Source of the DNA: Chloroflexota bacterium
Lineage (GTDB): Bacteria > Chloroflexota > Anaerolineae > Promineifilales > Promineifilaceae
Direction of reading: 5' to 3'
Assembly (NCBI GenBank): GCA_041390905.1
Contig: JAWKPA010000012.1
Coordinates: 63,216-127,215, forward strand
DNA length: 64,000 nucleotides
The notes under the pieces were generated by a model. That model saw only the letters and a program-made list of their open reading frames with translations. It had not been told where the DNA came from and ran no database searches. Both the position numbers and the translations under genes were made by a program. Below are positions 1-64,000 of this stretch, piece by piece; position 1 is the stretch's first letter; every line of letters starts with the position of its first letter.

Positions 1-124
1 CCTACACCCCACTCTCCACACCAAAAAATCACCGAATGTTTGCGCGGCAGTCCGCTGTTTGTGCTATACTAAATGGGCAAATTTCGGTGAATTTTGGGCA
101 TTTCCCAAGGAGAGTAAATAAGAG

Positions 125-298
125 ATGGCAAAGACAACACATAAACGGCGCGTGGTAAAGAAGAACCCAACGTTGCAAAAAGAACGCCCCGAAGGGCCGG
201 TGGCTCGAAAGCGGAACATTAACTGGGCCAAGTGGGTGGCAATTGCAATTGCTGTGCTGGTTTCGCTCAGCATGATTCTGTCTCTAATCAAGTTTTAG
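125..298 (+). CDS. small hypothetical membrane protein (57 aa); basic N-terminus plus one TM helix
   Basis: ATG at 125 preceded by AAGGAGAG (107-114). Reading MAKTTHKRRVVKKNPTLQKERPEGPVARKRNINWAKWVAIAIAVLVSLSMILSLIKF. Not in the supplied ORF track (below its size cutoff). The antisense 64..291 ORF is less plausible. Confidence 0.4.
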   Translation: MAKTTHKRRVVKKNPTLQKERPEGPVARKRNINWAKWVAIAIAVLVSLSMILSLIKF

Positions 299-344
299 AC
301 CCTGGCAGGCAGATAATAGGTTGGCTTGGCATTATGCCGGGTTT

Positions 345-470
345 TTTGTTACCGCAGACGTCAATCAGGCTTTGTTGGCTTTTCAGAATTTGAACCGCAA
401 AGAGCGCAAAGGGCGCGAAGAAAGAAAAAACAAGCCAAAACTTTGCGTTCTTTGCGCCCTCTGCGGTTAA
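345..470. repeat. imperfect inverted-repeat element (gaaccgcaaagagcgcaaagggcgc ... gcgttctttgcgccctctgcggtt); same family as the outer arms of the 21815-22018 element
   Basis: Arms share the core CCGCAGAGGGCGCAAAG / CTTTGCGCCCTCTGCGG with the copy at 21826-21850 / 21990-22016. Lies downstream of the Nudix gene's 3' end. Confidence 0.5.
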
Positions 471-481
471 TGAGCAAACAT

Positions 482-1447
482 CTAGAAAACGGCCGTTTTC
501 CCCCCTCTCAACCCATCTTCAATCCGATCCCGGTGGCGCGGCGGCAGCGGCGGCAGGTTATCCGGGGCAAAGTAGCGCAGCTCCAGCGACTCCTCGCCGT
601 CGGCGCAAAGTGTACCGCCCACCACGCGGCACAAAAACAGCGTGCTAACATATTTCATCAAGTCGCCGTTGGGGTAAGCCACCGCAAACCGATCATCCGA
701 GTAAACCCCCGCGACCTGTACCGGCTCGATTACCAGCCCCGTTTCCTCAAAAATCTCGTGGATCACCGTCTGGTCAATCCGCTCCCCCAGCTCCATGCCC
801 CCGCCCGGCAATGCCCAACTGCCATCATCGCCACGCCGCTGCAACAGCACATGGCCGTTTTCGTCCAAAACAAGGGCGGCGGCGGCGGGGCAAATAAACC
901 GAGCTTGCCCCACATGGCGGCGCACAAAGCGGAAGTACGGTTCATCGGCGCGGCTGTTGCCCGGCTGCCCACGCTGAAAGCTGGCTTCGGGCCGGTTGGC
1001 AAGGCAATCTTCGGCCATAGCGCGGTACCAAACGGCCGTTTCCCCCAACCTGTCCAACAATTCCCCCGGCTCACACCACACCAGCCCCGTCGTTTCATCC
1101 CCATCCAGCAGTAGTTCCCCCCCCGTGACACGGCATTCAAAGGTGGCGGTAAACTGCTGCACCTGGTCGCCGTTGGGATACGCCACATCAAAATCGGGCG
1201 AACTGTAGAGGCCAATCAGCCGCGTCACGGCCACATCCAGCCCCGTTTCCTCGCGGGCTTCGCGCACGGCGCAAGCGGGCAAACTTTCGCCCAACTCCAG
1301 CACGCCGCCGCTGAACCCCCACCAGCCAAAGTCGCCTCGCTGTTGCAGCAGAAAACGGCCGTTACTGTCCCGAATAACGGCCGTTGCCGTTACCAAAATA
1401 ATTTTTTGTGAACCAACCTGGCTCCGAATCCAATGCAAATACGACAT
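482..1447 (-). CDS. tandem (double) Nudix hydrolase
   Basis: Two Nudix boxes: GGVLELGESLPACAVREAREETGL and GGGMELGERIDQTVIHEIFEETGL. AAAGG lies 7 nt upstream of the ATG. Confidence 0.85.
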   Translation of the reverse strand: MSYLHWIRSQVGSQKIILVTATAVIRDSNGRFLLQQRGDFGWWGFSGGVLELGESLPACAVREAREETGLDVAVTRLIGLYSSPDFDVAYPNGDQVQQFTATFECRVTGGELLLDGDETTGLVWCEPGELLDRLGETAVWYRAMAEDCLANRPEASFQRGQPGNSRADEPYFRFVRRHVGQARFICPAAAALVLDENGHVLLQRRGDDGSWALPGGGMELGERIDQTVIHEIFEETGLVIEPVQVAGVYSDDRFAVAYPNGDLMKYVSTLFLCRVVGGTLCADGEESLELRYFAPDNLPPLPPRHRDRIEDGLRGGKTAVF

Positions 1448-1473
1448 GTGTACCTTTGCGTGAGCTTCTTTCG

Positions 1474-1746
1474 CTATCCACCAAAACGAAACCCAGCCAC
1501 CTCTTCCTGCAACTGCGCCTTTGTTTCTGCCGAGAGGTCATTCCACTTTTGCCCCGTCATTGCCCCGTGCAGCGCATAAAGCAGGTTGAGGCTGGCACGC
1601 TCTCGCTGTGCCTTTACCAAACAGTAGGCCGTCACCGCCCCCATTTCGCGCAAATCAGTGAGGGTCACTACCCCGATTTCGCGCAGCCACGCCGCCGACG
1701 CTGGCCCCAAGTTAAGGGCATTCTCCAACTCATTTGTATTGTTCAT
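1474..1746 (-). CDS. TfoX C-terminal-domain-like (helix-hairpin-helix) small protein
   Basis: 90 aa; NLGPASAAWLREIGVVTLTDLREMGAVTAYCLVKAQ resembles TfoX_C / HhH. Sits between the TetR and Nudix genes on the same strand. Confidence 0.45.
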   Translation of the reverse strand: MNNTNELENALNLGPASAAWLREIGVVTLTDLREMGAVTAYCLVKAQRERASLNLLYALHGAMTGQKWNDLSAETKAQLQEEVAGFRFGG

Positions 1747-1752
1747 TTCTGT

Positions 1753-2394
1753 TCAACCAGTGCGACGCACCGCTGCGGTGTGTTGCGCTTCCATACCGTT
1801 CACCCCCAACTGCTCATCCGCCGCCATCGCCGAATACGTCCCCACTGTGCAAAGCTGGAACAGCGACCGCGCCATAAACTCTGGCGAATACGGCATGTTG
1901 TTTTCCAGCCACCAGCTAATGAGCGCAAACAGCGACCCAGCCACATGCCATGAAATCATTGAAGCTGGCAAAGGCTCCGTTTGCACCTGTGCCAGCACCA
2001 TCTGCCGTTCGTTATAGGCAGCAATGTAGCGAATGACGTTGCTGGTAACATAACCCAGCCCCTGCTGGCTTAGCACCGTGCGAAACAGGGCCTGATTTTC
2101 AGCCACATATTCAAACACCCGCTGCATGTGGAGCGGGTTGCCCCATGGCGGCTCGCCGTTGCTTTCTGCTTCCAAAAGCTGCACCAACTCATCAAAATGT
2201 GTTTCCAGGCTATCTACCAGCAGCTCTTCCTTGCTGCCATAGTGCAAGTAAAATGTAGCGCGGTTCAGATCGGCCCGTTCCGTGATGTCTTGAATGGTGA
2301 TAGATTCATAGGATCGCTCCAAAATAAGTGCCAAAATGGCCTCACTCAGTTGCTTTCGTGTTCGTAGCACCCGCCTATCTGTTTTTTTCTTCAT
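1753..2394 (-). CDS. TetR/AcrR family transcriptional regulator
   Basis: N-terminal TetR HTH (TRKQLSEAILALILERSYESITIQDITERADLNRATFYLHY). Start placed at MKKKTDRR (cat at 2392-2394). Divergent from the P450 gene. Confidence 0.8.
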   Translation of the reverse strand: MKKKTDRRVLRTRKQLSEAILALILERSYESITIQDITERADLNRATFYLHYGSKEELLVDSLETHFDELVQLLEAESNGEPPWGNPLHMQRVFEYVAENQALFRTVLSQQGLGYVTSNVIRYIAAYNERQMVLAQVQTEPLPASMISWHVAGSLFALISWWLENNMPYSPEFMARSLFQLCTVGTYSAMAADEQLGVNGMEAQHTAAVRRTG

Positions 2395-2590
2395 ACCAGC
2401 CAGCCTTTTTATTAACATCTGTCGCTTATTCAACAGGATGACCATGTTGCTTGTTGACAAATTGGGCAACATCTATACTATTTTATTAACAAATTGCTGT
2501 TTAATCAACACAGTGTTGAATAATTGACTGTTTTCAAGTGCGCTGTACACCTGGCGTGCAACGCACTTAGGATAGACGGAGTGGTGTCAC
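2395..2590. promoter_or_regulatory. AT-rich divergent promoter/operator region between the TetR and P450 genes
   Basis: Imperfect palindromes TTGTTGACAAATTGGGCAACA and TTAACAAATTGCTGTTTAATCAACA...TGTTGAATAATTGAC. This is the typical placement for a TetR operator. Confidence 0.4.
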
Positions 2591-3997
2591 ATGAGTGCTT
2601 TATTACCTCCCGGCCCTGAAAGCAAGGGCATTTGGGGCAATCTAAACGAGTTTGCGCCTAATCCACCGGTATATTTGCTCAAACTAGCCAAAACCTACGG
2701 GTCAATTTCCCGCTTTCGCATTCTCAACCGCCATATGTATCTGCTGACTGACCCGGACATGATTCGGGAAGTGCTGGTGAAGCAGCAGGAGATTTTTGCC
2801 AAAACGCCATTTGACAAGGAAGTGCTGGGGCGGTTTTTGGGAAAGGGGCTGCTGACCAGCGATGGGGAATTTCACAAACAGCAGCGAAAATTGGTGCAGC
2901 CTGCCTTCCACATGAAGCGGATTCGGGAATATGCTGAGGTGATGGTTCAGTATACGGAGCGAATGTTGAACGGCTGGCAGGACGGGGAGGTGCGCCGTTT
3001 GGATGAGGAGATGATGGCGCTGACGATGATGATTGTCTCTAAAACGCTGTTTGACGCTGATGTGGAAACGATGGAGACGCAGGTGCAGGCGGTGGAGGAG
3101 GCGATGGATGTGGTGCAGCGCAGCTCGAACGCCGATTATCGGCGTGGCTTCCCGGTGCCAAACTGGCTGCCAACGCGCAACAACCGGGAGCGGAAGCAGG
3201 CGGCGAAGGTGCTGGCGGAGGTGTTGGGGGGGATTATTGCGGAGCGGCGGAGGGAGGAAACGGCCGTTGATCACGGTGATCTTCTTTCCATGCTGCTTCT
3301 GGCGCAGGGAGAAGACGGCAGCCAAATGAGTGACCAGCAAGTGCTGGACGAAGCGGTGACGCTGTTTGCGGCGGGACACGAAACGACATCCAACGCGCTG
3401 ACGTGGGCGTGGTATTTGTTGAGCCAGCATCCGGAGGTGGAGGCGCGGCTGCATGAAGAGGTGGATGGGACGCTAAACGGCCGTTTACCCACCCTCCACG
3501 ACCTGCCTAACTTGCCCTATACGGAAATGGTGATCAAGGAAGCTCTGCGGCTTTACCCACCAGCGTGGATGTTAAACGGCCGTTCGCCCCTTACCGACAC
3601 CGAAGTGGGCGGCTACCCCATCAAAAAGGGGAGCATTGTCTTTATCAGCCCCTATGTCATGCACCGACTGCCACACTATTTTGACGAGCCGGAAGCGTTT
3701 CGGCCGGAACGGTTTACGCCAGAACTGGAAAAAGAGCTGCCGCGCTATGTCTATCTGCCGTTTGGGGCTGGGCCACGGGTGTGCATTGGCAATTCATTTG
3801 CCATGATGGAGGCACAACTGCTGCTGGCAACCATCGCCCAGCGTTTCTGTTTTGAACTGGTGCCGGGGCAGGAAGTTGTGCCAAATCCGCTGATTACCCT
3901 GTCGCCGCGTGACGGGCTGCGTATGCGGCTGGTGGCGCGGGAGGCAGAGCCAGGCCATGTCGCAGCGGGAGAAGCCGTTTATGCAATGGGGGATTGA
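2591..3997 (+). CDS. cytochrome P450 monooxygenase
   Basis: Heme-binding loop FGAGPRVCIGNSFA. I-helix AGHETTS. GGAG lies 10 nt upstream of the ATG. Confidence 0.9.
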   Translation: MSALLPPGPESKGIWGNLNEFAPNPPVYLLKLAKTYGSISRFRILNRHMYLLTDPDMIREVLVKQQEIFAKTPFDKEVLGRFLGKGLLTSDGEFHKQQRKLVQPAFHMKRIREYAEVMVQYTERMLNGWQDGEVRRLDEEMMALTMMIVSKTLFDADVETMETQVQAVEEAMDVVQRSSNADYRRGFPVPNWLPTRNNRERKQAAKVLAEVLGGIIAERRREETAVDHGDLLSMLLLAQGEDGSQMSDQQVLDEAVTLFAAGHETTSNALTWAWYLLSQHPEVEARLHEEVDGTLNGRLPTLHDLPNLPYTEMVIKEALRLYPPAWMLNGRSPLTDTEVGGYPIKKGSIVFISPYVMHRLPHYFDEPEAFRPERFTPELEKELPRYVYLPFGAGPRVCIGNSFAMMEAQLLLATIAQRFCFELVPGQEVVPNPLITLSPRDGLRMRLVAREAEPGHVAAGEAVYAMGD

Positions 3998-4159
3998 TTG
4001 AGCTATTGATCTGCCAGGAAAGAAAATGGATACGCCGATGACGCGGATCGGGGCGGATTCTCGCGGTTAAGAGGTGTCTTCTCAATATTCTTGGGCGAAC
4101 AAAGTGTGAGCGTTTGACTGACCTCACATCGAATGTTTACACTTTTGCCACAACGGATT

Positions 4160-4245
4160 GAAAAGGTTCGTTTATTCGTTTCTAATTCGTTGGCAGTTTT
4201 TGCACAGTGACAACGAATAACAACGAATAAACGAATCATTGGCAT
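4160..4245. repeat. AT-rich imperfect inverted repeat (GGTTCGTTTATTCGTTTCTAATTCGTT ... AACGAATAACAACGAATAAACGAATC)
   Basis: About 24-nt arms with a 20-nt loop, in the non-coding gap between the P450 3' end and the low-GC membrane-protein genes. Could be a terminator or a small structured RNA. Confidence 0.35.
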
Positions 4246-4264
4246 CGGCGTTCTTATTCTAAAT

Positions 4265-4741
4265 TTAGGAATAAATCACACTAAAGAACCAGAGTGTGAG
4301 CAGATGGATGAGGCCAAGCAGAAGGGTGCTGCCACCGTGAATCACAACGGCCGTTTTTCCCACTCCCCATCCTGGTTCCACACCGCGCCACCGCCAAAAA
4401 ACGGCCGTTGTGCCACTGTTCAATAGCCATAGTTCTAGCAACCCCAGCCCCACTCGTGGTAAGGTAGCATGTTTATAAGGGACAGCAACCATCCCAATAT
4501 TTTGCACGAGAAAAGCCACCCAATATACACCTGAAGACTCAAGCAACCCTGCCAGACTAAACAAAAGCCATATGGCAATGAAACAAACGATGAAAAGCAG
4601 GATTGACTCTTGCACGCTTTGTTTTATTGGAAACTGTTTGCAACGATAGAGCAGATAGCATTCGGCGGCTATCTTGCTAATACTCATCACAGGAACCATA
4701 ATCGTTATGATGAAACCAACGACCAGCCATTCACCGACCAT
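4265..4741 (-). CDS. hypothetical polytopic membrane protein (low-GC segment)
   Basis: Start at MVGEWLVVGF (cat 4739-4741) with AAGGAGAG 7 nt upstream. Several hydrophobic helices. No recognisable family. Confidence 0.55.
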   Translation of the reverse strand: MVGEWLVVGFIITIMVPVMSISKIAAECYLLYRCKQFPIKQSVQESILLFIVCFIAIWLLFSLAGLLESSGVYWVAFLVQNIGMVAVPYKHATLPRVGLGLLELWLLNSGTTAVFWRWRGVEPGWGVGKTAVVIHGGSTLLLGLIHLLTLWFFSVIYS

Positions 4742-4888
4742 GATGTGACTCTCCTTAGCGCGATGCCTACGACGAAAACAGGCGCGTGTAGACATATGAC
4801 AGGATGGTTAATCCAACAATGAGGCAAAAGCTGGTGATGTTGGCATAAACGGCCGTTCGCCACACCTTTGAAAGAGGATGCCGTTTTG

Positions 4889-5188
4889 TCAACGAGAGCA
4901 GCCATGCTTCCGCCGGAATAGCAAACAAACCAAAAAGCAACACGGCCACCTCGCCAGATGGAACCTATGCAGAATTCGCCCACTAGCCAATGCAACGATC
5001 CACATCCCTGCCCAGGCAGGAAAGATCCCCAGCAAATTCATGATCAAGGCATCCACTAAACAGCGTTGGCCTGTCCCCCAGCCGAGACACCACATGACAA
5101 ACGCTTCGCTTCCTATCACCAACGGCACCCCCAAATAGGGTGAACGAGGAAAGAAAACCCCCAATGCCATTTCTACGAAATTGGGCAT
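4889..5188 (-). CDS. hypothetical membrane protein; possibly the N-terminal part of a frameshifted gene continuing in ORF 4767..4949
   Basis: Start MPNFVEMALGVFF (cat 5186-5188) with GAGGAGG 5 nt upstream. The overlapping ORF 4767..4949 in another frame continues as hydrophobic sequence. Confidence 0.45.
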   Translation of the reverse strand: MPNFVEMALGVFFPRSPYLGVPLVIGSEAFVMWCLGWGTGQRCLVDALIMNLLGIFPAWAGMWIVALASGRILHRFHLARWPCCFLVCLLFRRKHGCSR

Positions 5189-5311
5189 ATTGACCTCCTC
5201 AACAGCATTTGCCTGCTGTTTACCGCGCCAAATTGTCCAATTCAAGCTGTAAAGTTGTCCGAGTGTTGTCCGTAGGAAAAAGAAAAGATGCGTTTCGGCA
5301 AAATTTGTGGT

Positions 5312-6868
5312 CTAGTGTTTTTGATTTTCGGCTAATTCATCTTGCCAAAGCATGTCGGCCAGCCGCAAACGGCCGTTTTCCAAATAATGGGCATATAGCC
5401 TCCCCCCGGTACGCGCCCCGCTTGCCAACTCCACCCCACAGGCACGCTCCACCTCCCGAATAATTTCCTGCCGCGTCTTGCCCTCCACATACCCCTTCAC
5501 CAGCAGCAAATACGCCACCCACTGATCCGAAGCCGGGTTTGGCGGTTGCACACCCGGCGCGGGGCAAAAGTGATTATGAAGGTATTCCTCGAAAAAGTGA
5601 CGCAGCACCCGTGCCTTTTCCGCTTCCGAAAGGGCGGTTAACGGCAATTTGTTTTGTTGGGCAAAGGTGATTAACGGCCGTTGCAACAACTTCAAAGACA
5701 ACAGCCGACTTTGCCCCATCACCTCATCCTTGGCAAACTGTTTGTGGCGAAAAATGGCCTGCACTTCATCGGCAATCAATTCCCGCAGTTGCGCCACCTG
5801 CGCCGCTTGCGTCAGGGCGATCAACGCCTGCTGCGCCATCGCCAACGCTTCCTGCTGGTCGGGAGCCAGCAAAATCGCCTGCCGCACCTGATCAAACTGA
5901 AATAAAAAGCGCGACTCCCAGTTGGGCAGCAGCAGCCGATTAACCAGCAGCAAAAACCAGGGGCGTGCCGCCGCCGTTCCCAGCAGCAAGACGACGGTTA
6001 GCAACACCGTAAACGGCGGCAAAATAATCCCCATCAGGCCATGCGCCCCATACAAAATGAGCAAAAAGATTGCTACATTCAGCACCGTTCGCCCCAGCGA
6101 GCGACGAAAATCGTGCGCCACCTGCTTTTGCTGTAAAAAAGCATCGTAGTGGGCAATACCGCGCCCCACCAGCGTCAGTCCCACCGCCAGCACCCCATGC
6201 CCAACTTGTTCCGGTAGCCAGCCACTGGCATATCCAGCAATGCTCAGCGATGCGCCCAGGGCAACAATGGTGCCGCCAGCCACCAGCCAACGGAACTCGC
6301 GCTGTTCATGGCTTTGTGGTTGGCTGCTTCGGTATCGCTGCCACAATAGATAAACGGCCGTCCACAACACCACCCCCAAAAAACCACTATAAAACAGCCA
6401 TTGACCAGCCGCCAATGGCACAAAAAACGGCTCAATCCCTGCCAAGCTTGGGGCAATCTCGCCATAACGAAAAATAGATTCGCTAAAACTGCCCCACAGC
6501 GTCAACACCACAGCATAAACCAACACGACTCTTGGCGACCAGCGGGCAAAGCCAGACAGTTTCATGATCGTCGGCTGTGGCAATCGCGCCACCGCCCGAA
6601 ACCAAAGCGCAATTGCCAACGGTACCGTCCACCAGCCACCACGCAGCCAAAAGAGGTAGCTCGCAGGATCTGGAGCGGCTACCCTCATCGCCCCCCCAAA
6701 AAAGAAAAGCGACACCAGGGTTAACCCCAAACCCGCCGACATGGCCGTCGTTCGCAACAAATCGCGCCACGCCAGTTCGCCTACTTCTAGCGGCAAGCCG
6801 CGTGTCAACACATACAGCCCTAGCCAGAGGAAAAAGCCGCCAATGAAGAGTTCAAAATGGAAGAGCAT
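5312..6868 (-). CDS. hypothetical membrane protein (about 8 TM helices) with a C-terminal cytoplasmic domain
   Basis: 518-aa ORF. The hydrophobic N-terminal two-thirds are followed by a soluble about 200-aa tail. Lies 27 nt downstream of the amidase gene on the same strand. Confidence 0.55.
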   Translation of the reverse strand: MLFHFELFIGGFFLWLGLYVLTRGLPLEVGELAWRDLLRTTAMSAGLGLTLVSLFFFGGAMRVAAPDPASYLFWLRGGWWTVPLAIALWFRAVARLPQPTIMKLSGFARWSPRVVLVYAVVLTLWGSFSESIFRYGEIAPSLAGIEPFFVPLAAGQWLFYSGFLGVVLWTAVYLLWQRYRSSQPQSHEQREFRWLVAGGTIVALGASLSIAGYASGWLPEQVGHGVLAVGLTLVGRGIAHYDAFLQQKQVAHDFRRSLGRTVLNVAIFLLILYGAHGLMGIILPPFTVLLTVVLLLGTAAARPWFLLLVNRLLLPNWESRFLFQFDQVRQAILLAPDQQEALAMAQQALIALTQAAQVAQLRELIADEVQAIFRHKQFAKDEVMGQSRLLSLKLLQRPLITFAQQNKLPLTALSEAEKARVLRHFFEEYLHNHFCPAPGVQPPNPASDQWVAYLLLVKGYVEGKTRQEIIREVERACGVELASGARTGGRLYAHYLENGRLRLADMLWQDELAENQKH

Positions 6869-6894
6869 ATGTGTAGTGTCGAGGCATACCTCGA

Positions 6895-8187
6895 CTACGC
6901 CCCGTTCAATGCCGCCTCAATCTGCTTCCCCCAGCCAAACAACAGCTCATCCTGCTGCCAGCCGGCCGCTAACTGCAACCCCAGCGGCAGCCCATGCTCA
7001 TCAAATCCGGCGGGAACGGTGAGGGTGGGGACACCGGCGTGGGTCCAGGGCAGATTCATTACCGGGTCGCCGGTGCTGTCCAGCCCGGCAGGGGCCGCAC
7101 CAAGGGCGGGGGGAGAGAGCCACACATCCACGCCGTGGGCAGCGGCGGCAGCGGCCAGTTCGTGGCGCAGTTGCGCCCGCCCAGCCAGGGCAGTTTGGAG
7201 AGAAACGGCCGTTATTCCCCGTCCCCGCACAATCAAATCAGCCGTTTTGGGATGATACCGTTCCCCATATTCCGCAAACCATTGCCCGTGAACCTGCGCC
7301 GCATCCGCCGCCACAATCACGTTATGGCGGGCGTAGATGTCGTCAAAATCAGCCATCAGCGGCACAGATTGCAGCCCAAACCCGGCCGCCGCCAGCCTGT
7401 CGCAGGTGGCGCGAAAATGCGCCAGCCCCACCGCCGAGGTGCGCTGCAAATACGCCCCTTCGGGAATGCCCAGCGTGGGGCGGCTGGCGGCAACGGGCTG
7501 CCAATCGGCGCACAGCAGGCTGGCGGCCAGTTCGCACCCGGCCACGTCGCTGGCAAACAGGCCAATGTGGTCCACCGAGGGGGACAGCGGGATGACCCCG
7601 GCGCGGGAAATGCGGTCATAGGTGGGTTTGTAGCCGACTGCGCCGCAAAAAGCAGCCGGGCGATTGATGGAGCCAATTGTCTGCGTGCCAAAGGTTAGCG
7701 GAGCCAGCCCCGCGCTCACCGCCGCCGCCGAGCCGCTGCTGGAGCCGCCGGGGGTGTGGGCCAGGTTGTAGGGGTTGCGAGTGGGGCCAGGGGCAAAGTA
7801 GGCAAATTCGGTGGTGACGGTTTTGCCTAAAATGAGTGCCCCGGCCGCTTTGAGCTGGGTCACGCTGGTGGCTTCCTGCCCTTGAATGGCGCTGGCGGGG
7901 ACGCGGCTACCCGCCTGGGTGACAAAGCCATCGGTGTGGAAAATGTCTTTCACGCCGATGGGAATGCCAAACAGCGGTGGGCGGGCGGCGGGGTCGGGGT
8001 ATTGGGAGAGCAGGGCCTGGGCATCGCGGCGCAGGCGGGCAAAGCGGTTTTCTTCGGGGACAAAAGCCAGCACGTCTGGCTCGCGCTGGTTAAAATAGGC
8101 TTCGAGTTGGTCGAGGTGGGTGAGGAGGGATAAACGGCCGTTTCTCAACTCAGCGGCCAGTTGGGTTAATGAATGGTGGGCAAACAT
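6895..8187 (-). CDS. amidase (amidase-signature family)
   Basis: GGSSSGSAAAVSAG signature and a catalytic Ser-cisSer-Lys context. Start at MFAHHSL (cat 8185-8187) with AAGGATGA upstream. The longer ORF N-terminus only reads through the upstream hairpin. Confidence 0.85.
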   Translation of the reverse strand: MFAHHSLTQLAAELRNGRLSLLTHLDQLEAYFNQREPDVLAFVPEENRFARLRRDAQALLSQYPDPAARPPLFGIPIGVKDIFHTDGFVTQAGSRVPASAIQGQEATSVTQLKAAGALILGKTVTTEFAYFAPGPTRNPYNLAHTPGGSSSGSAAAVSAGLAPLTFGTQTIGSINRPAAFCGAVGYKPTYDRISRAGVIPLSPSVDHIGLFASDVAGCELAASLLCADWQPVAASRPTLGIPEGAYLQRTSAVGLAHFRATCDRLAAAGFGLQSVPLMADFDDIYARHNVIVAADAAQVHGQWFAEYGERYHPKTADLIVRGRGITAVSLQTALAGRAQLRHELAAAAAAHGVDVWLSPPALGAAPAGLDSTGDPVMNLPWTHAGVPTLTVPAGFDEHGLPLGLQLAAGWQQDELLFGWGKQIEAALNGA

Positions 8188-8249
8188 CGGGTCATCCTTT
8201 TTGGGTGGCATATGGGCGTATTGTAAACAATGTTTGGCTGGGGACAAAG

Positions 8250-8312
8250 TGGACGACAGATGACGGACGACGGACGACGGACGACGGAAGTTGTCTGTCG
8301 TCGATTGTCCGT
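8250..8312. repeat. heptamer-tandem hairpin element (GACGGAC type)
   Basis: gacgacagatgacggacgacggacgacggacgacgg - loop - gtctgtcgtcgattgtccgtcgtc. Sits between the divergent amidase and GNAT starts. Confidence 0.7.
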
Positions 8313-8330
8313 CGTCAAGGAATATACACA

Positions 8331-8801
8331 ATGGCAGAACTAATGATTCGTGAGGCGACTGTAAATGATTGTGCGGCGTTGGCGTGGCTGAACCAACTGT
8401 TTAACGGCGGGGATGGGGATGTGGAGCAGATGGGGCGGCAGATGGTGGCGGCGAGGGGGGTAGAACGGCCGTTTCTCGCCTTTCTCAACACCCAGCCCGT
8501 TGGTTTTGCCTGCCTGCGCCTCATCCCCATGGTGTGCGACCCGCACCCCTATGCCGAGCTAACCGAACTATTTGTGCTGGAAGAAGCGCAGCGGCAAGGC
8601 GTGGGGCGAGCCTTGCTTGCCCATGTAGAAGCCGTGGCGCAGCAAGCAGGCGCAACCCGTATGGGGCTGATGACAGGACTGGATAACCGCAATGCCCAAG
8701 CCTTTTACCGTCGCCTGGGCTACAGCGACGACGGATTGGAAATGGAAAAAATGCTGCAAAACAGTGCCGGAAATGTTAAATCAGATTTAACATTGTTTTA
8801 A
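8331..8801 (+). CDS. GNAT family N-acetyltransferase
   Basis: MAELMIREATVNDCAAL... Acetyl-CoA motif RQGVGRALL. AAGGA lies 10 nt upstream of the ATG at 8331. Confidence 0.8.
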   Translation: MAELMIREATVNDCAALAWLNQLFNGGDGDVEQMGRQMVAARGVERPFLAFLNTQPVGFACLRLIPMVCDPHPYAELTELFVLEEAQRQGVGRALLAHVEAVAQQAGATRMGLMTGLDNRNAQAFYRRLGYSDDGLEMEKMLQNSAGNVKSDLTLF

Positions 8802-8876
8802 GCCCAACTTTAAGCAAGTATCAACAAAATCGAATACTATGTGAACAAGTGATTTACTGGTTTTGTATCGGAAAAG

Positions 8877-8912
8877 AAACGGTTTCGCTCCATACGGGAG
8901 CGAAATCGTTTT
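8877..8912 (+). terminator. stem-loop plus T-run (GTTTCGCTCC-atac-GGGAGCGAAAtC-GTTTT)
   Basis: Stem of 10-12 bp followed by GTTTT, about 80 nt after the GNAT stop. Confidence 0.4.
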
Positions 8913-8920
8913 AAGGAAAC

Positions 8921-9463
8921 ATGGCACACAACGTAGCAAGAAAATGGGGCATAAGCCCCACAAAGCGTAATCTTATTTGGGATATTGGTATCGGACTGGG
9001 TTTTCTGGTTGTTTTTAACCAGGACATGACTGGCAAAACGCTGCATGAATGGCTGGCAATGGCCTTATTTGCGGGTGTCATCGCCCACATCATTTTTCAT
9101 TGGAAATGGGTGGTCAACATCACCAAACGGTTTTTTACGGCCAAACTGCCGCCACAAACGCGGCTAAACTATGTGCTCAACGGCGGGCTGGCGGGGGCTT
9201 TTGTGCTAATGGGGATAAGCGGCCTCATGATTTCGGAATCAATCATGCCCATTATCGGGCTGGGGGATGCCGGGGGCTTGTGGAAAGATATTCACGAAAT
9301 AGCCAGCAAACTGGCCTTGGCGGCAGTCGGTGCCCATGTGCTGCTGCACTGGAAATGGCTGTGGGTCAACGGCCGTAAATATCTCATTGACGACTTCCTC
9401 AAGCGGCTCCCTGCCCTGGGTGGGCTAAAAACGTCCCCTTCGCGCAGCGATTCATTACCGTAG
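8921..9463 (+). CDS. DUF4405-like membrane protein (cytochrome-b-like, His-rich helices)
   Basis: 180 aa with four TM helices and conserved His residues (HIIFHWKW, HVLLHWKW). AAGGA lies upstream of the ATG at 8921. Confidence 0.55.
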   Translation: MAHNVARKWGISPTKRNLIWDIGIGLGFLVVFNQDMTGKTLHEWLAMALFAGVIAHIIFHWKWVVNITKRFFTAKLPPQTRLNYVLNGGLAGAFVLMGISGLMISESIMPIIGLGDAGGLWKDIHEIASKLALAAVGAHVLLHWKWLWVNGRKYLIDDFLKRLPALGGLKTSPSRSDSLP

Positions 9464-9653
9464 CAAACAGTGGTGCCGTTTGGCAACCACTTTGCGAACA
9501 GTTGCCAATGGTTCGCCGCCAGACGGCTCCACTAGCTGGCGGCGAATCATTGGCAACTGGTTACTTTTGCAGGTTGATTGGCATCTTGGAGCAAGACATA
9601 GGCACAACGCCTGTTTGTGTTTGGCCTCAAGAAAGGGCGTATGCGATACGCCC

Positions 9654-10757
9654 CTACCGTTTGCGTTTGGCCTTGCGAATGGCCTTGACGTGGGCTTGAT
9701 AGGGTTTGGGGATGGATTTCACGGGGTTGCCACTGACCAACGCTTCCACAACATCAAGATAGGCCACAAAATCATAGCGGGCAACGCCAAAGCGGGTGTT
9801 GTCGCCAATCTGGTCACGCAGTTGTTTGGTTTGAGCCAGCAAAATGGATTTATGCTGCTGGCCGCGCTGCACGGCAACGGCCGTTTCCCGCACCTGCTTT
9901 GCCAATTGCGCCATCGTCTCCTTCGCCGCCCCCAACATTGCCATCTGCCGCTCTGCCGGGTTCATGCTCGCCAAATTCTCGTTGGCTCGCTGCACTGATT
10001 CGGCCAGCGACTGCTTTTCAGCATCGCTCATTTGGGCAAGCTGGCTGGCCGTGGCCTGCGCCGCCGCCAGCAATTCGGCACGGGCCTGGGGTGGCATGGC
10101 CGCCAGTTCGCGCAGTTGCTTTAGCGTAGCTTGATCTTCAGCCAGCTCTGGCGCATCAATTTGCTCATCCAGCGCTACCACCCCCTCCATTGCCGCCACG
10201 GCATCGTCGTATCGTTCGGCGTCCTGGTAATAACCGGCCAGATTGTGGAGCAAAATGCCAAGCTGGGTCAGGGCGGGGACAGAATTGCCCAGGGCTTGCG
10301 CCAGCGCCACGGCTTCTTCTTGCAGCGAAACGGCCGTTTCTCCCTCTCCCCTCTGTGCTGCGGCCTGCGCCTCCTCGCCCAATGCCGCAACGGTTGCCTG
10401 TAGCTCCAGCAGCACCACCTGCTCCCGTTCGGCGGGAGAAAGCGCGGCCAGCCGCTGCATACGCACCAGTGCCGCCCGGTCTTGCTCCAGATCGGGGTTG
10501 TGGGTGCGTTCATCAAGGGCAACCACTTGTTCCAGCGCGGCAATGGCCTGGGCAAAACGGCCGTTTGCCTCATACAAATTTGCCAGATTAAACAGCAGCA
10601 CGCTTTGCGCCACCCATAGCTCATCCGACTCGCCCGCCTGCTGTACCAGGGCAATGGCTTCTTGCTGGTGAATAACGGCCGTTTCGTAATCACCTACTGC
10701 CGCCGCTGCCTGCGCCGCCGCCACCAATTCACCCAATGGGTCGTGTGTTTTGCTCAT
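9654..10757 (-). CDS. TPR-like repeat protein (Ala/Glu/Gln-rich helical repeats)
   Basis: 367 aa with repeated YETAVIHQQEAIAL / LYEANGRFAQAIAALEQVVALDE units. GAGGT upstream of the ATG. Several HIP copies in frame. Confidence 0.6.
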   Translation of the reverse strand: MSKTHDPLGELVAAAQAAAAVGDYETAVIHQQEAIALVQQAGESDELWVAQSVLLFNLANLYEANGRFAQAIAALEQVVALDERTHNPDLEQDRAALVRMQRLAALSPAEREQVVLLELQATVAALGEEAQAAAQRGEGETAVSLQEEAVALAQALGNSVPALTQLGILLHNLAGYYQDAERYDDAVAAMEGVVALDEQIDAPELAEDQATLKQLRELAAMPPQARAELLAAAQATASQLAQMSDAEKQSLAESVQRANENLASMNPAERQMAMLGAAKETMAQLAKQVRETAVAVQRGQQHKSILLAQTKQLRDQIGDNTRFGVARYDFVAYLDVVEALVSGNPVKSIPKPYQAHVKAIRKAKRKR

Positions 10758-10913
10758 ACTGTGTTACCTCAACCAAAATGAGGGGGCATGATACCAGCTT
10801 TGGGAACAAGGAGGTAGGGGTGCGGCGGCGGCTCATCGGCCGGGAGCCAGTAGATGAAGTCATAATCGGCCAAATGCCGGTAGCAATAGGCCAACAGAAA
10901 ATTCCAGAGAATT

Positions 10914-12803
10914 TCATTCCCCCTCCGCAATTTCGGTGAGTTCCAGCCAGCGCTCCATGATGGCTTCCAGCGACGTTTCGCACTGCTCAAGCCGGCCGGA
11001 AAGGATTTGCAGCTGCTGATAATCACCGCCAATGGCGTTGATGGCGGCCTGTAGGTCGGCTTTTTCCTGCTCCAACGCTTCAACCTGACCATCCAACTCC
11101 TCCAGCTCCCGCTTTTCTTTCCAGGTGAGCTTGCGCGGTTTGGCAGCAGGTGCGGATTCGGCGGGGCGGGGTTTGGCGGCGGCGGCGGGAGCGGCCGCTT
11201 GCTCGTCTTCCTGACGAAGCTGCTGGTAGGTGCTATAGGGGGCGGGGTAGCGGGGGGAAAAACGGCCGTTTTCAAACACCGCCAAAAAATCCACCGTCCT
11301 GTCCAAAAAATACCGGTCGTGGCTCACCACAATCAAACTGCCCGCAAACTGGTCGAGAAACGCCTCCAGCACCCCCAGCGTCTGCACATCCAAATCATTC
11401 GTCGGCTCATCCAGAATCAGCACGTTGGGTTGCTGCGCCAGCACGCTCAGCAAATACAGCCGCCTCTTCTCCCCTCCACTCAGCGACGAAATCCACGCCT
11501 GCTGCTGCGGCCGGGGAAAAAGAAACCATTCCAGCATTTGCGCCGCCTCAATCCGCTCCCCCTCCTGCGTGCGAATCAGCGGGGCGCGGTCGTTGATAAA
11601 GTCCAGCACCTTTTGGTCCAGCGGCAGCTCCCGGCTGTGCTGGTCGTAATACCCCACCACCACCGTTTCCCCCCACGTCACCGTCCCGGCATCGGGCGGC
11701 AACAGCCCGGTGAGTATGTCGAGCAGCGTGCTTTTGCCCACCCCGTTGGGGCCAATCAGCCCAATGCGATCCCCCTTTTCCAGCGTAAAGTCCAGGTCAC
11801 GGAACAGGTCGTTTGCGCCAAATGATTTGGCTAACCCTTTGGCCGTCAGCACCTTGGTTCCCAGCCGACGGCTTGCCAGCGACATCATCACCCGGTCATC
11901 GGCGCGGTCATAGCGAATATCCTGCAGCTCCTCCACCCGCTGGATCCGCGCCTTTTGCTTTGTCCCCCGCGCAATCGCCCCGCGCTGCAGCCACGCCAAC
12001 TCCCGCCGCAGCATCCCCTGCCGCTTTTCTTCTCCCTGCGCCAGCAGTGCCTCCCGCTCCGCCCGCTGCTCCAAATAGCGGGTGTAGTTGCCGGGGTAGC
12101 TCACCAGTTCGCGCCGATTTAGCTCAATGATGCCATTGGCAACCCGATCCAAAAAGTAGCGGTCGTGCGTCACCATCAGCAGTGCGCCGGGCAGGTTGAG
12201 CAGATGGGTTTCCAGCCAGTCCACAGTGTCGGCATCAATGTGGTTGGTCGGTTCGTCCAGAATGAGCAGGTCGGCGGGGTCAACCAGCCCCTGCGCCAGC
12301 GCCACCCGCTTGCGCTCGCCGCCGCTGAGGGTGCCAACCCTGGCTTCAAACTGGGTAATGCCCAGCCGCGTCAGCACCGCCTTGGCTTCGGCCTCGGCCG
12401 CCCAGCCGTTACGCCTGTCCATCTCGTCGCTGATGGCGGCAAACTGCTCCTGAAGCTGTTTTTGGCGCGGGTTGGCCTGCAGCAGGGCGGCAATGCGCTC
12501 ATAGTCGCGCAACAGCCGAATGTGGGGGGCATCGCTGGTGAACACCTGCTCCAGCACGGTGAAGTTGTCGTTGAGTTCCGGCTCCTGCGGCAGGTAGCGG
12601 ATGCGAACGCCGCCCCAGACGGTGCGCTCGCCGCTGTCGGCGGGTTCCAGCCCGGTGATGATGCGCAACAAGGTGGTTTTGCCGCTGCCGTTGACGCCAA
12701 TCAGCCCCAGCCGGTCGCCGCTGTTGATTCGCAGGCTGACCTGGGTGAGTAACGGCCGTTCGCTAAACTGTTTGCTGATGTTTTCCAGGGTGATTAAATT
12801 CAT
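10914..12803 (-). CDS. ABC-F family ATPase (Uup/EttA-like; two ABC domains plus a C-terminal coiled coil)
   Basis: Walker A GVNGSGKTT and GPNGVGKST. Signatures LSGGERKRVALA and LSGGEKRRLYLL. Basic, coiled-coil C-terminus. Confidence 0.9.
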   Translation of the reverse strand: MNLITLENISKQFSERPLLTQVSLRINSGDRLGLIGVNGSGKTTLLRIITGLEPADSGERTVWGGVRIRYLPQEPELNDNFTVLEQVFTSDAPHIRLLRDYERIAALLQANPRQKQLQEQFAAISDEMDRRNGWAAEAEAKAVLTRLGITQFEARVGTLSGGERKRVALAQGLVDPADLLILDEPTNHIDADTVDWLETHLLNLPGALLMVTHDRYFLDRVANGIIELNRRELVSYPGNYTRYLEQRAEREALLAQGEEKRQGMLRRELAWLQRGAIARGTKQKARIQRVEELQDIRYDRADDRVMMSLASRRLGTKVLTAKGLAKSFGANDLFRDLDFTLEKGDRIGLIGPNGVGKSTLLDILTGLLPPDAGTVTWGETVVVGYYDQHSRELPLDQKVLDFINDRAPLIRTQEGERIEAAQMLEWFLFPRPQQQAWISSLSGGEKRRLYLLSVLAQQPNVLILDEPTNDLDVQTLGVLEAFLDQFAGSLIVVSHDRYFLDRTVDFLAVFENGRFSPRYPAPYSTYQQLRQEDEQAAAPAAAAKPRPAESAPAAKPRKLTWKEKRELEELDGQVEALEQEKADLQAAINAIGGDYQQLQILSGRLEQCETSLEAIMERWLELTEIAEGE

Positions 12804-12804
12804 G

Positions 12805-12892
12805 AGGGGAATAGAGATTGGGGATTGGAGATTGGAGATTGATGAAGGGTTTCAATCTCCAATCTCCAACCACTAATCTCCCTTTGCTTGAT
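12805..12892. repeat. heptamer-tandem hairpin element (GGAGATT / AATCTCC type)
   Basis: gattggggattggagattggagattgatgaagggtttcaatctccaatctccaaccactaatctcc. Sits at the 3' end of the S2P gene. Confidence 0.75.
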
Positions 12893-14039
12893 CCAAAATC
12901 GCCTGTAGCCACGCCGCTTCGGCCAGGTTGGCCCCGGTTTGGGGATGATGACGCAGGATGTCGAGGCCAATTGTGGCTCTGGCGTGGGCGGCGGTGTGGT
13001 CGCCTTCGCGCAGCAGCACGGCGGCTTCGGCGCGGCAGGACAGGGGATGTTTGTGGCTGCGGCGGTGCAGCCGCTCCAGCCATTCCCGCCCTTCGGCCGG
13101 GTTGTTTTGGTACATGGCGAGCAGGTATGCCTTTTCCAGGGTAAAGCGGCCGACGGCACCGGGAAAGCGGCTGGCGCGGAGAGTGAAGGCATCGTCGAGG
13201 AGGAGGTTGGCTTGGGAAAAACGGCCGTTATCCACCATCCACTGATACACCAGCAGCCGCGCCATCATCCCTTCCGACGACGCATCCAGCCCTGCCAGCA
13301 CCTGCTGCACCATCGTTTCATCCCAGTCGCGGGGGCGCTGCCCCTGCACATCGGCACTGTTGAGGGCAACCAAGGCGCACCAGCGTTGGGCTTCGGCTCC
13401 GTTTTGCAGCAGCATGAGGATGCGGCCCCCGTCGGCGGGCATCCCGTTGGGATAGGTACCGGGTTTCATGGAGGTGAGGAAGAAGATGAGGGAGGAAACG
13501 GCCGTTATTGCCGCACCTTCCCCCAGCCAGGCCGGAGCCGTAGACGGCAGCCCGTAGAACAACGCCCCCGCCAGCAGCGCCAGCAGCAAACTTGCCACCG
13601 GCCCACCCAGGGCAAACAGCAGCATCCGGCGGCGCAAATCATAAATCTCTTCCGGGATACAGGCCGCCAGCCCGTTAAATGCCCCGCCCCGGCTCAGGCC
13701 AAGGCGCAGCTTGCCCGTTTCGCGGCTGATTTTCAACGGCCCCACCACCAGCAAATGAAAACGTAATTTTGCCAGCCGACCGCCCAGCAAATGCCCCAGC
13801 TCATGCACGGCCGAGGTGAGTAGCAGCAGAGCCGCCCCCACTAGCAGCAGCCGCAAAAAGCTGCCAAACAAGCTGCTTCCCCCGGCCAGTTGCGCCCGGA
13901 TAGCAATGCGGTTGACGTTGACCACCACAAGCCCCAACAGCCCGTAGAGCGTCAGGTTAAACACCCACGCCCACGCCGTCACCAGCCACGACTGCGGCCG
14001 GCGGCGGTACGGTTGGTCTAGTTCACTGTTAACGCTCAT
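12873..14039 (-). CDS. M50 family (site-2 protease-like) zinc metalloprotease
   Basis: HELGH motif in a TM helix (AVHELGHLLGG). Multi-TM protein. Start at MSVNSELDQ (cat 14037-14039). The upstream ORF extension reads through the hairpin. Confidence 0.7.
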   Translation of the reverse strand: MSVNSELDQPYRRRPQSWLVTAWAWVFNLTLYGLLGLVVVNVNRIAIRAQLAGGSSLFGSFLRLLLVGAALLLLTSAVHELGHLLGGRLAKLRFHLLVVGPLKISRETGKLRLGLSRGGAFNGLAACIPEEIYDLRRRMLLFALGGPVASLLLALLAGALFYGLPSTAPAWLGEGAAITAVSSLIFFLTSMKPGTYPNGMPADGGRILMLLQNGAEAQRWCALVALNSADVQGQRPRDWDETMVQQVLAGLDASSEGMMARLLVYQWMVDNGRFSQANLLLDDAFTLRASRFPGAVGRFTLEKAYLLAMYQNNPAEGREWLERLHRRSHKHPLSCRAEAAVLLREGDHTAAHARATIGLDILRHHPQTGANLAEAAWLQAILDQAKGD

Positions 14040-14112
14040 GGGGATGTGTGGGGAGTAGGGTGTGGGGTGTGGGGTGTAAACACGCTCCACACCCTACACC
14101 CTACTCCCCACG
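14040..14112. repeat. heptamer-tandem hairpin element (GGGTGTG type)
   Basis: ggggagtagggtgtggggtgtggggtg - taaacacgctc - cacaccctacaccctactcccc. Confidence 0.7.
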
Positions 14113-14122
14113 TCCAAACAAA

Positions 14123-15109
14123 TTACGACTGCAACAAATGCGCCACAACGTCGCGCTCTTCACGCAGTTCGTCCAGCGTGGCCTGGATTTTGCTTTGGGC
14201 AAAGTCGTTGAGCGGCACACCCTGCACGATGCTGTAGCCGCCCTGCCCGTCGCTGACCAGCGGGAAGGAGAAGATGAGGCCGGGGTCAATGCCGTAGCTG
14301 CCGTCGGAGGCCACGGCGGCGGAGAACCAGTTGCCTTCCGGGGTTTTGGCTTCAAAGCTGCGAACGTGGTCGAGGGCGGCGGAGGCGGCGGAGGCGGCGG
14401 AGGATTTGCCGCGTGCCTGGATGACGGCAGCACCCCGTTTTTGCACGACGCTGATAAATTCGCCGCGCAGCCAAGCCATGTCGTTGATGACTTCGGGAGC
14501 GGGACGGCCGTTAATTTTGGCATTTTCCCCGTCGGGATACTGGGTAGCACTGTGGTTGCCCCAAATCGTGAGGTTGCTCACCTCGTTAATGGACACCCCC
14601 GCTTTTTGCGCCAGTTGGGCATAGGCGCGGTTCTGGTCGAGCCGGGTGAGAGCGCCAAACCGTTCACGCGGAACGTCGGGGGCGTTGTTCATGGCGATGA
14701 GGCAGTTGGTGTTGGCCGGGTTGCCCACCACCAACACGCGCACATCGGAGGCACCGCGCTGGAGTGCCTGACCTTGCCCGGTAAAGATGGGGCCGTTTGC
14801 CAAAATCAGGTCGCCGCGCTCCATGCCGGCACTGCGCGGGCGTGAACCAACCAGCAGCGCCCAGTTTACGCCGTCAAAGGCGACGTTGGGGTCGTCGGTA
14901 ATGACCATTTTTTCCAGCAGCGGGAAGGCACAGTCGTCCATTTCCATGACCACCCCTTCCAGCGAGGGCAAGGCCGGGGTGATTTCCAGTAGGTGCAGAT
15001 GGACCTTGGTGTCCATGCCAAACACTTCGCCGTTGGCAATGCGCGGTAATAGTGAGTAACCAATCTGCCCAGCCGCGCCTGTAACAGCAACTTTAACAAC
15101 TCGTGACAT
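14123..15109 (-). CDS. mdh: malate dehydrogenase (NAD-dependent, LDH/MDH family)
   Basis: [21 protein letters not shown]... [19 protein letters not shown]... [16 protein letters not shown] lies 9 nt upstream of the ATG (cat 15107-15109). Confidence 0.9.
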
Positions 15110-15242
15110 GATGTTTTTCTCCTTAATCGAATCGGTTGGGGTTGCCAAACTCCGTTCTGGCGCATCTGCCCGTTTGTAACCCCAATCGTGATTTGTAAAG
15201 GTAATCTTTTGGATAATGAAATTATCGCCCATTGGCGAAAAG

Positions 15243-15330
15243 TGGCAAACGGTATTCAGTAATCAGTAATCGGTAATCGGTGTGCTACCGTTTACTGATT
15301 ACTGTTTACCGATTACTGTTTACTGCTCCC
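15243..15330. repeat. heptamer-tandem hairpin element (CAGTAAT/CGGTAAT type)
   Basis: cagtaatcagtaatcggtaatcgg - tgtgctaccg - tttactgattactgtttaccgattactgtttactg. The same heptamer family as 62883-62950. Confidence 0.7.
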
Positions 15331-16118
15331 CGCTGGCGGACGACTTCGTAGAGCAATAACGCGGTAGCGGTGGACAGGTTGAGGCTGTCGGCGATGCCGT
15401 GCATGGGGATGACGACGTGGGTGTCGGTTTGGGCAAGCCAGTCGTGGCCGAGGCCGTGGGCTTCGCTGCCCATGACGATGGCGACGGGGCCGTGCATGGG
15501 GACGCGGGTGTAGCTGGTTTGCCCGGCGGGGGTGGCGGCGATGATTTGGATGTGGCGTTGGTGGAGCCAAACGGCCGTTTCTTCCACCCCACTCACCGCC
15601 ACCGGCACATGAAACAGCGTCCCCAGGCTGGCTCGCACCACGTTGGGGTTGAACAGATCGGTGCTGCTGTCGCCGGTGACAATCACCCCATCCACCCCGG
15701 CAGCGTCGGCGGTGCGGAGAATGGCACCCAGATTGCCCGGCTTTTCGATGTTGTCCACGACGACATAAAACGGGTTGGCTGTTGGCGGCAGGTCGGCCAG
15801 CCGCGTCGGCCAGTAGGGAACGGTTAGCACCACGCCGCCGCTGTCACCACGATAGGCGATTTTTTGAAAAACGGCCGTTGTCACCTCCACCCATTCTGCC
15901 CCCCGCGCCGCCACCTGCTGCAATTGTGCCACCAGTTCGTGGTTGGTGAGCAGTTCCGGGCAGACAAAAACGGCCGTTGGCATCACGCCCGCCGCCAAGG
16001 CTCGCAGCACCTCCCGCTCCCCCTCCACCAGCGTCAGCCGCGCTGCGTCCCGCTGCCGCCGGTTGTTAAGTTTGACAAGCTGTTTAATACGGCCGTTTTG
16101 CAAGCTGGAGATTAGCAT
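15306..16118 (-). CDS. SpoU/TrmH family RNA 2'-O-methyltransferase
   Basis: NPGNLGAILRTADAAGVDGVIV motif. Start placed at MLISSLQNGRIKQ (cat 16116-16118). The ORF N-terminal extension is a translation of the hairpin. Confidence 0.75.
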   Translation of the reverse strand: MLISSLQNGRIKQLVKLNNRRQRDAARLTLVEGEREVLRALAAGVMPTAVFVCPELLTNHELVAQLQQVAARGAEWVEVTTAVFQKIAYRGDSGGVVLTVPYWPTRLADLPPTANPFYVVVDNIEKPGNLGAILRTADAAGVDGVIVTGDSSTDLFNPNVVRASLGTLFHVPVAVSGVEETAVWLHQRHIQIIAATPAGQTSYTRVPMHGPVAIVMGSEAHGLGHDWLAQTDTHVVIPMHGIADSLNLSTATALLLYEVVRQRGAVNSNR

Positions 16119-16136
16119 GAGGGGCGGATATTTGTC

Positions 16137-16202
16137 GAGATTGGAGGTTGGAGATTGGAGATTGATGAAGGTTGACAATCCCTAATCTCCAATCTCCAAT
16201 CC
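16137..16202. repeat. heptamer-tandem hairpin element (GGAGATT type)
   Basis: gattggaggttggagattggagattgatgaaggttgacaatccctaatctccaatctccaatcc. Confidence 0.75.
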
Positions 16203-16206
16203 CCTT

Positions 16207-16710
16207 TCAAAGCAAGGTAATAAACCCAAACTCCCGTTCGGAATCCGTCAACGCCTTGACGTAATCCTTAGCAAAAAAGTTTTTGATTTGGAGGAACACT
16301 GCCTCATAAAACGGGTCAAGCTGCCCCCTCGCCCCTTCAGGAATGCGGATTTCGCGGCCATTTTTGCCCAGTTTTACAATGAAATGCTCGCCGACTTTCT
16401 TGATAAAGAAGCTGAGGACAAAGGATCGCAGGTGAGAACGGCCTTGATCATGCACCGCCAGCTCGACGCCAAAATGCCAAAACGACTCATCCCCCATCCG
16501 CATGGCTCCAGCAAGGGCGTAGAAGCGGTTTGACGGGTCAAACTCTTCGCCCAGCGGAATGTAGGTGATCTCTTGGTCTTGCGGCCATTCAAGATAATCC
16601 ACCATGCCAAAAACCAGCTCCCGCGCAAAGTCGCGGCATGTCTCTTCGTATTCATTAAATGTGCGTCGAGCTTGGCTATACGCCTGACAAATTTCTTCAA
16701 ATTTACTCAT
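16207..16710 (-). CDS. hypothetical protein (167 aa, lower GC)
   Basis: ORF with no recognisable motif. AT-richer codon usage than its neighbours. Confidence 0.45.
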   Translation of the reverse strand: MSKFEEICQAYSQARRTFNEYEETCRDFARELVFGMVDYLEWPQDQEITYIPLGEEFDPSNRFYALAGAMRMGDESFWHFGVELAVHDQGRSHLRSFVLSFFIKKVGEHFIVKLGKNGREIRIPEGARGQLDPFYEAVFLQIKNFFAKDYVKALTDSEREFGFITLL

Positions 16711-16767
16711 GTCAACATCTTCGCCATTCTGATGGCCTCAATCGGCCACATCAGGAAAATCTACGCC

Positions 16768-17604
16768 CTACTGGTTTCGCCGGAGACCGGGCGCGGCCAA
16801 TGCTTCATCGCTTGACCAGGTAGCAATGGGGAGTGCCGGCTTGTCTTCTTCCGTTTTCAGCCAGCCGCGCATTAGCAGGATGGTAGTCGTGCTGAAAACG
16901 ATGCCACCCAGCACCCAAATAAGCATGGAACCCACATTATAGTCGTTGATGTCCAGCCCGGAAAAGCGGAAGGTTTGGGGGTACAAAAAAACAGTTTGGG
17001 GGTTGATAAGCAGAATTAACCCCACAATTTTAATAGGTGTGGCTCCGATGATGGTATAGGCGGCGCGTGCCAGAGGCGGCAGCGGCGCGTGCCAGTATGG
17101 ATAGGCCTGGGTAATGTGCCACCAGTAGAGCAGGGCAGCACCCAGAAGCGTGGGAATTTCTACCCAACGCAGCAATGGATACAGGAGGGTGGCTTGATGA
17201 ATGGCGGGATCGTACCAAAGCCAAAAGGTGGAGATGAAGAGCAGCCAGGCGATGCCACGATTGGTAAACGGCCGTATTTTTGCCACAAACGGCCGTTTTT
17301 CCTCCAGCCAACCCCGCCACTCGGCCGGCAGCCCGGCCAAAAGCTGCGGCAGCGGATTGGCCGCCATCAGCAGTGCCGGAATCCAGGCGATGAGCAGCAG
17401 GTGCTGCGCCACGCGCAAGGAAAAATATTGGCTGGCAAGCTGGTGCAGTGGGGTAGCCAGGGCAAGCAGCAAAATACCGATTCCGGCCGTAAAAGATGCA
17501 GCCCGCATTTGGCTGCTAGGCACAAGCCGCCGCCCCCGCCCATAACAAACGGTGGTGGTGAGTAAAACGGCCGTTATGCCCAAGCGCCAAATCCAGATAC
17601 CCAT
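16768..17604 (-). CDS. polytopic membrane protein, possibly a caa3-type cytochrome oxidase assembly factor CtaG-like
   Basis: 7 predicted TM helices. Segment LRVAQHLLLIAWIPALLMAANP resembles the CtaG family motif. Contains HIP copies, so it is native. Start MGIWIWRLG (cat 17602-17604). Confidence 0.45.
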   Translation of the reverse strand: MGIWIWRLGITAVLLTTTVCYGRGRRLVPSSQMRAASFTAGIGILLLALATPLHQLASQYFSLRVAQHLLLIAWIPALLMAANPLPQLLAGLPAEWRGWLEEKRPFVAKIRPFTNRGIAWLLFISTFWLWYDPAIHQATLLYPLLRWVEIPTLLGAALLYWWHITQAYPYWHAPLPPLARAAYTIIGATPIKIVGLILLINPQTVFLYPQTFRFSGLDINDYNVGSMLIWVLGGIVFSTTTILLMRGWLKTEEDKPALPIATWSSDEALAAPGLRRNQ

Positions 17605-17682
17605 TAGAACATTGTAGCAACGGTAACGGCCGTTTGACAATCTCGCTTCAAATACGTTCAGGAAAAACAGCAAAGGAGGGCA

Positions 17683-18348
17683 TCAGACCCACCCCAACTC
17701 AGCTAGATAAACCTGGAACATAAGCGAAAAGGCGTGAGCTGGTTGCCCAAAACTGAGGACAAACTCTCGTTCCAGCTTTGTTATTCCTGGCCTGCCTTCA
17801 CGTAATTGGCGTTCCCGAATTGCCCGTAACAAACGATCAAACTCGCGTAGCTGTTTAACACGCAAGTAATTTAGCTGCTCACGATCCAAATGGTATTTCC
17901 GAATCGTTTGGCTCCCTTTGAATGAGCCATACCGAGAGCGAATATATTCATCCTCAAATGATAAATGATCTTCGGGTAAGTCAATATTGTTGCAAGGATC
18001 AAGACAATCAGCTAAGGGAATTCGTGCATTTGGCTGCTTTTTACGGTTACATTCCCGGCATGCCCAGCATAGATTCTCCCATGCAAAGGCCAAGTCTGGG
18101 CGTTCTGCAACCTCCATAACGTGATCAACTTCCCCCTCGCTCTCAGCCAGCTTGCGTTCACAGTAAAAACATTTGCGGAAACTCATGGCGGCCAGCGTTT
18201 CACGAATCTCTACATGACGATATTGGCTGGAAGGGGGACGACTGGCAGGAGATGCTTGGCGTTTCTTTAAATACGCCTCCGTCCATCTCGCCTTGTTTTT
18301 AGTCAAAATAGCTGGTTCTGGTGGTCTCGACAATGTTCTCAAGCTCAA
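17683..18348 (-). CDS. HNH endonuclease (PtuB-like partner of the upstream ATPase)
   Basis: CFYCERKL ... EVDHVMEV ... NLCWACRECNRKK (HNH ββα-metal motif). Overlaps the ATPase stop by 4 nt. Low GC. Confidence 0.75.
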   Translation of the reverse strand: MSLRTLSRPPEPAILTKNKARWTEAYLKKRQASPASRPPSSQYRHVEIRETLAAMSFRKCFYCERKLAESEGEVDHVMEVAERPDLAFAWENLCWACRECNRKKQPNARIPLADCLDPCNNIDLPEDHLSFEDEYIRSRYGSFKGSQTIRKYHLDREQLNYLRVKQLREFDRLLRAIRERQLREGRPGITKLEREFVLSFGQPAHAFSLMFQVYLAELGWV

Positions 18349-19589
18349 AATCCCCCACGGGCCAACGACTGGATCATTTTGTCAACATCAAAATAGGAAA
18401 AGGCTTCAGGATTTAGCTGCTTCAACTGCGCTTCAATTTCATCTTGCAAGCGATGGTTATTTGACGCAATAGCCTCTTCCCGCTGTTCAAGCAGTTGCGT
18501 AATTTCTTCGTTATACGGTTGCGTTTCTTCAAAAAGTGGCGACATCAAAATTTCATCAACAGGTTTGTTGCTATACTCATCCGTTTCATCTACGACAACG
18601 CAGTGATCCCCGCGTGATTGGCAGACAAACAGACGGGCATTGGGTACCGACGAAATGATGAACGGCGAGTGCGTGGTAGCAATAATTTGCAAATTGGGGA
18701 AAAGCTCCAGAATGGTTCTAATAAACCGCTTCTGCCATTTGGGGTGCAGTTGGTTCTCTGCCTCATCAATTAACAGCAGCCCTGGTGTTTGCCCCAATTC
18801 CGACAAAGGCGTTTTCCGCAAAAAATGAACGGAATACATTTTTCCAAGCAAAGCAACCAGATTTTGAATTAGATATGAGTTGCCACTGCTAAGATTTTCT
18901 AAACCAACCTCTTGTCCATTTTGGATAATGATTGGCTCATAGGTAGCACGGGCAACATGACTTAATTTACCTCCATCGATCAGACTGTTAGCAATTATTT
19001 GCTCTAGCATGCTGTACAACTTCATGCCCATATTGCGTTCAGTGGTATCTCGACTATCTCGAAGATAATCAAAATGGCAAATTAGTTGCGTAATCTCATA
19101 TTTAGCTTTTATTCCATTCAAGGAATCTGTTAAATACTGCTCGTGCTTGGGGCTTATGAGCGAATGCACGTTATACGATCCACTTGCTGTTGTAGAAGGC
19201 CAGTAATCAACGAGCCAATCAGGTGCCGAATTTCCCCGCGCTACCTGGTATGGCATTTCATAAATTTGAATTGAGTCAGTATGAATCACTGTACTCGTCT
19301 CTCGCCGCTCAAACACTTTGGAGCTTAATTGCAGAAAGGAATTTTCTGGCTCCAGGCTTAACTCAATGTTTGCCTTATCGACCTGTCCTCTTCTGGGAAG
19401 GTCTCGTTCTAATTTGCAAAAATGTTCACCAAACATGCCACGAATGGCATCCAGGATGATGCTTTTGCCAGTTCCGTTTTCGCCTGTAATTAGCACAACG
19501 GGTGGTTTTTCATCCGTTTCGTTGAAAAAATCGAGTTCGGCTTCGATGAAAGGGCCAATGTTTTGGAGAGACAACTTTTTAACTCTCAT
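18345..19589 (-). CDS. AAA_21/ABC-type ATPase (PtuA-like; SMC/RecF-like N-terminus)
   Basis: Walker A GENGTGKSIILDAI. Signature LSSGNSYLIQNL. Walker B LLLIDEAENQLHP. H-loop ATTHSP. Low GC (about 43-45% by eye). No HIP copies. Confidence 0.8.
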   Translation of the reverse strand: MRVKKLSLQNIGPFIEAELDFFNETDEKPPVVLITGENGTGKSIILDAIRGMFGEHFCKLERDLPRRGQVDKANIELSLEPENSFLQLSSKVFERRETSTVIHTDSIQIYEMPYQVARGNSAPDWLVDYWPSTTASGSYNVHSLISPKHEQYLTDSLNGIKAKYEITQLICHFDYLRDSRDTTERNMGMKLYSMLEQIIANSLIDGGKLSHVARATYEPIIIQNGQEVGLENLSSGNSYLIQNLVALLGKMYSVHFLRKTPLSELGQTPGLLLIDEAENQLHPKWQKRFIRTILELFPNLQIIATTHSPFIISSVPNARLFVCQSRGDHCVVVDETDEYSNKPVDEILMSPLFEETQPYNEEITQLLEQREEAIASNNHRLQDEIEAQLKQLNPEAFSYFDVDKMIQSLARGGF

Positions 19590-19678
19590 AGGGCATTCTC
19601 ACTAATTGTGTTTTGCTGCATTGTACTGGGTTATAAACAAGAATTCTACCTTTCGCACACGCAGCCAAGCTCCAATCT

Positions 19679-21739
19679 CTAATCCCCAATCTTTCTGACC
19701 TGCCCCATAACAGACACATCATAACCGGGGAGAGCAGAAACGGCCGTTCTTACCTCCCCATCATGAAGCAAATCCAGCAGCGGCTTCAACTGTTCGCTTT
19801 CATAGTAGACGAGCGGGATCACCAGCTCATACTGCTCATGCGCCAGCGGCACAAAACCGAGGTTCAGCGCCCGCGCCGCCGCCTGAATCCCCAGCCCGGC
19901 ATCAGCCACGCCAGATGAAACCGCCGCTGCCACCGCCAAATGGGTATATTCCTCCCGCTCATAGCCACGCACCTGCGCCGGGTCAATCCCCCGCCGCCCC
20001 AGCTCATAATCCAGCAGCACCCGCGTGCCTGCCCCCCGCTGCCGGTTGACAAGCTGTATATCCGGGTTGGCCGCATCTTCCCAGCCCGCCAGCCGCTTGG
20101 GGTTGCCCGGCGGCACCATCCACCCTTGCTCCCGCCCCACCAGCGTCACCACCGCCACGGGCTGCCCCGGCAGATAGCGACGAATATAGCTGTCATTGTA
20201 AATCCCCGTTTCCGGGTCGAGCAGGTGCGAGCCAGCCAGATGTGCTTCGCCGCGCCGCAGGGCCACCAGCCCGCTTAGGCTGCCGACGTTGGCCGACATG
20301 AGACGAAAAACGGCCGTTTTTTCCGCCAAAAACTGAGCCAGCACATCCAGCGTCAAATCATGGCTGCCAATCGCCACAATCGTGCGCTCAATTTCCCTGG
20401 GCGTACGGTACAAATGCACCGTCACCGTCGCCCCGGCGTCTTCTCCTTCGCTAAAGCGGGGAATGCGAACAATCCCATCGGCTCGCACCAGCGAGGTGAT
20501 GACCCCCGCGCCGCGACTGATGGGGGTGGTCATGATGTTGTCGCCCACCTTGCCCACCGCCACCCGCACAAAGTCGTCGTCGCCAGTGTGGGAATTGATT
20601 TTGCGCGTTAGTCTGGCCTGAATCGTCGGCGGCTCATACGCCAGCCGCCCCTGCCACCGTGCCAGCAGCGGCTCGACAAAGATTTCGCCGGTGAGGGCGG
20701 CACTAACGGGGTAGCCGGGTACGCCGATGATGGGGGTGGTGTGGGGTGTGGGGTGTGGGGAGATTGGAGATTGGTTATTGGAGATTGGAGATTGGGAGGT
20801 TTCTAATCTCCAATCTCCAATCTCCAATAACCCAATGATAACGGGGTGGCCGGGGCGGACGGCCACGCCGTGTACCAGCAGTTGGCCGAGTGATTGGACA
20901 ACGTGGGCGGTGTAATCTTCGCTGCCGGCCGATGACCCGGCGTTGAGCAGAATGAGGTCGTGGGTTTGGGCGGCTTCACGAACGGCCGTTTGAATCGCCC
21001 CAAACGCATCCGGCACAATCGGCCAGCGGGTGGGCAACCCGCCCCAGTTGGCAACCTGCGCCGCCAGCACAATGCTGTTGTATTCGATGATTTGGCCGGA
21101 AGCGATGCCCGCAGAAACGGCCGTTTCCGCTGAGATTAGCTCCGACCCCGTGGGAATAATCGCCACTCGCGGCTGCCGGTAAACCGTCACCGTGGCATGA
21201 CCCGACCCCGCCAACGCTCCCAAATCCACTGGCCGCAGCTTGTGGTTGGCAGGCAGCACCAGCTCCGTCGCCACCATGTCCTCGCCCATGGGGCGCACGT
21301 GGTGCCACGGCGGCAGTGCCGCCCGAATCTGGATGCCGGGGGTGCCGTCGGGCAGCGTCACCGGCTCGGTGTGTTCAATCATCACCACGGCGTTGGCCCA
21401 ATCGGGCAGCGGGTGGCCGGTGTTGACGGCCTGAATGGGACGCGTTACGCTGTCGGGCGGGGTGTCTTTGTCAATGAGATTGAGCGTCAGGGGAGTGGTT
21501 TCGCTCGCTCCCACTGTGTCCTGCGCCCGCATGGCGTAGCCGTCCATGGCGCTGGCGTGGTAGTGGGGGGCGGATAGTTTGGCAAAAACGGCCGTTGCGG
21601 TTAAACGGCCGTTGGCCTCCGCCACCGGAATCGTCTCGCTGCCCAATGGCCGCCACAAATCGGCCGCCTCTAACGCCGTCCGCAGCGCCGCCTGCGCCTC
21701 GTCCAGCGGAATGTCCTCAAGGTAGATATGTCTTTTCAT
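19679..21739 (-). CDS. moeA: molybdopterin molybdotransferase MoeA fused to a C-terminal PBP-like (periplasmic-binding-fold) domain; contains an in-frame repeat insertion
   Basis: MoeA N-terminal and MPT-binding domains (…HGVAVRPGHPVIIGLL / IIGVPGYPVSAALTGEIFVEPLL). The C-terminal approximately 260 aa resemble the PBP_like domain commonly fused to MoeA. Confidence 0.8.
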   Translation of the reverse strand: MKRHIYLEDIPLDEAQAALRTALEAADLWRPLGSETIPVAEANGRLTATAVFAKLSAPHYHASAMDGYAMRAQDTVGASETTPLTLNLIDKDTPPDSVTRPIQAVNTGHPLPDWANAVVMIEHTEPVTLPDGTPGIQIRAALPPWHHVRPMGEDMVATELVLPANHKLRPVDLGALAGSGHATVTVYRQPRVAIIPTGSELISAETAVSAGIASGQIIEYNSIVLAAQVANWGGLPTRWPIVPDAFGAIQTAVREAAQTHDLILLNAGSSAGSEDYTAHVVQSLGQLLVHGVAVRPGHPVIIGLLEIGDWRLETSQSPISNNQSPISPHPTPHTTPIIGVPGYPVSAALTGEIFVEPLLARWQGRLAYEPPTIQARLTRKINSHTGDDDFVRVAVGKVGDNIMTTPISRGAGVITSLVRADGIVRIPRFSEGEDAGATVTVHLYRTPREIERTIVAIGSHDLTLDVLAQFLAEKTAVFRLMSANVGSLSGLVALRRGEAHLAGSHLLDPETGIYNDSYIRRYLPGQPVAVVTLVGREQGWMVPPGNPKRLAGWEDAANPDIQLVNRQRGAGTRVLLDYELGRRGIDPAQVRGYEREEYTHLAVAAAVSSGVADAGLGIQAAARALNLGFVPLAHEQYELVIPLVYYESEQLKPLLDLLHDGEVRTAVSALPGYDVSVMGQVRKIGD
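20727..20836. repeat. composite heptamer hairpin element (GGGGTGT x3 plus GGAGATT arrays) inserted in frame inside moeA
   Basis: ggtggtgtggggtgtggggtgtggggagattggagattggttattggagattggagattgggaggtttctaatctccaatctccaatctccaataacc. Translated within MoeA as LEIGDWRLETSQSPISNNQSPISPHPTPHTTP. Confidence 0.8.
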
Positions 21740-21814
21740 GCTGCATGAATATAATGAGTTTTGGTATACTTGCCCATCTCATTCTGGATTTTACCAGATT
21801 GATGTTTAAGATTT

Positions 21815-22018
21815 GAACCGCAGAGTTCGCAGAGGGCGCAAAGACAGAGAAGTTGGATACGGATAAAAACAATGAGCCAGTAAGTGAGATTGTAATAAGT
21901 TACAAGAGATTGGAGATTAGAGATTAGAAACGAGCCAATCTCCAATCTCTAATCTCCATTTTGTATATCTAACCTTCCTTCCTAAACCTCCGCGCTCTTT
22001 GCGCCCTCTGCGGTAAAT
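21815..22018. repeat. nested element: outer IR (CCGCAGAGGGCGCAAAGA ... TCTTTGCGCCCTCTGCGG) enclosing a GGAGATT-type heptamer hairpin (21893-21958)
   Basis: Lies between the divergent moeA and DUF4956 gene starts. The outer arms match the element at 345-470. Confidence 0.6.
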
Positions 22019-22026
22019 TGTAAAGA

Positions 22027-22698
22027 ATGCAAGATTTGCTTAACCTCAACAACCCGGCTCCGCTCCGTCTAGACTATCTGGCAATCAACATGCTGCTGGG
22101 CATTGCCCTTGCCAGCATCCTGGCCTGGTTTTATGCCCGCTACGGCCAATCCCTCTCCAACCGCGCCAAATTTGCCAACATGCTGCCCGTGCTGGCTCTT
22201 GTCACCATCCTCATTATTTCCGTCGTCAAATCATCGCTGGCACTGTCGTTAGGGCTGGTGGGGGCACTCTCTATTGTCCGTTTTCGCACCGCCATCAAGG
22301 AACCCGAAGAGCTGATTTACCTCTTCACCGCCATTGCCATTGGCCTGGGGTTGGGGGCTGACCAGCGCTGGCCGACGGTGGTGGCAATTGCCATCATTCT
22401 GGCCTACCTCTATGTGCGTACCTTGCTTACTCCCCAGGCGCAAAAAAACAACCTCTATCTCAGCCTGTCCACACCCGATGAGGCGACCACCTTTGCCGAC
22501 ATCAACGCTCTGCTGAGGGAACACACTGCCGCTGCCGAACTGCGCCGTTTAGACCATATCAACGGCACGCTCCATGCCACCTATCTGGTTAACTGCCGCG
22601 ACAACAATGCTTTGGCTGCGCTGCTGGACGCGCTGAAAGCGCAGCAACCGGAGGCAGAGTTTAGCTTTGTGGAGCAGGACAACACCCTGGGCGCGTAG
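22027..22698 (+). CDS. DUF4956-like membrane protein
   Basis: 223 aa with 4 TM helices. This family is typically encoded next to CotH-family proteins. Confidence 0.6.
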   Translation: MQDLLNLNNPAPLRLDYLAINMLLGIALASILAWFYARYGQSLSNRAKFANMLPVLALVTILIISVVKSSLALSLGLVGALSIVRFRTAIKEPEELIYLFTAIAIGLGLGADQRWPTVVAIAIILAYLYVRTLLTPQAQKNNLYLSLSTPDEATTFADINALLREHTAAAELRRLDHINGTLHATYLVNCRDNNALAALLDALKAQQPEAEFSFVEQDNTLGA

Positions 22699-22728
22699 TC
22701 GCGTAGTCGCGTAGGTGCATAGCGGGCG

Positions 22729-24348
22729 ATGAACATCCACCCCCCTGACAAATCAACATGGTTGCGCCGCGCCGGGCTGTGGCTTGTTGCCAGCCTGCTG
22801 TTTTTGCTGGGTCTGACGGTGGGCAACCCCAACTGGGTGGGGGATGCGCGTGCCAATTTGCCCAGCGCGGCGATAGTGCAGGGGTGGGTGCAGCCGCCGG
22901 CCGACCTGCCCCTGCTGACCATTGACATGCCATTTGCCAATTACAACCTGCTGCTGGAAAAACGAACGGCCGCTTTTGCCACCGGTGCCGTTCTCGCAAC
23001 CCCCACCGATTTTGTCAACGCCGACATCCGCCTGACGCAAAACGGGCAGACAACCACGGTTCCCGTGCGACTGCGGCTGCGCCAGGGGCCGGCCGACTGG
23101 CTGACCGAAGGGGGCAAATGGGCGTTTGATGGGCAGACGCGGCAGGGTACGACCCTGCTTGGGCAACAGCAGTTTAGCCTGCAAGACCCGGCCACCAACG
23201 GCTGGCTGGATCAATGGCTGTTTACCGAGTCGCTGGCCGAGGCGGGGCTTTTGGCGGCGCGGCAGCAGTTTGTGCAGCTTGTTTTTAATGGCGAAGCCAA
23301 AGGCATTTACGCCCTGCAAACGCAAATGGATCTGCCTGCGCTGGCGGCACAGGGGCGCGCGCCGGGGGCGGTGGTGGGGTTTGACACGGCGCGGCTGTGG
23401 CTGGCACGGGGGCAATTTGAGGGGGATTGGGTGGCGGCGTTGGCTGACCCGGCGGCCAATATGTCGCTGGATGATTACCGACTGCTAGAGGTGGCGGCGA
23501 CGCCTGACTCGGAGCTGGCGCAGGATGACATTTTGACGGCACAGTTTACGACGGCGGTAGGGTGGCTGCGACAAATGCAGCGCGGGGAAATTGCGCCAGC
23601 GGAGGTGGTTGAGGCGGCGCAGTATGGGGCGTTTTTGGCGCATGTGGATTTGTGGGGGGCGATGGGGGCGGTGTCGCTGCTGAACGTGCAGTTTTATGTG
23701 AACCCGACGACGGGGCGGCTGGAGCCAATTGCGGGAAATGGCAGCCCGCTGGCCGACCCGGAAGCGCGAATTCAGCCGGTTCATTTTTTTAATGATCCGC
23801 TGATTGCGGCGGGGTATGTGCAAACGGCCGTTTCCCTCACCGACCCCGCCTATGTTGACCAGCTTGAGGCCAGCTATGGGGCAGCGTGGGCGCAGCTCAA
23901 TAAAGCGGTTGCCGGAGAGGCGACGCTGGAACCGCCCTGGGCCGCTTTGCGGCAGCGGCAAGAACTGCTGCGGCGCACGCTGGAGCCAGTGGAACCGGTG
24001 CTGGCGTATCTGGGGCCACCGTCAGCGACGGCGGAGGGGGTGGTGGAAATTGCGCTGGCGAACCGGCTGGCGGTGCCGCAAGAGCTTTTGGGGGTGCAGT
24101 TTGGTGAGTCGCTGTTTTTGCCGATGGACGGGGCGTGGGTGCAGGAAGGGGAGGTTGTGGGGGAAAACGGCCGTTTTCTCCTTTCGGCCACCCCACCAGA
24201 CAGCTTCCCCCGCTATTACCAGCTTCGCATCCCTCTCACCGCGCTGCAAAACGCCAACCTCGACGACCTGCGCTCGTTTGATGTGCTGGTGGTGACGCGG
24301 TTGGTGGGGATGGAAAACGGCCGTTTGTTTTCCCGCGCCCACCCCTAA
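22729..24348 (+). CDS. CotH kinase-family protein (secreted or membrane-anchored)
   Basis: N-terminal signal/TM segment. CotH core motif region DPATNGWLDQWLFTESLAEAGLLAARQQFVQLVFNGEAKGIYALQTQMD. Confidence 0.6.
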   Translation: MNIHPPDKSTWLRRAGLWLVASLLFLLGLTVGNPNWVGDARANLPSAAIVQGWVQPPADLPLLTIDMPFANYNLLLEKRTAAFATGAVLATPTDFVNADIRLTQNGQTTTVPVRLRLRQGPADWLTEGGKWAFDGQTRQGTTLLGQQQFSLQDPATNGWLDQWLFTESLAEAGLLAARQQFVQLVFNGEAKGIYALQTQMDLPALAAQGRAPGAVVGFDTARLWLARGQFEGDWVAALADPAANMSLDDYRLLEVAATPDSELAQDDILTAQFTTAVGWLRQMQRGEIAPAEVVEAAQYGAFLAHVDLWGAMGAVSLLNVQFYVNPTTGRLEPIAGNGSPLADPEARIQPVHFFNDPLIAAGYVQTAVSLTDPAYVDQLEASYGAAWAQLNKAVAGEATLEPPWAALRQRQELLRRTLEPVEPVLAYLGPPSATAEGVVEIALANRLAVPQELLGVQFGESLFLPMDGAWVQEGEVVGENGRFLLSATPPDSFPRYYQLRIPLTALQNANLDDLRSFDVLVVTRLVGMENGRLFSRAHP

Positions 24349-25460
24349 CCCGTAGGCATGTTGTGTTCAAGCTCATGTTCTTCCAGCTTGAATGTGTCCC
24401 TGACGACTGCATACGGCGAATGGTTGGAAACGGCCGTTAATCCCCCCATTTCCCTCACTGCTTCTTGTTTAGGAGCCATTTGCAGCACACACGATGCCCA
24501 CGTCAACCCGGCACCGAAGCTGACCAGCATCAGCTTGTCTTCCGGCTTAATTTTACCTTCGGCAATGGCATCGCAAATTGCCAGCGGAATAGAAGCTGCC
24601 GACGTATTGCCATAACGCTCCACCACGGTGATAAAACGCGACAGCGGCAAATCCATATCCCGCGCCGCCGCCTGAATGATGCGCAAGTTGGCTTGGTGCG
24701 GCACAATCCAATCAATATCATCCAACGTCATCCCCGCCTTTGCCAACGACCGATAGCAGCTTTGCCCCAGCACACGGGAAGCGAATTTGAACACTTCGCT
24801 GCCATTCATTCGCAAGTAATGACGGCCGGCGGCAAAGGTATCGGCTCCCACCGGCTCCACCGCCCCACCAGCCGGAACGATAATTTTGTCATAGCCGCTG
24901 CCATCGGAGCCAAGGTCAAAGCCAAACAAACCACATGGTTCGTCGCACGCTTCCATCACCATGGCCGCTGCGGCATCGCCAAACAGCACGCAGGTGGAGC
25001 GATCTGTCCAGTCAAGTGCCCGGCTAATAATTTCGGAACCAATAATTAAAATGGTGCGATAGGCTCCCGTGCTAATAAATTGCTGCGCCACGCTCAGAGC
25101 ATACACAAAGCCCGTACAACCCGTGGTCAGCACAAAAGCTGGCACATTATATGCCCCCAGCATGTGCTGCACCTGGCTGGATGTGGGTGGCGTAACATAA
25201 TCCTGGAAGGTCGTGGCGTGTATGATTAAATCAAGGTCGGTGGCGTGTAAATTGGCTTTATCCAGTGCCGCCTGCGCCGCCGCCACAGACATGGTGGCGT
25301 TTGTGTCTTCTGACCCAACCACATGGCGCTGATGAATCCCCGTGCGGCGAACAATCCATTCGTGGCTAGTATCAACGATTTTCTCTAAATCGGCGTTTGT
25401 GATGATGTGTGGCGGCGTGTATGACCCCCAACCCGTGATTCGACCATATTGTTTTTGCAT
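24345..25460 (-). CDS. fabH: 3-oxoacyl-ACP synthase III (FabH/KAS III-like) with a C-terminal extension
   Basis: YGRITGWGSYTPP..., active-site Cys context TTGCTGFVYAL, and His/Asn region VPHQANLRII. GGAGG lies 5 nt upstream of the ATG (cat 25458-25460). Confidence 0.85.
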   Translation of the reverse strand: MQKQYGRITGWGSYTPPHIITNADLEKIVDTSHEWIVRRTGIHQRHVVGSEDTNATMSVAAAQAALDKANLHATDLDLIIHATTFQDYVTPPTSSQVQHMLGAYNVPAFVLTTGCTGFVYALSVAQQFISTGAYRTILIIGSEIISRALDWTDRSTCVLFGDAAAAMVMEACDEPCGLFGFDLGSDGSGYDKIIVPAGGAVEPVGADTFAAGRHYLRMNGSEVFKFASRVLGQSCYRSLAKAGMTLDDIDWIVPHQANLRIIQAAARDMDLPLSRFITVVERYGNTSAASIPLAICDAIAEGKIKPEDKLMLVSFGAGLTWASCVLQMAPKQEAVREMGGLTAVSNHSPYAVVRDTFKLEEHELEHNMPTG

Positions 25461-25552
25461 CGCGTCCTCCAAAATTCTTCATGCTGAAAGAGTTAAACAC
25501 TCTCCTGGCAAAATCGTCACGGGAATTGGGGTATTGATGTGGAAAAAGAAAC

Positions 25553-25612
25553 AAGAAGAGGCTTGGAGATTGATAGAGGTTCACAATCTCCAACCCTCAA
25601 TCGCTAATCTCC
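25553..25612. repeat. heptamer-tandem hairpin element (GGAGATT type)
   Basis: ggcttggagattgatagaggttcacaatctccaaccctcaatcgctaatctcc. Sits at the 3' end of the M20 peptidase gene. Confidence 0.7.
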
Positions 25613-26869
25613 AGGTGCCTCATAGCCACAAAAGCGCAAAATCGTCAGGGCTAACGTGCGGGTAACTGTTTTTAAATCTTCGATGGGGACAAACTCATCG
25701 GGCTGATGAGCGTGGCGCACATCGCCGGGGCCAAACATGACGGTGGGGGTGTAGCCGTCGTTGACCAGCAGCCGCATGTCAGCGCCGTAGGTCATGCCCT
25801 GAATGCGGGCGGGTTGGCTGGTGATGGTGTTGAAGGCGTGGGTAACGGCCGTTAATATCCCCTCATCTTCCGCAATCCGCGCCGGGGCAAACTGCCCACC
25901 CCACCAAACCACCATCGGCGGATGCTCCCGCAGCCACGGATCCGCCTGCGCCGCCGCCGCCACCGTTTCCTCAAACAACCGCCGCGCCGCCGCCACATCC
26001 TGCCCCACGGCAATGCCAAATCGCCCTTCAAACGTCAGGCTCTCCGCCACCGTTGAAGCCCAGCTACCCGCCTGAATCGTCCCCACGCACAGCGGATAGG
26101 GCAAATCATAGGCGGCGTAGTAGGGATCATCAAACGACTCGTTTTGCTGTTTTTCCAGAGCCATCAAGGCCGCATAAATCGGCATAAACTTCTCAATGGC
26201 GCTCACCCCTTCCGTGCGCATGGCACCGTGGGCAGCACGGCCAGGAATGGTAATGCGAAAGTTAAGTGCCCCCGCCTGCGCCGGAGCCACCATCAACTCA
26301 GTTGGCTCCATGATAATCGCCCCATCGGCCTTGTAGCCCCGCGCCACCGCCGCCAGCGTCCCCACGCCACCGTCTTCTTCACCAATGACGCTTTGGATCA
26401 TCAGCTTGCCGCGCAGTGCCACCCCGACATCGAGAATGGCTTTGGCGGCAAAGAGGGCGCAGCACAGCCCACCCTTCATGTCCAGTGCCCCGCGCCCGTA
26501 AACGTTGCCGTTGGCAATGGTTCCTTGCCACGGTGGCACTGTCCAGTTTGCCAGCTCACCGGCCGGCACCACGTCGGTGTGGCCGTTGAGGATGAGCGAT
26601 TTGCCCACGTCGCCGCCCATGATCCCCACCACCCCCAGGCCATGCTCGCGCTCCACTTCCACGCAAAAGGAGGGGTGCTGGCTAAGGGCAGCAAAATCGA
26701 GTTCCCAGGCATCTACCTCTAACCCAATGGCCTGCATTTTGGCGGCAACGTGCTGCTGAACGGCCGTTTCCTCCCCATCCAAACTCCGCACGGCCACCAG
26801 TTCGCACAGGTAAGCCAACATGTCATCAAAATTAATGGCGTCCAGGACGCGCTGTTCTGTTTTGTTCAT
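25604..26869 (-). CDS. M20 family metallopeptidase (ArgE/DapE/CPG2-like)
   Basis: LNGHTDVVP ... GRGALDMKGG ... SVIGEEDGG motifs. Confidence 0.85.
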   Translation of the reverse strand: MNKTEQRVLDAINFDDMLAYLCELVAVRSLDGEETAVQQHVAAKMQAIGLEVDAWELDFAALSQHPSFCVEVEREHGLGVVGIMGGDVGKSLILNGHTDVVPAGELANWTVPPWQGTIANGNVYGRGALDMKGGLCCALFAAKAILDVGVALRGKLMIQSVIGEEDGGVGTLAAVARGYKADGAIIMEPTELMVAPAQAGALNFRITIPGRAAHGAMRTEGVSAIEKFMPIYAALMALEKQQNESFDDPYYAAYDLPYPLCVGTIQAGSWASTVAESLTFEGRFGIAVGQDVAAARRLFEETVAAAAQADPWLREHPPMVVWWGGQFAPARIAEDEGILTAVTHAFNTITSQPARIQGMTYGADMRLLVNDGYTPTVMFGPGDVRHAHQPDEFVPIEDLKTVTRTLALTILRFCGYEAPGD

Positions 26870-26872
26870 CTT

Positions 26873-27238
26873 TTAGACCAGTTCATAAGGTTGAATGAGA
26901 ACGTTTGCCGGAATACCCAGTTCTGCTTGTAGATTGCGAATCATGCGTAAAGATAACGGCCGTTTGCGTCCCAGCACTTCTGACACCCGTGCCCTGCTGC
27001 CTAACAACGGTTCAATATCCTGCCGCGTTAGCCCACGACTCTCCATATAATACTCAATGGCCGCAACCGGATCAGGTGGATAAATCGGATACTCCCGTTG
27101 CTCATAGGCTTCCACCAATGTCGTCAAAACATCTAACATATCGGCTTCTTCACTGCCAATGTTTGCATCAAACAAGCGCTCAATTTGTGCTAATGCAGCC
27201 TGATAGTCACGCTCACTCCGAATTGGTTTAACTTGCAT
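26873..27238 (-). CDS. higA: HigA-like antitoxin (XRE-family HTH)
   Basis: 121 aa. The C-terminal HTH (LTRQDIEPLLGSRARVSEVL) is typical of HigA. Lies 9 nt downstream of the toxin gene. Confidence 0.7.
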   Translation of the reverse strand: MQVKPIRSERDYQAALAQIERLFDANIGSEEADMLDVLTTLVEAYEQREYPIYPPDPVAAIEYYMESRGLTRQDIEPLLGSRARVSEVLGRKRPLSLRMIRNLQAELGIPANVLIQPYELV

Positions 27239-27247
27239 TAAATACCC

Positions 27248-27541
27248 TCAAATGGTTGTTGCATCAACCTCATCATATTCCGCATGTATACCGACAAAGC
27301 GAATAAACACAATACCCAAATCATAGCGAATCATCACAATGAGCCGATAATGATTGCCCTTGATGTTAAACACGACGCGATTGTTTGGTAAGATACTGGC
27401 GTTGCGATACACGGCTTTAATTTCTGTTGGAGACCGCCAATTGGCATTCCTGGTGTCATCATACCAAGCTCGCAGCGGTTGTTCTGCATCAGAATGCTTC
27501 TCCCAAAAATCGCGTAATGTTTTACGGGCTATAATGCTCAT
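27248..27541 (-). CDS. higB: HigB-family toxin (RelE/ParE superfamily mRNA interferase)
   Basis: 97 aa. KGNHYRLIVMIRYDLGIVFIRFVGIHAEYD is typical of HigB 'killer' proteins. A TATAAT lies immediately upstream. Lower GC. Confidence 0.7.
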   Translation of the reverse strand: MSIIARKTLRDFWEKHSDAEQPLRAWYDDTRNANWRSPTEIKAVYRNASILPNNRVVFNIKGNHYRLIVMIRYDLGIVFIRFVGIHAEYDEVDATTI

Positions 27542-27570
27542 TCGTTATTATAAAGGTTCCCGTTTTGGGA

Positions 27571-28446
27571 TCAAGGGGTTTCCCCTCGTAAAATTGGTCG
27601 TGTCAGGCACGTTGCCCCGCCTTCAGCCTTCAGCGAAATCTCGTTGCCCTTGTATGTTTGCACCATACAGCCGGCCGCTTCCAGCCGCTCCCGCGTCACC
27701 GGGTTGCCTTCCAGCATAATACACTGCCCCGGAGCCACCGCCAGCACATTTGGCCCCATCGTCAAAAACTCCTCATCTGGCACCTCCACCAGGCGGAAAC
27801 CACGATCTTTCAGCATTTGCCAAAACGGCACCGGCATCAGCGGCAAATAAACCACCGCCACATCTACATCCACAATGCTGATAAACGACATCAGATGCAA
27901 ACACGCCTCCGGCCCCTGATAGTAGGCCAGTTCCACCGGCACAACCTCCACACCCAGTGGCGTTAACGCCTCGCGCAGTTGGCGTATTCCCTCCTTGTTG
28001 GTACGAAAGCCTAGCCCTGCTGCTAATGTTTTCTCATCCACCCACAGCAAATCACCCCCTTCGGCCAGCGCGTCGCCGTGCAGCGTTGCTAAAATAGGAA
28101 TCCCCAGCGATTCATACACCCTGGCCTGCGCCACTTCCTCGCCACGCCGTAGCGGTTTGCCCATCTGCAAAATGATGGCTCCCTCATCGGTGACGATGGT
28201 GGGATCGTGGGTAAAAATGGCGTCGGCGTGGTTGGGCATTTCGGCCGGATGATAAACCACTTCCGCGCCAAATTGGTTGAGCAGTTGCACAAAAGCATCA
28301 TGTTCGGCCTGCGCTGCCGCCAAATTGGGCTGGCTGGTGTAGTGCCATTTTTGGGGGTCGGCACTGCCAAAGGCGACCGACGGCCGTTTTACCAGTACCG
28401 TCTGTAAAGGAGCCACCATACTCTGGCTACCATATCGTTTTGTCAT
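27571..28446 (-). CDS. dimethylarginine dimethylaminohydrolase (DDAH)-like amidinotransferase-superfamily enzyme
   Basis: Start MTKRYG with GGAG 8 nt upstream (cat 28444-28446). Conserved C-terminal Cys (GGATCLTRP), typical of DDAH/ADI enzymes. Confidence 0.7.
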   Translation of the reverse strand: MTKRYGSQSMVAPLQTVLVKRPSVAFGSADPQKWHYTSQPNLAAAQAEHDAFVQLLNQFGAEVVYHPAEMPNHADAIFTHDPTIVTDEGAIILQMGKPLRRGEEVAQARVYESLGIPILATLHGDALAEGGDLLWVDEKTLAAGLGFRTNKEGIRQLREALTPLGVEVVPVELAYYQGPEACLHLMSFISIVDVDVAVVYLPLMPVPFWQMLKDRGFRLVEVPDEEFLTMGPNVLAVAPGQCIMLEGNPVTRERLEAAGCMVQTYKGNEISLKAEGGATCLTRPILRGETP

Positions 28447-28575
28447 TTCATCCACTCCTTTTTTGTGCGGCATTATAACCCAATCAAGTTACCAGGTATA
28501 ACATGACAAGAGCCTCTTCCGAAGATGATAAAACGATGGCGGCAAGATGACAGGAATGGCAGCAAAGTGGAATAT

Positions 28576-28604
28576 ATTGACATTTTTCTAAAATATCTCT
28601 AATA
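28576..28604 (+). promoter_or_regulatory. near-consensus sigma70 promoter (TTGACA-17 nt-TAATAT)
   Basis: ttgacatttttctaaaatatctctaatat read directly from the sequence. Confidence 0.5.
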
Positions 28605-28730
28605 TACCCACATATGGGTGCTTGAGTGATAAGCTTTTCGGTACCCAAAGCCTGTTTCTCCTATACCGTGCCAACGGTTGGGGGGAGTCAAGTTTTCTTT
28701 AAGAAACGCGGATTAAATACGGGAGAAGTT

Positions 28731-28767
28731 CAACTTCTAAGAAAAAGTTGAACTTCTAACCCTAACG
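28731..28767. promoter_or_regulatory. pair of 15-bp palindromes AGAAGTTCAACTTCT / (a)AAGTTGAACTTCT (copy 1)
   Basis: A nearly identical pair occurs at 30963-31000. Both lie upstream of SPFH-family genes on the + strand. Confidence 0.45.
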
Positions 28768-28800
28768 GCCGTTTACAGGGGCAATAACGGCCGTTTTTTA
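28768..28800 (+). terminator. intrinsic terminator-like hairpin formed by two copies of the AACGGCCGTT palindrome followed by a T6 run
   Basis: taacggccgtttacaggggcaataacggccgtttttt. Confidence 0.45.
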
Positions 28801-29013
28801 ATGAAGCCCCGGTGGAGGTTGGTTTTCATGATTCACAATAGTTCCCCCCCGCATTCATAACCCCATTGATCTGGTTCCATATTGGCTGGTCATAAACGGC
28901 CGTTTTTGCTTGTCACCACATACTTTCTGCAAGTAACAAGTAACAAGTCGCAAGCCCCTTTTGCCCAGCGAGCTTGCCACCTGCCACTTGCCACCTGCTA
29001 TAGAGAAACTATC

Positions 29014-30312
29014 ATGCGTAAGCTCATCACGCTGCTGCTACTCATCGGCTACAGCAGCTTTGTTACACTATATCGTCGCGCCTACAACCCCATTATTCAA
29101 GCCCAGCTTGCTCCCCGGCAGCTTGCCGATAGCAACGAAACCGCTGCCCTTGTGCAAACCTGGTACCAACAGCCCTGGGTTCTCATCGTTGTCACCATCC
29201 TGCTGCTCATCGCCCTCTTTCGCTTATGGCAGCAGCCTATGAAGCAAGCAGCCAAATCCCCGTCGCTCCATCATTACTTACTGCTGCTGCCCCTGCTGGG
29301 GCTGCTCATTGCCTGCAAACCATACGGCGTCACCCAAATCATTGAAATCAAGCCCAACGAAACCGCCTTTGTCGTGCCGCTGCTCGGCGACACTACCAGC
29401 CAGGCACAGTTTCAATCCGTCTCCTATCTGGAACAACGGCAAGTAGCTGCCAAACAAGTGGAAATCCCGGTACGTGAACACAAAATCGGGCGTGGCTTCT
29501 GGAACATCGAATGGATTCCCACCGTGGCCGTGATCATTGTAGACCGTACCCCCGTTACCCGTGAATGGACATCGGCCAACGACACCGGCACATCCGTCAG
29601 CAACCAGGCCTTTGGCGTGGAATCGAGGGAATCCATTGACTTTAAGGTGGGTGCCACCGCCAGTGCTCTGGTAGAAGAAAAGAACGCCGCCAAATTCCTC
29701 TATTATTTCAGCGGCAAAAGCCTGCCCGAAGTGATGGACGAAAACATTCGCGGTTTTGTGCAGGCTGAACTGTTCAACGAATTTGGCGCCCGCACGCTGG
29801 AGCAAGGGCGTGGGGACAAGCGGGAAATTTTTGAATCTGTTTTCCAACGCACCCAGGCACATTTTGAGCCGCTGGGCATTACCATCACCTCACTCGGCGG
29901 TTCCGAGGGGTTAATCTACAGCGACAAGGATGTGCAGGCGGTGATCAATGCAAACTTTGAAGCCCAGCAGCGGCAAATTCAGGCGGAAGCGTTTGCCACG
30001 GCGCAGGCGATTGAAAACAGCACTCTGGTAGATCAGGCCAACGCTGCTGCTACGGCAACAGTGGTGGCAGGGCAAGCCGCAGCGGCCGTTTTACGGGAAC
30101 GCGGGCAGCAGTTGTCCCAATTCCCCGGCCTTACTGATTATGAATATGCCCAGCGTTCGCAGGGGCGCGTGCCGGAAACGCTGGTTGTTTCGGGTGAAGG
30201 CCAGGATCTGCCCTTTGCTTTCTTTTTGAATGCCCATGCCGGGGTTAGCACGCCGGTGGCCGTTGTAGAAGCTGCCCCCACCGCTACGCCAACGTCGTCA
30301 ACGGCTCCGTAA
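29014..30312 (+). CDS. membrane protein with an SPFH/band-7-like region (low-complexity Ala/Gln-rich C-terminus)
   Basis: Start MRKLITLLLLIGY. 3 TM helices. Central region is loosely SPFH-like. …VQAVINANFEAQQRQIQAEAFATAQAIEN is typical of stomatin/flotillin tails. Confidence 0.5.
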   Translation: MRKLITLLLLIGYSSFVTLYRRAYNPIIQAQLAPRQLADSNETAALVQTWYQQPWVLIVVTILLLIALFRLWQQPMKQAAKSPSLHHYLLLLPLLGLLIACKPYGVTQIIEIKPNETAFVVPLLGDTTSQAQFQSVSYLEQRQVAAKQVEIPVREHKIGRGFWNIEWIPTVAVIIVDRTPVTREWTSANDTGTSVSNQAFGVESRESIDFKVGATASALVEEKNAAKFLYYFSGKSLPEVMDENIRGFVQAELFNEFGARTLEQGRGDKREIFESVFQRTQAHFEPLGITITSLGGSEGLIYSDKDVQAVINANFEAQQRQIQAEAFATAQAIENSTLVDQANAAATATVVAGQAAAAVLRERGQQLSQFPGLTDYEYAQRSQGRVPETLVVSGEGQDLPFAFFLNAHAGVSTPVAVVEAAPTATPTSSTAP

Positions 30313-30367
30313 AGGATGATGTGTGTGGGAAAAACGGCCGTTTTTTCCCACATTCAGGAGATACACC

Positions 30368-30940
30368 ATGAACGTGTTAGAAATTCCGGTTCCCCGCTAT
30401 CGCGTCAAGGAAACCGGCACCCTTTTACAAATTACAGTCCCCAGCCGCAAGCATTGGTTTCAAATGGCTTTTATTGGCCTTTGGCTTCTCTTCTGGCTGG
30501 GCGGCGTCCTCGGAGTCGGCGGCGCGATGTTTTCAGAGATCGCACACTCAGGCAATGACACCGATTTCTTTGCTCCCACCTTCTTTATGCTTGTTTGGCT
30601 CACCTTTTGGGCTGTTGGCGGCAGTTTTGCCTTGCTTTGGCTGTTGTGGCAGCTCTTTGGCGAGGAACTGATTGAAGCCAATTTCAGCACGCTCACCATC
30701 AAACGCCACATCTTTGGGCTGGGGCAAACAAAAACCTTTGACAACCGCCACATTACCGAACTGCACGTCACCCCGCTCATCCACAGCCACGCCTGCTGGG
30801 GGCGGCGCAACCAGTGGCAAACGTTGTTTGAAGGGCCGCTCACCTTTGATTACGGTGCCCAAACCTTCCGCTACGCCAATGGCGCCACCGAAGCCGAGGC
30901 GCGGCAAATTATTACGTTGCTAAAGCCTTATTTAAAGTAA
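30368..30940 (+). CDS. hypothetical membrane protein (191 aa)
   Basis: AGGAG upstream of ATG MNVLEIPVPRYRV. Two or three TM helices. No recognisable family. Confidence 0.5.
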   Translation: MNVLEIPVPRYRVKETGTLLQITVPSRKHWFQMAFIGLWLLFWLGGVLGVGGAMFSEIAHSGNDTDFFAPTFFMLVWLTFWAVGGSFALLWLLWQLFGEELIEANFSTLTIKRHIFGLGQTKTFDNRHITELHVTPLIHSHACWGRRNQWQTLFEGPLTFDYGAQTFRYANGATEAEARQIITLLKPYLK

Positions 30941-30962
30941 CAGGATTTCTGGCGGAAAGGCA

Positions 30963-31000
30963 GAAGTTCAACTTCTTCTGAGAAGTTGAACTTCTAAATA
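30963..31000. promoter_or_regulatory. pair of 15-bp palindromes AGAAGTTCAACTTCT-tctg-AGAAGTTGAACTTCT (copy 2)
   Basis: Perfect copy. Lies 115 nt upstream of the flotillin start. Confidence 0.45.
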
Positions 31001-31115
31001 GACTCATGTTTTGCGCTTGTCATTTACGGCCGTTTTCGGCAAGAATGGACAGGTGTGGAAACGATAATGGGGTAACCGTGTGTTCGCCCCACAAAAGATG
31101 TCGAAAGGAAACATC

Positions 31116-32885
31116 ATGTTTACAGGAACAGCATTTGCGATCTTTTTTATGTCCTTAACCGGGCTAGTCATTTTACTGGCCTTTATTCGTCCGCTTACCG
31201 GGCTGGTGATCATTACCGAACGGCAAGTGGGGATTGTCATCAAGCGGTTTGGGCCTCAGCTTCCCCCCGGCAAGCTGTTGGCACTCAAGGGCGAGGCTGG
31301 TTTACAGGCCGATACGCTTGCCCCCGGCTGGCACTTTGGCTACTTTCCCTGGCAATATTCCGTCCACAAAGTGCCAATGACCATTATCCCGCAGGGGGAA
31401 ATTGGGCTGGTGGTGGCGGCCGATGGGCAGGCAATGCCCGCCAACCGCATTTTGGGGCGCGTGGTAGATTGCGACAACTTTCAGGATGGGCGGAAGTTTT
31501 TGACCAATGGCGGCGAAAAAGGGCGGCAGTTGTCGCTGCTCACCGCCGGTACATACCGCATCAACACCGAGTTGTTTACTATTATCACCGCCCGCAATGC
31601 CGAGCAGCATGGCATGGCGGCACGCCATTTGCTGGTCTACCAGGTTGAACCCGACCGCGTGGGCATTGTGACGACGCTAGACGGGCAGCCGATTGACGAA
31701 GGGGAAATTGCTGGCCCTCTCGTTGAAGGCCACAACAATTTTCAGGACGGACAGATGTTTTTGGACAATCACGGTCGGCGCGGCTTGCAGGAGCAGGTGC
31801 TGCTGTCTGGCTCGTGGAACCTGAATCCGTGGTTTGTCTATGTGGAGCAAACGGCGATGGTGGAAATTCCCATCGGCCACGTAGGGATTGTGATTGCCTA
31901 TGTGGGGAAGGCACATCAGGATGTGAGCGGTGAGTCGTTTAAGCATGGCAACCTGGTGGAGCCGGGTCACAAGGGCGTGTGGGTTACGCCGCTCTATCCG
32001 GGCAAGCATCCGATAAACGGCCGTGTTATGCGTGTCGAACTCGTCCCCACTACCAACATCGTCCTCAACTGGGCCAGCCGCACCGAAGCCCACAAATACG
32101 ATGCCTCGCTGTCGCCCATCACCGTGCGCTCCAAAGACGGCTTTGCCTTCAACCTGGACGTATCGCAAATCATCCACATCGGCGCATTGGAAGCACCCAA
32201 GGTGATTTCGCGGGTGGGGTCGGTGCAGAATTTGGTTGACCACGTGCTACAGCCAATTGTGGGCAACTACTTCCGCAACTCGGCGCAGGAATATACGGTG
32301 CTGGACTTCCTGAGTGCCCGCAGTGAGCGGCAGGTGGAAGCGACTGAACACATTCGCCGCGCTGTGAGTGCCTACGATGTGCAGGCGTTGGACACGCTGA
32401 TTGGCGACATTACCCCGCCGGAGACGCTGATGGTGACGCAAACCGACCGCAAGATTGCCGAGGAGCAGCGTAAGACGTATGAAGTGCAGCAGATGGCGCA
32501 GGAACAGCGGCAGGCATTGGTACGGGCAAAGGCAGTGGCCGATATTCAGGAAGAGATGGTGAAGTCGGAAAAGAGCGTGGACATTGCCACGCTGAAGGCG
32601 CAGGCCGATGTGCAGCAGGCGACGGGTGAGGCCAAATCTACCCAGCTTCGGGCTGAAGGTGAGGCCAACGCCATTCGCAGCACGGGGCAGGCGCGGGCGG
32701 AAGTGTACCGGCTGGGTGTGGAAGCACTGGGGGCGCAAGGGTTCACGACGCTGCAAATGATGCAGATTGTGGGCGACAAGGCGGTGCGGATTGTGCCGGA
32801 TGTAGCCGTAACCGGCAGCAACAGCGGCGGCGGCCTGGCGGAGGGGCTGCTGGGGCTGGTGCTGCGGGAGAAGAACAGCGATTAG
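31116..32885 (+). CDS. flotillin-like SPFH/band-7 family protein
   Basis: N-terminal TM. SPFH domain (ITERQVGIVIKRFGPQ…). Long EA-rich coiled coil (AEEQRKTYEVQQMAQEQRQALVRAKAVADIQ…). AAGGA upstream of the ATG at 31116. Confidence 0.85.
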   Translation: MFTGTAFAIFFMSLTGLVILLAFIRPLTGLVIITERQVGIVIKRFGPQLPPGKLLALKGEAGLQADTLAPGWHFGYFPWQYSVHKVPMTIIPQGEIGLVVAADGQAMPANRILGRVVDCDNFQDGRKFLTNGGEKGRQLSLLTAGTYRINTELFTIITARNAEQHGMAARHLLVYQVEPDRVGIVTTLDGQPIDEGEIAGPLVEGHNNFQDGQMFLDNHGRRGLQEQVLLSGSWNLNPWFVYVEQTAMVEIPIGHVGIVIAYVGKAHQDVSGESFKHGNLVEPGHKGVWVTPLYPGKHPINGRVMRVELVPTTNIVLNWASRTEAHKYDASLSPITVRSKDGFAFNLDVSQIIHIGALEAPKVISRVGSVQNLVDHVLQPIVGNYFRNSAQEYTVLDFLSARSERQVEATEHIRRAVSAYDVQALDTLIGDITPPETLMVTQTDRKIAEEQRKTYEVQQMAQEQRQALVRAKAVADIQEEMVKSEKSVDIATLKAQADVQQATGEAKSTQLRAEGEANAIRSTGQARAEVYRLGVEALGAQGFTTLQMMQIVGDKAVRIVPDVAVTGSNSGGGLAEGLLGLVLREKNSD

Positions 32886-32950
32886 CGATTGGTTAATTGG
32901 AGATTGGAGATTGGTTGGCTGCCTATCCCAATCTCCAATCGCTAATCTCC
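32886..32950. repeat. heptamer-tandem hairpin element (GGAGATT type) between convergent genes
   Basis: ggttaattggagattggagattggttggctgcctatcccaatctccaatcgctaatctccaatt. Confidence 0.75.
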
Positions 32951-34069
32951 AATTGCTGATCGGCCAAACCGCTGCATGATTGCTAACACGTCATCTACCG
33001 GTAGGGCGTGGCGGGTGTTGCCGTCACGCCCGATGACGGTGTGGGCCATGAAGAGGCTGTTGAGGATAGCTTCTTCGATGGTTTCGATAACGGCCGTTCC
33101 CAGCAAACTCATGATCGGTTGTTCCAGCAAAACGGCGCGTTGCACAACCAGCTCGGCCGGCCGATCTGGCACAGTGTAGGCCGTGGAAAAGGCAATGACA
33201 AAATCGCCGCTGCCGCCAGCACAGGTGCTGCCGGTACGAGCCAGACCAAAGGCGGCGCGGCGACATAATCGTTCAAGCTGGCGGCTGTCGAGTGGGGCGT
33301 CGGTTGCCAGCACCATCATGATGGAGCCATCGTCCAAACGGAGTTCATCGCTGGGGGGCTGGAGGTGCTGCCCAACGGGAACCCCGGCAATCGTTAGCTC
33401 GTGGGGTTGGCCGAAGTTGGTTTGCACCAATGCGCCAATGGTAAAGCCGCCCGCACTTTCGGGCAGCACGCGGCTGGCGGTGCCAATGCCGCCTTTCCAG
33501 CCAAAGCAGCTTGTGCCAGCCCCTGCCCCCACGGCTCCTTCTGCCACGGGATCGGTGCTGGCGTTGGTGATGGCGCGGAAAACGGCCGTTTCTCCTACCA
33601 CCCTTCCCTGCATATCATTCAAGAAGCCATCGTTTGTTTCCCCCACCACCGGGTTTACGCTGGCGTAGCCACGCCGCCCCGTTGTGGCAAACCCCACGCC
33701 GATGTGGGGGTTTTGTACCAGAGCATGGGAAATCAGGGCATCGGCTACGCGGGGGGCGTTGAGGGTGCTGGTCAGGGCAATGGGGGTTTCCAGGTTGCCC
33801 AATTCACGCACCTGCTCAAAGCCGATGACTTTGCCAAAACCGTTGATGCTGTGAACAGCGGCCGGCGCTTTGTCCTTATAAAGATTACCTTGATGGGGCA
33901 AAATGACGGTGACACCAGTACGAAACGGCCCCTGCCCCGGCTGCCACACCCCATCCCCAGCCACCACTGTTGCATGACCAACCGCCACGCCCGCCACATC
34001 AGTAATGCCATTGTGCTTTCCGACTGCCAATTGGCGTGGCAGCATATTGAATGCACCAATTCGTTTCAT
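32942..34069 (-). CDS. P1/S58 family peptidase (DmpA/OAT-like L-aminopeptidase/D-Ala esterase)
   Basis: NGITDVAGVAVGHAT … and the Gly-Ser autoprocessing site context. GAGGAGG lies 5 nt upstream of the ATG. Confidence 0.7.
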   Translation of the reverse strand: MKRIGAFNMLPRQLAVGKHNGITDVAGVAVGHATVVAGDGVWQPGQGPFRTGVTVILPHQGNLYKDKAPAAVHSINGFGKVIGFEQVRELGNLETPIALTSTLNAPRVADALISHALVQNPHIGVGFATTGRRGYASVNPVVGETNDGFLNDMQGRVVGETAVFRAITNASTDPVAEGAVGAGAGTSCFGWKGGIGTASRVLPESAGGFTIGALVQTNFGQPHELTIAGVPVGQHLQPPSDELRLDDGSIMMVLATDAPLDSRQLERLCRRAAFGLARTGSTCAGGSGDFVIAFSTAYTVPDRPAELVVQRAVLLEQPIMSLLGTAVIETIEEAILNSLFMAHTVIGRDGNTRHALPVDDVLAIMQRFGRSAIGD

Positions 34070-34210
34070 GGTTCCTCCTCGATAGCAGCCACAATGATGC
34101 TCATTGTGACCATTTTCCTATGACCTATTTCTTTGACGGATTCCGGTTTTGCCTCATACTGTATACATCAGTATTGTTTTCCTGGGATTACCCAACAGGG
34201 AGTCGTCTTA

Positions 34211-34981
34211 ATGAAGGCATCGTTGTCGTTTACGAATGAAAGACATCTCCTGCATATGGTGCAGGCAGTTGATCTGCGTGCGCCCTATGCGATGGGACAT
34301 TTTCAAACTGTTTCCCGCTATGCGGTACTCATTGCCCAAGAGATGGGATTGCCTTCACCGATGGTGGAGACCATGCGTAAAGCGGGTCTACTCCACGACA
34401 TCGGCAAATTCTGGATTCCCGACGACATCTTAACCAAACCCGGCCGCTTAACGCCAGAAGAGTTTGCCCTGGTGCAGCAGCACCCCGTCATTGGAGCCAA
34501 TGTGCTGGATGGCTTTCCCACGCTGGCGGAGGTTGTCCCCATGATTCGTCATCATCATGAACGCTTTGATGGCAAAGGGTACCCCAATGGGTTAGCCGGG
34601 ATAGAAATCCCGTTGGGGGCGCGGATTTTGAACGTGGCCGACACGGTGGAGGCAATGGCCTCTGACAGGCCATATAAAAAAGGGTATCCGTTGGAAAAAA
34701 TTCTGTCTATCTTGCAAGAAGAAGCCGGACAGCAGTTTGACCCCGAAATGGTTGAGGCGTTTATGCAGGGGCTTGGCAAGGCCGGTACAGACATCATCAA
34801 TAACCCGGGGGCGGCGTTGGGGGGCAACCCCGTTGATCCAGAATCATTCCAGCTTTTGGCGTCGGCACTAATGAATTGGCTTCAGTTTCGCCTGACACGC
34901 TTCCCGAATGAGGCTGCGAGCCAAAATTCGGGTAGGATCAACAATATGGAGTCCACGCCACTGGCTGCTTTGAACCGCTAG
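34211..34981 (+). CDS. HD-GYP domain protein (cyclic-di-GMP phosphodiesterase-like)
   Basis: LLHDIGK … HHHERFDGKGYP motifs. AGGGAG upstream of the ATG at 34211. The 3' end overlaps the convergent racemase ORF. Confidence 0.75.
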   Translation: MKASLSFTNERHLLHMVQAVDLRAPYAMGHFQTVSRYAVLIAQEMGLPSPMVETMRKAGLLHDIGKFWIPDDILTKPGRLTPEEFALVQQHPVIGANVLDGFPTLAEVVPMIRHHHERFDGKGYPNGLAGIEIPLGARILNVADTVEAMASDRPYKKGYPLEKILSILQEEAGQQFDPEMVEAFMQGLGKAGTDIINNPGAALGGNPVDPESFQLLASALMNWLQFRLTRFPNEAASQNSGRINNMESTPLAALNR

Positions 34982-35626
34982 GGGCATTTCGGTGCAGCCG
35001 AGAACAATGGCTTCAGCTCCTTTTTGTTGTAACGCGACCATTGCCTGTTCCAGATTTGCCACGGCCTGGGGTGTGGCAACGCCGCACGCTTTAATGCCGT
35101 AGCTGGGGTGATAAACGGCCGTATGTACCACCGCCTCCTGCATCTCCCGCTCTGGTACCTGCACTGTAAAACCAAGCGGCTCCAGGACGGCAGGGTAAAT
35201 GCGGGTGAGGTAGGTGCCGGTGGTGGAAAGGATGCCGATGTTGTGGAGAAACGGCCGTTCTTCGCGCAAAAACCGCCCCGTCTCCCCAATCATATGCAGC
35301 AACTGCACCCCACACCGATCCGCCTCCGCCTGCACCAGCCCAAAAATCTCCGGCGAGTGCGCTGTGTTGCAAGGAACTCCAATCACTTCTGCCCCCGCCT
35401 GCGCCAGCCGCCGCAGTTGCCGCGCCAGCGCGTGCCCCGGATTCTCGGCCACCTTTCCCAGTAAATATTCCGTTCTATCCAAAATCTCACTGGGACCAGA
35501 CAAACTCAGCACCGTCAAATGATCCTGATCCTTCGCCGCCACCGTCTCGGCCAGAATTTTGTTAAACAGATCCGCCCCGGCAAACGGCCCCACCCCGGCA
35601 ATTAACCCAATTGTTTTTTCACTCAT
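34868..35626 (-). CDS. aspartate/glutamate racemase family protein
   Basis: IGLIAGVGPFAGADLFNKI … GVPCNTAHS … LGCTEMPL (two catalytic Cys motifs). Start MSEKTIG (cat 35624-35626). Confidence 0.7.
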   Translation of the reverse strand: MSEKTIGLIAGVGPFAGADLFNKILAETVAAKDQDHLTVLSLSGPSEILDRTEYLLGKVAENPGHALARQLRRLAQAGAEVIGVPCNTAHSPEIFGLVQAEADRCGVQLLHMIGETGRFLREERPFLHNIGILSTTGTYLTRIYPAVLEPLGFTVQVPEREMQEAVVHTAVYHPSYGIKACGVATPQAVANLEQAMVALQQKGAEAIVLGCTEMPLAVQSSQWRGLHIVDPTRILARSLIREACQAKLKPIH

Positions 35627-35699
35627 AAGATTTTTTTGACAGGATTGACAAGATTTCAAATGGTTAATCCTGCGCAATCTTGTAAATCCTGTCTAAATT

Positions 35700-35812
35700 C
35701 AGGAGCTTGTCAGAGAAGTCTGAATAGATGCGCGGATGACGCGGATTTGTGGGGATAAACACGGATTTTTCTTTTGATCCGCGAAAATCCGCTCTGATCC
35801 GCGTTATCCGCG
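35700..35812. repeat. long hairpin element (GCGGAT-type repeats; 14-bp perfect outer IR AATAGATGCGCGGA)
   Basis: aatagatgcgcggatgacgcggatttgtgggg…gatccgcgaaaatccgctctgatccgcgttatccgcgcatctatt. Confidence 0.7.
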
Positions 35813-35839
35813 CATCTATTTTCTTTTTCCGACAGGCTG

Positions 35840-37030
35840 TTAGACAACGCCATTAGCCCGCAGTTGGGCGATAGCATCTACATCATACCCCAGCCGAGCC
35901 AGGACTTCATCGGTGTCGGCACCCAGAACGGGGGGGGCGGTGCGGATAGTGGCCGGGGTTTCGGATAGCTTGGCAACGGGGCCAAGTAGCTTGATTGGCC
36001 CGGCGGTCGGGTGTTCGACCTCTTGCACCATCTGCCGTGCCGCAATTTGCGGGTCGTTGAGGATGGTGGGAATGTCGTTGATGGGGCTGACGGGAATTTT
36101 GGCGGCGAGGATGCGGTCGTGCCAAACGGCCGTTTCTTCCTCCCGAAACGTCTTTTGCATCTCCCCAATCAACGCCACCCGCCGCGTCACCCGGTCGGCG
36201 TTGCTGGCATACTGCGGGTCATCGGCCAAATCCGGCCGGCCAATCGCCCGGCACAGCCGCCGATACTGCTCATCCGACCCAATGCCCACGGCAATGTGGC
36301 CGTCGGCCGTGGGAAACGTTTCATACGGCACAATGCTGGCGTGGGCGTTGCCATACCGCTGCGGCGTTTTGCCCGTGGCAAAATAGTTGTGCGCCACATT
36401 GATCAACCACGCCACCTGCGAATCAAGCAGTGCCACGTCAATATATTGCCCGCGCCCCGTTTGCGAACGGTGGTGCAAGGCTACCAAAATGGCGTTACAG
36501 GCAAACAGCCCCGTTGTCACATCCACCACCGCCACCCCCACCTTGTACGGCTCGCCGTCGGCCGGCCCGGTGATGGACATCACCCCGCCCTGCGCCTGGA
36601 TGAGAAAGTCAAAACCCGGCCGTTCGCGGTATGGCCCGTTTTGTCCGTAGCCAGTAATCGAGCAATAAATGAGGCCGGGGTTGATTTGCGACAGCGTTTC
36701 ATAATCCAACCCCATGCGCTGCATGGTGTCAACCTTAAAATTTTCGATGAGAACATCAGCTTCCGCCGCCAGCTTTTTGAGGATAGCCAGCCCTTCCCCG
36801 GTTTTCAGATCAAGCGTCATGCTTTTCTTGTTGCGGTTGGCACTGAGAAAATAGGCGGCCTGGTCGCCCACCCAGGGCGGTCCCCATTGGCGGGTGCCAT
36901 CGCCGCTGCCCGGCTGCTCAATTTTTAGCACGTCGGCACCATAATCGGCCAGCATCATGGTGCAATAGGGGCCAGCCAGGATGCGTGTCAGGTCAAGAAC
37001 ACGGATATTTTGTAGGGCGGGTTGGGTCAA
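35840..37030 (-). CDS. CoA-transferase family III protein (CaiB/BaiF/Frc-like)
   Basis: IRVLDLTRILAGPYCTMMLADYGADVLKIE. TTG start with AAGGAG 6 nt upstream (caa 37028-37030). The ATG of the longer ORF lies inside the hairpin element. Confidence 0.8.
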   Translation of the reverse strand: MTQPALQNIRVLDLTRILAGPYCTMMLADYGADVLKIEQPGSGDGTRQWGPPWVGDQAAYFLSANRNKKSMTLDLKTGEGLAILKKLAAEADVLIENFKVDTMQRMGLDYETLSQINPGLIYCSITGYGQNGPYRERPGFDFLIQAQGGVMSITGPADGEPYKVGVAVVDVTTGLFACNAILVALHHRSQTGRGQYIDVALLDSQVAWLINVAHNYFATGKTPQRYGNAHASIVPYETFPTADGHIAVGIGSDEQYRRLCRAIGRPDLADDPQYASNADRVTRRVALIGEMQKTFREEETAVWHDRILAAKIPVSPINDIPTILNDPQIAARQMVQEVEHPTAGPIKLLGPVAKLSETPATIRTAPPVLGADTDEVLARLGYDVDAIAQLRANGVV

Positions 37031-37059
37031 GGGCAACTCCTTGTCAGACTTGTTTAGTA

Positions 37060-37122
37060 ATTGGGGATTGGAGATTGGAGATTGATGAGGGTTCACAATC
37101 TCCAATCTCCAATCTCCAATCC
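37060..37122. repeat. heptamer-tandem hairpin element (GGAGATT type)
   Basis: gggattggagattggagattgatgagggttcacaatctccaatctccaatctccaatccc. Confidence 0.75.
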
Positions 37123-37128
37123 CTCAGA

Positions 37129-39270
37129 TTAATCATCAACAATGTAGAGGGTGGCGAGCAAACGGCCGTTAACCGCCACCACATCTTCCGTCATGCCACC
37201 GGGCAAGGTTTGCTGAACGGCCGTTAATTCATCAAATCGCTCCGGCAGGAAAATATAAACCACACCCTTGTCAATGAGCAAACTGAGGTCTGCCGGGGGC
37301 AGCTCCGGCGGCTCTCCCACGTCAACGGCTTCAGCGTCTGCCACCAGATAGGGCAAGGTAGCAAAGTTCCAATACATCCAGGGTGCGCCCACAAAAAAGA
37401 AGCGGTGATCCCCCTTCAGCGCATTGAGACGCGGTGCCAGTTCAGTCGCCAACTCAGCGTGTGAGCCGCCATAAAGTCGCTGCGGTACGGCCTCGTTGAA
37501 GTAGGTGTTGAGGCTGGTGGTGGCAAAAACCACAACAGCCAGGGCTAACAATCCATTGACAACCGCGTTCGTCTGCGTCCCAGTTTCAAAAACGGCCGTT
37601 TTCACCATCTCCCCCACCTCCCACAGCCCCAACGCCACAAAAAAGCAGGTCGGCACCGCCAGCGTAATCAGCCGCTGGCTCGACGGTGGGCTTTCGGTCA
37701 GCATTCCTCCCAGCAGCATTCCCCCCCACCACCACGCCACCAGGGGAGCCGTTGGCTGTGCCTGCCGCCACCACAGCAATTTAGCCGTGCCAAACAGCAG
37801 CCCCAGCAAAAACATGGCCCCAAAAAATGGATCCAGCAGCGGCTGGCGCAGCCCGTACCACACGGTGCGGTCGGGATAATAGGTAAACGCCATCGCCGCC
37901 CGCTGGAACTGATCCCACAAAACGGCGGCATGGCTTTGCTGCCGAAGCTCCACCTCCCGCTCCAGCCAGCCGCTTTGGAAGATGCCTACTGTGTTCAGCC
38001 GGGCGTTAAATTCATCGGGGAAGCGGGCGGCGTATTGCAGCATGGGGGCAGCGGCGATGAGGAAGGTAAGGAGCATGATGAGCAGCCCGGTTTGGTGCTG
38101 CCGCCAAAAGTGGCGCGGGGCGCGAATGAATTGGTAAGCAATGACGGCGAGGACGACGACGGGGGTCAGCCGCGCCCCGGCGTAAAAATAAAAGGCAAAG
38201 CCACTCACCAGCCCCACCAAGCCCCAGTCGCGCCGTTTACCTTCGTCCAGGGCGCGAACGAGCAGCCACAGGGCGAGGGAGAGGAAGAGGGGATCGGCGA
38301 TTTGGTTGGAGCCGAGGCGAGAGAAGTGGATGTGGTAATGGTAGGTGGCGAGGAGAACGGCCGTTAACCACCCCATCTTCTCCCCCGCCAGCCGCCGCAC
38401 CAGCAAAAACGTCACCAGCACGTTGGCCGTGCCAACCAACGCCCAGGCAAGCCGCAGCCCAAAGATGGTGCGGCCAAAGAGGGCGATGGTGAGGCTGTTG
38501 AAAAAGAAGCTCATGGTTGGCACGCCCAGCCAGCCCGTGCCAAGCGGGTTCCGCAGCGTGCCTTCCAGCACCCGCACCGCTTCCAGACCCTGCGAAGCTT
38601 CGTCACCGCCCAGGGTAAAGGGGATGGTTTCTAGCCGCCAGACGCGCAACAAAAAGGCTGCCAGAAGGAGCAGAAGGAGGAAAATGGGACGCGGACGAAC
38701 GCGGACAAACGCGGACAAATCTTTGATTTTCCAGTTTTGCCACCTGGTGGAAAAGGAAGTTTGGGACGCAGATTTTCCTGATAGAGCCTGATTTTTACGG
38801 CGTTGGCTGGTTGTAATCTGGCTCAATCCGCGTTCGTCCGCGTTTGTCCGCGTCCTATTGCAACGGGTGGGCAGAACGGCCGTTAACCACAACCCTACCG
38901 CCGCCAGCCACGCCGCCGTCACCAGCAGGTAGCTGTCATTTTGGCCGAGTTGGGGAATGGTGAGCAGGGAATAGGCCAGGCAGATGGCTGCCCCCAGCAG
39001 CAAAAAAAGCCGGGTTGCGGAAAAGCTGTGGAGGAAGTGGCGGAGAGACTGTGGATTACTGGGTGGTTTCTGGGGATAAACGGCCGTTTTATCCACAGGT
39101 TCGCGTAAAAACAGGGCAATGGCGACGATGGCAGCGGCAAAGACGGCCGACCACGGCGGCACCCCTTGCCCGGCTTCGGTGGCAGTGAGTTGGAGGAAAT
39201 AAACGGCCGTTAGCACCCCCGCCACCACCACAATCAGCAGATAAAAAGCGTCACGCGCCTGTTCACGCAT
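37129..39270 (-). CDS. glycosyltransferase family 39 (ArnT/PMT-like) membrane protein; ORF as called includes an upstream 4-TM segment and an in-frame hairpin element
   Basis: The core GT39 region begins …IFLLLLLLAAFLLRVWRLETIPFTLGGDEASQGLEAV…. The start is placed at MREQARDAFYLL (cat 39268-39270). An alternative start is the TTG just after the element, at about 38705. Confidence 0.6.
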   Translation of the reverse strand: MREQARDAFYLLIVVVAGVLTAVYFLQLTATEAGQGVPPWSAVFAAAIVAIALFLREPVDKTAVYPQKPPSNPQSLRHFLHSFSATRLFLLLGAAICLAYSLLTIPQLGQNDSYLLVTAAWLAAVGLWLTAVLPTRCNRTRTNADERGLSQITTSQRRKNQALSGKSASQTSFSTRWQNWKIKDLSAFVRVRPRPIFLLLLLLAAFLLRVWRLETIPFTLGGDEASQGLEAVRVLEGTLRNPLGTGWLGVPTMSFFFNSLTIALFGRTIFGLRLAWALVGTANVLVTFLLVRRLAGEKMGWLTAVLLATYHYHIHFSRLGSNQIADPLFLSLALWLLVRALDEGKRRDWGLVGLVSGFAFYFYAGARLTPVVVLAVIAYQFIRAPRHFWRQHQTGLLIMLLTFLIAAAPMLQYAARFPDEFNARLNTVGIFQSGWLEREVELRQQSHAAVLWDQFQRAAMAFTYYPDRTVWYGLRQPLLDPFFGAMFLLGLLFGTAKLLWWRQAQPTAPLVAWWWGGMLLGGMLTESPPSSQRLITLAVPTCFFVALGLWEVGEMVKTAVFETGTQTNAVVNGLLALAVVVFATTSLNTYFNEAVPQRLYGGSHAELATELAPRLNALKGDHRFFFVGAPWMYWNFATLPYLVADAEAVDVGEPPELPPADLSLLIDKGVVYIFLPERFDELTAVQQTLPGGMTEDVVAVNGRLLATLYIVDD
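38690..38850. repeat. long hairpin element (ACGCGGAC/GCGGACA heptamer arrays; about 30-nt arms and about 100-nt loop) lying in frame inside the GT39 ORF
   Basis: gggacgcggacgaacgcggacaaacgcggacaaatc … gctcaatccgcgttcgtccgcgtttgtccgcgtcc. Confidence 0.7.
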
Positions 39271-39287
39271 GAATTTAAAGCAGAGAG

Positions 39288-39350
39288 ATTGGGGATTAGA
39301 GGTTGGAGATTGTGAAGGTAGTCCCCAATCTCTAATCTCCAATCTCCACT
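39288..39350. repeat. heptamer-tandem hairpin element (GGAGATT/AGAGATT type)
   Basis: ggggattagaggttggagattgtgaaggtagtccccaatctctaatctccaatctcc. Confidence 0.7.
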
Positions 39351-39354
39351 TATC

Positions 39355-41310
39355 CTATCCAACCATCGGCAGCGGAATACTATCCACCGTTGGCACTTTC
39401 GGCTGTAGCGGCTGATGATGCGGCCGCTTCTTCACCGGCGGGCATTCCCACGCCTCCGGCGCCGTTTCCCGCCGCAAATCCGTTAGTTTCGGCAAAATAC
39501 CGCAGGCAAAACATTGGTGGCGGCAATCAATCCGCGTCTCCTGCGCCTGGCTCATCAAATAATCCTGCGTCAAGAACTTGCGCGTAATCGCCACATCAAT
39601 ATGCTCCCAGGGGAAAATTTCGTCAATGGTGCGCTTGCGGTGGGTAAAAAAGTACGGGTCAAGCCCTTCCGCCGCCATCGCCTCCAGCCACACATCCTCC
39701 TTGAAATGCTCCATCCAGGCGTCAAACTTCGCCCCATTGCGCCATGCCCGCTCCACCGCATTGGCAACCCGGCGGTCGCCCCGGCTCAAAAACCCTTCAA
39801 ACACCGATTCACGCGGGTTGTTCCAACGCAACTTCAGCCCATTGCCGCCAATCTCCCGCTTCAACAGCGACAACTTCTCATACACCTTGTCCACCGCATC
39901 CATCGGCTCCCACTGAAACGGCGTATGGGGTTTGGGAATGAAGGTGCTAACCCCCACATTGACGCTGGCCTTGTTGCCGTGGAACTTGCGCCCCTCGTGC
40001 AGCACCTGCCGGGCCAGGTCAATAATCGCCTCCACATCCTCCATCTCCTCCATCGGGTGACCAATCATGAAGTAGAGCTTGATGGTGCGCCAGTTGCGGC
40101 GATAAATCTCCCGCGCCGTTGCCAGCAGCTCCTCATGCGTCACATATTTGTTGATGATATTCCGCATTTTCTCGGTGGCCGCTTCCGGGGCCAGGGTGAA
40201 GCCGCCCCGCTTGCTGTCGCCCAAATTGTCCATGAGCTGGGTGGAAACGGACTCGATCCGCAGTGAGGGCAGGGAAATGTTTAGCCCCATATGCCCAAAC
40301 CGCTTGCCGATTTGCTCGGTTAGCTCCAAAACGTGGGTGTAGTCGCTGGACGAAAGCGACAGGAGGGCGATTTCTTCATAGCCGGTTTTGTCGAGGATTT
40401 CTTCCATAGCGGCCAGGATTTCGGAAACCGGCCGTTCGCGCACCGGGCGCGTCACCATACCTGCGTGGCAAAAGCGGCAGCCACGGGTGCAGCCGCGCAT
40501 AATCTCAATCGGGGCGCGGTTGTGTACCAGTTCCACAAAGGGGATGATGAAGTCGGTGACGGGCGGCGGCATCACCGGGACAATCGTTTTCATCACCTTG
40601 CGCGGTGCTTCGGGCATGTTGGGGGTAATCGCCTTCACCGTGCCGCTGTCGTGGTATTCCACGTCATAAAAGCGCGGCACATAGCACCCCTCAATTTGGG
40701 CAATATAGCGCAGCTGCGTCTCCCGGTCTAAATGGCTGGCGGCACGCATAATGCCAACGATTTTAAGAATCGCCTCTTCCCCTTCGCCAATGACAAACAC
40801 GTCAATAAAGGGAGCCATTGGCTCCGGATTGTAGCAGGCGTGGCCGCCAGCAATGACCAGCGGATAGCTTTCGTCCCGCTCTTCGGCGCGAATAGGCATT
40901 CCGGCCAGATCCAGCAGGTTGAGGGCGTTGGTAAAAAGCTGTTCGTAGGGCAAGCTGATTGCCAGCATGTCAAAGTCGCGGATGGCGTGCTTGGTTTCCA
41001 GCGAAAACAGCGGGATTTCCCGTTCGCGCATCAGCTCTTCCATGTCGGTCCAGGGGCAGTAAACGCGCTCGGCCAGCAGGTTGCGATGCTTGTTGATGAT
41101 GTCGTACATAATCATCAGCCCCAGGTTGGACATGCCCAAGTCGTAGATGTCGGGGAAGGCGAGTGCTACTTTAAAATCAATGTCGTGCCAATCTTTAATA
41201 ATTTGATTGTATTCGCCGCCGGTATAACGTGCCGGTTTTGTTACGCGGGGGAGAATGCGTTCTAACGCGAGTTCAATTTGGGCTGCGGTGCAGCTTGCTG
41301 TTTTTATCAT
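39355..41310 (-). CDS. B12-binding-domain radical SAM protein (TIGR03960-like fused to a DUF2344/TIGR03936-like C-terminal region)
   Basis: CxxxCxxC motif RGCTRGCRFCHAG. N-terminal KPARYTGGEYN. 651 aa. AAGGAA upstream of the ATG (cat 41308-41310). Confidence 0.75.
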   Translation of the reverse strand: MIKTASCTAAQIELALERILPRVTKPARYTGGEYNQIIKDWHDIDFKVALAFPDIYDLGMSNLGLMIMYDIINKHRNLLAERVYCPWTDMEELMREREIPLFSLETKHAIRDFDMLAISLPYEQLFTNALNLLDLAGMPIRAEERDESYPLVIAGGHACYNPEPMAPFIDVFVIGEGEEAILKIVGIMRAASHLDRETQLRYIAQIEGCYVPRFYDVEYHDSGTVKAITPNMPEAPRKVMKTIVPVMPPPVTDFIIPFVELVHNRAPIEIMRGCTRGCRFCHAGMVTRPVRERPVSEILAAMEEILDKTGYEEIALLSLSSSDYTHVLELTEQIGKRFGHMGLNISLPSLRIESVSTQLMDNLGDSKRGGFTLAPEAATEKMRNIINKYVTHEELLATAREIYRRNWRTIKLYFMIGHPMEEMEDVEAIIDLARQVLHEGRKFHGNKASVNVGVSTFIPKPHTPFQWEPMDAVDKVYEKLSLLKREIGGNGLKLRWNNPRESVFEGFLSRGDRRVANAVERAWRNGAKFDAWMEHFKEDVWLEAMAAEGLDPYFFTHRKRTIDEIFPWEHIDVAITRKFLTQDYLMSQAQETRIDCRHQCFACGILPKLTDLRRETAPEAWECPPVKKRPHHQPLQPKVPTVDSIPLPMVG

Positions 41311-41344
41311 GAAGATTCCTTGATTTATCCTTTTTCGAGGCCAA

Positions 41345-41398
41345 CCTGACATGTTGTTGGAGATTAGAGATTGGAGATTGCAGATGGTCAATCTACCC
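41345..41398. repeat. partial heptamer hairpin element (GGAGATT type)
   Basis: gttggagattagagattggagattgcagatggtcaatctaccc. One arm is degraded. Confidence 0.5.
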
Positions 41399-41452
41399 AA
41401 ACAGATGAATTAATCAACAGCGGTTCTTCAGAAATTCATGGAGCCGCCGCCC

Positions 41453-41492
41453 CAAATTGTAGTGGCGAGGCATGCCTCGCCACTACAATTTG
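41453..41492. repeat. perfect 40-bp palindrome CAAATTGTAGTGGCGAGGCATGCCTCGCCACTACAATTTG
   Basis: Read directly from the sequence. No flanking U-run. Sits downstream of the 41514-41951 gene and upstream of the radical SAM gene. Confidence 0.7.
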
Positions 41493-41513
41493 TTCTGTCA
41501 ACCCTATAAGATC

Positions 41514-41951
41514 CTAAAGAACCCCGATAGCATTAAATCCGTTTTCACGCATCTCATCCAGATTGCCTTCCCAGTTGAGTTTGCCGCGAAGCTGACGCAC
41601 CTGCAACTGCTGATCATGCTGAATCATGAGGTAGAGGGCTTCTTCGACAATGGCTTGTTTTGTTGGCAATCCAGAAAGCTGGTGGGCTTGCTCAATGAGT
41701 TCCTCGTTACTGCTTACCCAAAGCGATGAAATTGGAAAAGTTCCCTCATCCAACGCCTCCTGCCATCCTTGGGCAAAGCTTATATCTGCCGGGTTCAACG
41801 ATACACTTTGGCGGTATAGGCGCACAATATTGAGCAGCGCAGGTAAATATTCATCCGGGGTTGCTTCAATTTCGGCAAAAAGTCGATCTTTGTAGGGCGT
41901 AATTTGTTTAATCACGATTGTAGATTCCTCATTAACGGCCGTTTTCCCCAT
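41514..41951 (-). CDS. protein with a C-terminal Rv0623/VapB-like antitoxin domain (orphan; no adjacent toxin)
   Basis: The C-terminus …QLQVRQLRGKLNWEGNLDEMRENG matches the Rv0623-like (PSK_trans_fac) antitoxin ending. The N-terminal 80 aa are unknown. The start is uncertain. Confidence 0.45.
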   Translation of the reverse strand: MGKTAVNEESTIVIKQITPYKDRLFAEIEATPDEYLPALLNIVRLYRQSVSLNPADISFAQGWQEALDEGTFPISSLWVSSNEELIEQAHQLSGLPTKQAIVEEALYLMIQHDQQLQVRQLRGKLNWEGNLDEMRENGFNAIGVL

Positions 41952-41987
41952 CTATCATGCAAAAAGACAGCATCAAAGTCAATAACC

Positions 41988-42749
41988 TCACCGCATCACC
42001 CGTCCCCCATCCACCGTCAGCGTACTGCCCGTCACATAGCTGCTGGCAGGGGAGCAAAGATAAAGCACCGCTTGCGCCACCTCATCGGCCAGGCCAATGC
42101 GCCCCAGCGGGATTTCCTGCCGCCACCGCGCCATCAACGCCTCATCCTGCTGCAGCGGCTCCGTCAGCGGCGTGTCAATGATGCCCGGCAGCACGGTGTT
42201 GACGCGAATGCCATAGGCGGCAAACTCGCGGGCGCATTCGCGGGCAAAACCGACCATGCCGGCCTTGCTGGCGCAATAGGCGGCGCGGTTTGCCAGCGGC
42301 ACCGACACGCCAGCGGTGGAGGCAATGTTGACAATGGCCCCGCCGCGCTCCTTGTTTTCCTCGGCCATGACGCGCCCGCAAAGCTGGCTCATAAAAAATG
42401 TCCCTTTCAGGTTGACGTCAAAACAGCGGCTCCAATCCCATTCATCCATTTTGAGGATGGAAGCGACTGGCTCCACGGCGGCATTGTTGACCAGAATATC
42501 AAGCTGCCCCCATTCGGCGCGGGTGGTTTCGATGAGGTGGACGCACTGAAATTTGTTGGCAACGTCGGCGGCAACGGCAATGGCCTGACCACCTGCCTGC
42601 TGGATGGAAACGGCCGTTTTCTTGGCCCGGTCCGGGTTCAAATCATTCACCGCCACCCGCGCCCCCGCCGCCGCCAGCGTTCGGGCAATCGCCGCCCCAA
42701 TGCCCCGCCCCGCCCCGGTCACAATCGCTACTTTGTTTTCTAGCTGCAT
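41988..42749 (-). CDS. SDR family oxidoreductase (FabG-like)
   Basis: [12 protein letters not shown] … NNAA … YCASKAG (YxxxK catalytic motif). Confidence 0.9.
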
Positions 42750-42762
42750 AACTGTTTGGAAT

Positions 42763-42822
42763 GGGACGCAGATTTACCTGATTTACAGGATTTATCAGGC
42801 AAATCAGGCAAATCTGCGTCCC
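42763..42822. repeat. heptamer-like hairpin element (CCTGATTTA/CAGGCAAAT type)
   Basis: gggacgcagatttacctgatttacaggatttatcaggcaaatcaggcaaatctgcgtccc. Confidence 0.7.
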
Positions 42823-42828
42823 ATTTTT

Positions 42829-43614
42829 TTATTCCCGCAACCGCTCATTAAACAACGCCAGCACCCGATCCAACGCCACCCGCGTGGGGTGTCCGGCTTC
42901 GTCCACCAAATCATTGGTCAACACCGAGTGGGCATTTTGCGAAATGGCAAAGGGGTTGCCGGGTGAGGAATCAATTTCGATGGCCTCAAACCCATCCCCC
43001 AGCTCGCGGCGCAGGGTGGCAAACCGTTCCGGCGGCACGGCCATGTCGTTGGTGAAGCGCAGGCCGAGCAGGGAACAGCCAACGGCCGTTCTTGCCTTCA
43101 CCCGCGCCAAATCCTCATCCGACAATGCCAGCGCCCCCTTGTGACCGGCCGACACGGGAAATGGCAGCGACGGCTGGCTCAACACCGGAGCCATCACCGA
43201 CTCATCCACCATCAGCGCCAGGGCAAAGCCACCCGTCAGGCACATGCCCAACGCTCCCACCCCCGGCCCGCCGCAGGTGGCGTGGACATGGCGGCACAGC
43301 GCCCGCAGCCAATTGGTGACGGGGCTGGCCTGCTTTTTTGCCAGCAGGCTAAATTCGCGGCTAATGCACAGCCGGGCCAATTGCCCCAGCACATAGCCGC
43401 CGGAAAACGGTTTGCCGGGGGTGCCAAAGAGGTGGGGAAGAACGGCCGTAAATCCCGCATCCGCCACCCGCCGCCCAAACTCAGCCACCTGCGGCGTAAT
43501 CCCCGGCACTTCGTGCATAATCACCACCCCCGGCCCGCTGCCGCACCAAAACACCGTCTTCGTCTTGCCATCGTGGGTAAATGTCTGCTCACTAAACCCA
43601 TCCAACGTTGTCAT
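42829..43614 (-). CDS. dienelactone hydrolase family protein
   Basis: α/β-hydrolase with the nucleophile motif GMCLTGG. Start MTTLDGF (cat 43612-43614). Confidence 0.8.
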   Translation of the reverse strand: MTTLDGFSEQTFTHDGKTKTVFWCGSGPGVVIMHEVPGITPQVAEFGRRVADAGFTAVLPHLFGTPGKPFSGGYVLGQLARLCISREFSLLAKKQASPVTNWLRALCRHVHATCGGPGVGALGMCLTGGFALALMVDESVMAPVLSQPSLPFPVSAGHKGALALSDEDLARVKARTAVGCSLLGLRFTNDMAVPPERFATLRRELGDGFEAIEIDSSPGNPFAISQNAHSVLTNDLVDEAGHPTRVALDRVLALFNERLRE

Positions 43615-43634
43615 AATCATCCCCAAGAAAACCT

Positions 43635-43705
43635 AGTGATTAGAGATTGGGGATTAGAGATTGTGAACCTTCATCAATCTCCAATCTCCAATAACCAATA
43701 ACCAA
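43635..43705. repeat. heptamer-tandem hairpin element (GGAGATT type)
   Basis: gattagagattggggattagagattgtgaaccttcatcaatctccaatctccaataaccaataacc. Confidence 0.75.
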
Positions 43706-43713
43706 TTATCCCC

Positions 43714-44625
43714 CTACGGCACCGGCCGGCCCACCGCCGCCTGCCAAATCTGAAACCACTGCTGCCGCGTCAGCCGCAAGCCATCAGCCGCCGCCGCGCT
43801 GCGAAGATGATCCAAATTATTGCTGCCCAGCACCGGCAGCACATTGGCCGGGTGCGTAAACAACCACGCCAGTGCCACCTGATCCAGCGACGCCATCCCC
43901 AATTCCTCGCCAATGTCGCGCAAAGCCTGCCGCACCCGTCGCGCCGCTGGCTCATCGCTGGTAAACAGCCGCCCCCCGGCCAGCGGCGACCACACCATCG
44001 GCGTCATGCCCAGCCGCAGACATTGATCCAGCGTGCCATCATGCAGCACATCCAGAGCCAGTGGCGACAACTCCACCTGGTTTGTAACCAGCGGAAACGG
44101 CAGCCGTGACCCCAGCAAATGTACCTGCCACGAGGCAAAGTTTGACACGCCAAAGTGGCGCACCTTGCCCGCCTGCCGCAGTTCGCCAAAGGCATCGGCC
44201 ACTTCGTCGGGGTCCATCAGCGGGTCGGGGCGATGCAGCAGCAGCAAGTCCAGGTAGTCGGTTTGCAACGCCCGCAGCGTGCCTTCCACCGAGGCCACAA
44301 TGTGGGCTTTGCTGGTGTCATAATGCTTCACCAAATTGTCTGGACGGTTGGGCGAAGCGGGTTTGATGCCACATTTACCCACCAGTTGCAGTTGCTGGCG
44401 CAGCCCCGGCTCCAACGCCAACGCCCGCCCCAGCAGCGTTTCACACGTATGGTCGCCATAAATGTCGGCATGGTCAAGGCTGGTAATGCCAAGCTCCACG
44501 ACAGCGTGGAGCAGCCCCAGCAGTTGGGCATCGGCAAGCCGCCATTCGGCCAGATTGCCCAGCCCCAGCACCAGGCGGGAAAAGGTGGGGCCATCGGCGG
44601 TTAGTGGAATGTGTGAGACAGTCAT
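43714..44625 (-). CDS. aldo/keto reductase
   Basis: LDHADIYG … LLLHRPD … VRHFGVSNF motifs. Confidence 0.85.
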   Translation of the reverse strand: MTVSHIPLTADGPTFSRLVLGLGNLAEWRLADAQLLGLLHAVVELGITSLDHADIYGDHTCETLLGRALALEPGLRQQLQLVGKCGIKPASPNRPDNLVKHYDTSKAHIVASVEGTLRALQTDYLDLLLLHRPDPLMDPDEVADAFGELRQAGKVRHFGVSNFASWQVHLLGSRLPFPLVTNQVELSPLALDVLHDGTLDQCLRLGMTPMVWSPLAGGRLFTSDEPAARRVRQALRDIGEELGMASLDQVALAWLFTHPANVLPVLGSNNLDHLRSAAAADGLRLTRQQWFQIWQAAVGRPVP

Positions 44626-44822
44626 AAGTGCTTCTTCCTGTCAATAAATTATGGCAATCCTTATCTGGATACCACTATCATTCATTATATGCGTTTATGG
44701 GATTGTGGGCGAAACGGCCGTTTCTCGGCCATCTCATCATTTACTCATTTTCACACAACTGGTTTATAATTACGCTCCTTATCAACTTGGCAAGCGGTAC
44801 ACTTTTGTACCAAGGAGGAACT

Positions 44823-45863
44823 ATGTCCAGGATCAAACGCTTTACCCCCATCCTTGCACTCATCGTCACCACGCTACTCGCCCTGTCTGCCTGCCAGCAA
44901 GAAGCAGCCAGCACAGAGCTTAACCTGCTTTGTACCCCCCAGGTGGAATGGTGCGAAGGGATGAAAGCGGAGTTTGAAGCTGCAAATCCCGAAATCACCG
45001 TCAACTTTGTGCGTATGTCCAGCGGCGAATCGCTGACCAGGCTGCGGAATGAAAAAGACAACCCCCAGTTTGACATCTGGTGGGGTGGCCCGATTGACAG
45101 CTTCATTGCTGCCAAAGATGAGGGTTTGCTCGAAGCCTATGACTCACCCAACCTCGACAACATCAAAGACCCCGGCCTGATGCTCGACCCTGACCACACC
45201 TGGGCCGGTGTGTATGTAGGTTCACTCGGTTTTGCCACCAACCAAAACTTCCTCGACGAAAACCCCGGTCTGGAACCACCGCGCAGTTGGGACGATTTGC
45301 TGAAACCAGAGTTTGCGGGGCAACTCATGGTAGCCCATCCGTCCAGCTCCGGCACCTCTTACACCGCCCTCTGCACCGTGCTGCAAATGCGGGGCGAGGA
45401 TGCTGGTTGGGAGTATCTGAATGCCTATGCCGGGCAGGTGAACCAGTTTACCAAGAGCGGTTCGGCTCCGGCACGGTTTGTGGGTCAGGGAGAAGCGGCC
45501 GTTGGCATCGTCTTCTCCCACGACATTGTAGCCCAAATTGAAGCCGGCGCGCCGCTGGTGCTGACCTTCCCCGAAGAGGGAACTGGCTACGAAATTGGTG
45601 GTATGGGGATCATCAAAGGGGCCGCCCATCTGGATGCGGCGCAGAAATGGTTTGATTGGGCGTTGGAACCAGCTACGCAGGAGCTTGGCCCCAAATACGC
45701 TGCCTTCCAGGCACCCACCGTCAATGGAGCCGAAGCCTCCATGCCGGAACTGCTGGATGTCAACCTGATTGACTACGACTTCCAGTACTGTGGCGAAAAC
45801 AAAACCGCCTTTGTAGACCGCTTCACCAACGAAATCGCCAACGCTGATAGTTTGAAAGAGTAA
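44823..45863 (+). CDS. ABC transporter substrate-binding lipoprotein (iron(III)/FbpA-AfuA-like, SBP family 1)
   Basis: AGGAGG upstream of ATG MSRIKRF. Lipobox LALSAC. Followed by a permease and an ATPase. Confidence 0.85.
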   Translation: MSRIKRFTPILALIVTTLLALSACQQEAASTELNLLCTPQVEWCEGMKAEFEAANPEITVNFVRMSSGESLTRLRNEKDNPQFDIWWGGPIDSFIAAKDEGLLEAYDSPNLDNIKDPGLMLDPDHTWAGVYVGSLGFATNQNFLDENPGLEPPRSWDDLLKPEFAGQLMVAHPSSSGTSYTALCTVLQMRGEDAGWEYLNAYAGQVNQFTKSGSAPARFVGQGEAAVGIVFSHDIVAQIEAGAPLVLTFPEEGTGYEIGGMGIIKGAAHLDAAQKWFDWALEPATQELGPKYAAFQAPTVNGAEASMPELLDVNLIDYDFQYCGENKTAFVDRFTNEIANADSLKE

Positions 45864-45935
45864 TTGGGAGATTAGGAGATTAGGAGACTGGGAGACTGTC
45901 TGTAGAGTTTCTCAGTCTCCCAGTCTCTCAGTTTC
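45862..45935. repeat. hairpin element (GGAGATTA / GGGAGACT heptamer-like arrays) between the SBP and permease cistrons
   Basis: ggagattaggagattaggagactgggagactgtctgtagagtttctcagtctcccagtctctcag. Confidence 0.7.
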
Positions 45936-45961
45936 TTAATCCCATCCAGGTAACGCATTTT

Positions 45962-48262
45962 ATGACAAGGACAACCATTGACCCAACCAACAACACGCCA
46001 CGCCGCTGGGCGGGGTGGTGGCGACGGTATCAGGAGATCAAGCTGATTGGCCGTGACCCTGTTTTAGCGATGGGGCTGCTGCTGGTGGGGGTGTTTGTCT
46101 TTCTGTTCATCGCCTTCCCGCTGCTGCGCGTGGTTTGGCAAGGCTTTTTTGATCTGGAAACGGGTGAAGTAAGCCTGGAATATTTTGGCCGCTACATTGA
46201 CCCGGCCTTCCGCACGTACAGTTGGAACGTGCTGTGGGATACGTTGAGCATGGGGGTGGCAACGGCCGCCGGGGGAACGCTGATTGGCTTTGTTTTTGCC
46301 TATACTATGGTACGCTGCAACGTACCGGGGCAGCGTTTCTGGCACATTTTCACGCTACTGCCGACCATTTCGCCGCCGTTTGCCATCGCCATTGCCACCA
46401 TTTTGCTGTTTGGGCGGGCAGGGCTGGTGACACGCCAACTGCTGGGCATTCGCTTCACGCAGGGAATGAACGACATTTACGGGATTGACGGGCTGGTTTT
46501 TGTCCAGATTATCACCTTTTTCCCGGTGGCGTATCTGATTATTCGGGCGATGCTGGAGCGGCTTGACCCTTCGATTGAGGAGGCGGCACTGAGTTTGGGA
46601 GCGAGCAAGCTACATATTTTCCGCACGGTAACGCTGCCGCTGCTCATTCCGGGGCTGGCGGGGTCGTTTTTGCTGCTGTTTGTAGAGTCGCTGGCGGATT
46701 TGGGCAACCCTTTGCTGCTGGGGGGCAACCGCACGGTGCTATCGGTGGAGATTTTTCTGGCGATCAACGGGTTGTTTGACCAGCAGAAAGGGGCGGCACT
46801 GTCGCTGGTGCTGCTGCTACCGACGCTGACCGTCTTTTTGTTGCAACATTATTATGTGAGCCGCCGGTCTTATGTGGCGGTGACGGGGAAGCCGACGGGG
46901 GGGCAGAATTTTGTCAAGGAGCCGGTGATTCGCGGGAGTTTTATGGCAATAACGGCCGTTATTCTCCTCCTCGTCATCGCCCTCTACCTCTCCATTTTGG
47001 TTGGCTCCTTCACCACCCTGTGGGGCATCAACTACGCCCCCGACTTCAGCCATTACGGTGACGCACTGACGCGGGGAATGAACGCCATCTTGTCCACGAC
47101 CTTCCTGTCGGCCGTGGCGACCCCCATTGCCGGGGTTGCCGGGATGGTGATCGCCTTTTTGGTGGTGCGAAAGGTGTTTGTTGGCAAGCAGGCACTTGAT
47201 TTTATCTCCAACCTGGGCGGGGCCGTGCCGGGAACAATTTTGGGCATTGGCTACATCATCGCCTTTGTCCGCGCCCCGCTGCTGGTGGTGGGCATTATTT
47301 ATGCGCTGCTGGCGGGGTATCTGGTGAGCAAGGGGGTGGCGCAGTGGCGGGATCGGCTGCTGCTGTTGGCGGGCGGAACGGCCGTTTCCCTTGCGCTCAA
47401 CTGGGGCATCGGCCAGCTTAACCTGCATGAAGACGTGTGGCGGTTTGTAGTGATGGGGGGATTTTTGCTATTAACGGCCGTTGTCTGGCGCACCACCCCG
47501 CAATCGCAACGCCGCCTCGTCACCTACACCCTGCTCGGCATGGCCGCCCTGCTGCTCATCTACAACCTCAGCCCCCTTGTCACCCGGCCGCTGGGCGTGT
47601 GGGGGCGGTCGCTGGGCGGCGGCACCCTGTCCAAAGTGATCTCCAAACTGAGCAGCATGATAACCGTCTTCACCCAGCCCACCATGGCAATGCTGGGCTT
47701 CACCTATCTGGCAGTTGGGGTTTTTGTGGCCGAGCGGCTGTCGCCTGCGGTGCGCTACTGGGTCACATTTGGCATCCTCACCCTGTCGGCCGCCCTTGTG
47801 TTTCACGGCGAACCGCTGGCACTGATCGGCACCCCCTACATTGTCATTGCCGCCTACGCCGTCCGTAGTCTGCCCGCCTCGGTGCGGGCGGGGGTGGCGG
47901 CGTTGCAGCAAATTGACCCCGCCATCGAGGAAGCGTCGAGCAGTTTGGGTGCCGATGCCCAATACACCTTCCGCAAGGTGACGCTGCCCCTCATTTTACC
48001 CGCCTTTATTGCCGGGCTTATTTTTGCCTTTGCCCGCCACATGACCAGCCTCTCGGCCATCATCTTTCTCACCACCGCCGAATGGCCGATTCTCACCGTC
48101 TGGATTTTGAGCGAGGTGGAGCAAGGGGGGATGAGCACGGCGGCGGCGTACTCGGTGATTTTGATTGCCATTGTGTTGGCCGCCATCGGGCTGACGTATC
48201 TTTGGCTGGGGCGTGCCTTTGCCAGCCAGCAAAATGTGGATTTGACGATGGGGGGCGGATAA
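45962..48262 (+). CDS. ABC transporter permease with two fused permease domains (FbpB/AfuB-like)
   Basis: 766 aa. Two EAA-type permease domains (EAALSLGASKLHIFRTVTLP and EEASSSLGADAQYTFRKVTLP). Confidence 0.9.
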   Translation: MTRTTIDPTNNTPRRWAGWWRRYQEIKLIGRDPVLAMGLLLVGVFVFLFIAFPLLRVVWQGFFDLETGEVSLEYFGRYIDPAFRTYSWNVLWDTLSMGVATAAGGTLIGFVFAYTMVRCNVPGQRFWHIFTLLPTISPPFAIAIATILLFGRAGLVTRQLLGIRFTQGMNDIYGIDGLVFVQIITFFPVAYLIIRAMLERLDPSIEEAALSLGASKLHIFRTVTLPLLIPGLAGSFLLLFVESLADLGNPLLLGGNRTVLSVEIFLAINGLFDQQKGAALSLVLLLPTLTVFLLQHYYVSRRSYVAVTGKPTGGQNFVKEPVIRGSFMAITAVILLLVIALYLSILVGSFTTLWGINYAPDFSHYGDALTRGMNAILSTTFLSAVATPIAGVAGMVIAFLVVRKVFVGKQALDFISNLGGAVPGTILGIGYIIAFVRAPLLVVGIIYALLAGYLVSKGVAQWRDRLLLLAGGTAVSLALNWGIGQLNLHEDVWRFVVMGGFLLLTAVVWRTTPQSQRRLVTYTLLGMAALLLIYNLSPLVTRPLGVWGRSLGGGTLSKVISKLSSMITVFTQPTMAMLGFTYLAVGVFVAERLSPAVRYWVTFGILTLSAALVFHGEPLALIGTPYIVIAAYAVRSLPASVRAGVAALQQIDPAIEEASSSLGADAQYTFRKVTLPLILPAFIAGLIFAFARHMTSLSAIIFLTTAEWPILTVWILSEVEQGGMSTAAAYSVILIAIVLAAIGLTYLWLGRAFASQQNVDLTMGGG

Positions 48263-48344
48263 TGGAGCGAGTAACAGGTGGCATGTTGCAAGTACAAAGA
48301 CTTGCCACCTGCCACTTGTTACTTGTTACCCTTCTGGAGCGCAT

Positions 48345-49436
48345 GTGTTTTTACAGCTAGACAATTTGAGCAAACAGTTTCCTGGACGTGGCGGCAGTGC
48401 GCCGGTAACGGCCGTTAATCAGGTCAACCTCAACATTGAGCGGGGCGAATTTGTCACCCTGCTGGGGCCATCGGGCTGCGGCAAGACAACGACGCTGCGG
48501 CTCATCGCCGGGTTTGAATTCCCCACAAACGGCCGTATTGTCCTCGACGGCGAAGAGATCAACGAACAGCCGCCCAACAAGCGCGACATGGCGATGGTGT
48601 TCCAAAGTTATGCCATCTTTCCCCACCTCAACGTCTTTGAAAACATCGCCTACGGCCTTCGCATCAAGCGCATGGGCAAAAGCGACATGCAGCGCAAGGT
48701 GGCGCAGGTGCTGGAAATGACAGAGCTGACCGGGCTGGAAAACCGCGCTCCCAACGAGCTAAGCGGCGGGCAGCAGCAGCGGGTGGCACTGGCGCGGGCA
48801 CTGGTGATGGAGCCTAAAGTGCTGCTGTTTGATGAGCCGTTGAGCAATCTGGATGCCAAGCTGCGGGTGCAGATGCGGACAGAGATTCGGCGGATTCAGC
48901 AGAGTTTGGGGATTACCAGCGTCTATGTGACCCACGACCAGGATGAGGCGATGGCGCTGTCGGATCGGATTGTGGTGATGTTAAACGGCCGTTTGCAGCA
49001 AGCCGCCACCGCCATAGACATCTACCGCCGCCCCATCAACCAATTTGTGGCCGACTTCATCGGCCGCGCCAACTTTTTGCCGGTGCAGGTGGTGGGGCAA
49101 ACGGGCGAACTGTCGCAAGTAAAGCTCTACGACACCCTGTTGGCCGTGCCGCCCAACCACAACCACCCGTTTGCCGTCGGCGACAACGCCCTGCTGCTGC
49201 TGCGCCCCGAATCGCTGCGGCTGCACCTGGCCCCCCCCGCCGACAAACCCGCCATCCGCAGCCGCGTGCGCCACATGACCTACCTCGGCTCGCTGGCCGA
49301 GTATGAGCTGGAAGTGGGTGACCAACTGCTGGCCGCCGTGCAGTACGACCCGCGCCCGCAGGATTTGTATCCGGCCAGCAGTGCCGTCTACCTGGAACTG
49401 CTGGCGGATAATCTGTATCTGCTGCCATCTGCGTGA
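48345..49436 (+). CDS. ABC transporter ATP-binding protein (FbpC/PotA-like, with a C-terminal TOBE-like domain)
   Basis: GPSGCGKTT; LSGGQQQRVALARAL; LLFDEPLSNLD. GTG start with GGAG 6 nt upstream. Confidence 0.9.
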   Translation: MFLQLDNLSKQFPGRGGSAPVTAVNQVNLNIERGEFVTLLGPSGCGKTTTLRLIAGFEFPTNGRIVLDGEEINEQPPNKRDMAMVFQSYAIFPHLNVFENIAYGLRIKRMGKSDMQRKVAQVLEMTELTGLENRAPNELSGGQQQRVALARALVMEPKVLLFDEPLSNLDAKLRVQMRTEIRRIQQSLGITSVYVTHDQDEAMALSDRIVVMLNGRLQQAATAIDIYRRPINQFVADFIGRANFLPVQVVGQTGELSQVKLYDTLLAVPPNHNHPFAVGDNALLLLRPESLRLHLAPPADKPAIRSRVRHMTYLGSLAEYELEVGDQLLAAVQYDPRPQDLYPASSAVYLELLADNLYLLPSA

Positions 49437-49545
49437 TGGGTCATTCTGCTATACACAAAATTCCTCAAGGCAACTCGACTAGTGCGAGCCAAACGATAGA
49501 CAAGGGCAGTAACTTGTGAAAGATGGCACTTGCATCATAGATTCC

Positions 49546-52500
49546 TCAGTTGCCTGTGGCATAAAGCCACATCGTATCGATTAAATCATTTTGATTAGGG
49601 CTATTACCACCAAACATGACAATACCATTTAAGGGGGCGTAGTAAACGGCTTCGCTGGCCCATGTTGCTGGTGGATTGGTTGTCGGGGTAGCTGCAACCC
49701 ATTGCTGCCCATCAAATTCCCATGTGTCAGCATAGGCACCCGTGTGATACAAAACGTCATAGCCACCAAACAAAACAAGTCGTTGTTGAACAGGATTATA
49801 GGCCATTTGATAATTATAACGTCTGGGAATAGTTGGTGTCCCAATTTCAGACCAGCCATCCCCATTATAAGCCCAGGTTTGGTTGTAGAGTTGTGTTCCA
49901 TTGCGAACTGATAAGATGACTTTGCTCCAATCTGAGACGTAAGACATCCATGAACCGGTATTAGCTGGAGGTGAATTGGTCGTGCTAATTTGTGTCCAAT
50001 TCGTTCCATCATATTCCCAAGTATCATTGAGGATATCGTTGCCTATTTGTGTTCCGCGCCAGCCACCAAACATGATGACTTTGCCCCGAACAGGGTCATA
50101 GGTCATTGCATGATTACTGCGTCCCAAGGGTGTATTGCTTGTATTAATCTGGCTCCAACTGTTGCCATCGAATTCCCAAGTATCGTTGAGATGGATTCCA
50201 GCCCAGACATGCCCACCAAACAACACAATGCGCTGCCGTGAACTGTCATAGACCATTCGGGCATTCTCTCTAGGGCTGGGCCCACTGATATTGAGTTCTT
50301 GCCAACTAGTGCCATTAAAGACCCATGTGTCGTCACAAGCAAATCCTGCACACGTGCCACCAAACAGCACCAACTCATTGCTGCTGGTGTCAACCGCTAA
50401 TGCCACACCCGCTCTAGCTGATGGTTTTGTTGACGACTGATTGACCAAAGACCAATTATAGGTTGGGTTAGGTGGTTCTCCGGGTGAAATGGGAAAGTTG
50501 AAAATCCCAACTTCGTTGGAAACGACTTCTCCAGTTGCGTTAAGTGACTTCACTTTATAGAAACCGCCAGCATTTACAATAAATTCAGATGTTGGTGCGT
50601 TTAGCGTTGCGAGCTTGGTACTGCCGCTGTCACCCGGCGTAAAGTAGGGATTAGGGCTATGCCAAACTTCATAGGTTGTATTTTGTGACTGATGTGTCCA
50701 AGTGAGCGTTACTTGGCTACCATTTTGCTCAGTACCAACATTGATTTGGGTAGGTCCTGTAGAAACATAGGTGGTCGTGGCAAAGGTTATGTGTCCTTGA
50801 TAATCACCCACACCATCAAAGGCATTGGTTCCCCCAAGACCATCAGCCACTGTACCGGGCAACCCAAAATTCCAGCCACCGTTGCTTACAGTAATGATGC
50901 CGTTCCAATGCAAAACATGCTCACCCGTTGGGCCATAGACATCATAAGATACGTCGATATCGGCATCTGCACCCGTCGTGTTCACGATAGTCAGCACCCA
51001 TTGAATGGGATCACCGGGATCGAAGGTGTTTTTGGCACCCCAATTGCCATCACCTGTCCAGGCATCTGTTATTTCTACAGTGGGGCAAACGGCCGTTTCG
51101 CCTTGAACCCAGCCTGCTTGCCCTGATTCGCTGCCGTTATTGACGGCACTCACAGTGTAGTAGTGCGTTTCCCCACAAGTCAGTCCTGTATCTGTGTATG
51201 AGGTGACATTGGCCGCCACCGAATCAAGATAAAGGAAGTCCCACGCTGTGCCATTCCAGCCCCAGCGATAAATTTTGAAACTGGTCTCGTTGCTGGAATT
51301 ATCTTGCCAAGCCAAAGAAATACTGTTGTCAGTCGTGCCACTTACAGATAAATTCGAGGGCGATGTAGGTGCTGGCGGGGTGCAAGTGGTATTGTGGAAT
51401 ATCTCAACTGAGGAAACAGTGTTGTTTAAGCTTCCAAGGCTGGAAACATCGCCAGTTAAGCAGCCACTTGCTTGCCCACCTCGATCATTGTGTTCATAGA
51501 GGCGAATAGACCAGCCATTCGGAATGCGAACAGATTCGCCGCGATCGTTAAAGTAGAGATCATCTGGCCCCCCAATTTGATTGAGGTTATGGAGACCTTC
51601 ATTGTAGCCAATCCCCCAATGGTGGCTACCGTAGTTTTGATTGTCATACATGACAACGCTATAGAGTTGCGAGGTGGGGCAGTTGCTCTGGTTGAAGGTT
51701 TGTACGCCGGTGACTTGGCCTCTTAAGTCCCAAGGGTCGCCGCTGGGCAGGGGAATGCGGTTGCCGCTATAACATTCGGCCGTTCCGCGCAGACCGCCTT
51801 CTCTGAACAGAAAGACAGATTTTCCAGCAGGTACAATGGTTGACCGCATCCTGTCATTAAGACCAAAACTTGATAAATCACTATAAACCCCAATGGGAAA
51901 TATCCAACAATCAGAACTAGCATCATCTGTGCCACACAATATTACCTCATCAGACTGGTGAGAGGTGTCTATGTGGAATTGTCTTGTTACCCATGCGCTG
52001 GCCTCACCAGCTTCATTCCACGTCCGCATATGCCAATAAAATGTCCTATCTGCGGAAAAGGTATAGTCATGGCTTGTGTAGCCGTTGCCAAGACCCGTAT
52101 CTACAATCCAAGGTTGCGTATCTGGATTTGAACTTGTATTCAGTCGGAATGTATACCCCGTTTGATTCGGAGAGTTAGGGCTTTGCCAAACAAAATGAAC
52201 AGATCTGTTATCTAGTATTTCGCCATTGTTTGGGGAAACAAGTAGCGGGGGCGTGAGAGTCCCTCCACCTCCACAAAGGCTGCTGGTATTGCTCTGAGAA
52301 ATAAATCGGTTTTGTCCTGGGCAATGAGGACTGTTGTTTGATTGAAACCAAGTTTTGTGTGACTCAAACGCAAAAACCGTCTTTGCTGTATTGGCTTCAT
52401 TGGTATGAGGAAAGCCATTTTCTACACCTGCATCTACCCAACCACAGTTTGTGCTAATATTTTTTGAGGTTGTAGAAATAGCAGATCTGACAGCCGAGCC

Positions 52501-54519
52501 ATTGTATCCTTCTGCAAAACCTTGTGCATTGACTTCTGGGTAGATCCTCCAACTATCGATCTCTATGCCTGTCCAAGGAACGGCAGAGCCTTTCCCTGCC
52601 CAAGTGCTGTAATTTGAACCTCCCGTCCGAAGCTCTAAATGAATGTGAGCAGGATCCCCACTTGGTAGACCAGAATTACCTATTTCTCCAAGATATGCTC
52701 CTGATTGAATCGGCTGTCCAACATGAAGATTCGGATTGATAGAGGAAAGGTGCCAATACATTGACACGACATTATTTGAATGCTCAACTGCTACCCAACG
52801 TCCTCCTTGCCAAATAGTTGTGTCTTGTTTAATTCCAACAATTGTACCACCTGCAATAGAGATAACGGCCGTATTGAATGGGTCATTTTGGTCAACGCCA
52901 CCACCAAAATCAATGCCCGAAGTCTCGTTCACTGGTGTGTCATTGCAACCAGGAGGATGACCAACGCCATGTGGCCCACCCGAATATGTACGCCTGTCAA
53001 CAAAGGGCATCAAAAAAGTAACCGTGTTGAGGTTTTTGAATACGAGCTCCATATACGGAGCAGTCGTTTTTGGATCGCCAAAGTACGCAGAGTAAATATC
53101 GTAAAATTGTTTTTCAACATCATAGGGAGATTTGTGGTAAGCTGCAGCGTTAATTGCTACTCCCGTGGCAATCCCAAAGCTTGAATTATTTACAGCTCTA
53201 TTTAAACGAGAATATGTATACCAAGTCTCAATTGCTTGGTCATCTATATGTTTGGATCTGAATGTGGCAGTGGCTTTCATCATTTCTATTGCCACATCAA
53301 GCAATTCCTTTTCGTATCCTTGCAATACCCCACAATTTAAGTTTGGGTCGGAAATAATCCCATGAGTAATTTCTGACATTACGAGCAGAACTCTTGGATT
53401 TATGCCAGTTTCTTCTGATATTTTGTTGACTAGACTCGAATAATTTACGATGTCATTATCTATCTCAAAATAACAATTGCTAACAGAGGAATTAACGTTA
53501 TCAAGCCATTGCCGAATATCAAATGCGTCAATACTTGGAGCATATACAAATCGAGATTCAGCTATCCAGTTTGCAGATTTTTCTTGAGGGTACTCTTTTG
53601 GTTTGCTGATAAGCTCAACGCTAGACAGCATTTGATAGCCAATATACAAATCAGATACGTCGTTAAGCGTCTGCACAAAGCGAAAATGATAGAGATATCC
53701 CTCGATATAAAAGATTTTTTCCGTATTGTAATTTCCATCATGATCCAAGAGCGCGATCTGCCTACCTTCTCCTTCACTTAATTGTAATATCTGCTTATCT
53801 AGAATCTCGTTGTTTGCCGCTCGATAGTCTTCATAATAATCCCACTCATCAGGGGTCATCGGCGCAACAAAGGCTGAGAAAAAGCCACCTTGGATTGGAT
53901 GCCCTAATTTATCAACTTCCAGATTAGGGCTGCCGATACGAAATCCGAAATCTTTGTAAGGGATATTTTGTAGATTCCAATTTGAGGGGTACGAAACGGT
54001 GAATGCCCAATAGGGATCGGTATAAGTTTCCCAGCCAAGGGTGCTTTGTAACAATGAGTTGTCAAAATTTGGGGCAGGTAATTCTAATCTGGATCGTAAT
54101 GTTTCCTTTTCGGCAAGGGGAATTAGGGTGTCTGGCAAAACGGTTAACCATTGAGGATAGAGCATGTTATCTGGTAAGACGACTTGCCAAATGCCATTTG
54201 GAAGCGCATGAGCTAGGGCAACATATCTGTGAGCGGGGGAGCGTTCAATGATGCCGTAAGCCCACTGGCCTTCTACGTTGATTTCTATGAGTGTGGCTGT
54301 TGGGTCGTTGGAGAGGGCTGTGGCAAAGGCTTCTTGTATTTGTGTTTCGTCTTGGTTCGTGGTTTGTTGGGTTGAAGGAGGGGATGGGGTTGGTAACGGC
54401 CGTTTTTCAATCATCCCTCCTGAGTCAGACTGTAGCATATCGGGCGATGCCCCAATCTGCAAACTTGAAAGCAGCATAAATGTAACTACCAAAATAATGA
54501 ACGAAAATTTGCGTCTCAT
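49546..54519 (-). CDS. giant secreted multidomain protein (1657 aa): signal peptide, M23 (LytM-type) peptidase domain, fibronectin-III domains, and C-terminal Kelch/β-propeller repeats
   Basis: Signal MRRKFSFIILVVTFMLLSSLQIGA. M23 motif GEIGNSGLPSGDPAHIHLELR. FN3-like PPAPTSPSNLSVSGTTDNSISLAWQD. Kelch-like repeats (LVLFGG…DTWVFNG, IVLFGGH…DTWEFDG). Lower GC. GAGGAAA upstream of the start. Confidence 0.75.
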   Translation of the reverse strand: MRRKFSFIILVVTFMLLSSLQIGASPDMLQSDSGGMIEKRPLPTPSPPSTQQTTNQDETQIQEAFATALSNDPTATLIEINVEGQWAYGIIERSPAHRYVALAHALPNGIWQVVLPDNMLYPQWLTVLPDTLIPLAEKETLRSRLELPAPNFDNSLLQSTLGWETYTDPYWAFTVSYPSNWNLQNIPYKDFGFRIGSPNLEVDKLGHPIQGGFFSAFVAPMTPDEWDYYEDYRAANNEILDKQILQLSEGEGRQIALLDHDGNYNTEKIFYIEGYLYHFRFVQTLNDVSDLYIGYQMLSSVELISKPKEYPQEKSANWIAESRFVYAPSIDAFDIRQWLDNVNSSVSNCYFEIDNDIVNYSSLVNKISEETGINPRVLLVMSEITHGIISDPNLNCGVLQGYEKELLDVAIEMMKATATFRSKHIDDQAIETWYTYSRLNRAVNNSSFGIATGVAINAAAYHKSPYDVEKQFYDIYSAYFGDPKTTAPYMELVFKNLNTVTFLMPFVDRRTYSGGPHGVGHPPGCNDTPVNETSGIDFGGGVDQNDPFNTAVISIAGGTIVGIKQDTTIWQGGRWVAVEHSNNVVSMYWHLSSINPNLHVGQPIQSGAYLGEIGNSGLPSGDPAHIHLELRTGGSNYSTWAGKGSAVPWTGIEIDSWRIYPEVNAQGFAEGYNGSAVRSAISTTSKNISTNCGWVDAGVENGFPHTNEANTAKTVFAFESHKTWFQSNNSPHCPGQNRFISQSNTSSLCGGGGTLTPPLLVSPNNGEILDNRSVHFVWQSPNSPNQTGYTFRLNTSSNPDTQPWIVDTGLGNGYTSHDYTFSADRTFYWHMRTWNEAGEASAWVTRQFHIDTSHQSDEVILCGTDDASSDCWIFPIGVYSDLSSFGLNDRMRSTIVPAGKSVFLFREGGLRGTAECYSGNRIPLPSGDPWDLRGQVTGVQTFNQSNCPTSQLYSVVMYDNQNYGSHHWGIGYNEGLHNLNQIGGPDDLYFNDRGESVRIPNGWSIRLYEHNDRGGQASGCLTGDVSSLGSLNNTVSSVEIFHNTTCTPPAPTSPSNLSVSGTTDNSISLAWQDNSSNETSFKIYRWGWNGTAWDFLYLDSVAANVTSYTDTGLTCGETHYYTVSAVNNGSESGQAGWVQGETAVCPTVEITDAWTGDGNWGAKNTFDPGDPIQWVLTIVNTTGADADIDVSYDVYGPTGEHVLHWNGIITVSNGGWNFGLPGTVADGLGGTNAFDGVGDYQGHITFATTTYVSTGPTQINVGTEQNGSQVTLTWTHQSQNTTYEVWHSPNPYFTPGDSGSTKLATLNAPTSEFIVNAGGFYKVKSLNATGEVVSNEVGIFNFPISPGEPPNPTYNWSLVNQSSTKPSARAGVALAVDTSSNELVLFGGTCAGFACDDTWVFNGTSWQELNISGPSPRENARMVYDSSRQRIVLFGGHVWAGIHLNDTWEFDGNSWSQINTSNTPLGRSNHAMTYDPVRGKVIMFGGWRGTQIGNDILNDTWEYDGTNWTQISTTNSPPANTGSWMSYVSDWSKVILSVRNGTQLYNQTWAYNGDGWSEIGTPTIPRRYNYQMAYNPVQQRLVLFGGYDVLYHTGAYADTWEFDGQQWVAATPTTNPPATWASEAVYYAPLNGIVMFGGNSPNQNDLIDTMWLYATGN

Positions 54520-54635
54520 TGCGATTTCCTCGTCTCCAATGCTGGCTCAGTCTCTTGTGCCTTGCGCCCTGCATGACAAAAGTGCCTTGCACCACAGATG
54601 GAACAAGGCACCTGATTATAGCTTTTTTTCCTGGC

Positions 54636-57074
54636 TTATCGCAAGACAAGGGGAAGATGAGCTTGATAGGACTCACCGAGTAGTGCAAAAGTATCGTTAC
54701 CAGAAAACGAAGTGAGTTGTGCAGTAACTTGTTGAGACCCCGAATTGACCGTGCCTGGAATTGGTTCCCAAATTGAGCTACTAGACTGGTACTTGTACAA
54801 TTGTAGCGTATCTTCGCGTACACTAGATGGTAAATAGTCTAGTGTAATTGAGATGCTTTTCCCCACAGGAAGCGGAGCCAATTCTCCTGTACTTACATCG
54901 TAACTGCTTACGGTAAAGAAGAAACCTCCACTTCTCAAAGACCCTGTATTCATAACCGGTTCTTCTTCGTAACGAACACGTACAGTATTGGCGTAAGTAT
55001 TTGCTGGAATGTTAATCGTCACATTGGCATCGGGCGATGTTAAACTCCCTCCTGAAGTTGGTATGTCGTCTGAAATCCTGTCAAAGCGCTTTAGTTGTAC
55101 GAAACCGCCACTACCAGTAGCAACTGAGACATCATCACCCTCTACCACAACTTGTTGACCAAACGAGGGAAGCCCAGTTGAAGCTACGGGATAGCTGCTG
55201 CCGCTTAAGGGATTATTGACATCATAAAGTGCGATGCTTCTGCACCCGTCGGTAACATAGGCATAACCGTTGGATAAAGCAATGGAACTGCTGGCACCAC
55301 AAGTATTTAGTGTCCTGACAAGGGTAGGCGTACTTGGTGTAAGCACGTCAACAATATGAAATGGTTGGGTATCGTTTGCTATGAGATAGGCATATCTTCC
55401 GCTTACAACGACTCTATCTGTCCATACTCCATATTCGCCCACAAAGTTCAGTGTGGCTGGATTACTAATATCATATATTTTCAGCCCGGCCGTCGTTGCT
55501 GCGTACAGGTAGCCCCCTTCAACGTCTACGCCTTGCACATTAACACCAGAGGCTACAGAAACTGATGAGGTTTCATAAGGGGAGCTGGGGTTCTCAATAT
55601 TAATGGCACTGATACCACTCCAGGAACCAATATAAGCATAGCTATCGGAGAGAGCAATAGAGCTTGCTCCTTGAATTGACAGAGTTGTGGTTCCTAAAGA
55701 TGCAGGGCTATACGGGTTTTTGGCATTCAATATCTCAAGATATCCAGAACCGCCTAAACCGTCGCTTTTGGTAAGGTAGACAAATTCACCTCTTGCAGCC
55801 ATTTCTCCGAGGCGCAGTGGCGTACTCCAAATTAATGTTGCTGCTCCATAGGAGGGCTGGTGTAGTCCAAGATACCATAATTCTTGCTGTGAGGTGGCAA
55901 ACACGTTGCCGTTAGCCCTGGCAGCACTACCTGTATAAATCATTTCTCCCGCTATTGTCTTTATAAGAGACGGCAAGCCAGGGTTTGAGGCATCTACAAT
56001 GACCAAACCATCTTCCTCTGTACCCAAGTAGACTGTAGAGCCAGATAAATAAAGACCGTCTCCCAGTGATGGCAATGATAGAACACTAACCTGGGTTGGC
56101 GCACCTGGGTTGCTAATATCAACAATATGCAATTCAGCCAACTCTCGTAGATACAAAAATTTGCCAGATATGATCATGTTCTCTCGTGGAGAGAAGTTTG
56201 GTGGTTGGTAGACTCCAATCTGAACTGGAGCGTTAGGATTCGACACATCAATTACCAATATTGCATTGGTTAAAGCCAAGTAAACATAGTTTCCTTGCTT
56301 AACTAATCCCTGTGCATAATTCTGCGTGGCTATACTCCCTACTACACTTGGTGAATTTGGGGAAGAAATATCAACAACGATTAAACCGTCTGAACCAGAT
56401 GTAAGATACGCATAACTATCGGATACGGTAACAGACCGTAGCCAACTCGTTGTTGCCGTGATAACGGCCACATCTGTGGGAATCGTTGGGTTTGTTATAT
56501 CTACAACGCGAAACCACTTACCTTGGGGAACAAAAGCGTAATTGCCAGAGGTCTCAATATCGTGAATAGCGGTCGTAGGGCCGAGATAACGAATGGGTAT
56601 ATTTCCCACTTTGGCTGGCTGATTGACATTACTTGCATCAATAATGTCTACTCCGGAAAAACCATGAGGTACATAGAGGAGATTGTTTGCTGCATGTATG
56701 TTGTAAAATTGCGCTTTGTTTGAATCTGACCAGTGAGCAAGCGTTGAAGGAGTAGCTGGGTTATTGCTATTTGCAATGACTAAATCCGCTCCCACATTAT
56801 AATATAAGCGATTCCCATCTCCTGTCACAGCCCATGTTGCGCCACCAATAGAGTGGGTTGCTACCAGCTTCGAGTCTGTAAATATTGTTTTAGCGGCCAC
56901 TTGTTGGAACGTATAGGCATCTCGAATTTCCATGGAACCAAGAGATGTTTGTAGCGGTAAATTTCGTTGCAGTGGCTCACCAGACACTGTAGCCCCAAAT
57001 GTGATTGCTGTTGCCAGGCTAAGCATGAATAAAACTGCTAACATTAAAGTGAGTGTAAGTTTTATAAATCGCAT
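54636..57074 (-). CDS. secreted LVIVD-repeat β-propeller protein
   Basis: Signal peptide MRFIKLTLTLMLAVLFMLSLATA. Repeated …YAYL…GLIVVDISSPNSP / ILVIDVSNPNAP / HIVDISNPGAP / LVIVDASNPGLP motifs. GAGG upstream of the ATG (cat 57072-57074). Confidence 0.75.
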   Translation of the reverse strand: MRFIKLTLTLMLAVLFMLSLATAITFGATVSGEPLQRNLPLQTSLGSMEIRDAYTFQQVAAKTIFTDSKLVATHSIGGATWAVTGDGNRLYYNVGADLVIANSNNPATPSTLAHWSDSNKAQFYNIHAANNLLYVPHGFSGVDIIDASNVNQPAKVGNIPIRYLGPTTAIHDIETSGNYAFVPQGKWFRVVDITNPTIPTDVAVITATTSWLRSVTVSDSYAYLTSGSDGLIVVDISSPNSPSVVGSIATQNYAQGLVKQGNYVYLALTNAILVIDVSNPNAPVQIGVYQPPNFSPRENMIISGKFLYLRELAELHIVDISNPGAPTQVSVLSLPSLGDGLYLSGSTVYLGTEEDGLVIVDASNPGLPSLIKTIAGEMIYTGSAARANGNVFATSQQELWYLGLHQPSYGAATLIWSTPLRLGEMAARGEFVYLTKSDGLGGSGYLEILNAKNPYSPASLGTTTLSIQGASSIALSDSYAYIGSWSGISAINIENPSSPYETSSVSVASGVNVQGVDVEGGYLYAATTAGLKIYDISNPATLNFVGEYGVWTDRVVVSGRYAYLIANDTQPFHIVDVLTPSTPTLVRTLNTCGASSSIALSNGYAYVTDGCRSIALYDVNNPLSGSSYPVASTGLPSFGQQVVVEGDDVSVATGSGGFVQLKRFDRISDDIPTSGGSLTSPDANVTINIPANTYANTVRVRYEEEPVMNTGSLRSGGFFFTVSSYDVSTGELAPLPVGKSISITLDYLPSSVREDTLQLYKYQSSSSIWEPIPGTVNSGSQQVTAQLTSFSGNDTFALLGESYQAHLPLVLR

Positions 57075-57181
57075 ATCGTTGCCTCTTTCCTCTATTCTTG
57101 AAGGTATGACGAATCGAAACGAACTGAAAAACACTAAAGAAATAACCTTTCTATTTGATTATAGTGGTTAGAGTTTGGTGT

Positions 57182-57206
57182 GAATTGAGGGTTTTCCCTC
57201 AATTTG
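57182..57206. promoter_or_regulatory. palindrome GAATTGAGGG-tttt-CCCTCAATT upstream of the response-regulator gene (possible operator), followed by TATAAT at about 57227
   Basis: Read directly from the sequence. Confidence 0.35.
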
Positions 57207-57264
57207 TGCCTCTCTGGGAAGGCTGGCGTATAATTTTGCCTGTATTCAGTCTTGGGAGAATGAT

Positions 57265-58020
57265 ATGTGTGCTATCAAGATTTTGTTGGTTGATGACGAT
57301 GAATTTACGCGCATGGGGCTATGCCTCTATCTGCAAGAACAGGGGTATGCAGTGGTTGAGGCTGGGGATGCGGCGGCGGCACGGGTATTGGTGGCAGCCC
57401 AGAAGCCAAGCGTTGCTATTATCGACATCGAAATTCCGGAGACGGAAATAAGTGCCAACGCTCGCCAAAACAGCGTGGGAGTAGAATTGGCCGTTTGGCT
57501 CAAGCAGCATTATCCAACGCTGGGTATCGTTTTGTTCTCAGCCTATGAAGATCGCGGGCAAGAACTGTTCAAACTGGTGCGTCAAGGCGTGCGTGGCATT
57601 GGTTATCAGCTAAAGGGAAGCCGTCCCGGCAAGCTATTACAGGCAGTACAGGGGGTTATGAAAGGTCATGTGGTGATTGATGCAGAGGTGACACAGTTGC
57701 GCCGTACAGCTATTGAACTACTGGATCGCCTCTCGCCAGCGGAAAGATTTTGGGTCGAACAGGCATTGTCTAGTTTACCACAGTTGTCCCCGCGTGAAAT
57801 GGAGGTGGCGCAGCAGGTGGCACTGGGACATATGGTCAAAGGAATTGCGGAACTGTTGTGCTTGTCGCCAAAAACGGCCGAAAATTATGTTGGCCGTATC
57901 TACCATAAACTTGGTCTGAGCCAAATGCACCTTGAACCTCCTCACTTACGTCAAGTAACCATTCTGGCGCAAGCCTTTCTTGTCTATGATCTGAGTTTGG
58001 CAAGGGAGGCTGAAGTCTAA
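57265..58020 (+). CDS. two-component response regulator, NarL/FixJ (LuxR-HTH) family
   Basis: Receiver domain ILLVDDDEF… and C-terminal LSPREMEVAQQVALGHMVKGIAELLCLSPKTAENYVGRIYHKLG. GGGAG upstream of the ATG. The stop overlaps the kinase start (TAATG). Confidence 0.85.
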   Translation: MCAIKILLVDDDEFTRMGLCLYLQEQGYAVVEAGDAAAARVLVAAQKPSVAIIDIEIPETEISANARQNSVGVELAVWLKQHYPTLGIVLFSAYEDRGQELFKLVRQGVRGIGYQLKGSRPGKLLQAVQGVMKGHVVIDAEVTQLRRTAIELLDRLSPAERFWVEQALSSLPQLSPREMEVAQQVALGHMVKGIAELLCLSPKTAENYVGRIYHKLGLSQMHLEPPHLRQVTILAQAFLVYDLSLAREAEV

Positions 58021-60431
58021 TGTATGGTAACCGTTGGTTTCAGGATTGGCTGGGCTGGCTGATCGTTTTGACGCTGGTGAGTGGGATCGTAACGGCCGTT
58101 AATTTCTACCACAGCATCGGCCAACCATTCGGCGGCTATTTAACCTTCTACAATCCAATCAGCAATCGCTGGCAAATCGACATCATTACCCCCACTTGGT
58201 GGACAGGCATCTCTGAGGCCAACCTGGCAACAAACAGCCGCTTACTGGAAATAGATGGGCGTGTCTATGACTACCAGATTGACGAACCCGCTTTATTTCG
58301 GGAAGTCTACACCCGCAATCCACCCACTGTTACCCTAAAGATAGAGCAAGAGGGGGAACTCATTGAAAAACAACTGCGCGTCCTTCCCTTTAGCTGGGTT
58401 CATTACCTCGACCTCATCGTTCCCCATGTAATCGGTGGCCTCACCTTTTGGCTACTCGCCCTAATTGTTTATCAGATACCGTCACCAGAGTTACTTAATC
58501 AGGTCTTTGTGGTCATGTGTTGCCTAGGAGCCATCAATCGCTGGTTAAGCCGCGTGGGCCTATTTGTCCATACTGATGTCGTGACGCACATCATTGATTT
58601 GGTTGGCTTATGGTCATTTTCATTTCTGGGCAGTTTGTTCATCCACTTTGCACTTTTGTTCCCAACACGCGCTCGATTTCATCACAAATATTTGCTTTAT
58701 TTTGTGTATGGAGTCGGTTTGATTGCCCTGATTGGCTATAGTGGTGGTCGCTTGGTAATCTGGCTAAATTTACCTATCGCTTGGGCAGGACAACTTGACA
58801 ATCTGGGCTTCCGAATCGCTTGGCCGTTGAGCATGATTGGGGTTGGTGCTATTGTTGTTCGCCTACTGGCTACTTCCATTGCCAATCCATCGCGGCGCTT
58901 GCGTCGGCAAGCACTCATCCTGCTCAGTGGCATCTCCTTAATTTTGCCTTATCTCATTGCTGTTTGGGCTATCTTCTTAGCCGGTGGTGAAGATGAGGCG
59001 CATACACTCTATTGGCGCGGGTTGGATTCGCGCTATCTTGTTGCTGCTGGGCCGGCTGCTGCTGCCTTGATCATTTTACGCTACCAAACTTTCCGTCGCG
59101 TGCCGCCTCTCTTTCTAATCGTCCCCGTCTTAGCTGTCAGTGCCATTGTCGCCAATGTTGGCTCTGTGATTTGGGCATGGTCACTGCCATTCTCGCCCAT
59201 TGCCTGGAAACTGCCGCCCTTTATTCCCGCCCTCGGCATGACCCTCATTGTCAGCCTTATTTGGGTTACACAAAGCTCATGGCGCGGCTTCTTTGGCCGC
59301 GTTTTGCATTGGCGACAACAGAACGATGATGCTGCCAAGCGATTTGGGCAGCATGTGACGAGCCAAGCCGATTTGTCGGCCATGCCAAAACGGATTGCGA
59401 CTGCTTTGGTCAGCGAGTTGCAGCTAGAAAGAACGGCCGTTTGGGTTTGGCAAGAAGCCACAGAGAGTTTCCAATTAGTTGGGCAGGCAGGGGAATCGGT
59501 GCCACCATTACCCGAACATTTGCCAGCAGCTGCAGTATCCCTGCAACAAGCGGTGCAATTTGGTGGGCAAGCGGTTACTTTACCCGATTGGTTAAGCCCG
59601 TTTCAGCAGCAGCCGGGACTTGCCATGCTGGTTCCGCTGTGGATAGCTAATCGTATGACGGGTCTATTAGGGTTGGGGAAGCGTTGGGATGAGGAAATTT
59701 TTGATGAGCGCGACCTTGATATCATTGATCTCATTGCCCAGCAATCAGCCCTCTTCCTACTGACAGCACAACAAGTTGAGCAACTGCGTCAGGTTCCCGG
59801 CCATATCGCTCTGGCTCAGGAAAGTGAGCGGCTGAAGTTGGCTCGGGAGCTACATGACACGGTGCAGCAGCTTTTGGGACGTTTGCCATTCTACCTGGAA
59901 GTTAGCCGCCAGACGATGTGGACAACACCAGGTAAAGCAGACCAATTGTTGGACAAAAGCATTCTTGATGTGGAGGAAGCGGCCAGGGCAGTGCGCCAGA
60001 TTCGCAACAACCTGGCTCCAAGCCAATTGGAATATGGATTGATGCAGCCCATGGTGGGCTTGTGTGAACAGTTTGAACGGCGCACAGGTATCCAAATCGT
60101 TTGGTATTTGCATCCATCTGTTGATCATGTTCTCTCGCTGGAAGCGCGTCATGCGCTTTATCGTGTCGTTCAACAGGCATTGGATAATATTGAGGAACAT
60201 GCTCAGGCAACGGCCGTTAATCTTACCTTGAACTACGAAAACAACAGGATAGCATTCTGCATCACAGATAACGGGCAAGGATCGTCTGCAGAACAGCGCA
60301 GCCAGAAACAGGGGCAAGGTGCTTTTGGGTTACGCTCAATGACAGCCCGCATCCAAACTTTGGGCGGACATTTTGAATTTTCTTCTGCGCTGGGGGAAGG
60401 GTCGTGCGTACAAGGCTGGATCCCAATATAA
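58020..60431 (+). CDS. sensor histidine kinase (multi-TM sensor, GAF-like region, HisKA_3 + HATPase_c; NarX-type)
   Basis: About 10 TM helices. H-box LARELHDTVQQLL. C-terminal ATPase (…GQGAFGLRSMTARIQTLGG…). Confidence 0.85.
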   Translation: MYGNRWFQDWLGWLIVLTLVSGIVTAVNFYHSIGQPFGGYLTFYNPISNRWQIDIITPTWWTGISEANLATNSRLLEIDGRVYDYQIDEPALFREVYTRNPPTVTLKIEQEGELIEKQLRVLPFSWVHYLDLIVPHVIGGLTFWLLALIVYQIPSPELLNQVFVVMCCLGAINRWLSRVGLFVHTDVVTHIIDLVGLWSFSFLGSLFIHFALLFPTRARFHHKYLLYFVYGVGLIALIGYSGGRLVIWLNLPIAWAGQLDNLGFRIAWPLSMIGVGAIVVRLLATSIANPSRRLRRQALILLSGISLILPYLIAVWAIFLAGGEDEAHTLYWRGLDSRYLVAAGPAAAALIILRYQTFRRVPPLFLIVPVLAVSAIVANVGSVIWAWSLPFSPIAWKLPPFIPALGMTLIVSLIWVTQSSWRGFFGRVLHWRQQNDDAAKRFGQHVTSQADLSAMPKRIATALVSELQLERTAVWVWQEATESFQLVGQAGESVPPLPEHLPAAAVSLQQAVQFGGQAVTLPDWLSPFQQQPGLAMLVPLWIANRMTGLLGLGKRWDEEIFDERDLDIIDLIAQQSALFLLTAQQVEQLRQVPGHIALAQESERLKLARELHDTVQQLLGRLPFYLEVSRQTMWTTPGKADQLLDKSILDVEEAARAVRQIRNNLAPSQLEYGLMQPMVGLCEQFERRTGIQIVWYLHPSVDHVLSLEARHALYRVVQQALDNIEEHAQATAVNLTLNYENNRIAFCITDNGQGSSAEQRSQKQGQGAFGLRSMTARIQTLGGHFEFSSALGEGSCVQGWIPI

Positions 60432-60477
60432 TCATCGAGAGTAGAAGTAAGATTAGCATGGACAAAACGCCTAAATA

Positions 60478-61629
60478 ATGATTACCCTAATTGCCACAGC
60501 CAAATTTGGGCTGGAAAAAATGGTGCGGCTGGAAGTGGCGGCACTGGGTTTTGACAACATTGCCGTGTCGCCGGGGCGCATTGAGTTTGCGGCGACGCTG
60601 GCCGATATTCCCCGGCTTAACCTGTGGCTGCGCTGTGCCGACCGGCTGCTGCTGAAGGTGGCGGAATTCCCGGCGACGACGTTTGATGATCTGTTTGAGC
60701 AGTGCAAGGCCATTGAATGGGAGCGGTGGATTGGGGAAAACGGCCGTTTTCCCGTCGCCGCCCACAGCGTCAAATCCACCCTCATGAGCGAACGAAGCTG
60801 TCAATCCATTGTCAAAAAGGCGGTCGTGGATCGGTTGAGTGCGGCGTATGGGGTGGCATGGCTGGCGGAAACGGGCGCCGAATACGCCATTCACCTGTCG
60901 CTGCACAAGGACGTGGCTCTGCTGACGCTCGATACCTCCGGCGCGGGGCTGCACAAGCGGGGGTACCGCGAGGAAGCGGGGGAAGCACCGCTGAAGGAGA
61001 CGCTGGCGGCGGCGCTGGTGAAGTTGAGCTATTGGCGACCCGATAGGCTCTTGATTGACCCCATGTGTGGCTCTGGCACCATCCTCATCGAAGCGGCACT
61101 GATGGCGCGGAATATAGCTCCGGGGTTAAAACGGCCGTTTGCTGCCGAGCAGTGGCCCATCATCCCCGCTGCCGCTTGGGCAGGAGCCAGGCACGAAGCC
61201 GAAGCCGCCATTCGCCACGACATGGCACTGCAACTTTATGGCTACGATAGTAACCCCGCTGCCATTGCCATTGCCAAAAGCAATGCTGCCAAGGCAGGGG
61301 TAGGCGACGACATTGTGTTTGCCGTCAAAGACGTGCGGGAACTGTGGATTGACCAGCAGCACGGCATCGTCATCACCAATCCACCCTACGGCATGAGGAT
61401 GGCCGAATATCAGACGCTCAACCAAATCTACATCGCCCTCAACAAAATGTTCCGCAAAAAGCAGGGCTGGTCAGTCTATGTCCTCACTGCCGACCACAAA
61501 TTCCCCGACTACTTCAAACGCGCCCGCCCCGACCGCGTTCGCAAGCTCTACAACGGCACGATTGAGGCCAATTACTATCAATATTATGGGGAAAAGCCGC
61601 CGGGGGGGAAAGAGAATTATGAATTATGA
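60478..61629 (+). CDS. THUMP-domain class I SAM-dependent RNA methyltransferase (RlmL/YpsC-like, COG0116)
   Basis: N-terminal THUMP region. DPMCGSGTILIEAA. ITNPPYG catalytic motif. Confidence 0.8.
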   Translation: MITLIATAKFGLEKMVRLEVAALGFDNIAVSPGRIEFAATLADIPRLNLWLRCADRLLLKVAEFPATTFDDLFEQCKAIEWERWIGENGRFPVAAHSVKSTLMSERSCQSIVKKAVVDRLSAAYGVAWLAETGAEYAIHLSLHKDVALLTLDTSGAGLHKRGYREEAGEAPLKETLAAALVKLSYWRPDRLLIDPMCGSGTILIEAALMARNIAPGLKRPFAAEQWPIIPAAAWAGARHEAEAAIRHDMALQLYGYDSNPAAIAIAKSNAAKAGVGDDIVFAVKDVRELWIDQQHGIVITNPPYGMRMAEYQTLNQIYIALNKMFRKKQGWSVYVLTADHKFPDYFKRARPDRVRKLYNGTIEANYYQYYGEKPPGGKENYEL

Positions 61630-61672
61630 ATTATGAATTATGAATGGTTCATAATTCATAATTCATAATTGC
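61612..61672. repeat. heptamer-tandem hairpin element (GAATTAT / ATAATTC type) between convergent genes
   Basis: gaattatgaattatgaattatgaatggttcataattcataattcataattgc. Confidence 0.8.
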
Positions 61673-61681
61673 TAAGGGAAT

Positions 61682-62164
61682 CTATACCCCCTCCACCAAA
61701 ATCCGCGTAATCTGCTCCAAATGGTCGTTGTCGTGATGCCCCACCTGAATGGCGGCATCGGTCACGTCAAAGCTGTCGCGTTCGGGGTGAACGCCGGTTC
61801 GCGCCCACTGCGCCGCGTCCAGCGATTTGAACAAGGCCACAAACCGCTCCCGCGAGGCGACCAAATCGGCATACGCCCGGTGTAAATCTTGCTCGTTGTA
61901 GCGCAGGTCAATGGCAATTTGCTCGTGGTCGTAGGCGGGTAGCATGGGGTGGTCTTGTTCCAGCATCATCATGACGCGGTGGTAAAAAAAGCCGTCGAAG
62001 TCACGCAAATGGCAAACAACTTCAAGGATTGTCCAGCCGTTGGGGCCATCACGCCGGGAAACGGCCGTTTCTGGCGACACCAACTGCAAAATATGCCCCA
62101 ACGTCTTTACACTGTTCTGCATCAGCCGCACGTGACGCTTCTGCAACATTTCAATCGGTTCCAT
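61682..62164 (-). CDS. DinB/YfiT-like (DinB_2) family protein
   Basis: 160 aa. His-rich motifs (HLRDFDGFFYHRV … HHDNDHLEQI) are typical of the DinB_2 four-helix-bundle metal-binding family. Confidence 0.6.
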   Translation of the reverse strand: MEPIEMLQKRHVRLMQNSVKTLGHILQLVSPETAVSRRDGPNGWTILEVVCHLRDFDGFFYHRVMMMLEQDHPMLPAYDHEQIAIDLRYNEQDLHRAYADLVASRERFVALFKSLDAAQWARTGVHPERDSFDVTDAAIQVGHHDNDHLEQITRILVEGV

Positions 62165-62186
62165 AATGGTTTATTCTCTCCTTTTC

Positions 62187-62876
62187 TCAACCAGCAGCGT
62201 GAGACAGCACCCGCTCCGGGTAATTCGTAAACACCCCATCCACCCCCCAGCCACGCAGCCGGGCAATGTCGTCGGGTTCGTTGACGGTGTAGGGCAGCAC
62301 CAGCAGGCCGTGGGCGTGGGCTTCCCGGACAAACAGCTCCGTTAACCCCTCATACCAGGGATTAACCGACGCGGCTTGTAGCCGCTGCGCCGTTGGAATG
62401 CCCACCTCCATGTTGTCCCACAGCAGCACCCCCAGCGGCACCTCGGTGTGGTGCTGGCGGGCAATGGCAAGCTCGTCGTGGCGGAAGGAGGAGAGGAGAA
62501 TTTGGCGCAGATCCCAGCCGGCCGCGAGATAGGGCTGCAGGAAGTTGAGGGTGGAAACGGCCGTTTCCGGCCCCTTCAACTCCACATTAATCCCCACCCG
62601 CCTGTCCACCAAATCAAACACCTCCCGCAGCAGCGGGATTTTTTCCCCTTTGCCCGCATCCAGCGAACGCAAATAGGCCAGCGATTGCGCCATCACCAGC
62701 CCCGTCCCGTTTGTCGTCCGGTCCAGCTCGTCGTCATGAATGACAACCAGCTCCCCCTCTACCGCATACACATCAATCTCAATCCAATCCACCCCCAATT
62801 CCAACGCCTTCGCCACCGAACGCAGCGTATTCTCCGGCTCATGTCCCATTGCTCCACGATGTCCAATGCACAACAT
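62187..62876 (-). CDS. glycerophosphodiester phosphodiesterase (GlpQ/UgpQ family)
   Basis: MLCIGHRGAMGHEPENTL … EIDVYAVEGELVVIHD (catalytic His/Glu motifs). Confidence 0.85.
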   Translation of the reverse strand: MLCIGHRGAMGHEPENTLRSVAKALELGVDWIEIDVYAVEGELVVIHDDELDRTTNGTGLVMAQSLAYLRSLDAGKGEKIPLLREVFDLVDRRVGINVELKGPETAVSTLNFLQPYLAAGWDLRQILLSSFRHDELAIARQHHTEVPLGVLLWDNMEVGIPTAQRLQAASVNPWYEGLTELFVREAHAHGLLVLPYTVNEPDDIARLRGWGVDGVFTNYPERVLSHAAG

Positions 62877-62882
62877 AATTCT

Positions 62883-62950
62883 TGGAAGTAATCAGTAATC
62901 GGTAATCAGTTGGGGTCACTGATTACCGATTACTGATTACCGATTACCCT
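62883..62950. repeat. heptamer-tandem hairpin element (CGGTAAT type)
   Basis: cagtaatcggtaatcagttggggtcactgattaccgattactgattaccgattacc. Confidence 0.75.
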
Positions 62951-64000
62951 GTATTTTTCAACCCCGACGCAATTCCGTTGATCGTCAGGAAAATGATGCG
63001 GAGCAGCGACTGCCCCTCTTCGCCCTGCCGCGCTTCCGGCGGCAACGACCGCAGCCGCGACAGCAGGCTGACCTGAATAAAGTTCAGCGGGTCAATGTAC
63101 GGGTTCCGCAGCCGCACCGACTGCTGCAGTACCGGGTCATTGTCCAGCAGTTCCTGCTGCACCGTCACCCGCAAAATCCATGCTTCCGTTTCGGCAAACG
63201 CCGCCTTGATGTGGCTGTACACCTGCTCCCGCACCTGCTCGTCCTCTACCAGTTCAGCATAGAGCCGGGCAATCCCCATGTCGGCCTTCACCAGCGACAC
63301 CTGGGCGTTATCAATGACGGTGCGGAAGAAAGGCCATTCGCGGTACATCTCTTGCAGCAGCACCCGCCGCGCCGGGGTGGAGCCAAACGCCGCCAGCGCA
63401 TGACCCACGCCATACCAGCCCGGCAGCACGTGGCGGCTTTGCATCCAGCTGAACCCCCAGGGAATGGCCCGCAGGCTGCCCAAAATATCGCCCCCCAGCC
63501 GCTTGGCCGGCCGTGACCCAATCCGCATCTGGCTGATTTCGTTTAGCGGCGTGGCTTGGCTCCAATATTCCAGCAGTTCCGGCGTTTCGTAAATGAAGCG
63601 ACGGTATGCCTGGTACGATGTGGCCGCCATTTCGGCCATCGCCTCGCGCCACGCCGGTTTGGGCTGGGGAAGCTGGCTTTTGTCGGGCGGCATACTTGCC
63701 AGCAGCACAGCGTGGATCACCTGCTCCAAATGGCGTTGGGCAATGGCTGGATGGCCGTACCGTTCGCCAATCACCTCCCCCTGTTCGGTAATCCGCACGC
63801 GGCCGCCGACGGAGCCGGGGGGCTGGGCCAAAATGGCGCGATTGGCCGGGCCACCCCCCCGCGCAATGGTGCCGCCGCGCCCGTGGAAAAGCATCATCAC
63901 CACGTCGTTGGCGCGGCAGCATTCGGCCAGCCGCTCCTGCGCCTCATACAGCTCCCAGTTGGCGGCCAGATAGCCCGCGTCTTTGTTGCTGTCGGAGTAG
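62944..64000 (-). CDS. ppc: phosphoenolpyruvate carboxylase, C-terminal part (5' end lies beyond the window)
   Basis: …YSDSNKDAGYLAANWELYEAQ…; MLFHGRGGTIARGGGP (conserved PEPC motif); terminal …LKNTG. The reading frame is open to the window edge. Confidence 0.85.
   Translation of the reverse strand, partial: YSDSNKDAGYLAANWELYEAQERLAECCRANDVVMMLFHGRGGTIARGGGPANRAILAQPPGSVGGRVRITEQGEVIGERYGHPAIAQRHLEQVIHAVLLASMPPDKSQLPQPKPAWREAMAEMAATSYQAYRRFIYETPELLEYWSQATPLNEISQMRIGSRPAKRLGGDILGSLRAIPWGFSWMQSRHVLPGWYGVGHALAAFGSTPARRVLLQEMYREWPFFRTVIDNAQVSLVKADMGIARLYAELVEDEQVREQVYSHIKAAFAETEAWILRVTVQQELLDNDPVLQQSVRLRNPYIDPLNFIQVSLLSRLRSLPPEARQGEEGQSLLRIIFLTINGIASGLKNTG

Follow-up and report, generated by a model that had tools for sequence, protein, structure and literature searches.

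The moeA gene of this Chloroflexota contig raises the question of how a palindromic tandem repeat comes to lie within the coding sequence of a conserved enzyme, and whether it does anything there. The gene occupies positions 19679..21739 on the minus strand of the window (the whole stretch of 64,000 nucleotides that was analyzed) and is an intact ORF coding for a 686-aa MoeA-PBP fusion protein composed, according to Pfam, of MoeA_N, MoCF_biosynth, MoeA_C and PBP_like domains. Its sequence matches in the PDB are MoeA and gephyrin E (1e-45 to 1e-33), its structural model is paired with gephyrin E and MoeA by Foldseek (probability 1.00), and the public protein collection holds one 100% identical protein and 119 close homologues. 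The four-domain architecture, together with the PGKP-type and GxPGNPVS-type motifs around the turn that carries the insert, identifies the protein as a member of the MoeA/gephyrin E family; 640 columns of the MoeA alignment are well conserved and the motifs flanking the turn (RPGHP and GVPGYPVS) are invariant. Across the insert the protein reads RPGHPVIIG-LLEIGDWRLETSQSPISNNQSPISPHPTPHTT-PIIGVPGYPVS. The first-pass annotation had described the ORF as continuous across a composite hairpin element, and both the continuity and the peptide that it quoted are borne out.

The expanded turn comprises codons 304-335 (LLEIGDWRLETSQSPISNNQSPISPHPTPHTT; 20735..20830, minus strand), that is, 32 residues read in frame and free of stops from 96 nt, made up of GGAGATT/AATCTCC arrays that form a 23-bp perfect stem and of a (CCCCACA)x3 array. 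TRF delimits (GGTGTGG)x3.3 at 20738-20760, (GGAGATT)x5.3 at 20759-20795 and (AATCTCC)x3.4 at 20805-20828, and the inverted-repeat search gives two arms of 23 nt each that are 100% complementary. On the plus strand the G-rich arm (20773..20795, the 3' arm in the mRNA) reads GGTTATT GGAGATT GGAGATT GG, and the C-rich arm (20810..20832, the 5' arm in the mRNA) reads CC AATCTCC AATCTCC AATAACC and extends into the native Gly303/Leu304 codons; the apical loop between them (20796..20809) is GAGGTTTCTAAT on the plus strand and TTAGAAACCTCCC on the coding strand. Two extra GGAGATT units beyond the stem (20759..20772, from TRF and the fold) code for part of QSPIS, and the (GGGGTGT)x3 array found by TRF (20738..20760), which has no inverted partner, codes for PHPTPHT and adjoins the native ACC CCC ATC (Thr-Pro-Ile). 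The element had been placed at 20727-20836, where it indeed lies, although those limits take in a few native flanking bases; likewise, the figure of about 32 extra residues is right for the length of the turn, but the net gain over orthologues with a basal 5-residue turn is 27 residues (81 nt). The RNA of the insert folds with -43.1 kcal/mol (z = -7.35), and none of 200 shuffled sequences was as stable. A 16-nt direct repeat around the insert (20704-20719 and 20839-20854) was considered as a target-site duplication and rejected, because it is accounted for by two conserved PG(H/Y)PV codon motifs. Rfam holds no family for the element, whether the whole window is scanned at gathering thresholds or the surroundings of the element at E <= 1; what it matches are generic miRNA-precursor hairpins below threshold.

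The AF2 model, moderately good with a mean pLDDT of 67, has a coil at 308-332 between two confident strands, 298-307 and 333-340, and its pLDDT is < 50 at 311-330. Residues 306-334 have no counterpart in MoeA from P. horikoshii (1uz5), which has two residues there, and archaeal MoeA structures thus agree with the contiguity that the first-pass annotation quoted for E. coli MoeA. In this model the insert forms the tip of a beta-hairpin of the MoCF domain, as a coil of low confidence, a place that would suit the surface loop of the MPT-binding (MoCF) domain predicted for it. The ~27 added low-complexity residues are probably disordered, and they seem to leave the enzyme undisturbed. The predicted tryptic peptide for this region is LETSQSPISNNQSPISPHPTPHTTPIIGVPGYPVSAALTGEIFVEPLLAR.

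As the first-pass annotation had supposed, the MoeA stretch belongs to a family of hairpin repeats that extends through the genome, either as a copy of a member or as something descended from one. With up to two mismatches, GGAGATTGGAGATT has 43 matches in the window against 0.38 expected, and about 18 other hairpins built of 7/8-nt units lie in the intergenic spacers of the window. Members of the family follow one plan, in which tandem 7-nt units (GGAGATT) lead into a short loop and then into the array in inverted form (AATCTCC), and several copies have apical loop motifs in common. TRF and pattern scans located an intergenic copy directly upstream of moeA (21905..21958), whose related apical loop (TTAGAAACGAGCC) is resembled by that of the MoeA insert, and an intergenic GGAGATT hairpin at 12806..12881 with the family apical loop TGATGAAGGGTTTCA; more copies are present at 16137-16201, 32896-32961, 37060-37121, 39284-39348 and 43638-43706, and partial ones at 25584-25612 and 41357-41385. 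The G-rich array forms the 5' arm in 35/35 hairpins of an unbiased sample, and no common flank was seen among the copies. REP and REPIN elements are palindromes of 20-40 bp with a conserved GTAG or CGTC head, accompanied by a RAYT gene in the genome; no such head is evident in the hairpin copies of the 64-kb window.

MoeA is not the only protein that carries this kind of repeat. A DNA pattern scan combined with Pfam showed that at least 11 further families of conserved proteins carry perfect GGAGATT hairpins in frame (a Mo-oxidoreductase, IleRS, a PPDK-like enzyme, MutS, an Iso_dh protein (IPMDH), PBP1A, XDH, a DEAD helicase, a P-type ATPase, aconitase and an E1 dehydrogenase), where they lie within or between Pfam domains. 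Other candidates were set aside: the long frames around the arrays of L025 and L074 seem to be spurious and GC-rich, or to result from reading through repeats that lack stops, and the membrane-protein candidates L114, L123, L166, L174 and L177 are not backed by domains across the insert. A search with translated-hairpin peptides in a collection of 5.8 billion proteins returned no host proteins; its matches were all domain-free proteins of 31-88 aa, products of intergenic hairpins miscalled as genes. Because GGAGATT-type hairpins yield many such spurious small ORFs, gene annotation is affected.

In 80 orthologous loci from Anaerolineae-type Chloroflexota, all of them from metagenome assemblies in which repeat copy number can be mis-assembled, the same turn ranges from 5 to 41 residues. 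It is expanded in 75 of the 80 (Ardenticatenaceae, Promineifilaceae, Ca. Leptofilum and Anaerolineales), and 7- or 8-nt tandem arrays, of unit types that differ between genomes, are present in the turn of 35/81 loci. It follows that the site is old or has been used repeatedly, its content turning over quickly; the insert, which the first-pass annotation expected to be lineage-specific, is not a single event of one lineage. The basal 5-residue turn is kept in Geobacteraceae and in some Chloroflexota. Between the invariant flanks RPGHPV..G and P.IGVPGYPVS the loop sequence is hypervariable, and the extra residues are repeat-encoded and not conserved, which contradicts the view of them as an old conserved loop without relation to the repeats. 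Among the closest homologues (120 examined), the other indel-variable regions of MoeA are ordinary variable loops, and at residues ~92-100 and 125-135 repeat hairpins occur only in more distant MoeA loci.

Despite this range of lengths, the turn is frameshifted in 0/81 loci and in 0/120 database homologues. In arrays whose unit includes TGA, 27 of 30 out-of-frame units retain it, and in all six in-frame units it is replaced by TGG, GAA, TTA or CGA. To judge from the codons, this avoidance of stops shows purifying selection on the reading frame, and the MoeA insert is almost certainly translated with its gene. The reading that accounts best for these data, and which is considered fairly probable, is that of a tolerated and translated passenger repeat that works like the Rickettsia palindromic elements (RPEs) and is built like the heptamer hairpins of cyanobacteria: the insert is a passenger and not a functional module, selection only keeping its frame open.

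The occupancy of this turn could also be explained by a mechanistic hot spot, the turn or an existing array being a preferred target that has received many independent insertions, which is possible but rather unlikely. The loops add up to 4.5 kb, in which 35 loci have arrays, while the 560 kb outside them hold 105 arrays, most of them weak (a density in the turn ~60-fold above that of the rest); such an excess would be expected of a target, although a single old insertion followed by vertical inheritance gives high occupancy without any targeting. Unit types interleave along the MoeA tree and differ even within one genus, Ca. Leptofilum, where L002 has arms of the GGTGACAA type and L029 and L047 arms of the GGAGATT type; composite or nested structures are found, such as GGAGATT plus CCCCACA here and GCGACC-N3-GGTCGC mini-palindromes within the arrays of L005 and L012; the units of the insert are those of the dispersed flanking copies in the window and in L001, L002 and L005; and in other genomes hairpins of octamers or heptamers also lie in frame in two more turns of MoeA. 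Against repeated insertion, the boundaries are identical among inserts with different arm units, and neither a target-site duplication nor a common target motif was found. The loop codons Thr-Asn-Glu (AATGAGC) are, moreover, common to L029 (GGAGATT type) and to L002 and L005 (GGTGACAA type), with a related Thr-Asp-Glu (GACGAGC) in the loop of L011, and the left arm of L029, GGAGACT, is intermediate between the GGAGATT and GGTGACAA units, which suggests descent with turnover of the arms.

A function for the element is improbable, whether as an mRNA hairpin that tunes moeA (by pausing ribosomes between folding units, by offering a site to RNase III/E or by terminating transcription in part), as arrays that form a frameshift contingency locus, or through some role of the loop itself. 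Hairpins with z < -3 at the same codon position in ~20 lineages, with differing units, could mean that structure is selected, and in the P6b stem of the Nostoc trnL intron two 7-nt motifs have been argued to share one structural role (PMC4476775); many lineages, however, lack one arm or any array and some keep the 5-residue turn, the peptide is not conserved, and the element is found in so many unrelated proteins that a passenger fits better than a regulator specific to moeA. An intrinsic terminator inside moeA was discarded, because the stem lacks a T-rich tail and the element was passed over by the terminator scan. Slippage of a single unit would change the frame, 7 not being a multiple of three, and could act as a switch; a phase-variable locus is nevertheless unlikely, given that no locus or homologue is off frame and that the arrays have just 3-5 units. 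An error of assembly behind the hairpin, or a dead gene, is very improbable: palindromic tandem repeats are hard to assemble and the exact protein has no contig placement in the public collection, where a 93% relative was found, but independent assemblies from different studies (NCBI JACKCD01 and three ENA samples) have a hairpin at the MoeA turn, in frame in each, and the intact ORF, the well-conserved alignment and the avoidance of stops argue for a living gene.

For the tolerated passenger, a history can be proposed in which the site would have been expanded since the early Anaerolineae-type Chloroflexota and its content would have changed in several ways. Gain and loss of 7/8-nt units by slippage is shown between close relatives (92-93% protein identity), which differ by indels of 7-nt units and by presence of the CCCCACA array (GGGGTGT on the plus strand), of which a 92% relative has one copy and the 93% relatives have none (alignment with L001, L081 and L083). 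Exchange with the hairpin-repeat pool of the genome, or re-insertion from it, is suggested by the match between the units of the insert and the flanking dispersed copies. Template switching within the hairpin would probably keep the arms complementary, a proposal for which one mirrored variant unit, GGTTATT/AATAACC, is the sole basis. Loss of one arm would let the hairpin decay to a plain low-complexity loop; in several lineages (L003, L006, L046 and L017) a single arm is left, and the fold is no better than that of shuffled sequences. It is also conceivable, although doubtful, that hairpins are made or renewed by an active and polar process, independent of the unit sequence and preferring existing hairpins; candidates would be template-switch copying, or a break whose two 3' ends are both extended by reiterative synthesis. 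If so, protein turns such as that of MoeA would be self-renewing landing pads, Anaerolineae, and perhaps filamentous cyanobacteria too, would keep gaining new and probably disordered protein segments by this process, and the hairpins would not simply be an assembly of old selfish insertions.

RPEs are consensus families of 105-146 bp from Rickettsia (Ogata et al. 2000, 2002; reviewed in PMC2229807). The parallel with them, drawn by the first-pass annotation, is sound as to mechanism: both kinds of palindrome are scattered through intergenic DNA and also interrupt conserved protein genes without breaking the frame, the peptide that they add seems to be neutral and tolerated by its host, and many proteins are hosts (at least 12 families here, counting MoeA). 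It fails for sequence, size, architecture and host, since no sequence relation is apparent, the Chloroflexota element has 60-100 nt and its host is a free-living bacterium with a large genome. It consists, besides, of tandem 7- or 8-nt units, with many unit families per genome, and its length therefore changes by unit slippage; also unlike RPEs, one protein site is occupied across a class while the repeat units change. Identity with RPEs, known here by description, was rejected on the grounds of size, GGAGATT heptamers and a Chloroflexota host of Ardenticatenaceae type.

The architecture is closer to P6b of the Nostoc tRNA-Leu(UAA) group I intron, a stem made from 7-nt motifs at a fixed position in the gene, whose length changes by 7-nt units on either arm and whose motif classes, TDNGATT and NNTGAGT, repeatedly replace each other among close relatives (PMC4476775). 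Both arms are tandem heptamers and length varies by whole units in the two systems, and GGAGATT and GGAGAGT are each one mismatch from P6b motifs, a resemblance seen by eye and only that. The Nostoc host is a structured RNA with the stem in its fold, whereas here, in another phylum, it is coding sequence, and therefore frame and stop codons add constraint. Membership in the cyanobacterial STRR/P6b repeats was rejected, the host being a Chloroflexota and the units not canonical. GGAGATT arrays are present in one Nostoc record (P0139). Vioque is said to have described STRR heptamers inside cyanobacterial RNase P RNA in 1997. Arrays of the TAACTGA heptamer occur in Beggiatoaceae and cyanobacteria (PMC4679880), and in Geobacter metallireducens GGACCGG x4 elements lie both inside genes and between them (PMC2700814). 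STRR and other heptamer arrays resemble the present family in their abundant intergenic 7-nt units, their many unit families and their filamentous or large-genome hosts, and those of Geobacter in being also intragenic; they are mostly direct, whereas here an inverted copy is nearly always present, G-rich arm first, forming a long perfect hairpin, and translation in frame inside conserved enzymes is not described in the literature cited for them. Heptamer or octamer repeats of Chloroflexi or Anaerolineae were not found in the literature searched, to which most subscription journals do not belong. MITEs fused in frame (ERIC, YPAL and the 107-bp Correia species; PMC2229807) are, similarly, small stem-loop repeats with open frames fused in genes and stop-bearing variants between them, but they are bounded by terminal inverted repeats and by TA or target-site duplications, and a transposase is related to them, while here neither terminal inverted repeats nor a duplication nor a common flank was seen.

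In-frame protein-coding palindromes have so far been those of Rickettsia, Wolbachia and a few enterobacterial MITEs; the same outcome is new in the phylum Chloroflexota, and arises there from a differently built tandem-heptamer hairpin. The MoeA turn amounts to a natural experiment, in which one turn of a conserved enzyme absorbed 0-36 extra residues from at least six repeat types within one class, always keeping the frame and with the stop-removing point substitutions still visible. It bears on the origin of low-complexity, probably disordered protein loops and on the insertion tolerance of conserved enzyme folds, and, through the common strand polarity and the Nostoc trnL P6b parallel, on the mechanism of bacterial heptamer repeats. 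The same gene shows a further trace of the repeat at its 3' end, where TRF finds a one-arm GGAGATT-type array (19665..19692) over the moeA stop codon, from which the last residues (KIGD*) are read; MoeA of the relative L081 ends, without the array, in VRIL*.

The moeA gene (19679-21739, minus strand) encodes an uninterrupted protein of 686 aa, in which Pfam recognizes MoeA_N, MoCF_biosynth, MoeA_C and a C-terminal PBP_like domain. The first-pass annotation had described a heptamer hairpin element lying in frame in this gene, and the ORF translation reads through it exactly as written there (...HGVAVRPGHPVIIG LLEIGDWRLETSQSPISNNQSPISPHPTPHTT PIIGVPGYPVSAAL...). The expanded segment has its exact limits at nt 20735-20830 (minus strand), codons 304-335, and replaces a basal turn of 5 residues with 32. 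TRF resolves it, given on the plus strand, into the arrays (GGTGTGG)x3.3 (20738-20760), (GGAGATT)x5.3 (20759-20795) and (AATCTCC)x3.4 (20805-20828), and the hairpin arms (20773-20795 and 20810-20832) are 23 nt each with 100% complementarity. As RNA, the coding strand of the insert folds at -43.1 kcal/mol (z = -7.35), a value equalled by 0 of 200 shuffles; a terminator scan made no call for this intragenic hairpin. The element is real, and the original interpretation was in essence right. The insert is best understood as a translated passenger that MoeA tolerates at a permissive turn, one either old or recurrently used, and as an example of a widespread, apparently undescribed habit of these Chloroflexota genomes.

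The first-pass annotation had predicted the extra residues to lie in a surface loop of the MPT-binding domain. The alignment to the crystal structure of Pyrococcus horikoshii MoeA (1uz5) breaks at the insert: query residues 19-305 correspond to chain residues 9-292 and 335-445 to 295-400, and residues 306-334 therefore stand opposite only two residues of the crystal structure. In an AlphaFold2 model built from 23 homologues (mean pLDDT 67), which matches gephyrin-E and MoeA structures, strands 298-307 and 333-340 flank a coil (308-332) with pLDDT below 50 at 311-330, read here as probable disorder. We infer that the insert is a flexible excursion at a beta-hairpin tip within the MoCF domain.

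The same turn is expanded in related genomes. Chloroflexota MAGs with the labels Ardenticatenaceae, Promineifilaceae, Ca. Leptofilum and Anaerolineae supply the nearest database proteins, and 120/120 of these proteins have a hypervariable turn between invariant flanks. Across 80 moeA loci of relatives (57-92% identity), from a scan in which each species was represented by one genome, turn length ranges from 5 to 41 residues; the 5-residue forms (MVGST, LIGET, MIADT) are those of Geobacteraceae and of a small number of Chloroflexota. About 20 loci have insert DNA that folds as a hairpin at z < -3, but the units differ: GGAGATT (the window, L001, L010, L029, L047), the octamer GGTGACAA (L002, L005, L009, L011, L014, L019), GGAGCAAG (L008), AATGACG/ACTCGTC (L062) and GGAGAGT (L048). 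Weaker cases are the octamer array of L015 (z = -1.3, not significant), GGAGCAAG in L012 (-2.3) and AATGACG/ACTCGTC in L039 (-2.8), L041 (-1.4) and L027 (-0.9); one-sided AATCAGC-type arrays occur in L051, L056 and L070, and a single arm without a fold is left in L003, L006, L046 and L017. By TRF, 35/81 loci have period-7/8 arrays within the turn (4,548 nt in total), as against 105 mostly weak ones in the 559,791 nt outside it, a roughly 60-fold enrichment in the turn. The insert is therefore not lineage-specific, as the first-pass annotation had anticipated it to be; its site is either ancient or in repeated use, with contents that turn over. A palindrome, GCGACC-NNN-GGTCGC, is nested in octamer arrays, once in the L005 insert and in both arms in that of L012; it resembles small dispersed repeats that are inserted in Nostoc heptamer arrays.

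Despite this variation in length, the frame is kept in 81/81 loci and 120/120 proteins. The GGAGATT unit has no stop in any of the six frames, a property of about half of all 7-mers. Units that do contain a stop are more informative: TGA is kept in 20/21 out-of-frame units of GGTGACAA arrays versus 0/4 in-frame ones (which carry TGG or GAA instead), and in 7/9 versus 0/2 units of AATGACG arrays. The repeats therefore came first and were later repaired to remain open, a pattern of stop avoidance that would be expected of a translated passenger. The evidence points to translation and to selection on the frame alone. The insert peptide is not conserved among relatives; elsewhere in MoeA, close homologues vary only in ordinary loops. 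Over 100 public entries annotated as 'hypothetical proteins' (P0121-P0240, 31-88 aa) merely translate GGAGATT hairpins or arrays, spurious annotations that arise because the unit is stop-free; most carry no source organism, and those that do are mainly from Chloroflexi MAGs, with one record each for Nostoc, a Vibrio and a fungus.

Turnover proceeds by whole units. The window differs from L001 and L081-L083 (92-93% protein identity) by indels of 7-nt units, and the CCCCACA unit has three copies in the window and one or none in these relatives. In the window, AATAACC in the C-rich (AATCTCC) arm pairs with a variant GGTTATT in the G-rich (GGAGATT) arm, a mirrored change that lengthens the perfect stem and that, in this single case, may have been produced by quasi-palindrome template switching. 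The units of the insert are those of the dispersed flanking repeats in the window, L001, L002 and L005, an identity that suggests exchange with the pool of repeats in the genome. When MoeA is placed on a neighbour-joining tree with the loop left out, inserts of the GGAGATT and GGTGACAA types are interleaved, differing even inside Ca. Leptofilum, and the two types have identical boundaries. The loop codons Thr-Asn-Glu (AATGAGC) are common to L029 (GGAGATT type) and to L002 and L005 (GGTGACAA type), L011 has a related Thr-Asp-Glu (GACGAGC), and the arm unit of L029, GGAGACT, is midway between the two types. Either descent with turnover of the arms at the MoeA turn or re-insertion at a hot spot would account for these data. 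The insert is also flanked by a 16-nt direct repeat (20704-20719 and 20839-20854, 15/16 identical) that encodes the conserved PGYPV and PGHPV motifs with the codons chosen identically; the motifs probably account for the repeat, which could favour loss of the DNA between its copies.

The moeA hairpin belongs to a dispersed family. GGAGATTGGAGATT (up to 2 mismatches) has 43 matches in the window, in about a dozen loci, versus 0.38 expected, and hairpins of the same design are built on GTGTGGG, CGGTAAT, GAATTAT, AGTAATC, GGACGAC and the octamer ATTAGGAG. Intergenic members, each a 7- or 8-nt tandem array plus its inverted copy, with at least 8 different units, lie at 8251-8316, 12806-12881, 14046-14108, 15250-15325, 16137-16201, 28930-28998, 32896-32961, 37060-37121, 39284-39348, 43638-43706, 45863-45932, 48264-48329, 61614-61670 and 62887-62948. 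On a simple gene map they occupy nearly all short spacers at 12.8-16.2 kb and many at 37-49 kb, including those separating co-directional genes of apparent operons; no T-run follows them in the cases inspected, and mRNA stabilisation, processing or another function are possible roles. The moeA hairpin is the sole copy in the window deep within a gene. An apical loop, TGATGARGGTTCAC, is common to the GGAGATT copies, in one orientation or the other. The hairpin inside moeA has a loop (TTAGAAACCTCCC) similar to the one (TTAGAAACGAGCC) in the intergenic copy immediately upstream of the gene, so these copies are related and not independently arisen arrays. Rfam holds no family matching the element. 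Other inverted repeats, not heptameric, occur at 42760-42825, 41422-41523 and 9499-9559: one with 32-nt arms of 9-mers (GATTTACAG / ATCAGGCAA), one with a 51-nt arm, 73% palindromic, and one of 24 nt, 96%.

An unbiased TRF survey of the window and 83 loci (L001-L083) found the G-rich array as the 5' arm in 35/35 array/inverted-array hairpins, about 20 of them non-orthologous; the reverse order appeared three times in a further 0.73 Mb (L147:63, L188:6260, L198:3996). This polarity is no effect of orientation, because the architecture is identical read on either strand, and it may hint at the way the hairpins are made.

Two more MoeA turns hold in-frame repeat inserts in other genomes, at reference residues ~92-100 (L039:3265-3375, L041:3265-3390, L068:2245-2470) and ~125-135 (L046:3405-3495, L066:3335-3400). 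Most are strong hairpins, the largest (L068) of ~70 residues and -107 kcal/mol; that of L046 is a one-sided octamer array that barely folds (-9.4 kcal/mol). A scan of metagenome contigs gave 119 loci with perfect GGAGATT hairpins, and among the matches 26 hairpins are flanked on each side by 170 or more open codons. Pfam places the hairpin within or between the domains of a molybdopterin oxidoreductase, IleRS, a PPDK-like enzyme, MutS, PBP1A, a xanthine-dehydrogenase-type MoCo subunit (with a second locus, L198, by peptide similarity only), a DEAD helicase, a P-type ATPase and an E1 dehydrogenase. Iso_dh (isocitrate/isopropylmalate dehydrogenase) and the aconitase family have two Pfam-confirmed loci each, at the same site within each family, and L180 is a third Iso_dh locus by peptide similarity only. 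The in-frame loci include L085, L094, L095, L102, L104, L105, L147, L153, L158, L165, L185, L188 and L201. A (CGGTGAC)x5 array at L014:1760-1794 is read in frame as SSVTGHRSPVTDNR; by eye, its host looks like a linker ahead of an RpiB/LacAB-type isomerase domain, and it would be a further in-frame array in another gene and with another unit.

The parallel with Rickettsia palindromic elements (RPE) drawn in the first-pass annotation gains from these Pfam-confirmed hosts: in-frame hairpins in many proteins are the RPE situation (PMC2229807), in another phylum and with an element built differently. In effect the moeA element is like an RPE or an in-frame MITE, and in construction like cyanobacterial heptamer hairpins, the nearest likeness being the P6b stem of the Nostoc trnL intron, which is built on either of two 7-nt motifs (TDNGATT or NNTGAGT), changes by whole units and has motif classes that replace each other repeatedly (PMC4476775). 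Heptamer arrays are both intragenic and intergenic in Geobacter metallireducens (PMC2700814), and intergenic TAACTGA arrays occur in Beggiatoaceae and cyanobacteria (PMC4679880). Membership of the RPE, STRR, MITE or REPIN classes is unsupported, the likeness being functional and architectural. An incomplete coverage of the literature yielded no paper linking Chloroflexota with such 7/8-nt hairpin repeats.

Between moeA and ctaG lies a two-gene, low-GC Septu defence system (17683-19589, minus strand), composed of PtuA, an AAA_15/21 ATPase (18345-19589, minus strand; PADLOC E-value 7.6e-151), and PtuB, an HNH nuclease (17683-18348, minus strand), with GC3 of 0.43-0.44 versus about 0.7 in the neighbours. 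The 93% relative L081 has a spacer of only 41 nt at this position, and the system is therefore a recent island. At its edge, the moeA stop codon and last residues (...KIGD*) fall within a one-arm GGAGATT-type array (19665-19692); the L081 protein terminates ...VRIL*, without an array, so the repeat rewrote the MoeA C-terminus. Another low-GC stretch (49546-57134, minus strand; GC3 0.36-0.41) encodes two large proteins, of 1657 aa (M23 peptidase, fn3, Kelch beta-propeller) and 832 aa (LVIVD repeats), and is probably foreign or surface-related.

Follow-up and report, generated by a model that had tools for sequence, protein, structure and literature searches.

The glycosyltransferase gene and its insert

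The window analysed here is a 64-kb stretch of the Chloroflexota contig JAWKPA010000012.1, and all coordinates are positions within it. Its minus strand carries a gene for a family 39 glycosyltransferase (GT39), within which a palindromic element lies in frame. The features of the gene and of the element are listed below.

37129-39270, minus strand: host gene, encoding a 713-aa GT39/PMT_2 glycosyltransferase of GT-C fold, stop codon included
38875-39270, minus strand: N-terminal module of four TM helices (aa 1-132), which element-free homologues also carry in conserved and fused form
38683-38859, minus strand: the palindromic element in full, 177 nt, encoding the peptide NRTRTNADERGLSQITTSQRRKNQALSGKSASQTSFSTRWQNWKIKDLSAFVRVRPRPI as codons 138-196 of the host gene
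38827-38859, minus strand: 5' arm, AATAGGACGCGGACAAACGCGGACGAACGCGGA in gene sense, built of 10-nt units; peptide N-RTRTNADERG
38716-38826, minus strand: interior of the long form, 111 nt, of which the initial ~75 nt, to ATCTGCGTCCCA, are common to L081 and L084
38762-38772, plus strand: arm-like motif TGGGACGCAGA within the element, a direct repeat; TCTGCGTCCCA in gene sense
38683-38715, minus strand: 3' arm TCCGCGTTTGTCCGCGTTCGTCCGCGTCCCATT, one arm of the inverted repeat, preceding TM1 of the GT-C core
38599-38694, minus strand: core TM1 (aa 193-210) and the GGDE motif (D223, E224) in the first extracytoplasmic loop, placed by invariant columns, the AF2 helix and loop charges
37563-37581, minus strand: solo-arm remnant GGGACGCAGACGAACGCGG at a second site in the same gene; peptide GTQTNA

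The host protein is 100% identical to P0001, annotated as 'glycosyltransferase family 39 protein [Anaerolineales bacterium]', and combines the Pfam match, the loop 1 DE motif and the GT-C fold that define GT39/PMT_2 enzymes. The PMT_2 match exceeds its cut-off of 26.1 with 61.7 bits, the homologue alignments show no variation at D223 and E224, and the AF2 model of the whole protein (pLDDT 82, pTM 0.86) retrieves the ArnT structures 5f15 and 5ezm as its top Foldseek matches (E = 4.7e-8). These three traits are shared with ArnT and PMT-type GT-C enzymes (PDB 5f15, 5ezm), whereas the Chloroflexota subfamily to which the host protein belongs adds four N-terminal TM helices, which AF2 models with a pLDDT of 91-98. 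The identification of this N-terminal module as DUF998 was considered and rejected, with a score of 28.2 bits falling below the cut-off of 30.

Within this otherwise confident GT-C model, the peptide encoded by the element stands at a pLDDT of 45-57. It is hydrophilic and strongly basic, with 13 K/R against 3 D/E. Loop charges alternate along the protein, with the insert on the K/R-rich side of the membrane and the DE loop on the opposite side. The insert is most likely translated, and would form a flexible loop of positive charge for which a cytoplasmic location is predicted.

Anatomy of the palindromic element

A preliminary description of this DNA had recognised a 160-nt hairpin at 38690-38850. 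The inverted repeat is real, but its extent was underestimated, the element covering 177 nt from 38683 to 38859. A repeat search delimits two inverted arms of 33 nt each, 91% complementary and 111 nt apart, and each arm is composed of about three tandem 10-nt units, ACGCGGACRA. The element ends are GGGACGCGGACRAACGCGGAC, and its A/T-rich flanks (AAT.../...ATT) prolong the palindrome. The native linker is replaced, and at the GT39 site, which offers no empty allele to align with, no target-site duplication was delimited. According to a comparison with L081 and L084, the L081 copy stops at TCTGCGTCCCA, an inner boundary of the element. The 3' arm together with the upstream GAT TTG (38721-38716) encodes DLSAFVRVRPRP-I, the basic juxtamembrane segment that precedes core TM1.

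Folded as RNA, the region reaches -78.9 kcal/mol, as compared with -46.4 +/- 3.9 in shuffled sequences (z = -8.35), and none of 200 shuffles equals it. Rfam covariance models give no relevant match at E <= 1 across 38000-39600 and no match at gathering score across the whole window, while a promoter and terminator scan reveals no site attributable to the element.

Reading frame, gene start and orthologues

The preliminary description was right that the minus-strand ORF reads through the element, and the peptide it quoted is recovered by translation. The 737-aa ORF, counted from the TTG at 39342, crosses an unrelated intergenic hairpin. The true start is probably the ATG at 39270 (MREQARD...), at which the identical NCBI protein P0001 also begins and which the orthologues retain. 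Counted from this ATG, the N-terminal 4-TM segment shortens from the earlier estimate of ~180 aa to ~135 aa, and the 177 nt of the element fill exactly 59 codons. Likewise, the internal start formerly placed at ~38705 has to be moved, since the sole in-frame candidate start inside the element is a TTG at 38718-38716. Among the six frames, the used frame alone is open in all four orthologous copies of the element; the simulated probability that four neutrally evolving copies show no stop is 0.14, so that frame openness by itself is not significant.

Among the homologues aligned, the full insert is found only in the window gene, in P0002 (84% identity) and in P0003 (79%), and the arm-pattern search recovers a further orthologous copy of the element, L014. 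In all four, the element has the same length of 177 nt with zero indels. P0004 (75% identity) keeps the 3' arm, as DLSAFIRIHPRP, and 11 nt of the interior, the remaining element being gone. The arms are absent in all 29 more distant metagenomic relatives, each at most 64% identical, which limits the comparison to four or five orthologues. At the second site, the insert is longer in P0002 (GTRTNADERGR), reaches 43 aa in P0003 and is absent in P0004. L001 shares the synteny of the locus (rSAM / GT39 / CoA-transferase). Separately, the intergenic sequence of L001 differs from that of the window by ~110 extra nt, which include a decayed half-element, and the borders of this difference are unclean.

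Composition and selection

The element stands apart from its host gene in composition. The codon-periodicity analysis that the preliminary description had proposed across the element gives GC1/2/3 values of 0.31/0.54/0.49 for its interior, as against 0.66/0.45/0.67 for the N-terminal module, and the element lacks the signature of the host. The same division is seen in substitutions. Outside the element, the gene evolves with an omega of 0.14-0.16 and a third-position bias, the N-terminal module at 0.23-0.31 and the core at 0.11-0.14. Over the whole element, substitutions at the three codon positions number 10/12/11, 12/12/9 and 8/7/5 in three pairwise comparisons; the interior and the 5' arm show no preference for a codon position. 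Orthologue comparisons give dN/dS of ~1 for the 5' arm, which decays by CG>CA changes, and of 0.54-1.4 for the interior. The 3' arm has dN = 0, with dS of 0.11-0.38, in all three pairwise comparisons. As judged from these substitution patterns, the peptide sequence of the interior and the 5' arm evolves neutrally, with the frame remaining open.

A dispersed repeat family in Chloroflexota

A 23-mer pattern of the arm matches 88 stretches in GTDB genomes, mostly in Chloroflexota MAGs (JACRPR01, JACKCD01, JACRMI01, CAYPHY01 and others). Exact 23-mer arm loci number at least 16 in the Ardenticatenaceae MAG JACKCD01 and at least 23 in JACRPR01, while the 64-kb window holds one full copy and one remnant. 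Hairpins of ~70 nt, long forms (177 nt here) and solo arms coexist in the family. The arms are free of stop codons in all six frames, and of 53 arms, 22 fall within ORFs 200 aa or more in length, about a dozen of which are confirmed by domain matches. Copies are found in frame within Lyase_1/ArgH, Methyltransf_11 (a SAM methyltransferase), the linker of an E2 acyltransferase and an AMP-binding protein (acyl-CoA synthetase), and further in PMT_2, YfhO, Q_salvage, Wzy_C and TMEM260-like hosts. In the window and the 94 sampled loci, no transposase-like unit lies between arms that are 250-5000 nt apart, and such pairs are only incidental. Because these loci hold no autonomous element with the same arms, it is from the dispersed copies that mobility is deduced.

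Relation to known intragenic repeats

Insertion of palindromic repeats into genes has precedents. According to the parts of two reviews devoted to them (PMC10969869, section 4.2; PMC3733652), Rickettsia palindromic elements (RPEs; Ogata et al. 2000, Science 290:347) are dispersed palindromic sequences of ~100-150 bp, many copies of which lie in frame in unrelated housekeeping genes and are read through as an extra peptide compatible with the fold; intragenic REPs are documented in the same sources. The element described here resembles RPEs in being palindromic, dispersed and in frame in unrelated genes, and in encoding no transposase. However, RPE hosts are obligate intracellular Alphaproteobacteria, whereas the present element resides in free-living Chloroflexota. 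Unlike in RPEs, its arms are made of tandem 10-nt units that are free of stops in six frames, and short (~70 nt), long (177 nt) and solo-arm forms occur together in the family. RPEs also use one conserved peptide frame, while the Chloroflexota copies are read in several frames and both orientations. By this description, the element is a palindromic repeat of RPE-like, intragenic type and represents a family that is new but of a known kind, a likeness that makes no claim to RPE membership; the Rfam result has no bearing on such membership because Rfam holds RNA families.

The element can equally be compared with the intragenic bacterial MITEs, such as the ERIC/RU elements (Delihas 2007, PMC2759123) and QMITE1 of Coxiella (PMC5896051). 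It shares with them a small size, terminal inverted repeats, multiple copies, the lack of a transposase and occasional in-frame fusion to ORFs. It measures 177 nt, under the ~500 bp of MITEs, has no open frame other than that of its host, carries terminal inverted repeats of 33 nt and belongs to a set of dispersed copies; a cognate autonomous IS with the same ends was not encountered in the 94 sampled loci or the window. Compared with ERIC/RU and QMITE1, the intragenic share of the Chloroflexota copies looks high (22/53 arms). REPs are smaller, as they span 20-40 bp and their stems measure 8-9 bp and their loops 4-5 nt (PMC3733652), whereas here the stems reach ~30 bp, the elements 70-177 nt, and the arms are internally periodic, so that size and stem place the element outside the REPs. 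Both termini, TGGGACG...CGTCCCA, do hold CGTC followed by CCA, a resemblance in the letters to the CGTC tag and CCA tail of PMC3733652. In the literature on Chloroflexota, no description was found of these repeats or of the decamer palindrome.

Alternative readings of the locus

The preliminary description had left two possibilities, a repeat absorbed into a coding sequence or two genes separated by the element. In the two-gene reading, a small 4-TM protein would terminate within the element or ahead of it, and a TTG in or just after the hairpin would open a GT39 gene of its own, leaving the repeat intergenic. What resembles an ArnT-like start, TM1 followed by the GGDE loop, does come right after the element, an in-frame TTG is available at 38718-38716, and the composition of the element is non-coding. 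This TTG, however, reads TTA in the DNA of the four orthologues P0002, P0003, P0004 and L014, TTG codons further downstream fall within the conserved TM1, and none of five orthologues has a stop between the two parts. Among the best 120 of 538 homologues, most are ~670-690 aa long, and those aligned carry the N-terminal module. In essentially all element-free homologues (more than 100, of ~675 aa; Chloroflexota, Promineifilaceae, Ardenticatenaceae), this module is fused to the GT-C core as a single protein, which answers the earlier question of whether the fusion exists elsewhere and shows that the element did not join a small membrane protein to the glycosyltransferase, as had been suggested. 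In P0004, a 21-aa linker connects both parts, and the N-terminal module is confidently modelled within the whole-protein AF2 model. Because element-free homologues are fused, both halves are under purifying selection and the TTG is not conserved, the division into two genes is very improbable; the locus is one gene, and absorption of the repeat into the coding sequence is supported by the frame, the orthologues and the family copies. That this single gene has become a pseudogene or been functionally disrupted is an even less likely reading. Expression could suffer from a foreign insert of 59 codons and from the great stability of the mRNA hairpin, yet both halves have remained under purifying selection over four or five post-insertion lineages (omega 0.11-0.31, dS up to ~1), many residues, among them the predicted catalytic DE motif, do not vary, and frameshifts and stops are absent. 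There is least to be said for a native, lineage-specific linker, a low-complexity expansion palindromic by chance. The 64-kb window does contain a single full copy, and the insert occupies the site of a linker that varies among homologues, but the same 29-nt arms recur dozens of times in related genomes, at unrelated loci in intergenic DNA as well as within unrelated genes, the long form also shares its interior with other copies, another arm remnant lies elsewhere in the same gene, and the codon-position composition of the element is not that of the host. Such an origin can hardly be credited.

A further reading, unlikely although less so than the preceding ones, accepts that the hairpin is translated and proposes that selection also maintains its nucleic-acid structure, which would most likely matter on the antisense (window plus) strand. 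It could act as an antisense RNA or DNA hairpin, or as an mRNA structure modulating transcription or translation between the modules. In the 5' arm of the orthologues, every CpG change reads CG>CA on the sense strand; pairs are thereby lost from the mRNA, where 27-31 of 33 remain, whereas the antisense strand keeps 32-33 of 33 when G-U is counted, with an MFE of -85 to -96 kcal/mol antisense as compared with -54 to -79 sense. The window copy itself still folds very strongly. This retention of antisense G-U pairing could hint at a structural constraint. However, the CpG transitions elsewhere in the gene are themselves 64% CG>CA (28 vs 16), and the asymmetry of the arm therefore has a p of ~0.03-0.07 once shared ancestry is allowed for. 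Protein constraint on the 3' arm (dN = 0) is enough to freeze half of the stem, and the P0004 gene is intact after the loss of the 5' arm and the interior. Family copies also lie in both orientations relative to their host genes, and no Rfam family, promoter or terminator signal was detected.

A model for the history of the insert

Altogether, the 177-nt hairpin is very probably a decaying, non-autonomous palindromic repeat of MITE/RPE type that belongs to a family dispersed over Ardenticatenaceae and related Chloroflexota and is most likely translated within a single GT39 gene. In the proposed model, the repeat would have landed in the linker between the N-terminal module and core TM1 before the members of a small clade (the window organism, P0002, P0003, L014 and P0004) diverged from their common ancestor, replacing the native ~19-aa linker of a single pre-existing GT39 gene. 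Such an insert could be tolerated since its length is a multiple of three (59 codons), its arms carry no stop codon in any frame, and its basic, hydrophilic peptide would suit a cytoplasmic loop according to the positive-inside rule. The 3' arm peptide DLSAFVRVRPRP, which is under purifying selection, would then have been recruited as the basic segment next to TM1, while the hairpin appears to be eroding on the mRNA strand. The P0004 lineage would later have lost the 5' arm and the interior through an in-frame deletion of 120 nt. An older insertion of the same arm type probably occurred in a later loop of the gene, where it seems to be eroding likewise.

Significance for Chloroflexota genomes

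As a broader proposal, which we put forward tentatively and rate as possible rather than probable, Ardenticatenaceae and related Chloroflexota would host an undescribed class of palindromes, with arms of short tandem units free of stops in six frames, that colonises genes at an RPE-like scale and has its fragments domesticated. The units of this class may be 10 nt long here (GGACRAACGC) and 7 nt long in a second family (GGAGATT). Its targets may especially be loops of large membrane glycosyltransferases, in which fragments may become linker or juxtamembrane peptides, as in the case of the 3' arm with its dN of 0. In a bolder version, the hairpin may also be maintained antisense as a functional RNA or DNA structure.

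In practical terms, the annotation of the locus is settled as a single gene whose odd basic segment derives from a repeat. In Chloroflexota MAGs, elements of this kind inflate predicted proteins and distort both the predictions and the alignments, and the repeats could act as strain markers. The 'selfish DNA inside protein-coding genes' for which RPEs are famous is also found in free-living Chloroflexota, where it affects the core enzymes ArgH, E2 and acyl-CoA synthetase as well as many GT-C membrane proteins. The locus itself offers a small, datable case of exaptation under way, in which one arm is selected, the rest is drifting, and one lineage has trimmed the element in frame.

An in-frame palindromic repeat in the GT39 gene

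The host gene and the repeats within it are as follows.

37129-39270, minus strand: GT39 glycosyltransferase gene, 713 aa counted from the ATG
38683-38859, minus strand: palindromic element, 177 nt, exactly codons 138-196 of the GT39 ORF
38827-38859 and 38683-38715: inverted 5' and 3' arms (gene sense) found by repeat search, 33 nt, 91% complementary, 111 nt between
38718-38716, minus strand: TTG, the sole in-frame start-like codon in the element
37563-37581: second site in the same gene, 19-nt solo-arm remnant, peptide GTQTNA

At the element, the minus strand (38400-39500) reads AATAGGACGCGGACAAACGCGGACGAACGCGGA ... TCCGCGTTTGTCCGCGTTCGTCCGCGTCCCATT, each arm is built from about three 10-nt units in tandem, and no Rfam family is matched. 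The region folds as RNA at -78.9 kcal/mol versus -46.4 +/- 3.9 for dinucleotide shuffles (z = -8.35). Both arms and fold bear out the hairpin reported in the preliminary description, although its extent is 177 nt rather than 160 nt.

The hairpin is very probably an absorbed repeat that is translated in frame within a protein whose two parts already formed one gene. The window protein shares 100% identity with a database entry named GT39 from an Anaerolineales bacterium and matches Pfam PMT_2; its AlphaFold2 model is confident (pLDDT 82, pTM 0.86), with ArnT and other GT-C enzymes as the nearest solved folds. A homology search with this protein returned 538 proteins, and most of the best 120 of the 538 are about 670-690 aa long. 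Alignments of 16 and of 50 homologues gave the same outcome: element-free proteins run from a fused N-terminal 4-TM module through a linker of about 19 aa into TM1 and the invariant GGDE loop, so the 4-TM segment is indeed fused elsewhere. The helices of this module are modelled at pLDDT 91-98, and in the element-bearing clade omega is 0.23-0.31 for the module and 0.11-0.14 for the core, which argues that both are still functional coding sequence. It had alternatively been proposed that the element separates two genes, the downstream one starting at a TTG just after the hairpin. This finds no support in the fused homologues or in the low omega of both parts, and the TTG is TTA in four relatives (database proteins P0002, P0003 and P0004, and the orthologous locus L014). 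The competing proposal, that an absorbed repeat had joined a small membrane protein to the glycosyltransferase, holds for the in-frame absorption but not for the joining, since linker and fusion pre-existed.

The insert carries 13 K/R versus 3 D/E. Loop charges alternate over the first six helices, with the N-terminus, loop 55-84 and the insert on the K/R-rich side, and loops 31-39 and 108-114 and the catalytic DE loop on the opposite side. ArnT/PMT-type GT-C enzymes have an extracytoplasmic DE loop, which would place the insert on the cytoplasmic side. Its pLDDT of 45-57, between two well-modelled modules, marks it as a flexible or unreliable segment of the model.

Insertion history and substitution pattern

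Orthologous DNA was recovered for P0002 (L001), P0003 (L005), P0004 (L004) and an Ardenticatenaceae MAG (L014). The element lies at the identical place, at 177 nt and with zero indels, in the window, P0002, P0003 and L014. In P0004, the next outgroup (75% identity), only ATCAAAGATTT, a short duplication and the 3' arm are left, giving a 21-aa linker that is 120 nt shorter, frame again kept; neither arm was found in relatives more distant than P0004. This distribution places the insertion before the split of the five lineages. The element took the place of the native W/K-rich linker and was later partly lost in the P0004 lineage. The second site likewise shows erosion with the frame kept: beside the window's remnant, P0002 has a 30-nt arm (GTRTNADERGR), P0003 a 43-aa insert and P0004 nothing. 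In the P0003 insert (L005, codons ~560-603) the left arm is of the GGACGAACGC type and its partner is another periodic motif, GTCGTCGGTCGTCGGTCGTCGG, which also comes after arms in loci L059 and L078; this pairing points to hybrid elements or to a third family with periodic arms.

Table. Substitutions in the GT39 gene and its insert (dN/dS, Nei-Gojobori estimates)
Rest of gene: dN/dS 0.14-0.16; by codon position e.g. 62/47/182, strong third-position excess
Whole element: dN/dS 0.54-1.02; by codon position 10/12/11, 12/12/9, 8/7/5, flat
Interior: dN/dS 0.54-1.4
5' arm: dN/dS about 1 (the two pairs with dS > 0)
11 codons ending in the 3' arm (LSAFVRVRPRP): dN = 0; 1-3 synonymous changes per pair

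The GC3 periodicity analysis envisaged in the preliminary description separates host (0.65/0.44/0.72 by codon position) from element (0.45/0.57/0.53). Among the six frames, only the used one is open in all four orthologous copies; since a simple neutral simulation gives this a 14% chance, openness of the frame is weak evidence when taken by itself. The four copies differ at 10-22 of 138 neutral positions without any indel, which probably strengthens it. The picture is of a foreign, non-coding-type sequence, probably carried through translation, whose last dozen codons are now a constrained basic segment immediately before TM1.

A structural role of the hairpin on the antisense strand is an alternative of low probability. 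In the orthologues, every CpG that has changed within the 5' arm shows CG>CA when read on the sense strand; these changes weaken the mRNA hairpin to 27-31 of 33 pairs (-54 to -79 kcal/mol) and preserve G-U pairing on the antisense strand only, which keeps 32-33 of 33 pairs including G-U (-85 to -96 kcal/mol). However, CG>CA already exceeds CG>TG by 28 to 16 in the rest of the gene, so the arm asymmetry is only marginal (p about 0.03-0.07 by our estimate).

Other repeats in the window and its relatives

The 64-kb window contains 75 copies of the decamer palindrome AACGGCCGTT versus 0.10 expected from shuffles (about 1 per 850 bp; e.g. 37591-37600, 38356-38365, 38875-38884, 39079-39088 and 39202-39211), by far the most frequent 8- to 10-mer there. 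L001, L004 and the Ardenticatenaceae MAG JACKCD01 carry it at a comparable density (1 per 600-900 bp); it is absent from the MAGs JACRPR01 and JACRMI01, which nearly lack even CGGCCG (3 in 176 kb), and in two other Ardenticatenaceae MAGs the ACGGCCGT core is flanked differently. In its behaviour the palindrome resembles cyanobacterial HIP1, though here in Chloroflexota, and no mention of it was found in the literature. A copy lies 9-15 nt upstream of each of the two GT39 element sites.

More abundant is a second hairpin family, whose arms are tandem 7-nt GGAGATT units (SPISNLQS if translated), with 49 pattern matches in the window versus 0.55 expected, at about 11 loci:

12806-12881, 16136-16204, 19665-19687, 20759-20832, 21905-21957, 25597-25612
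32892-32950, 37060-37123, 39284-39346, 41359-41388, 43635-43696

Two copies, both in intergenic spacers, bracket the GT39 gene, the upstream one stretching the mechanical ORF to 737 aa. The motif is also in frame in related MAG proteins (the E2 linker in L012; L071; L082).

A dispersed repeat family in Chloroflexota

Scanning one genome per GTDB species with the arm pattern GGACRAACGCGGACRAACGCGGA matched 88 stretches. Matches from Streptomyces, CPR bacteria and the like stand isolated or form tandem arrays; structured matches concentrate in Chloroflexota MAGs (JACRPR01, JACKCD01, JACRMI01, CAYPHY01 and others), with at least 23 loci in JACRPR01 and at least 16 in JACKCD01, the latter including L014. 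Three forms make up the family: hairpins of about 70 nt whose loop is rich in T, long forms with the window's interior (L081; L084 as far as ...ATCTGCGTCCCAAAATTC...) and solo arms. Copies occur in several frames and both orientations across genomes, and the consensus arms are stop-free in all six frames.

Of the 53 arms with enough flank, 22 fall within ORFs of 200 aa or more and have 40 aa or more to either side, some of these ORFs being spurious; for random positions in the same loci the figure is 74%. Domain searches identified as in-frame hosts an argininosuccinate lyase and a queuosine-salvage protein (Lyase_1 match and domain match, respectively, split in two), a SAM methyltransferase (insert spanned by the match), an E2 acyltransferase (in the linker), an acetoacetyl-CoA-synthetase-like AMP-binding enzyme, and Wzy_C, TMEM260-like, PMT_2 and YfhO membrane proteins. 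The long form in L084 uses the window's frame (RTRTNADERGFS...KRRKNQAKSGESASQNSFS), directly ahead of a TM helix in a further large membrane protein, one without Pfam match.

Single proteins of L043 (JACQGS01) and of L080 and L084 (JACKCD01) hold several different repeat-derived segments. An arm peptide lies beside a 'SLRGAGFATKQSP...LLRYARNDI'-type hairpin in a queuosine-salvage protein, and GT-C-like proteins carry a series of 'IGNGAIGNG...NADDADWGGFSRI' segments. Upstream of the Peptidase_S58 gene, the P0002 contig has about 110 nt more intergenic DNA than the window (L001 15057-15189 versus window 34073-34104), including a decayed half-element (...AAGATTTCGCAAAGGCCTCCATGTTTGGCCGCGTCCCATTT) that the window lacks; relatives thus differ in the presence of family remnants. 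No target-site duplication was established at the GT39 site or from this spacer difference, and no autonomous element with matching ends by arm-pair search of the sampled loci and the window.

Rickettsia palindromic elements (RPE) and intragenic REP/ERIC/QMITE copies have been described (PMC10969869, section 4.2; PMC3733652; PMC2759123; PMC5896051). They share with the Chloroflexota element a small palindrome without coding capacity of its own and in-frame copies in unrelated genes at protein-tolerated positions; phylum or REP-type architecture sets it apart from them, RPE being compared by description alone. Palindromic repeats inside genes are already known in principle. No prior description of the Chloroflexota family was found in the searchable literature; the family itself appears to be undescribed, as do the periodic and stop-free nature of its arms, how often it occurs in Chloroflexota genes and the partial domestication in the GT39 gene. 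In the genomes JACQGS01 and JACKCD01, large membrane glycosyltransferases seem to be preferred or tolerant hosts.
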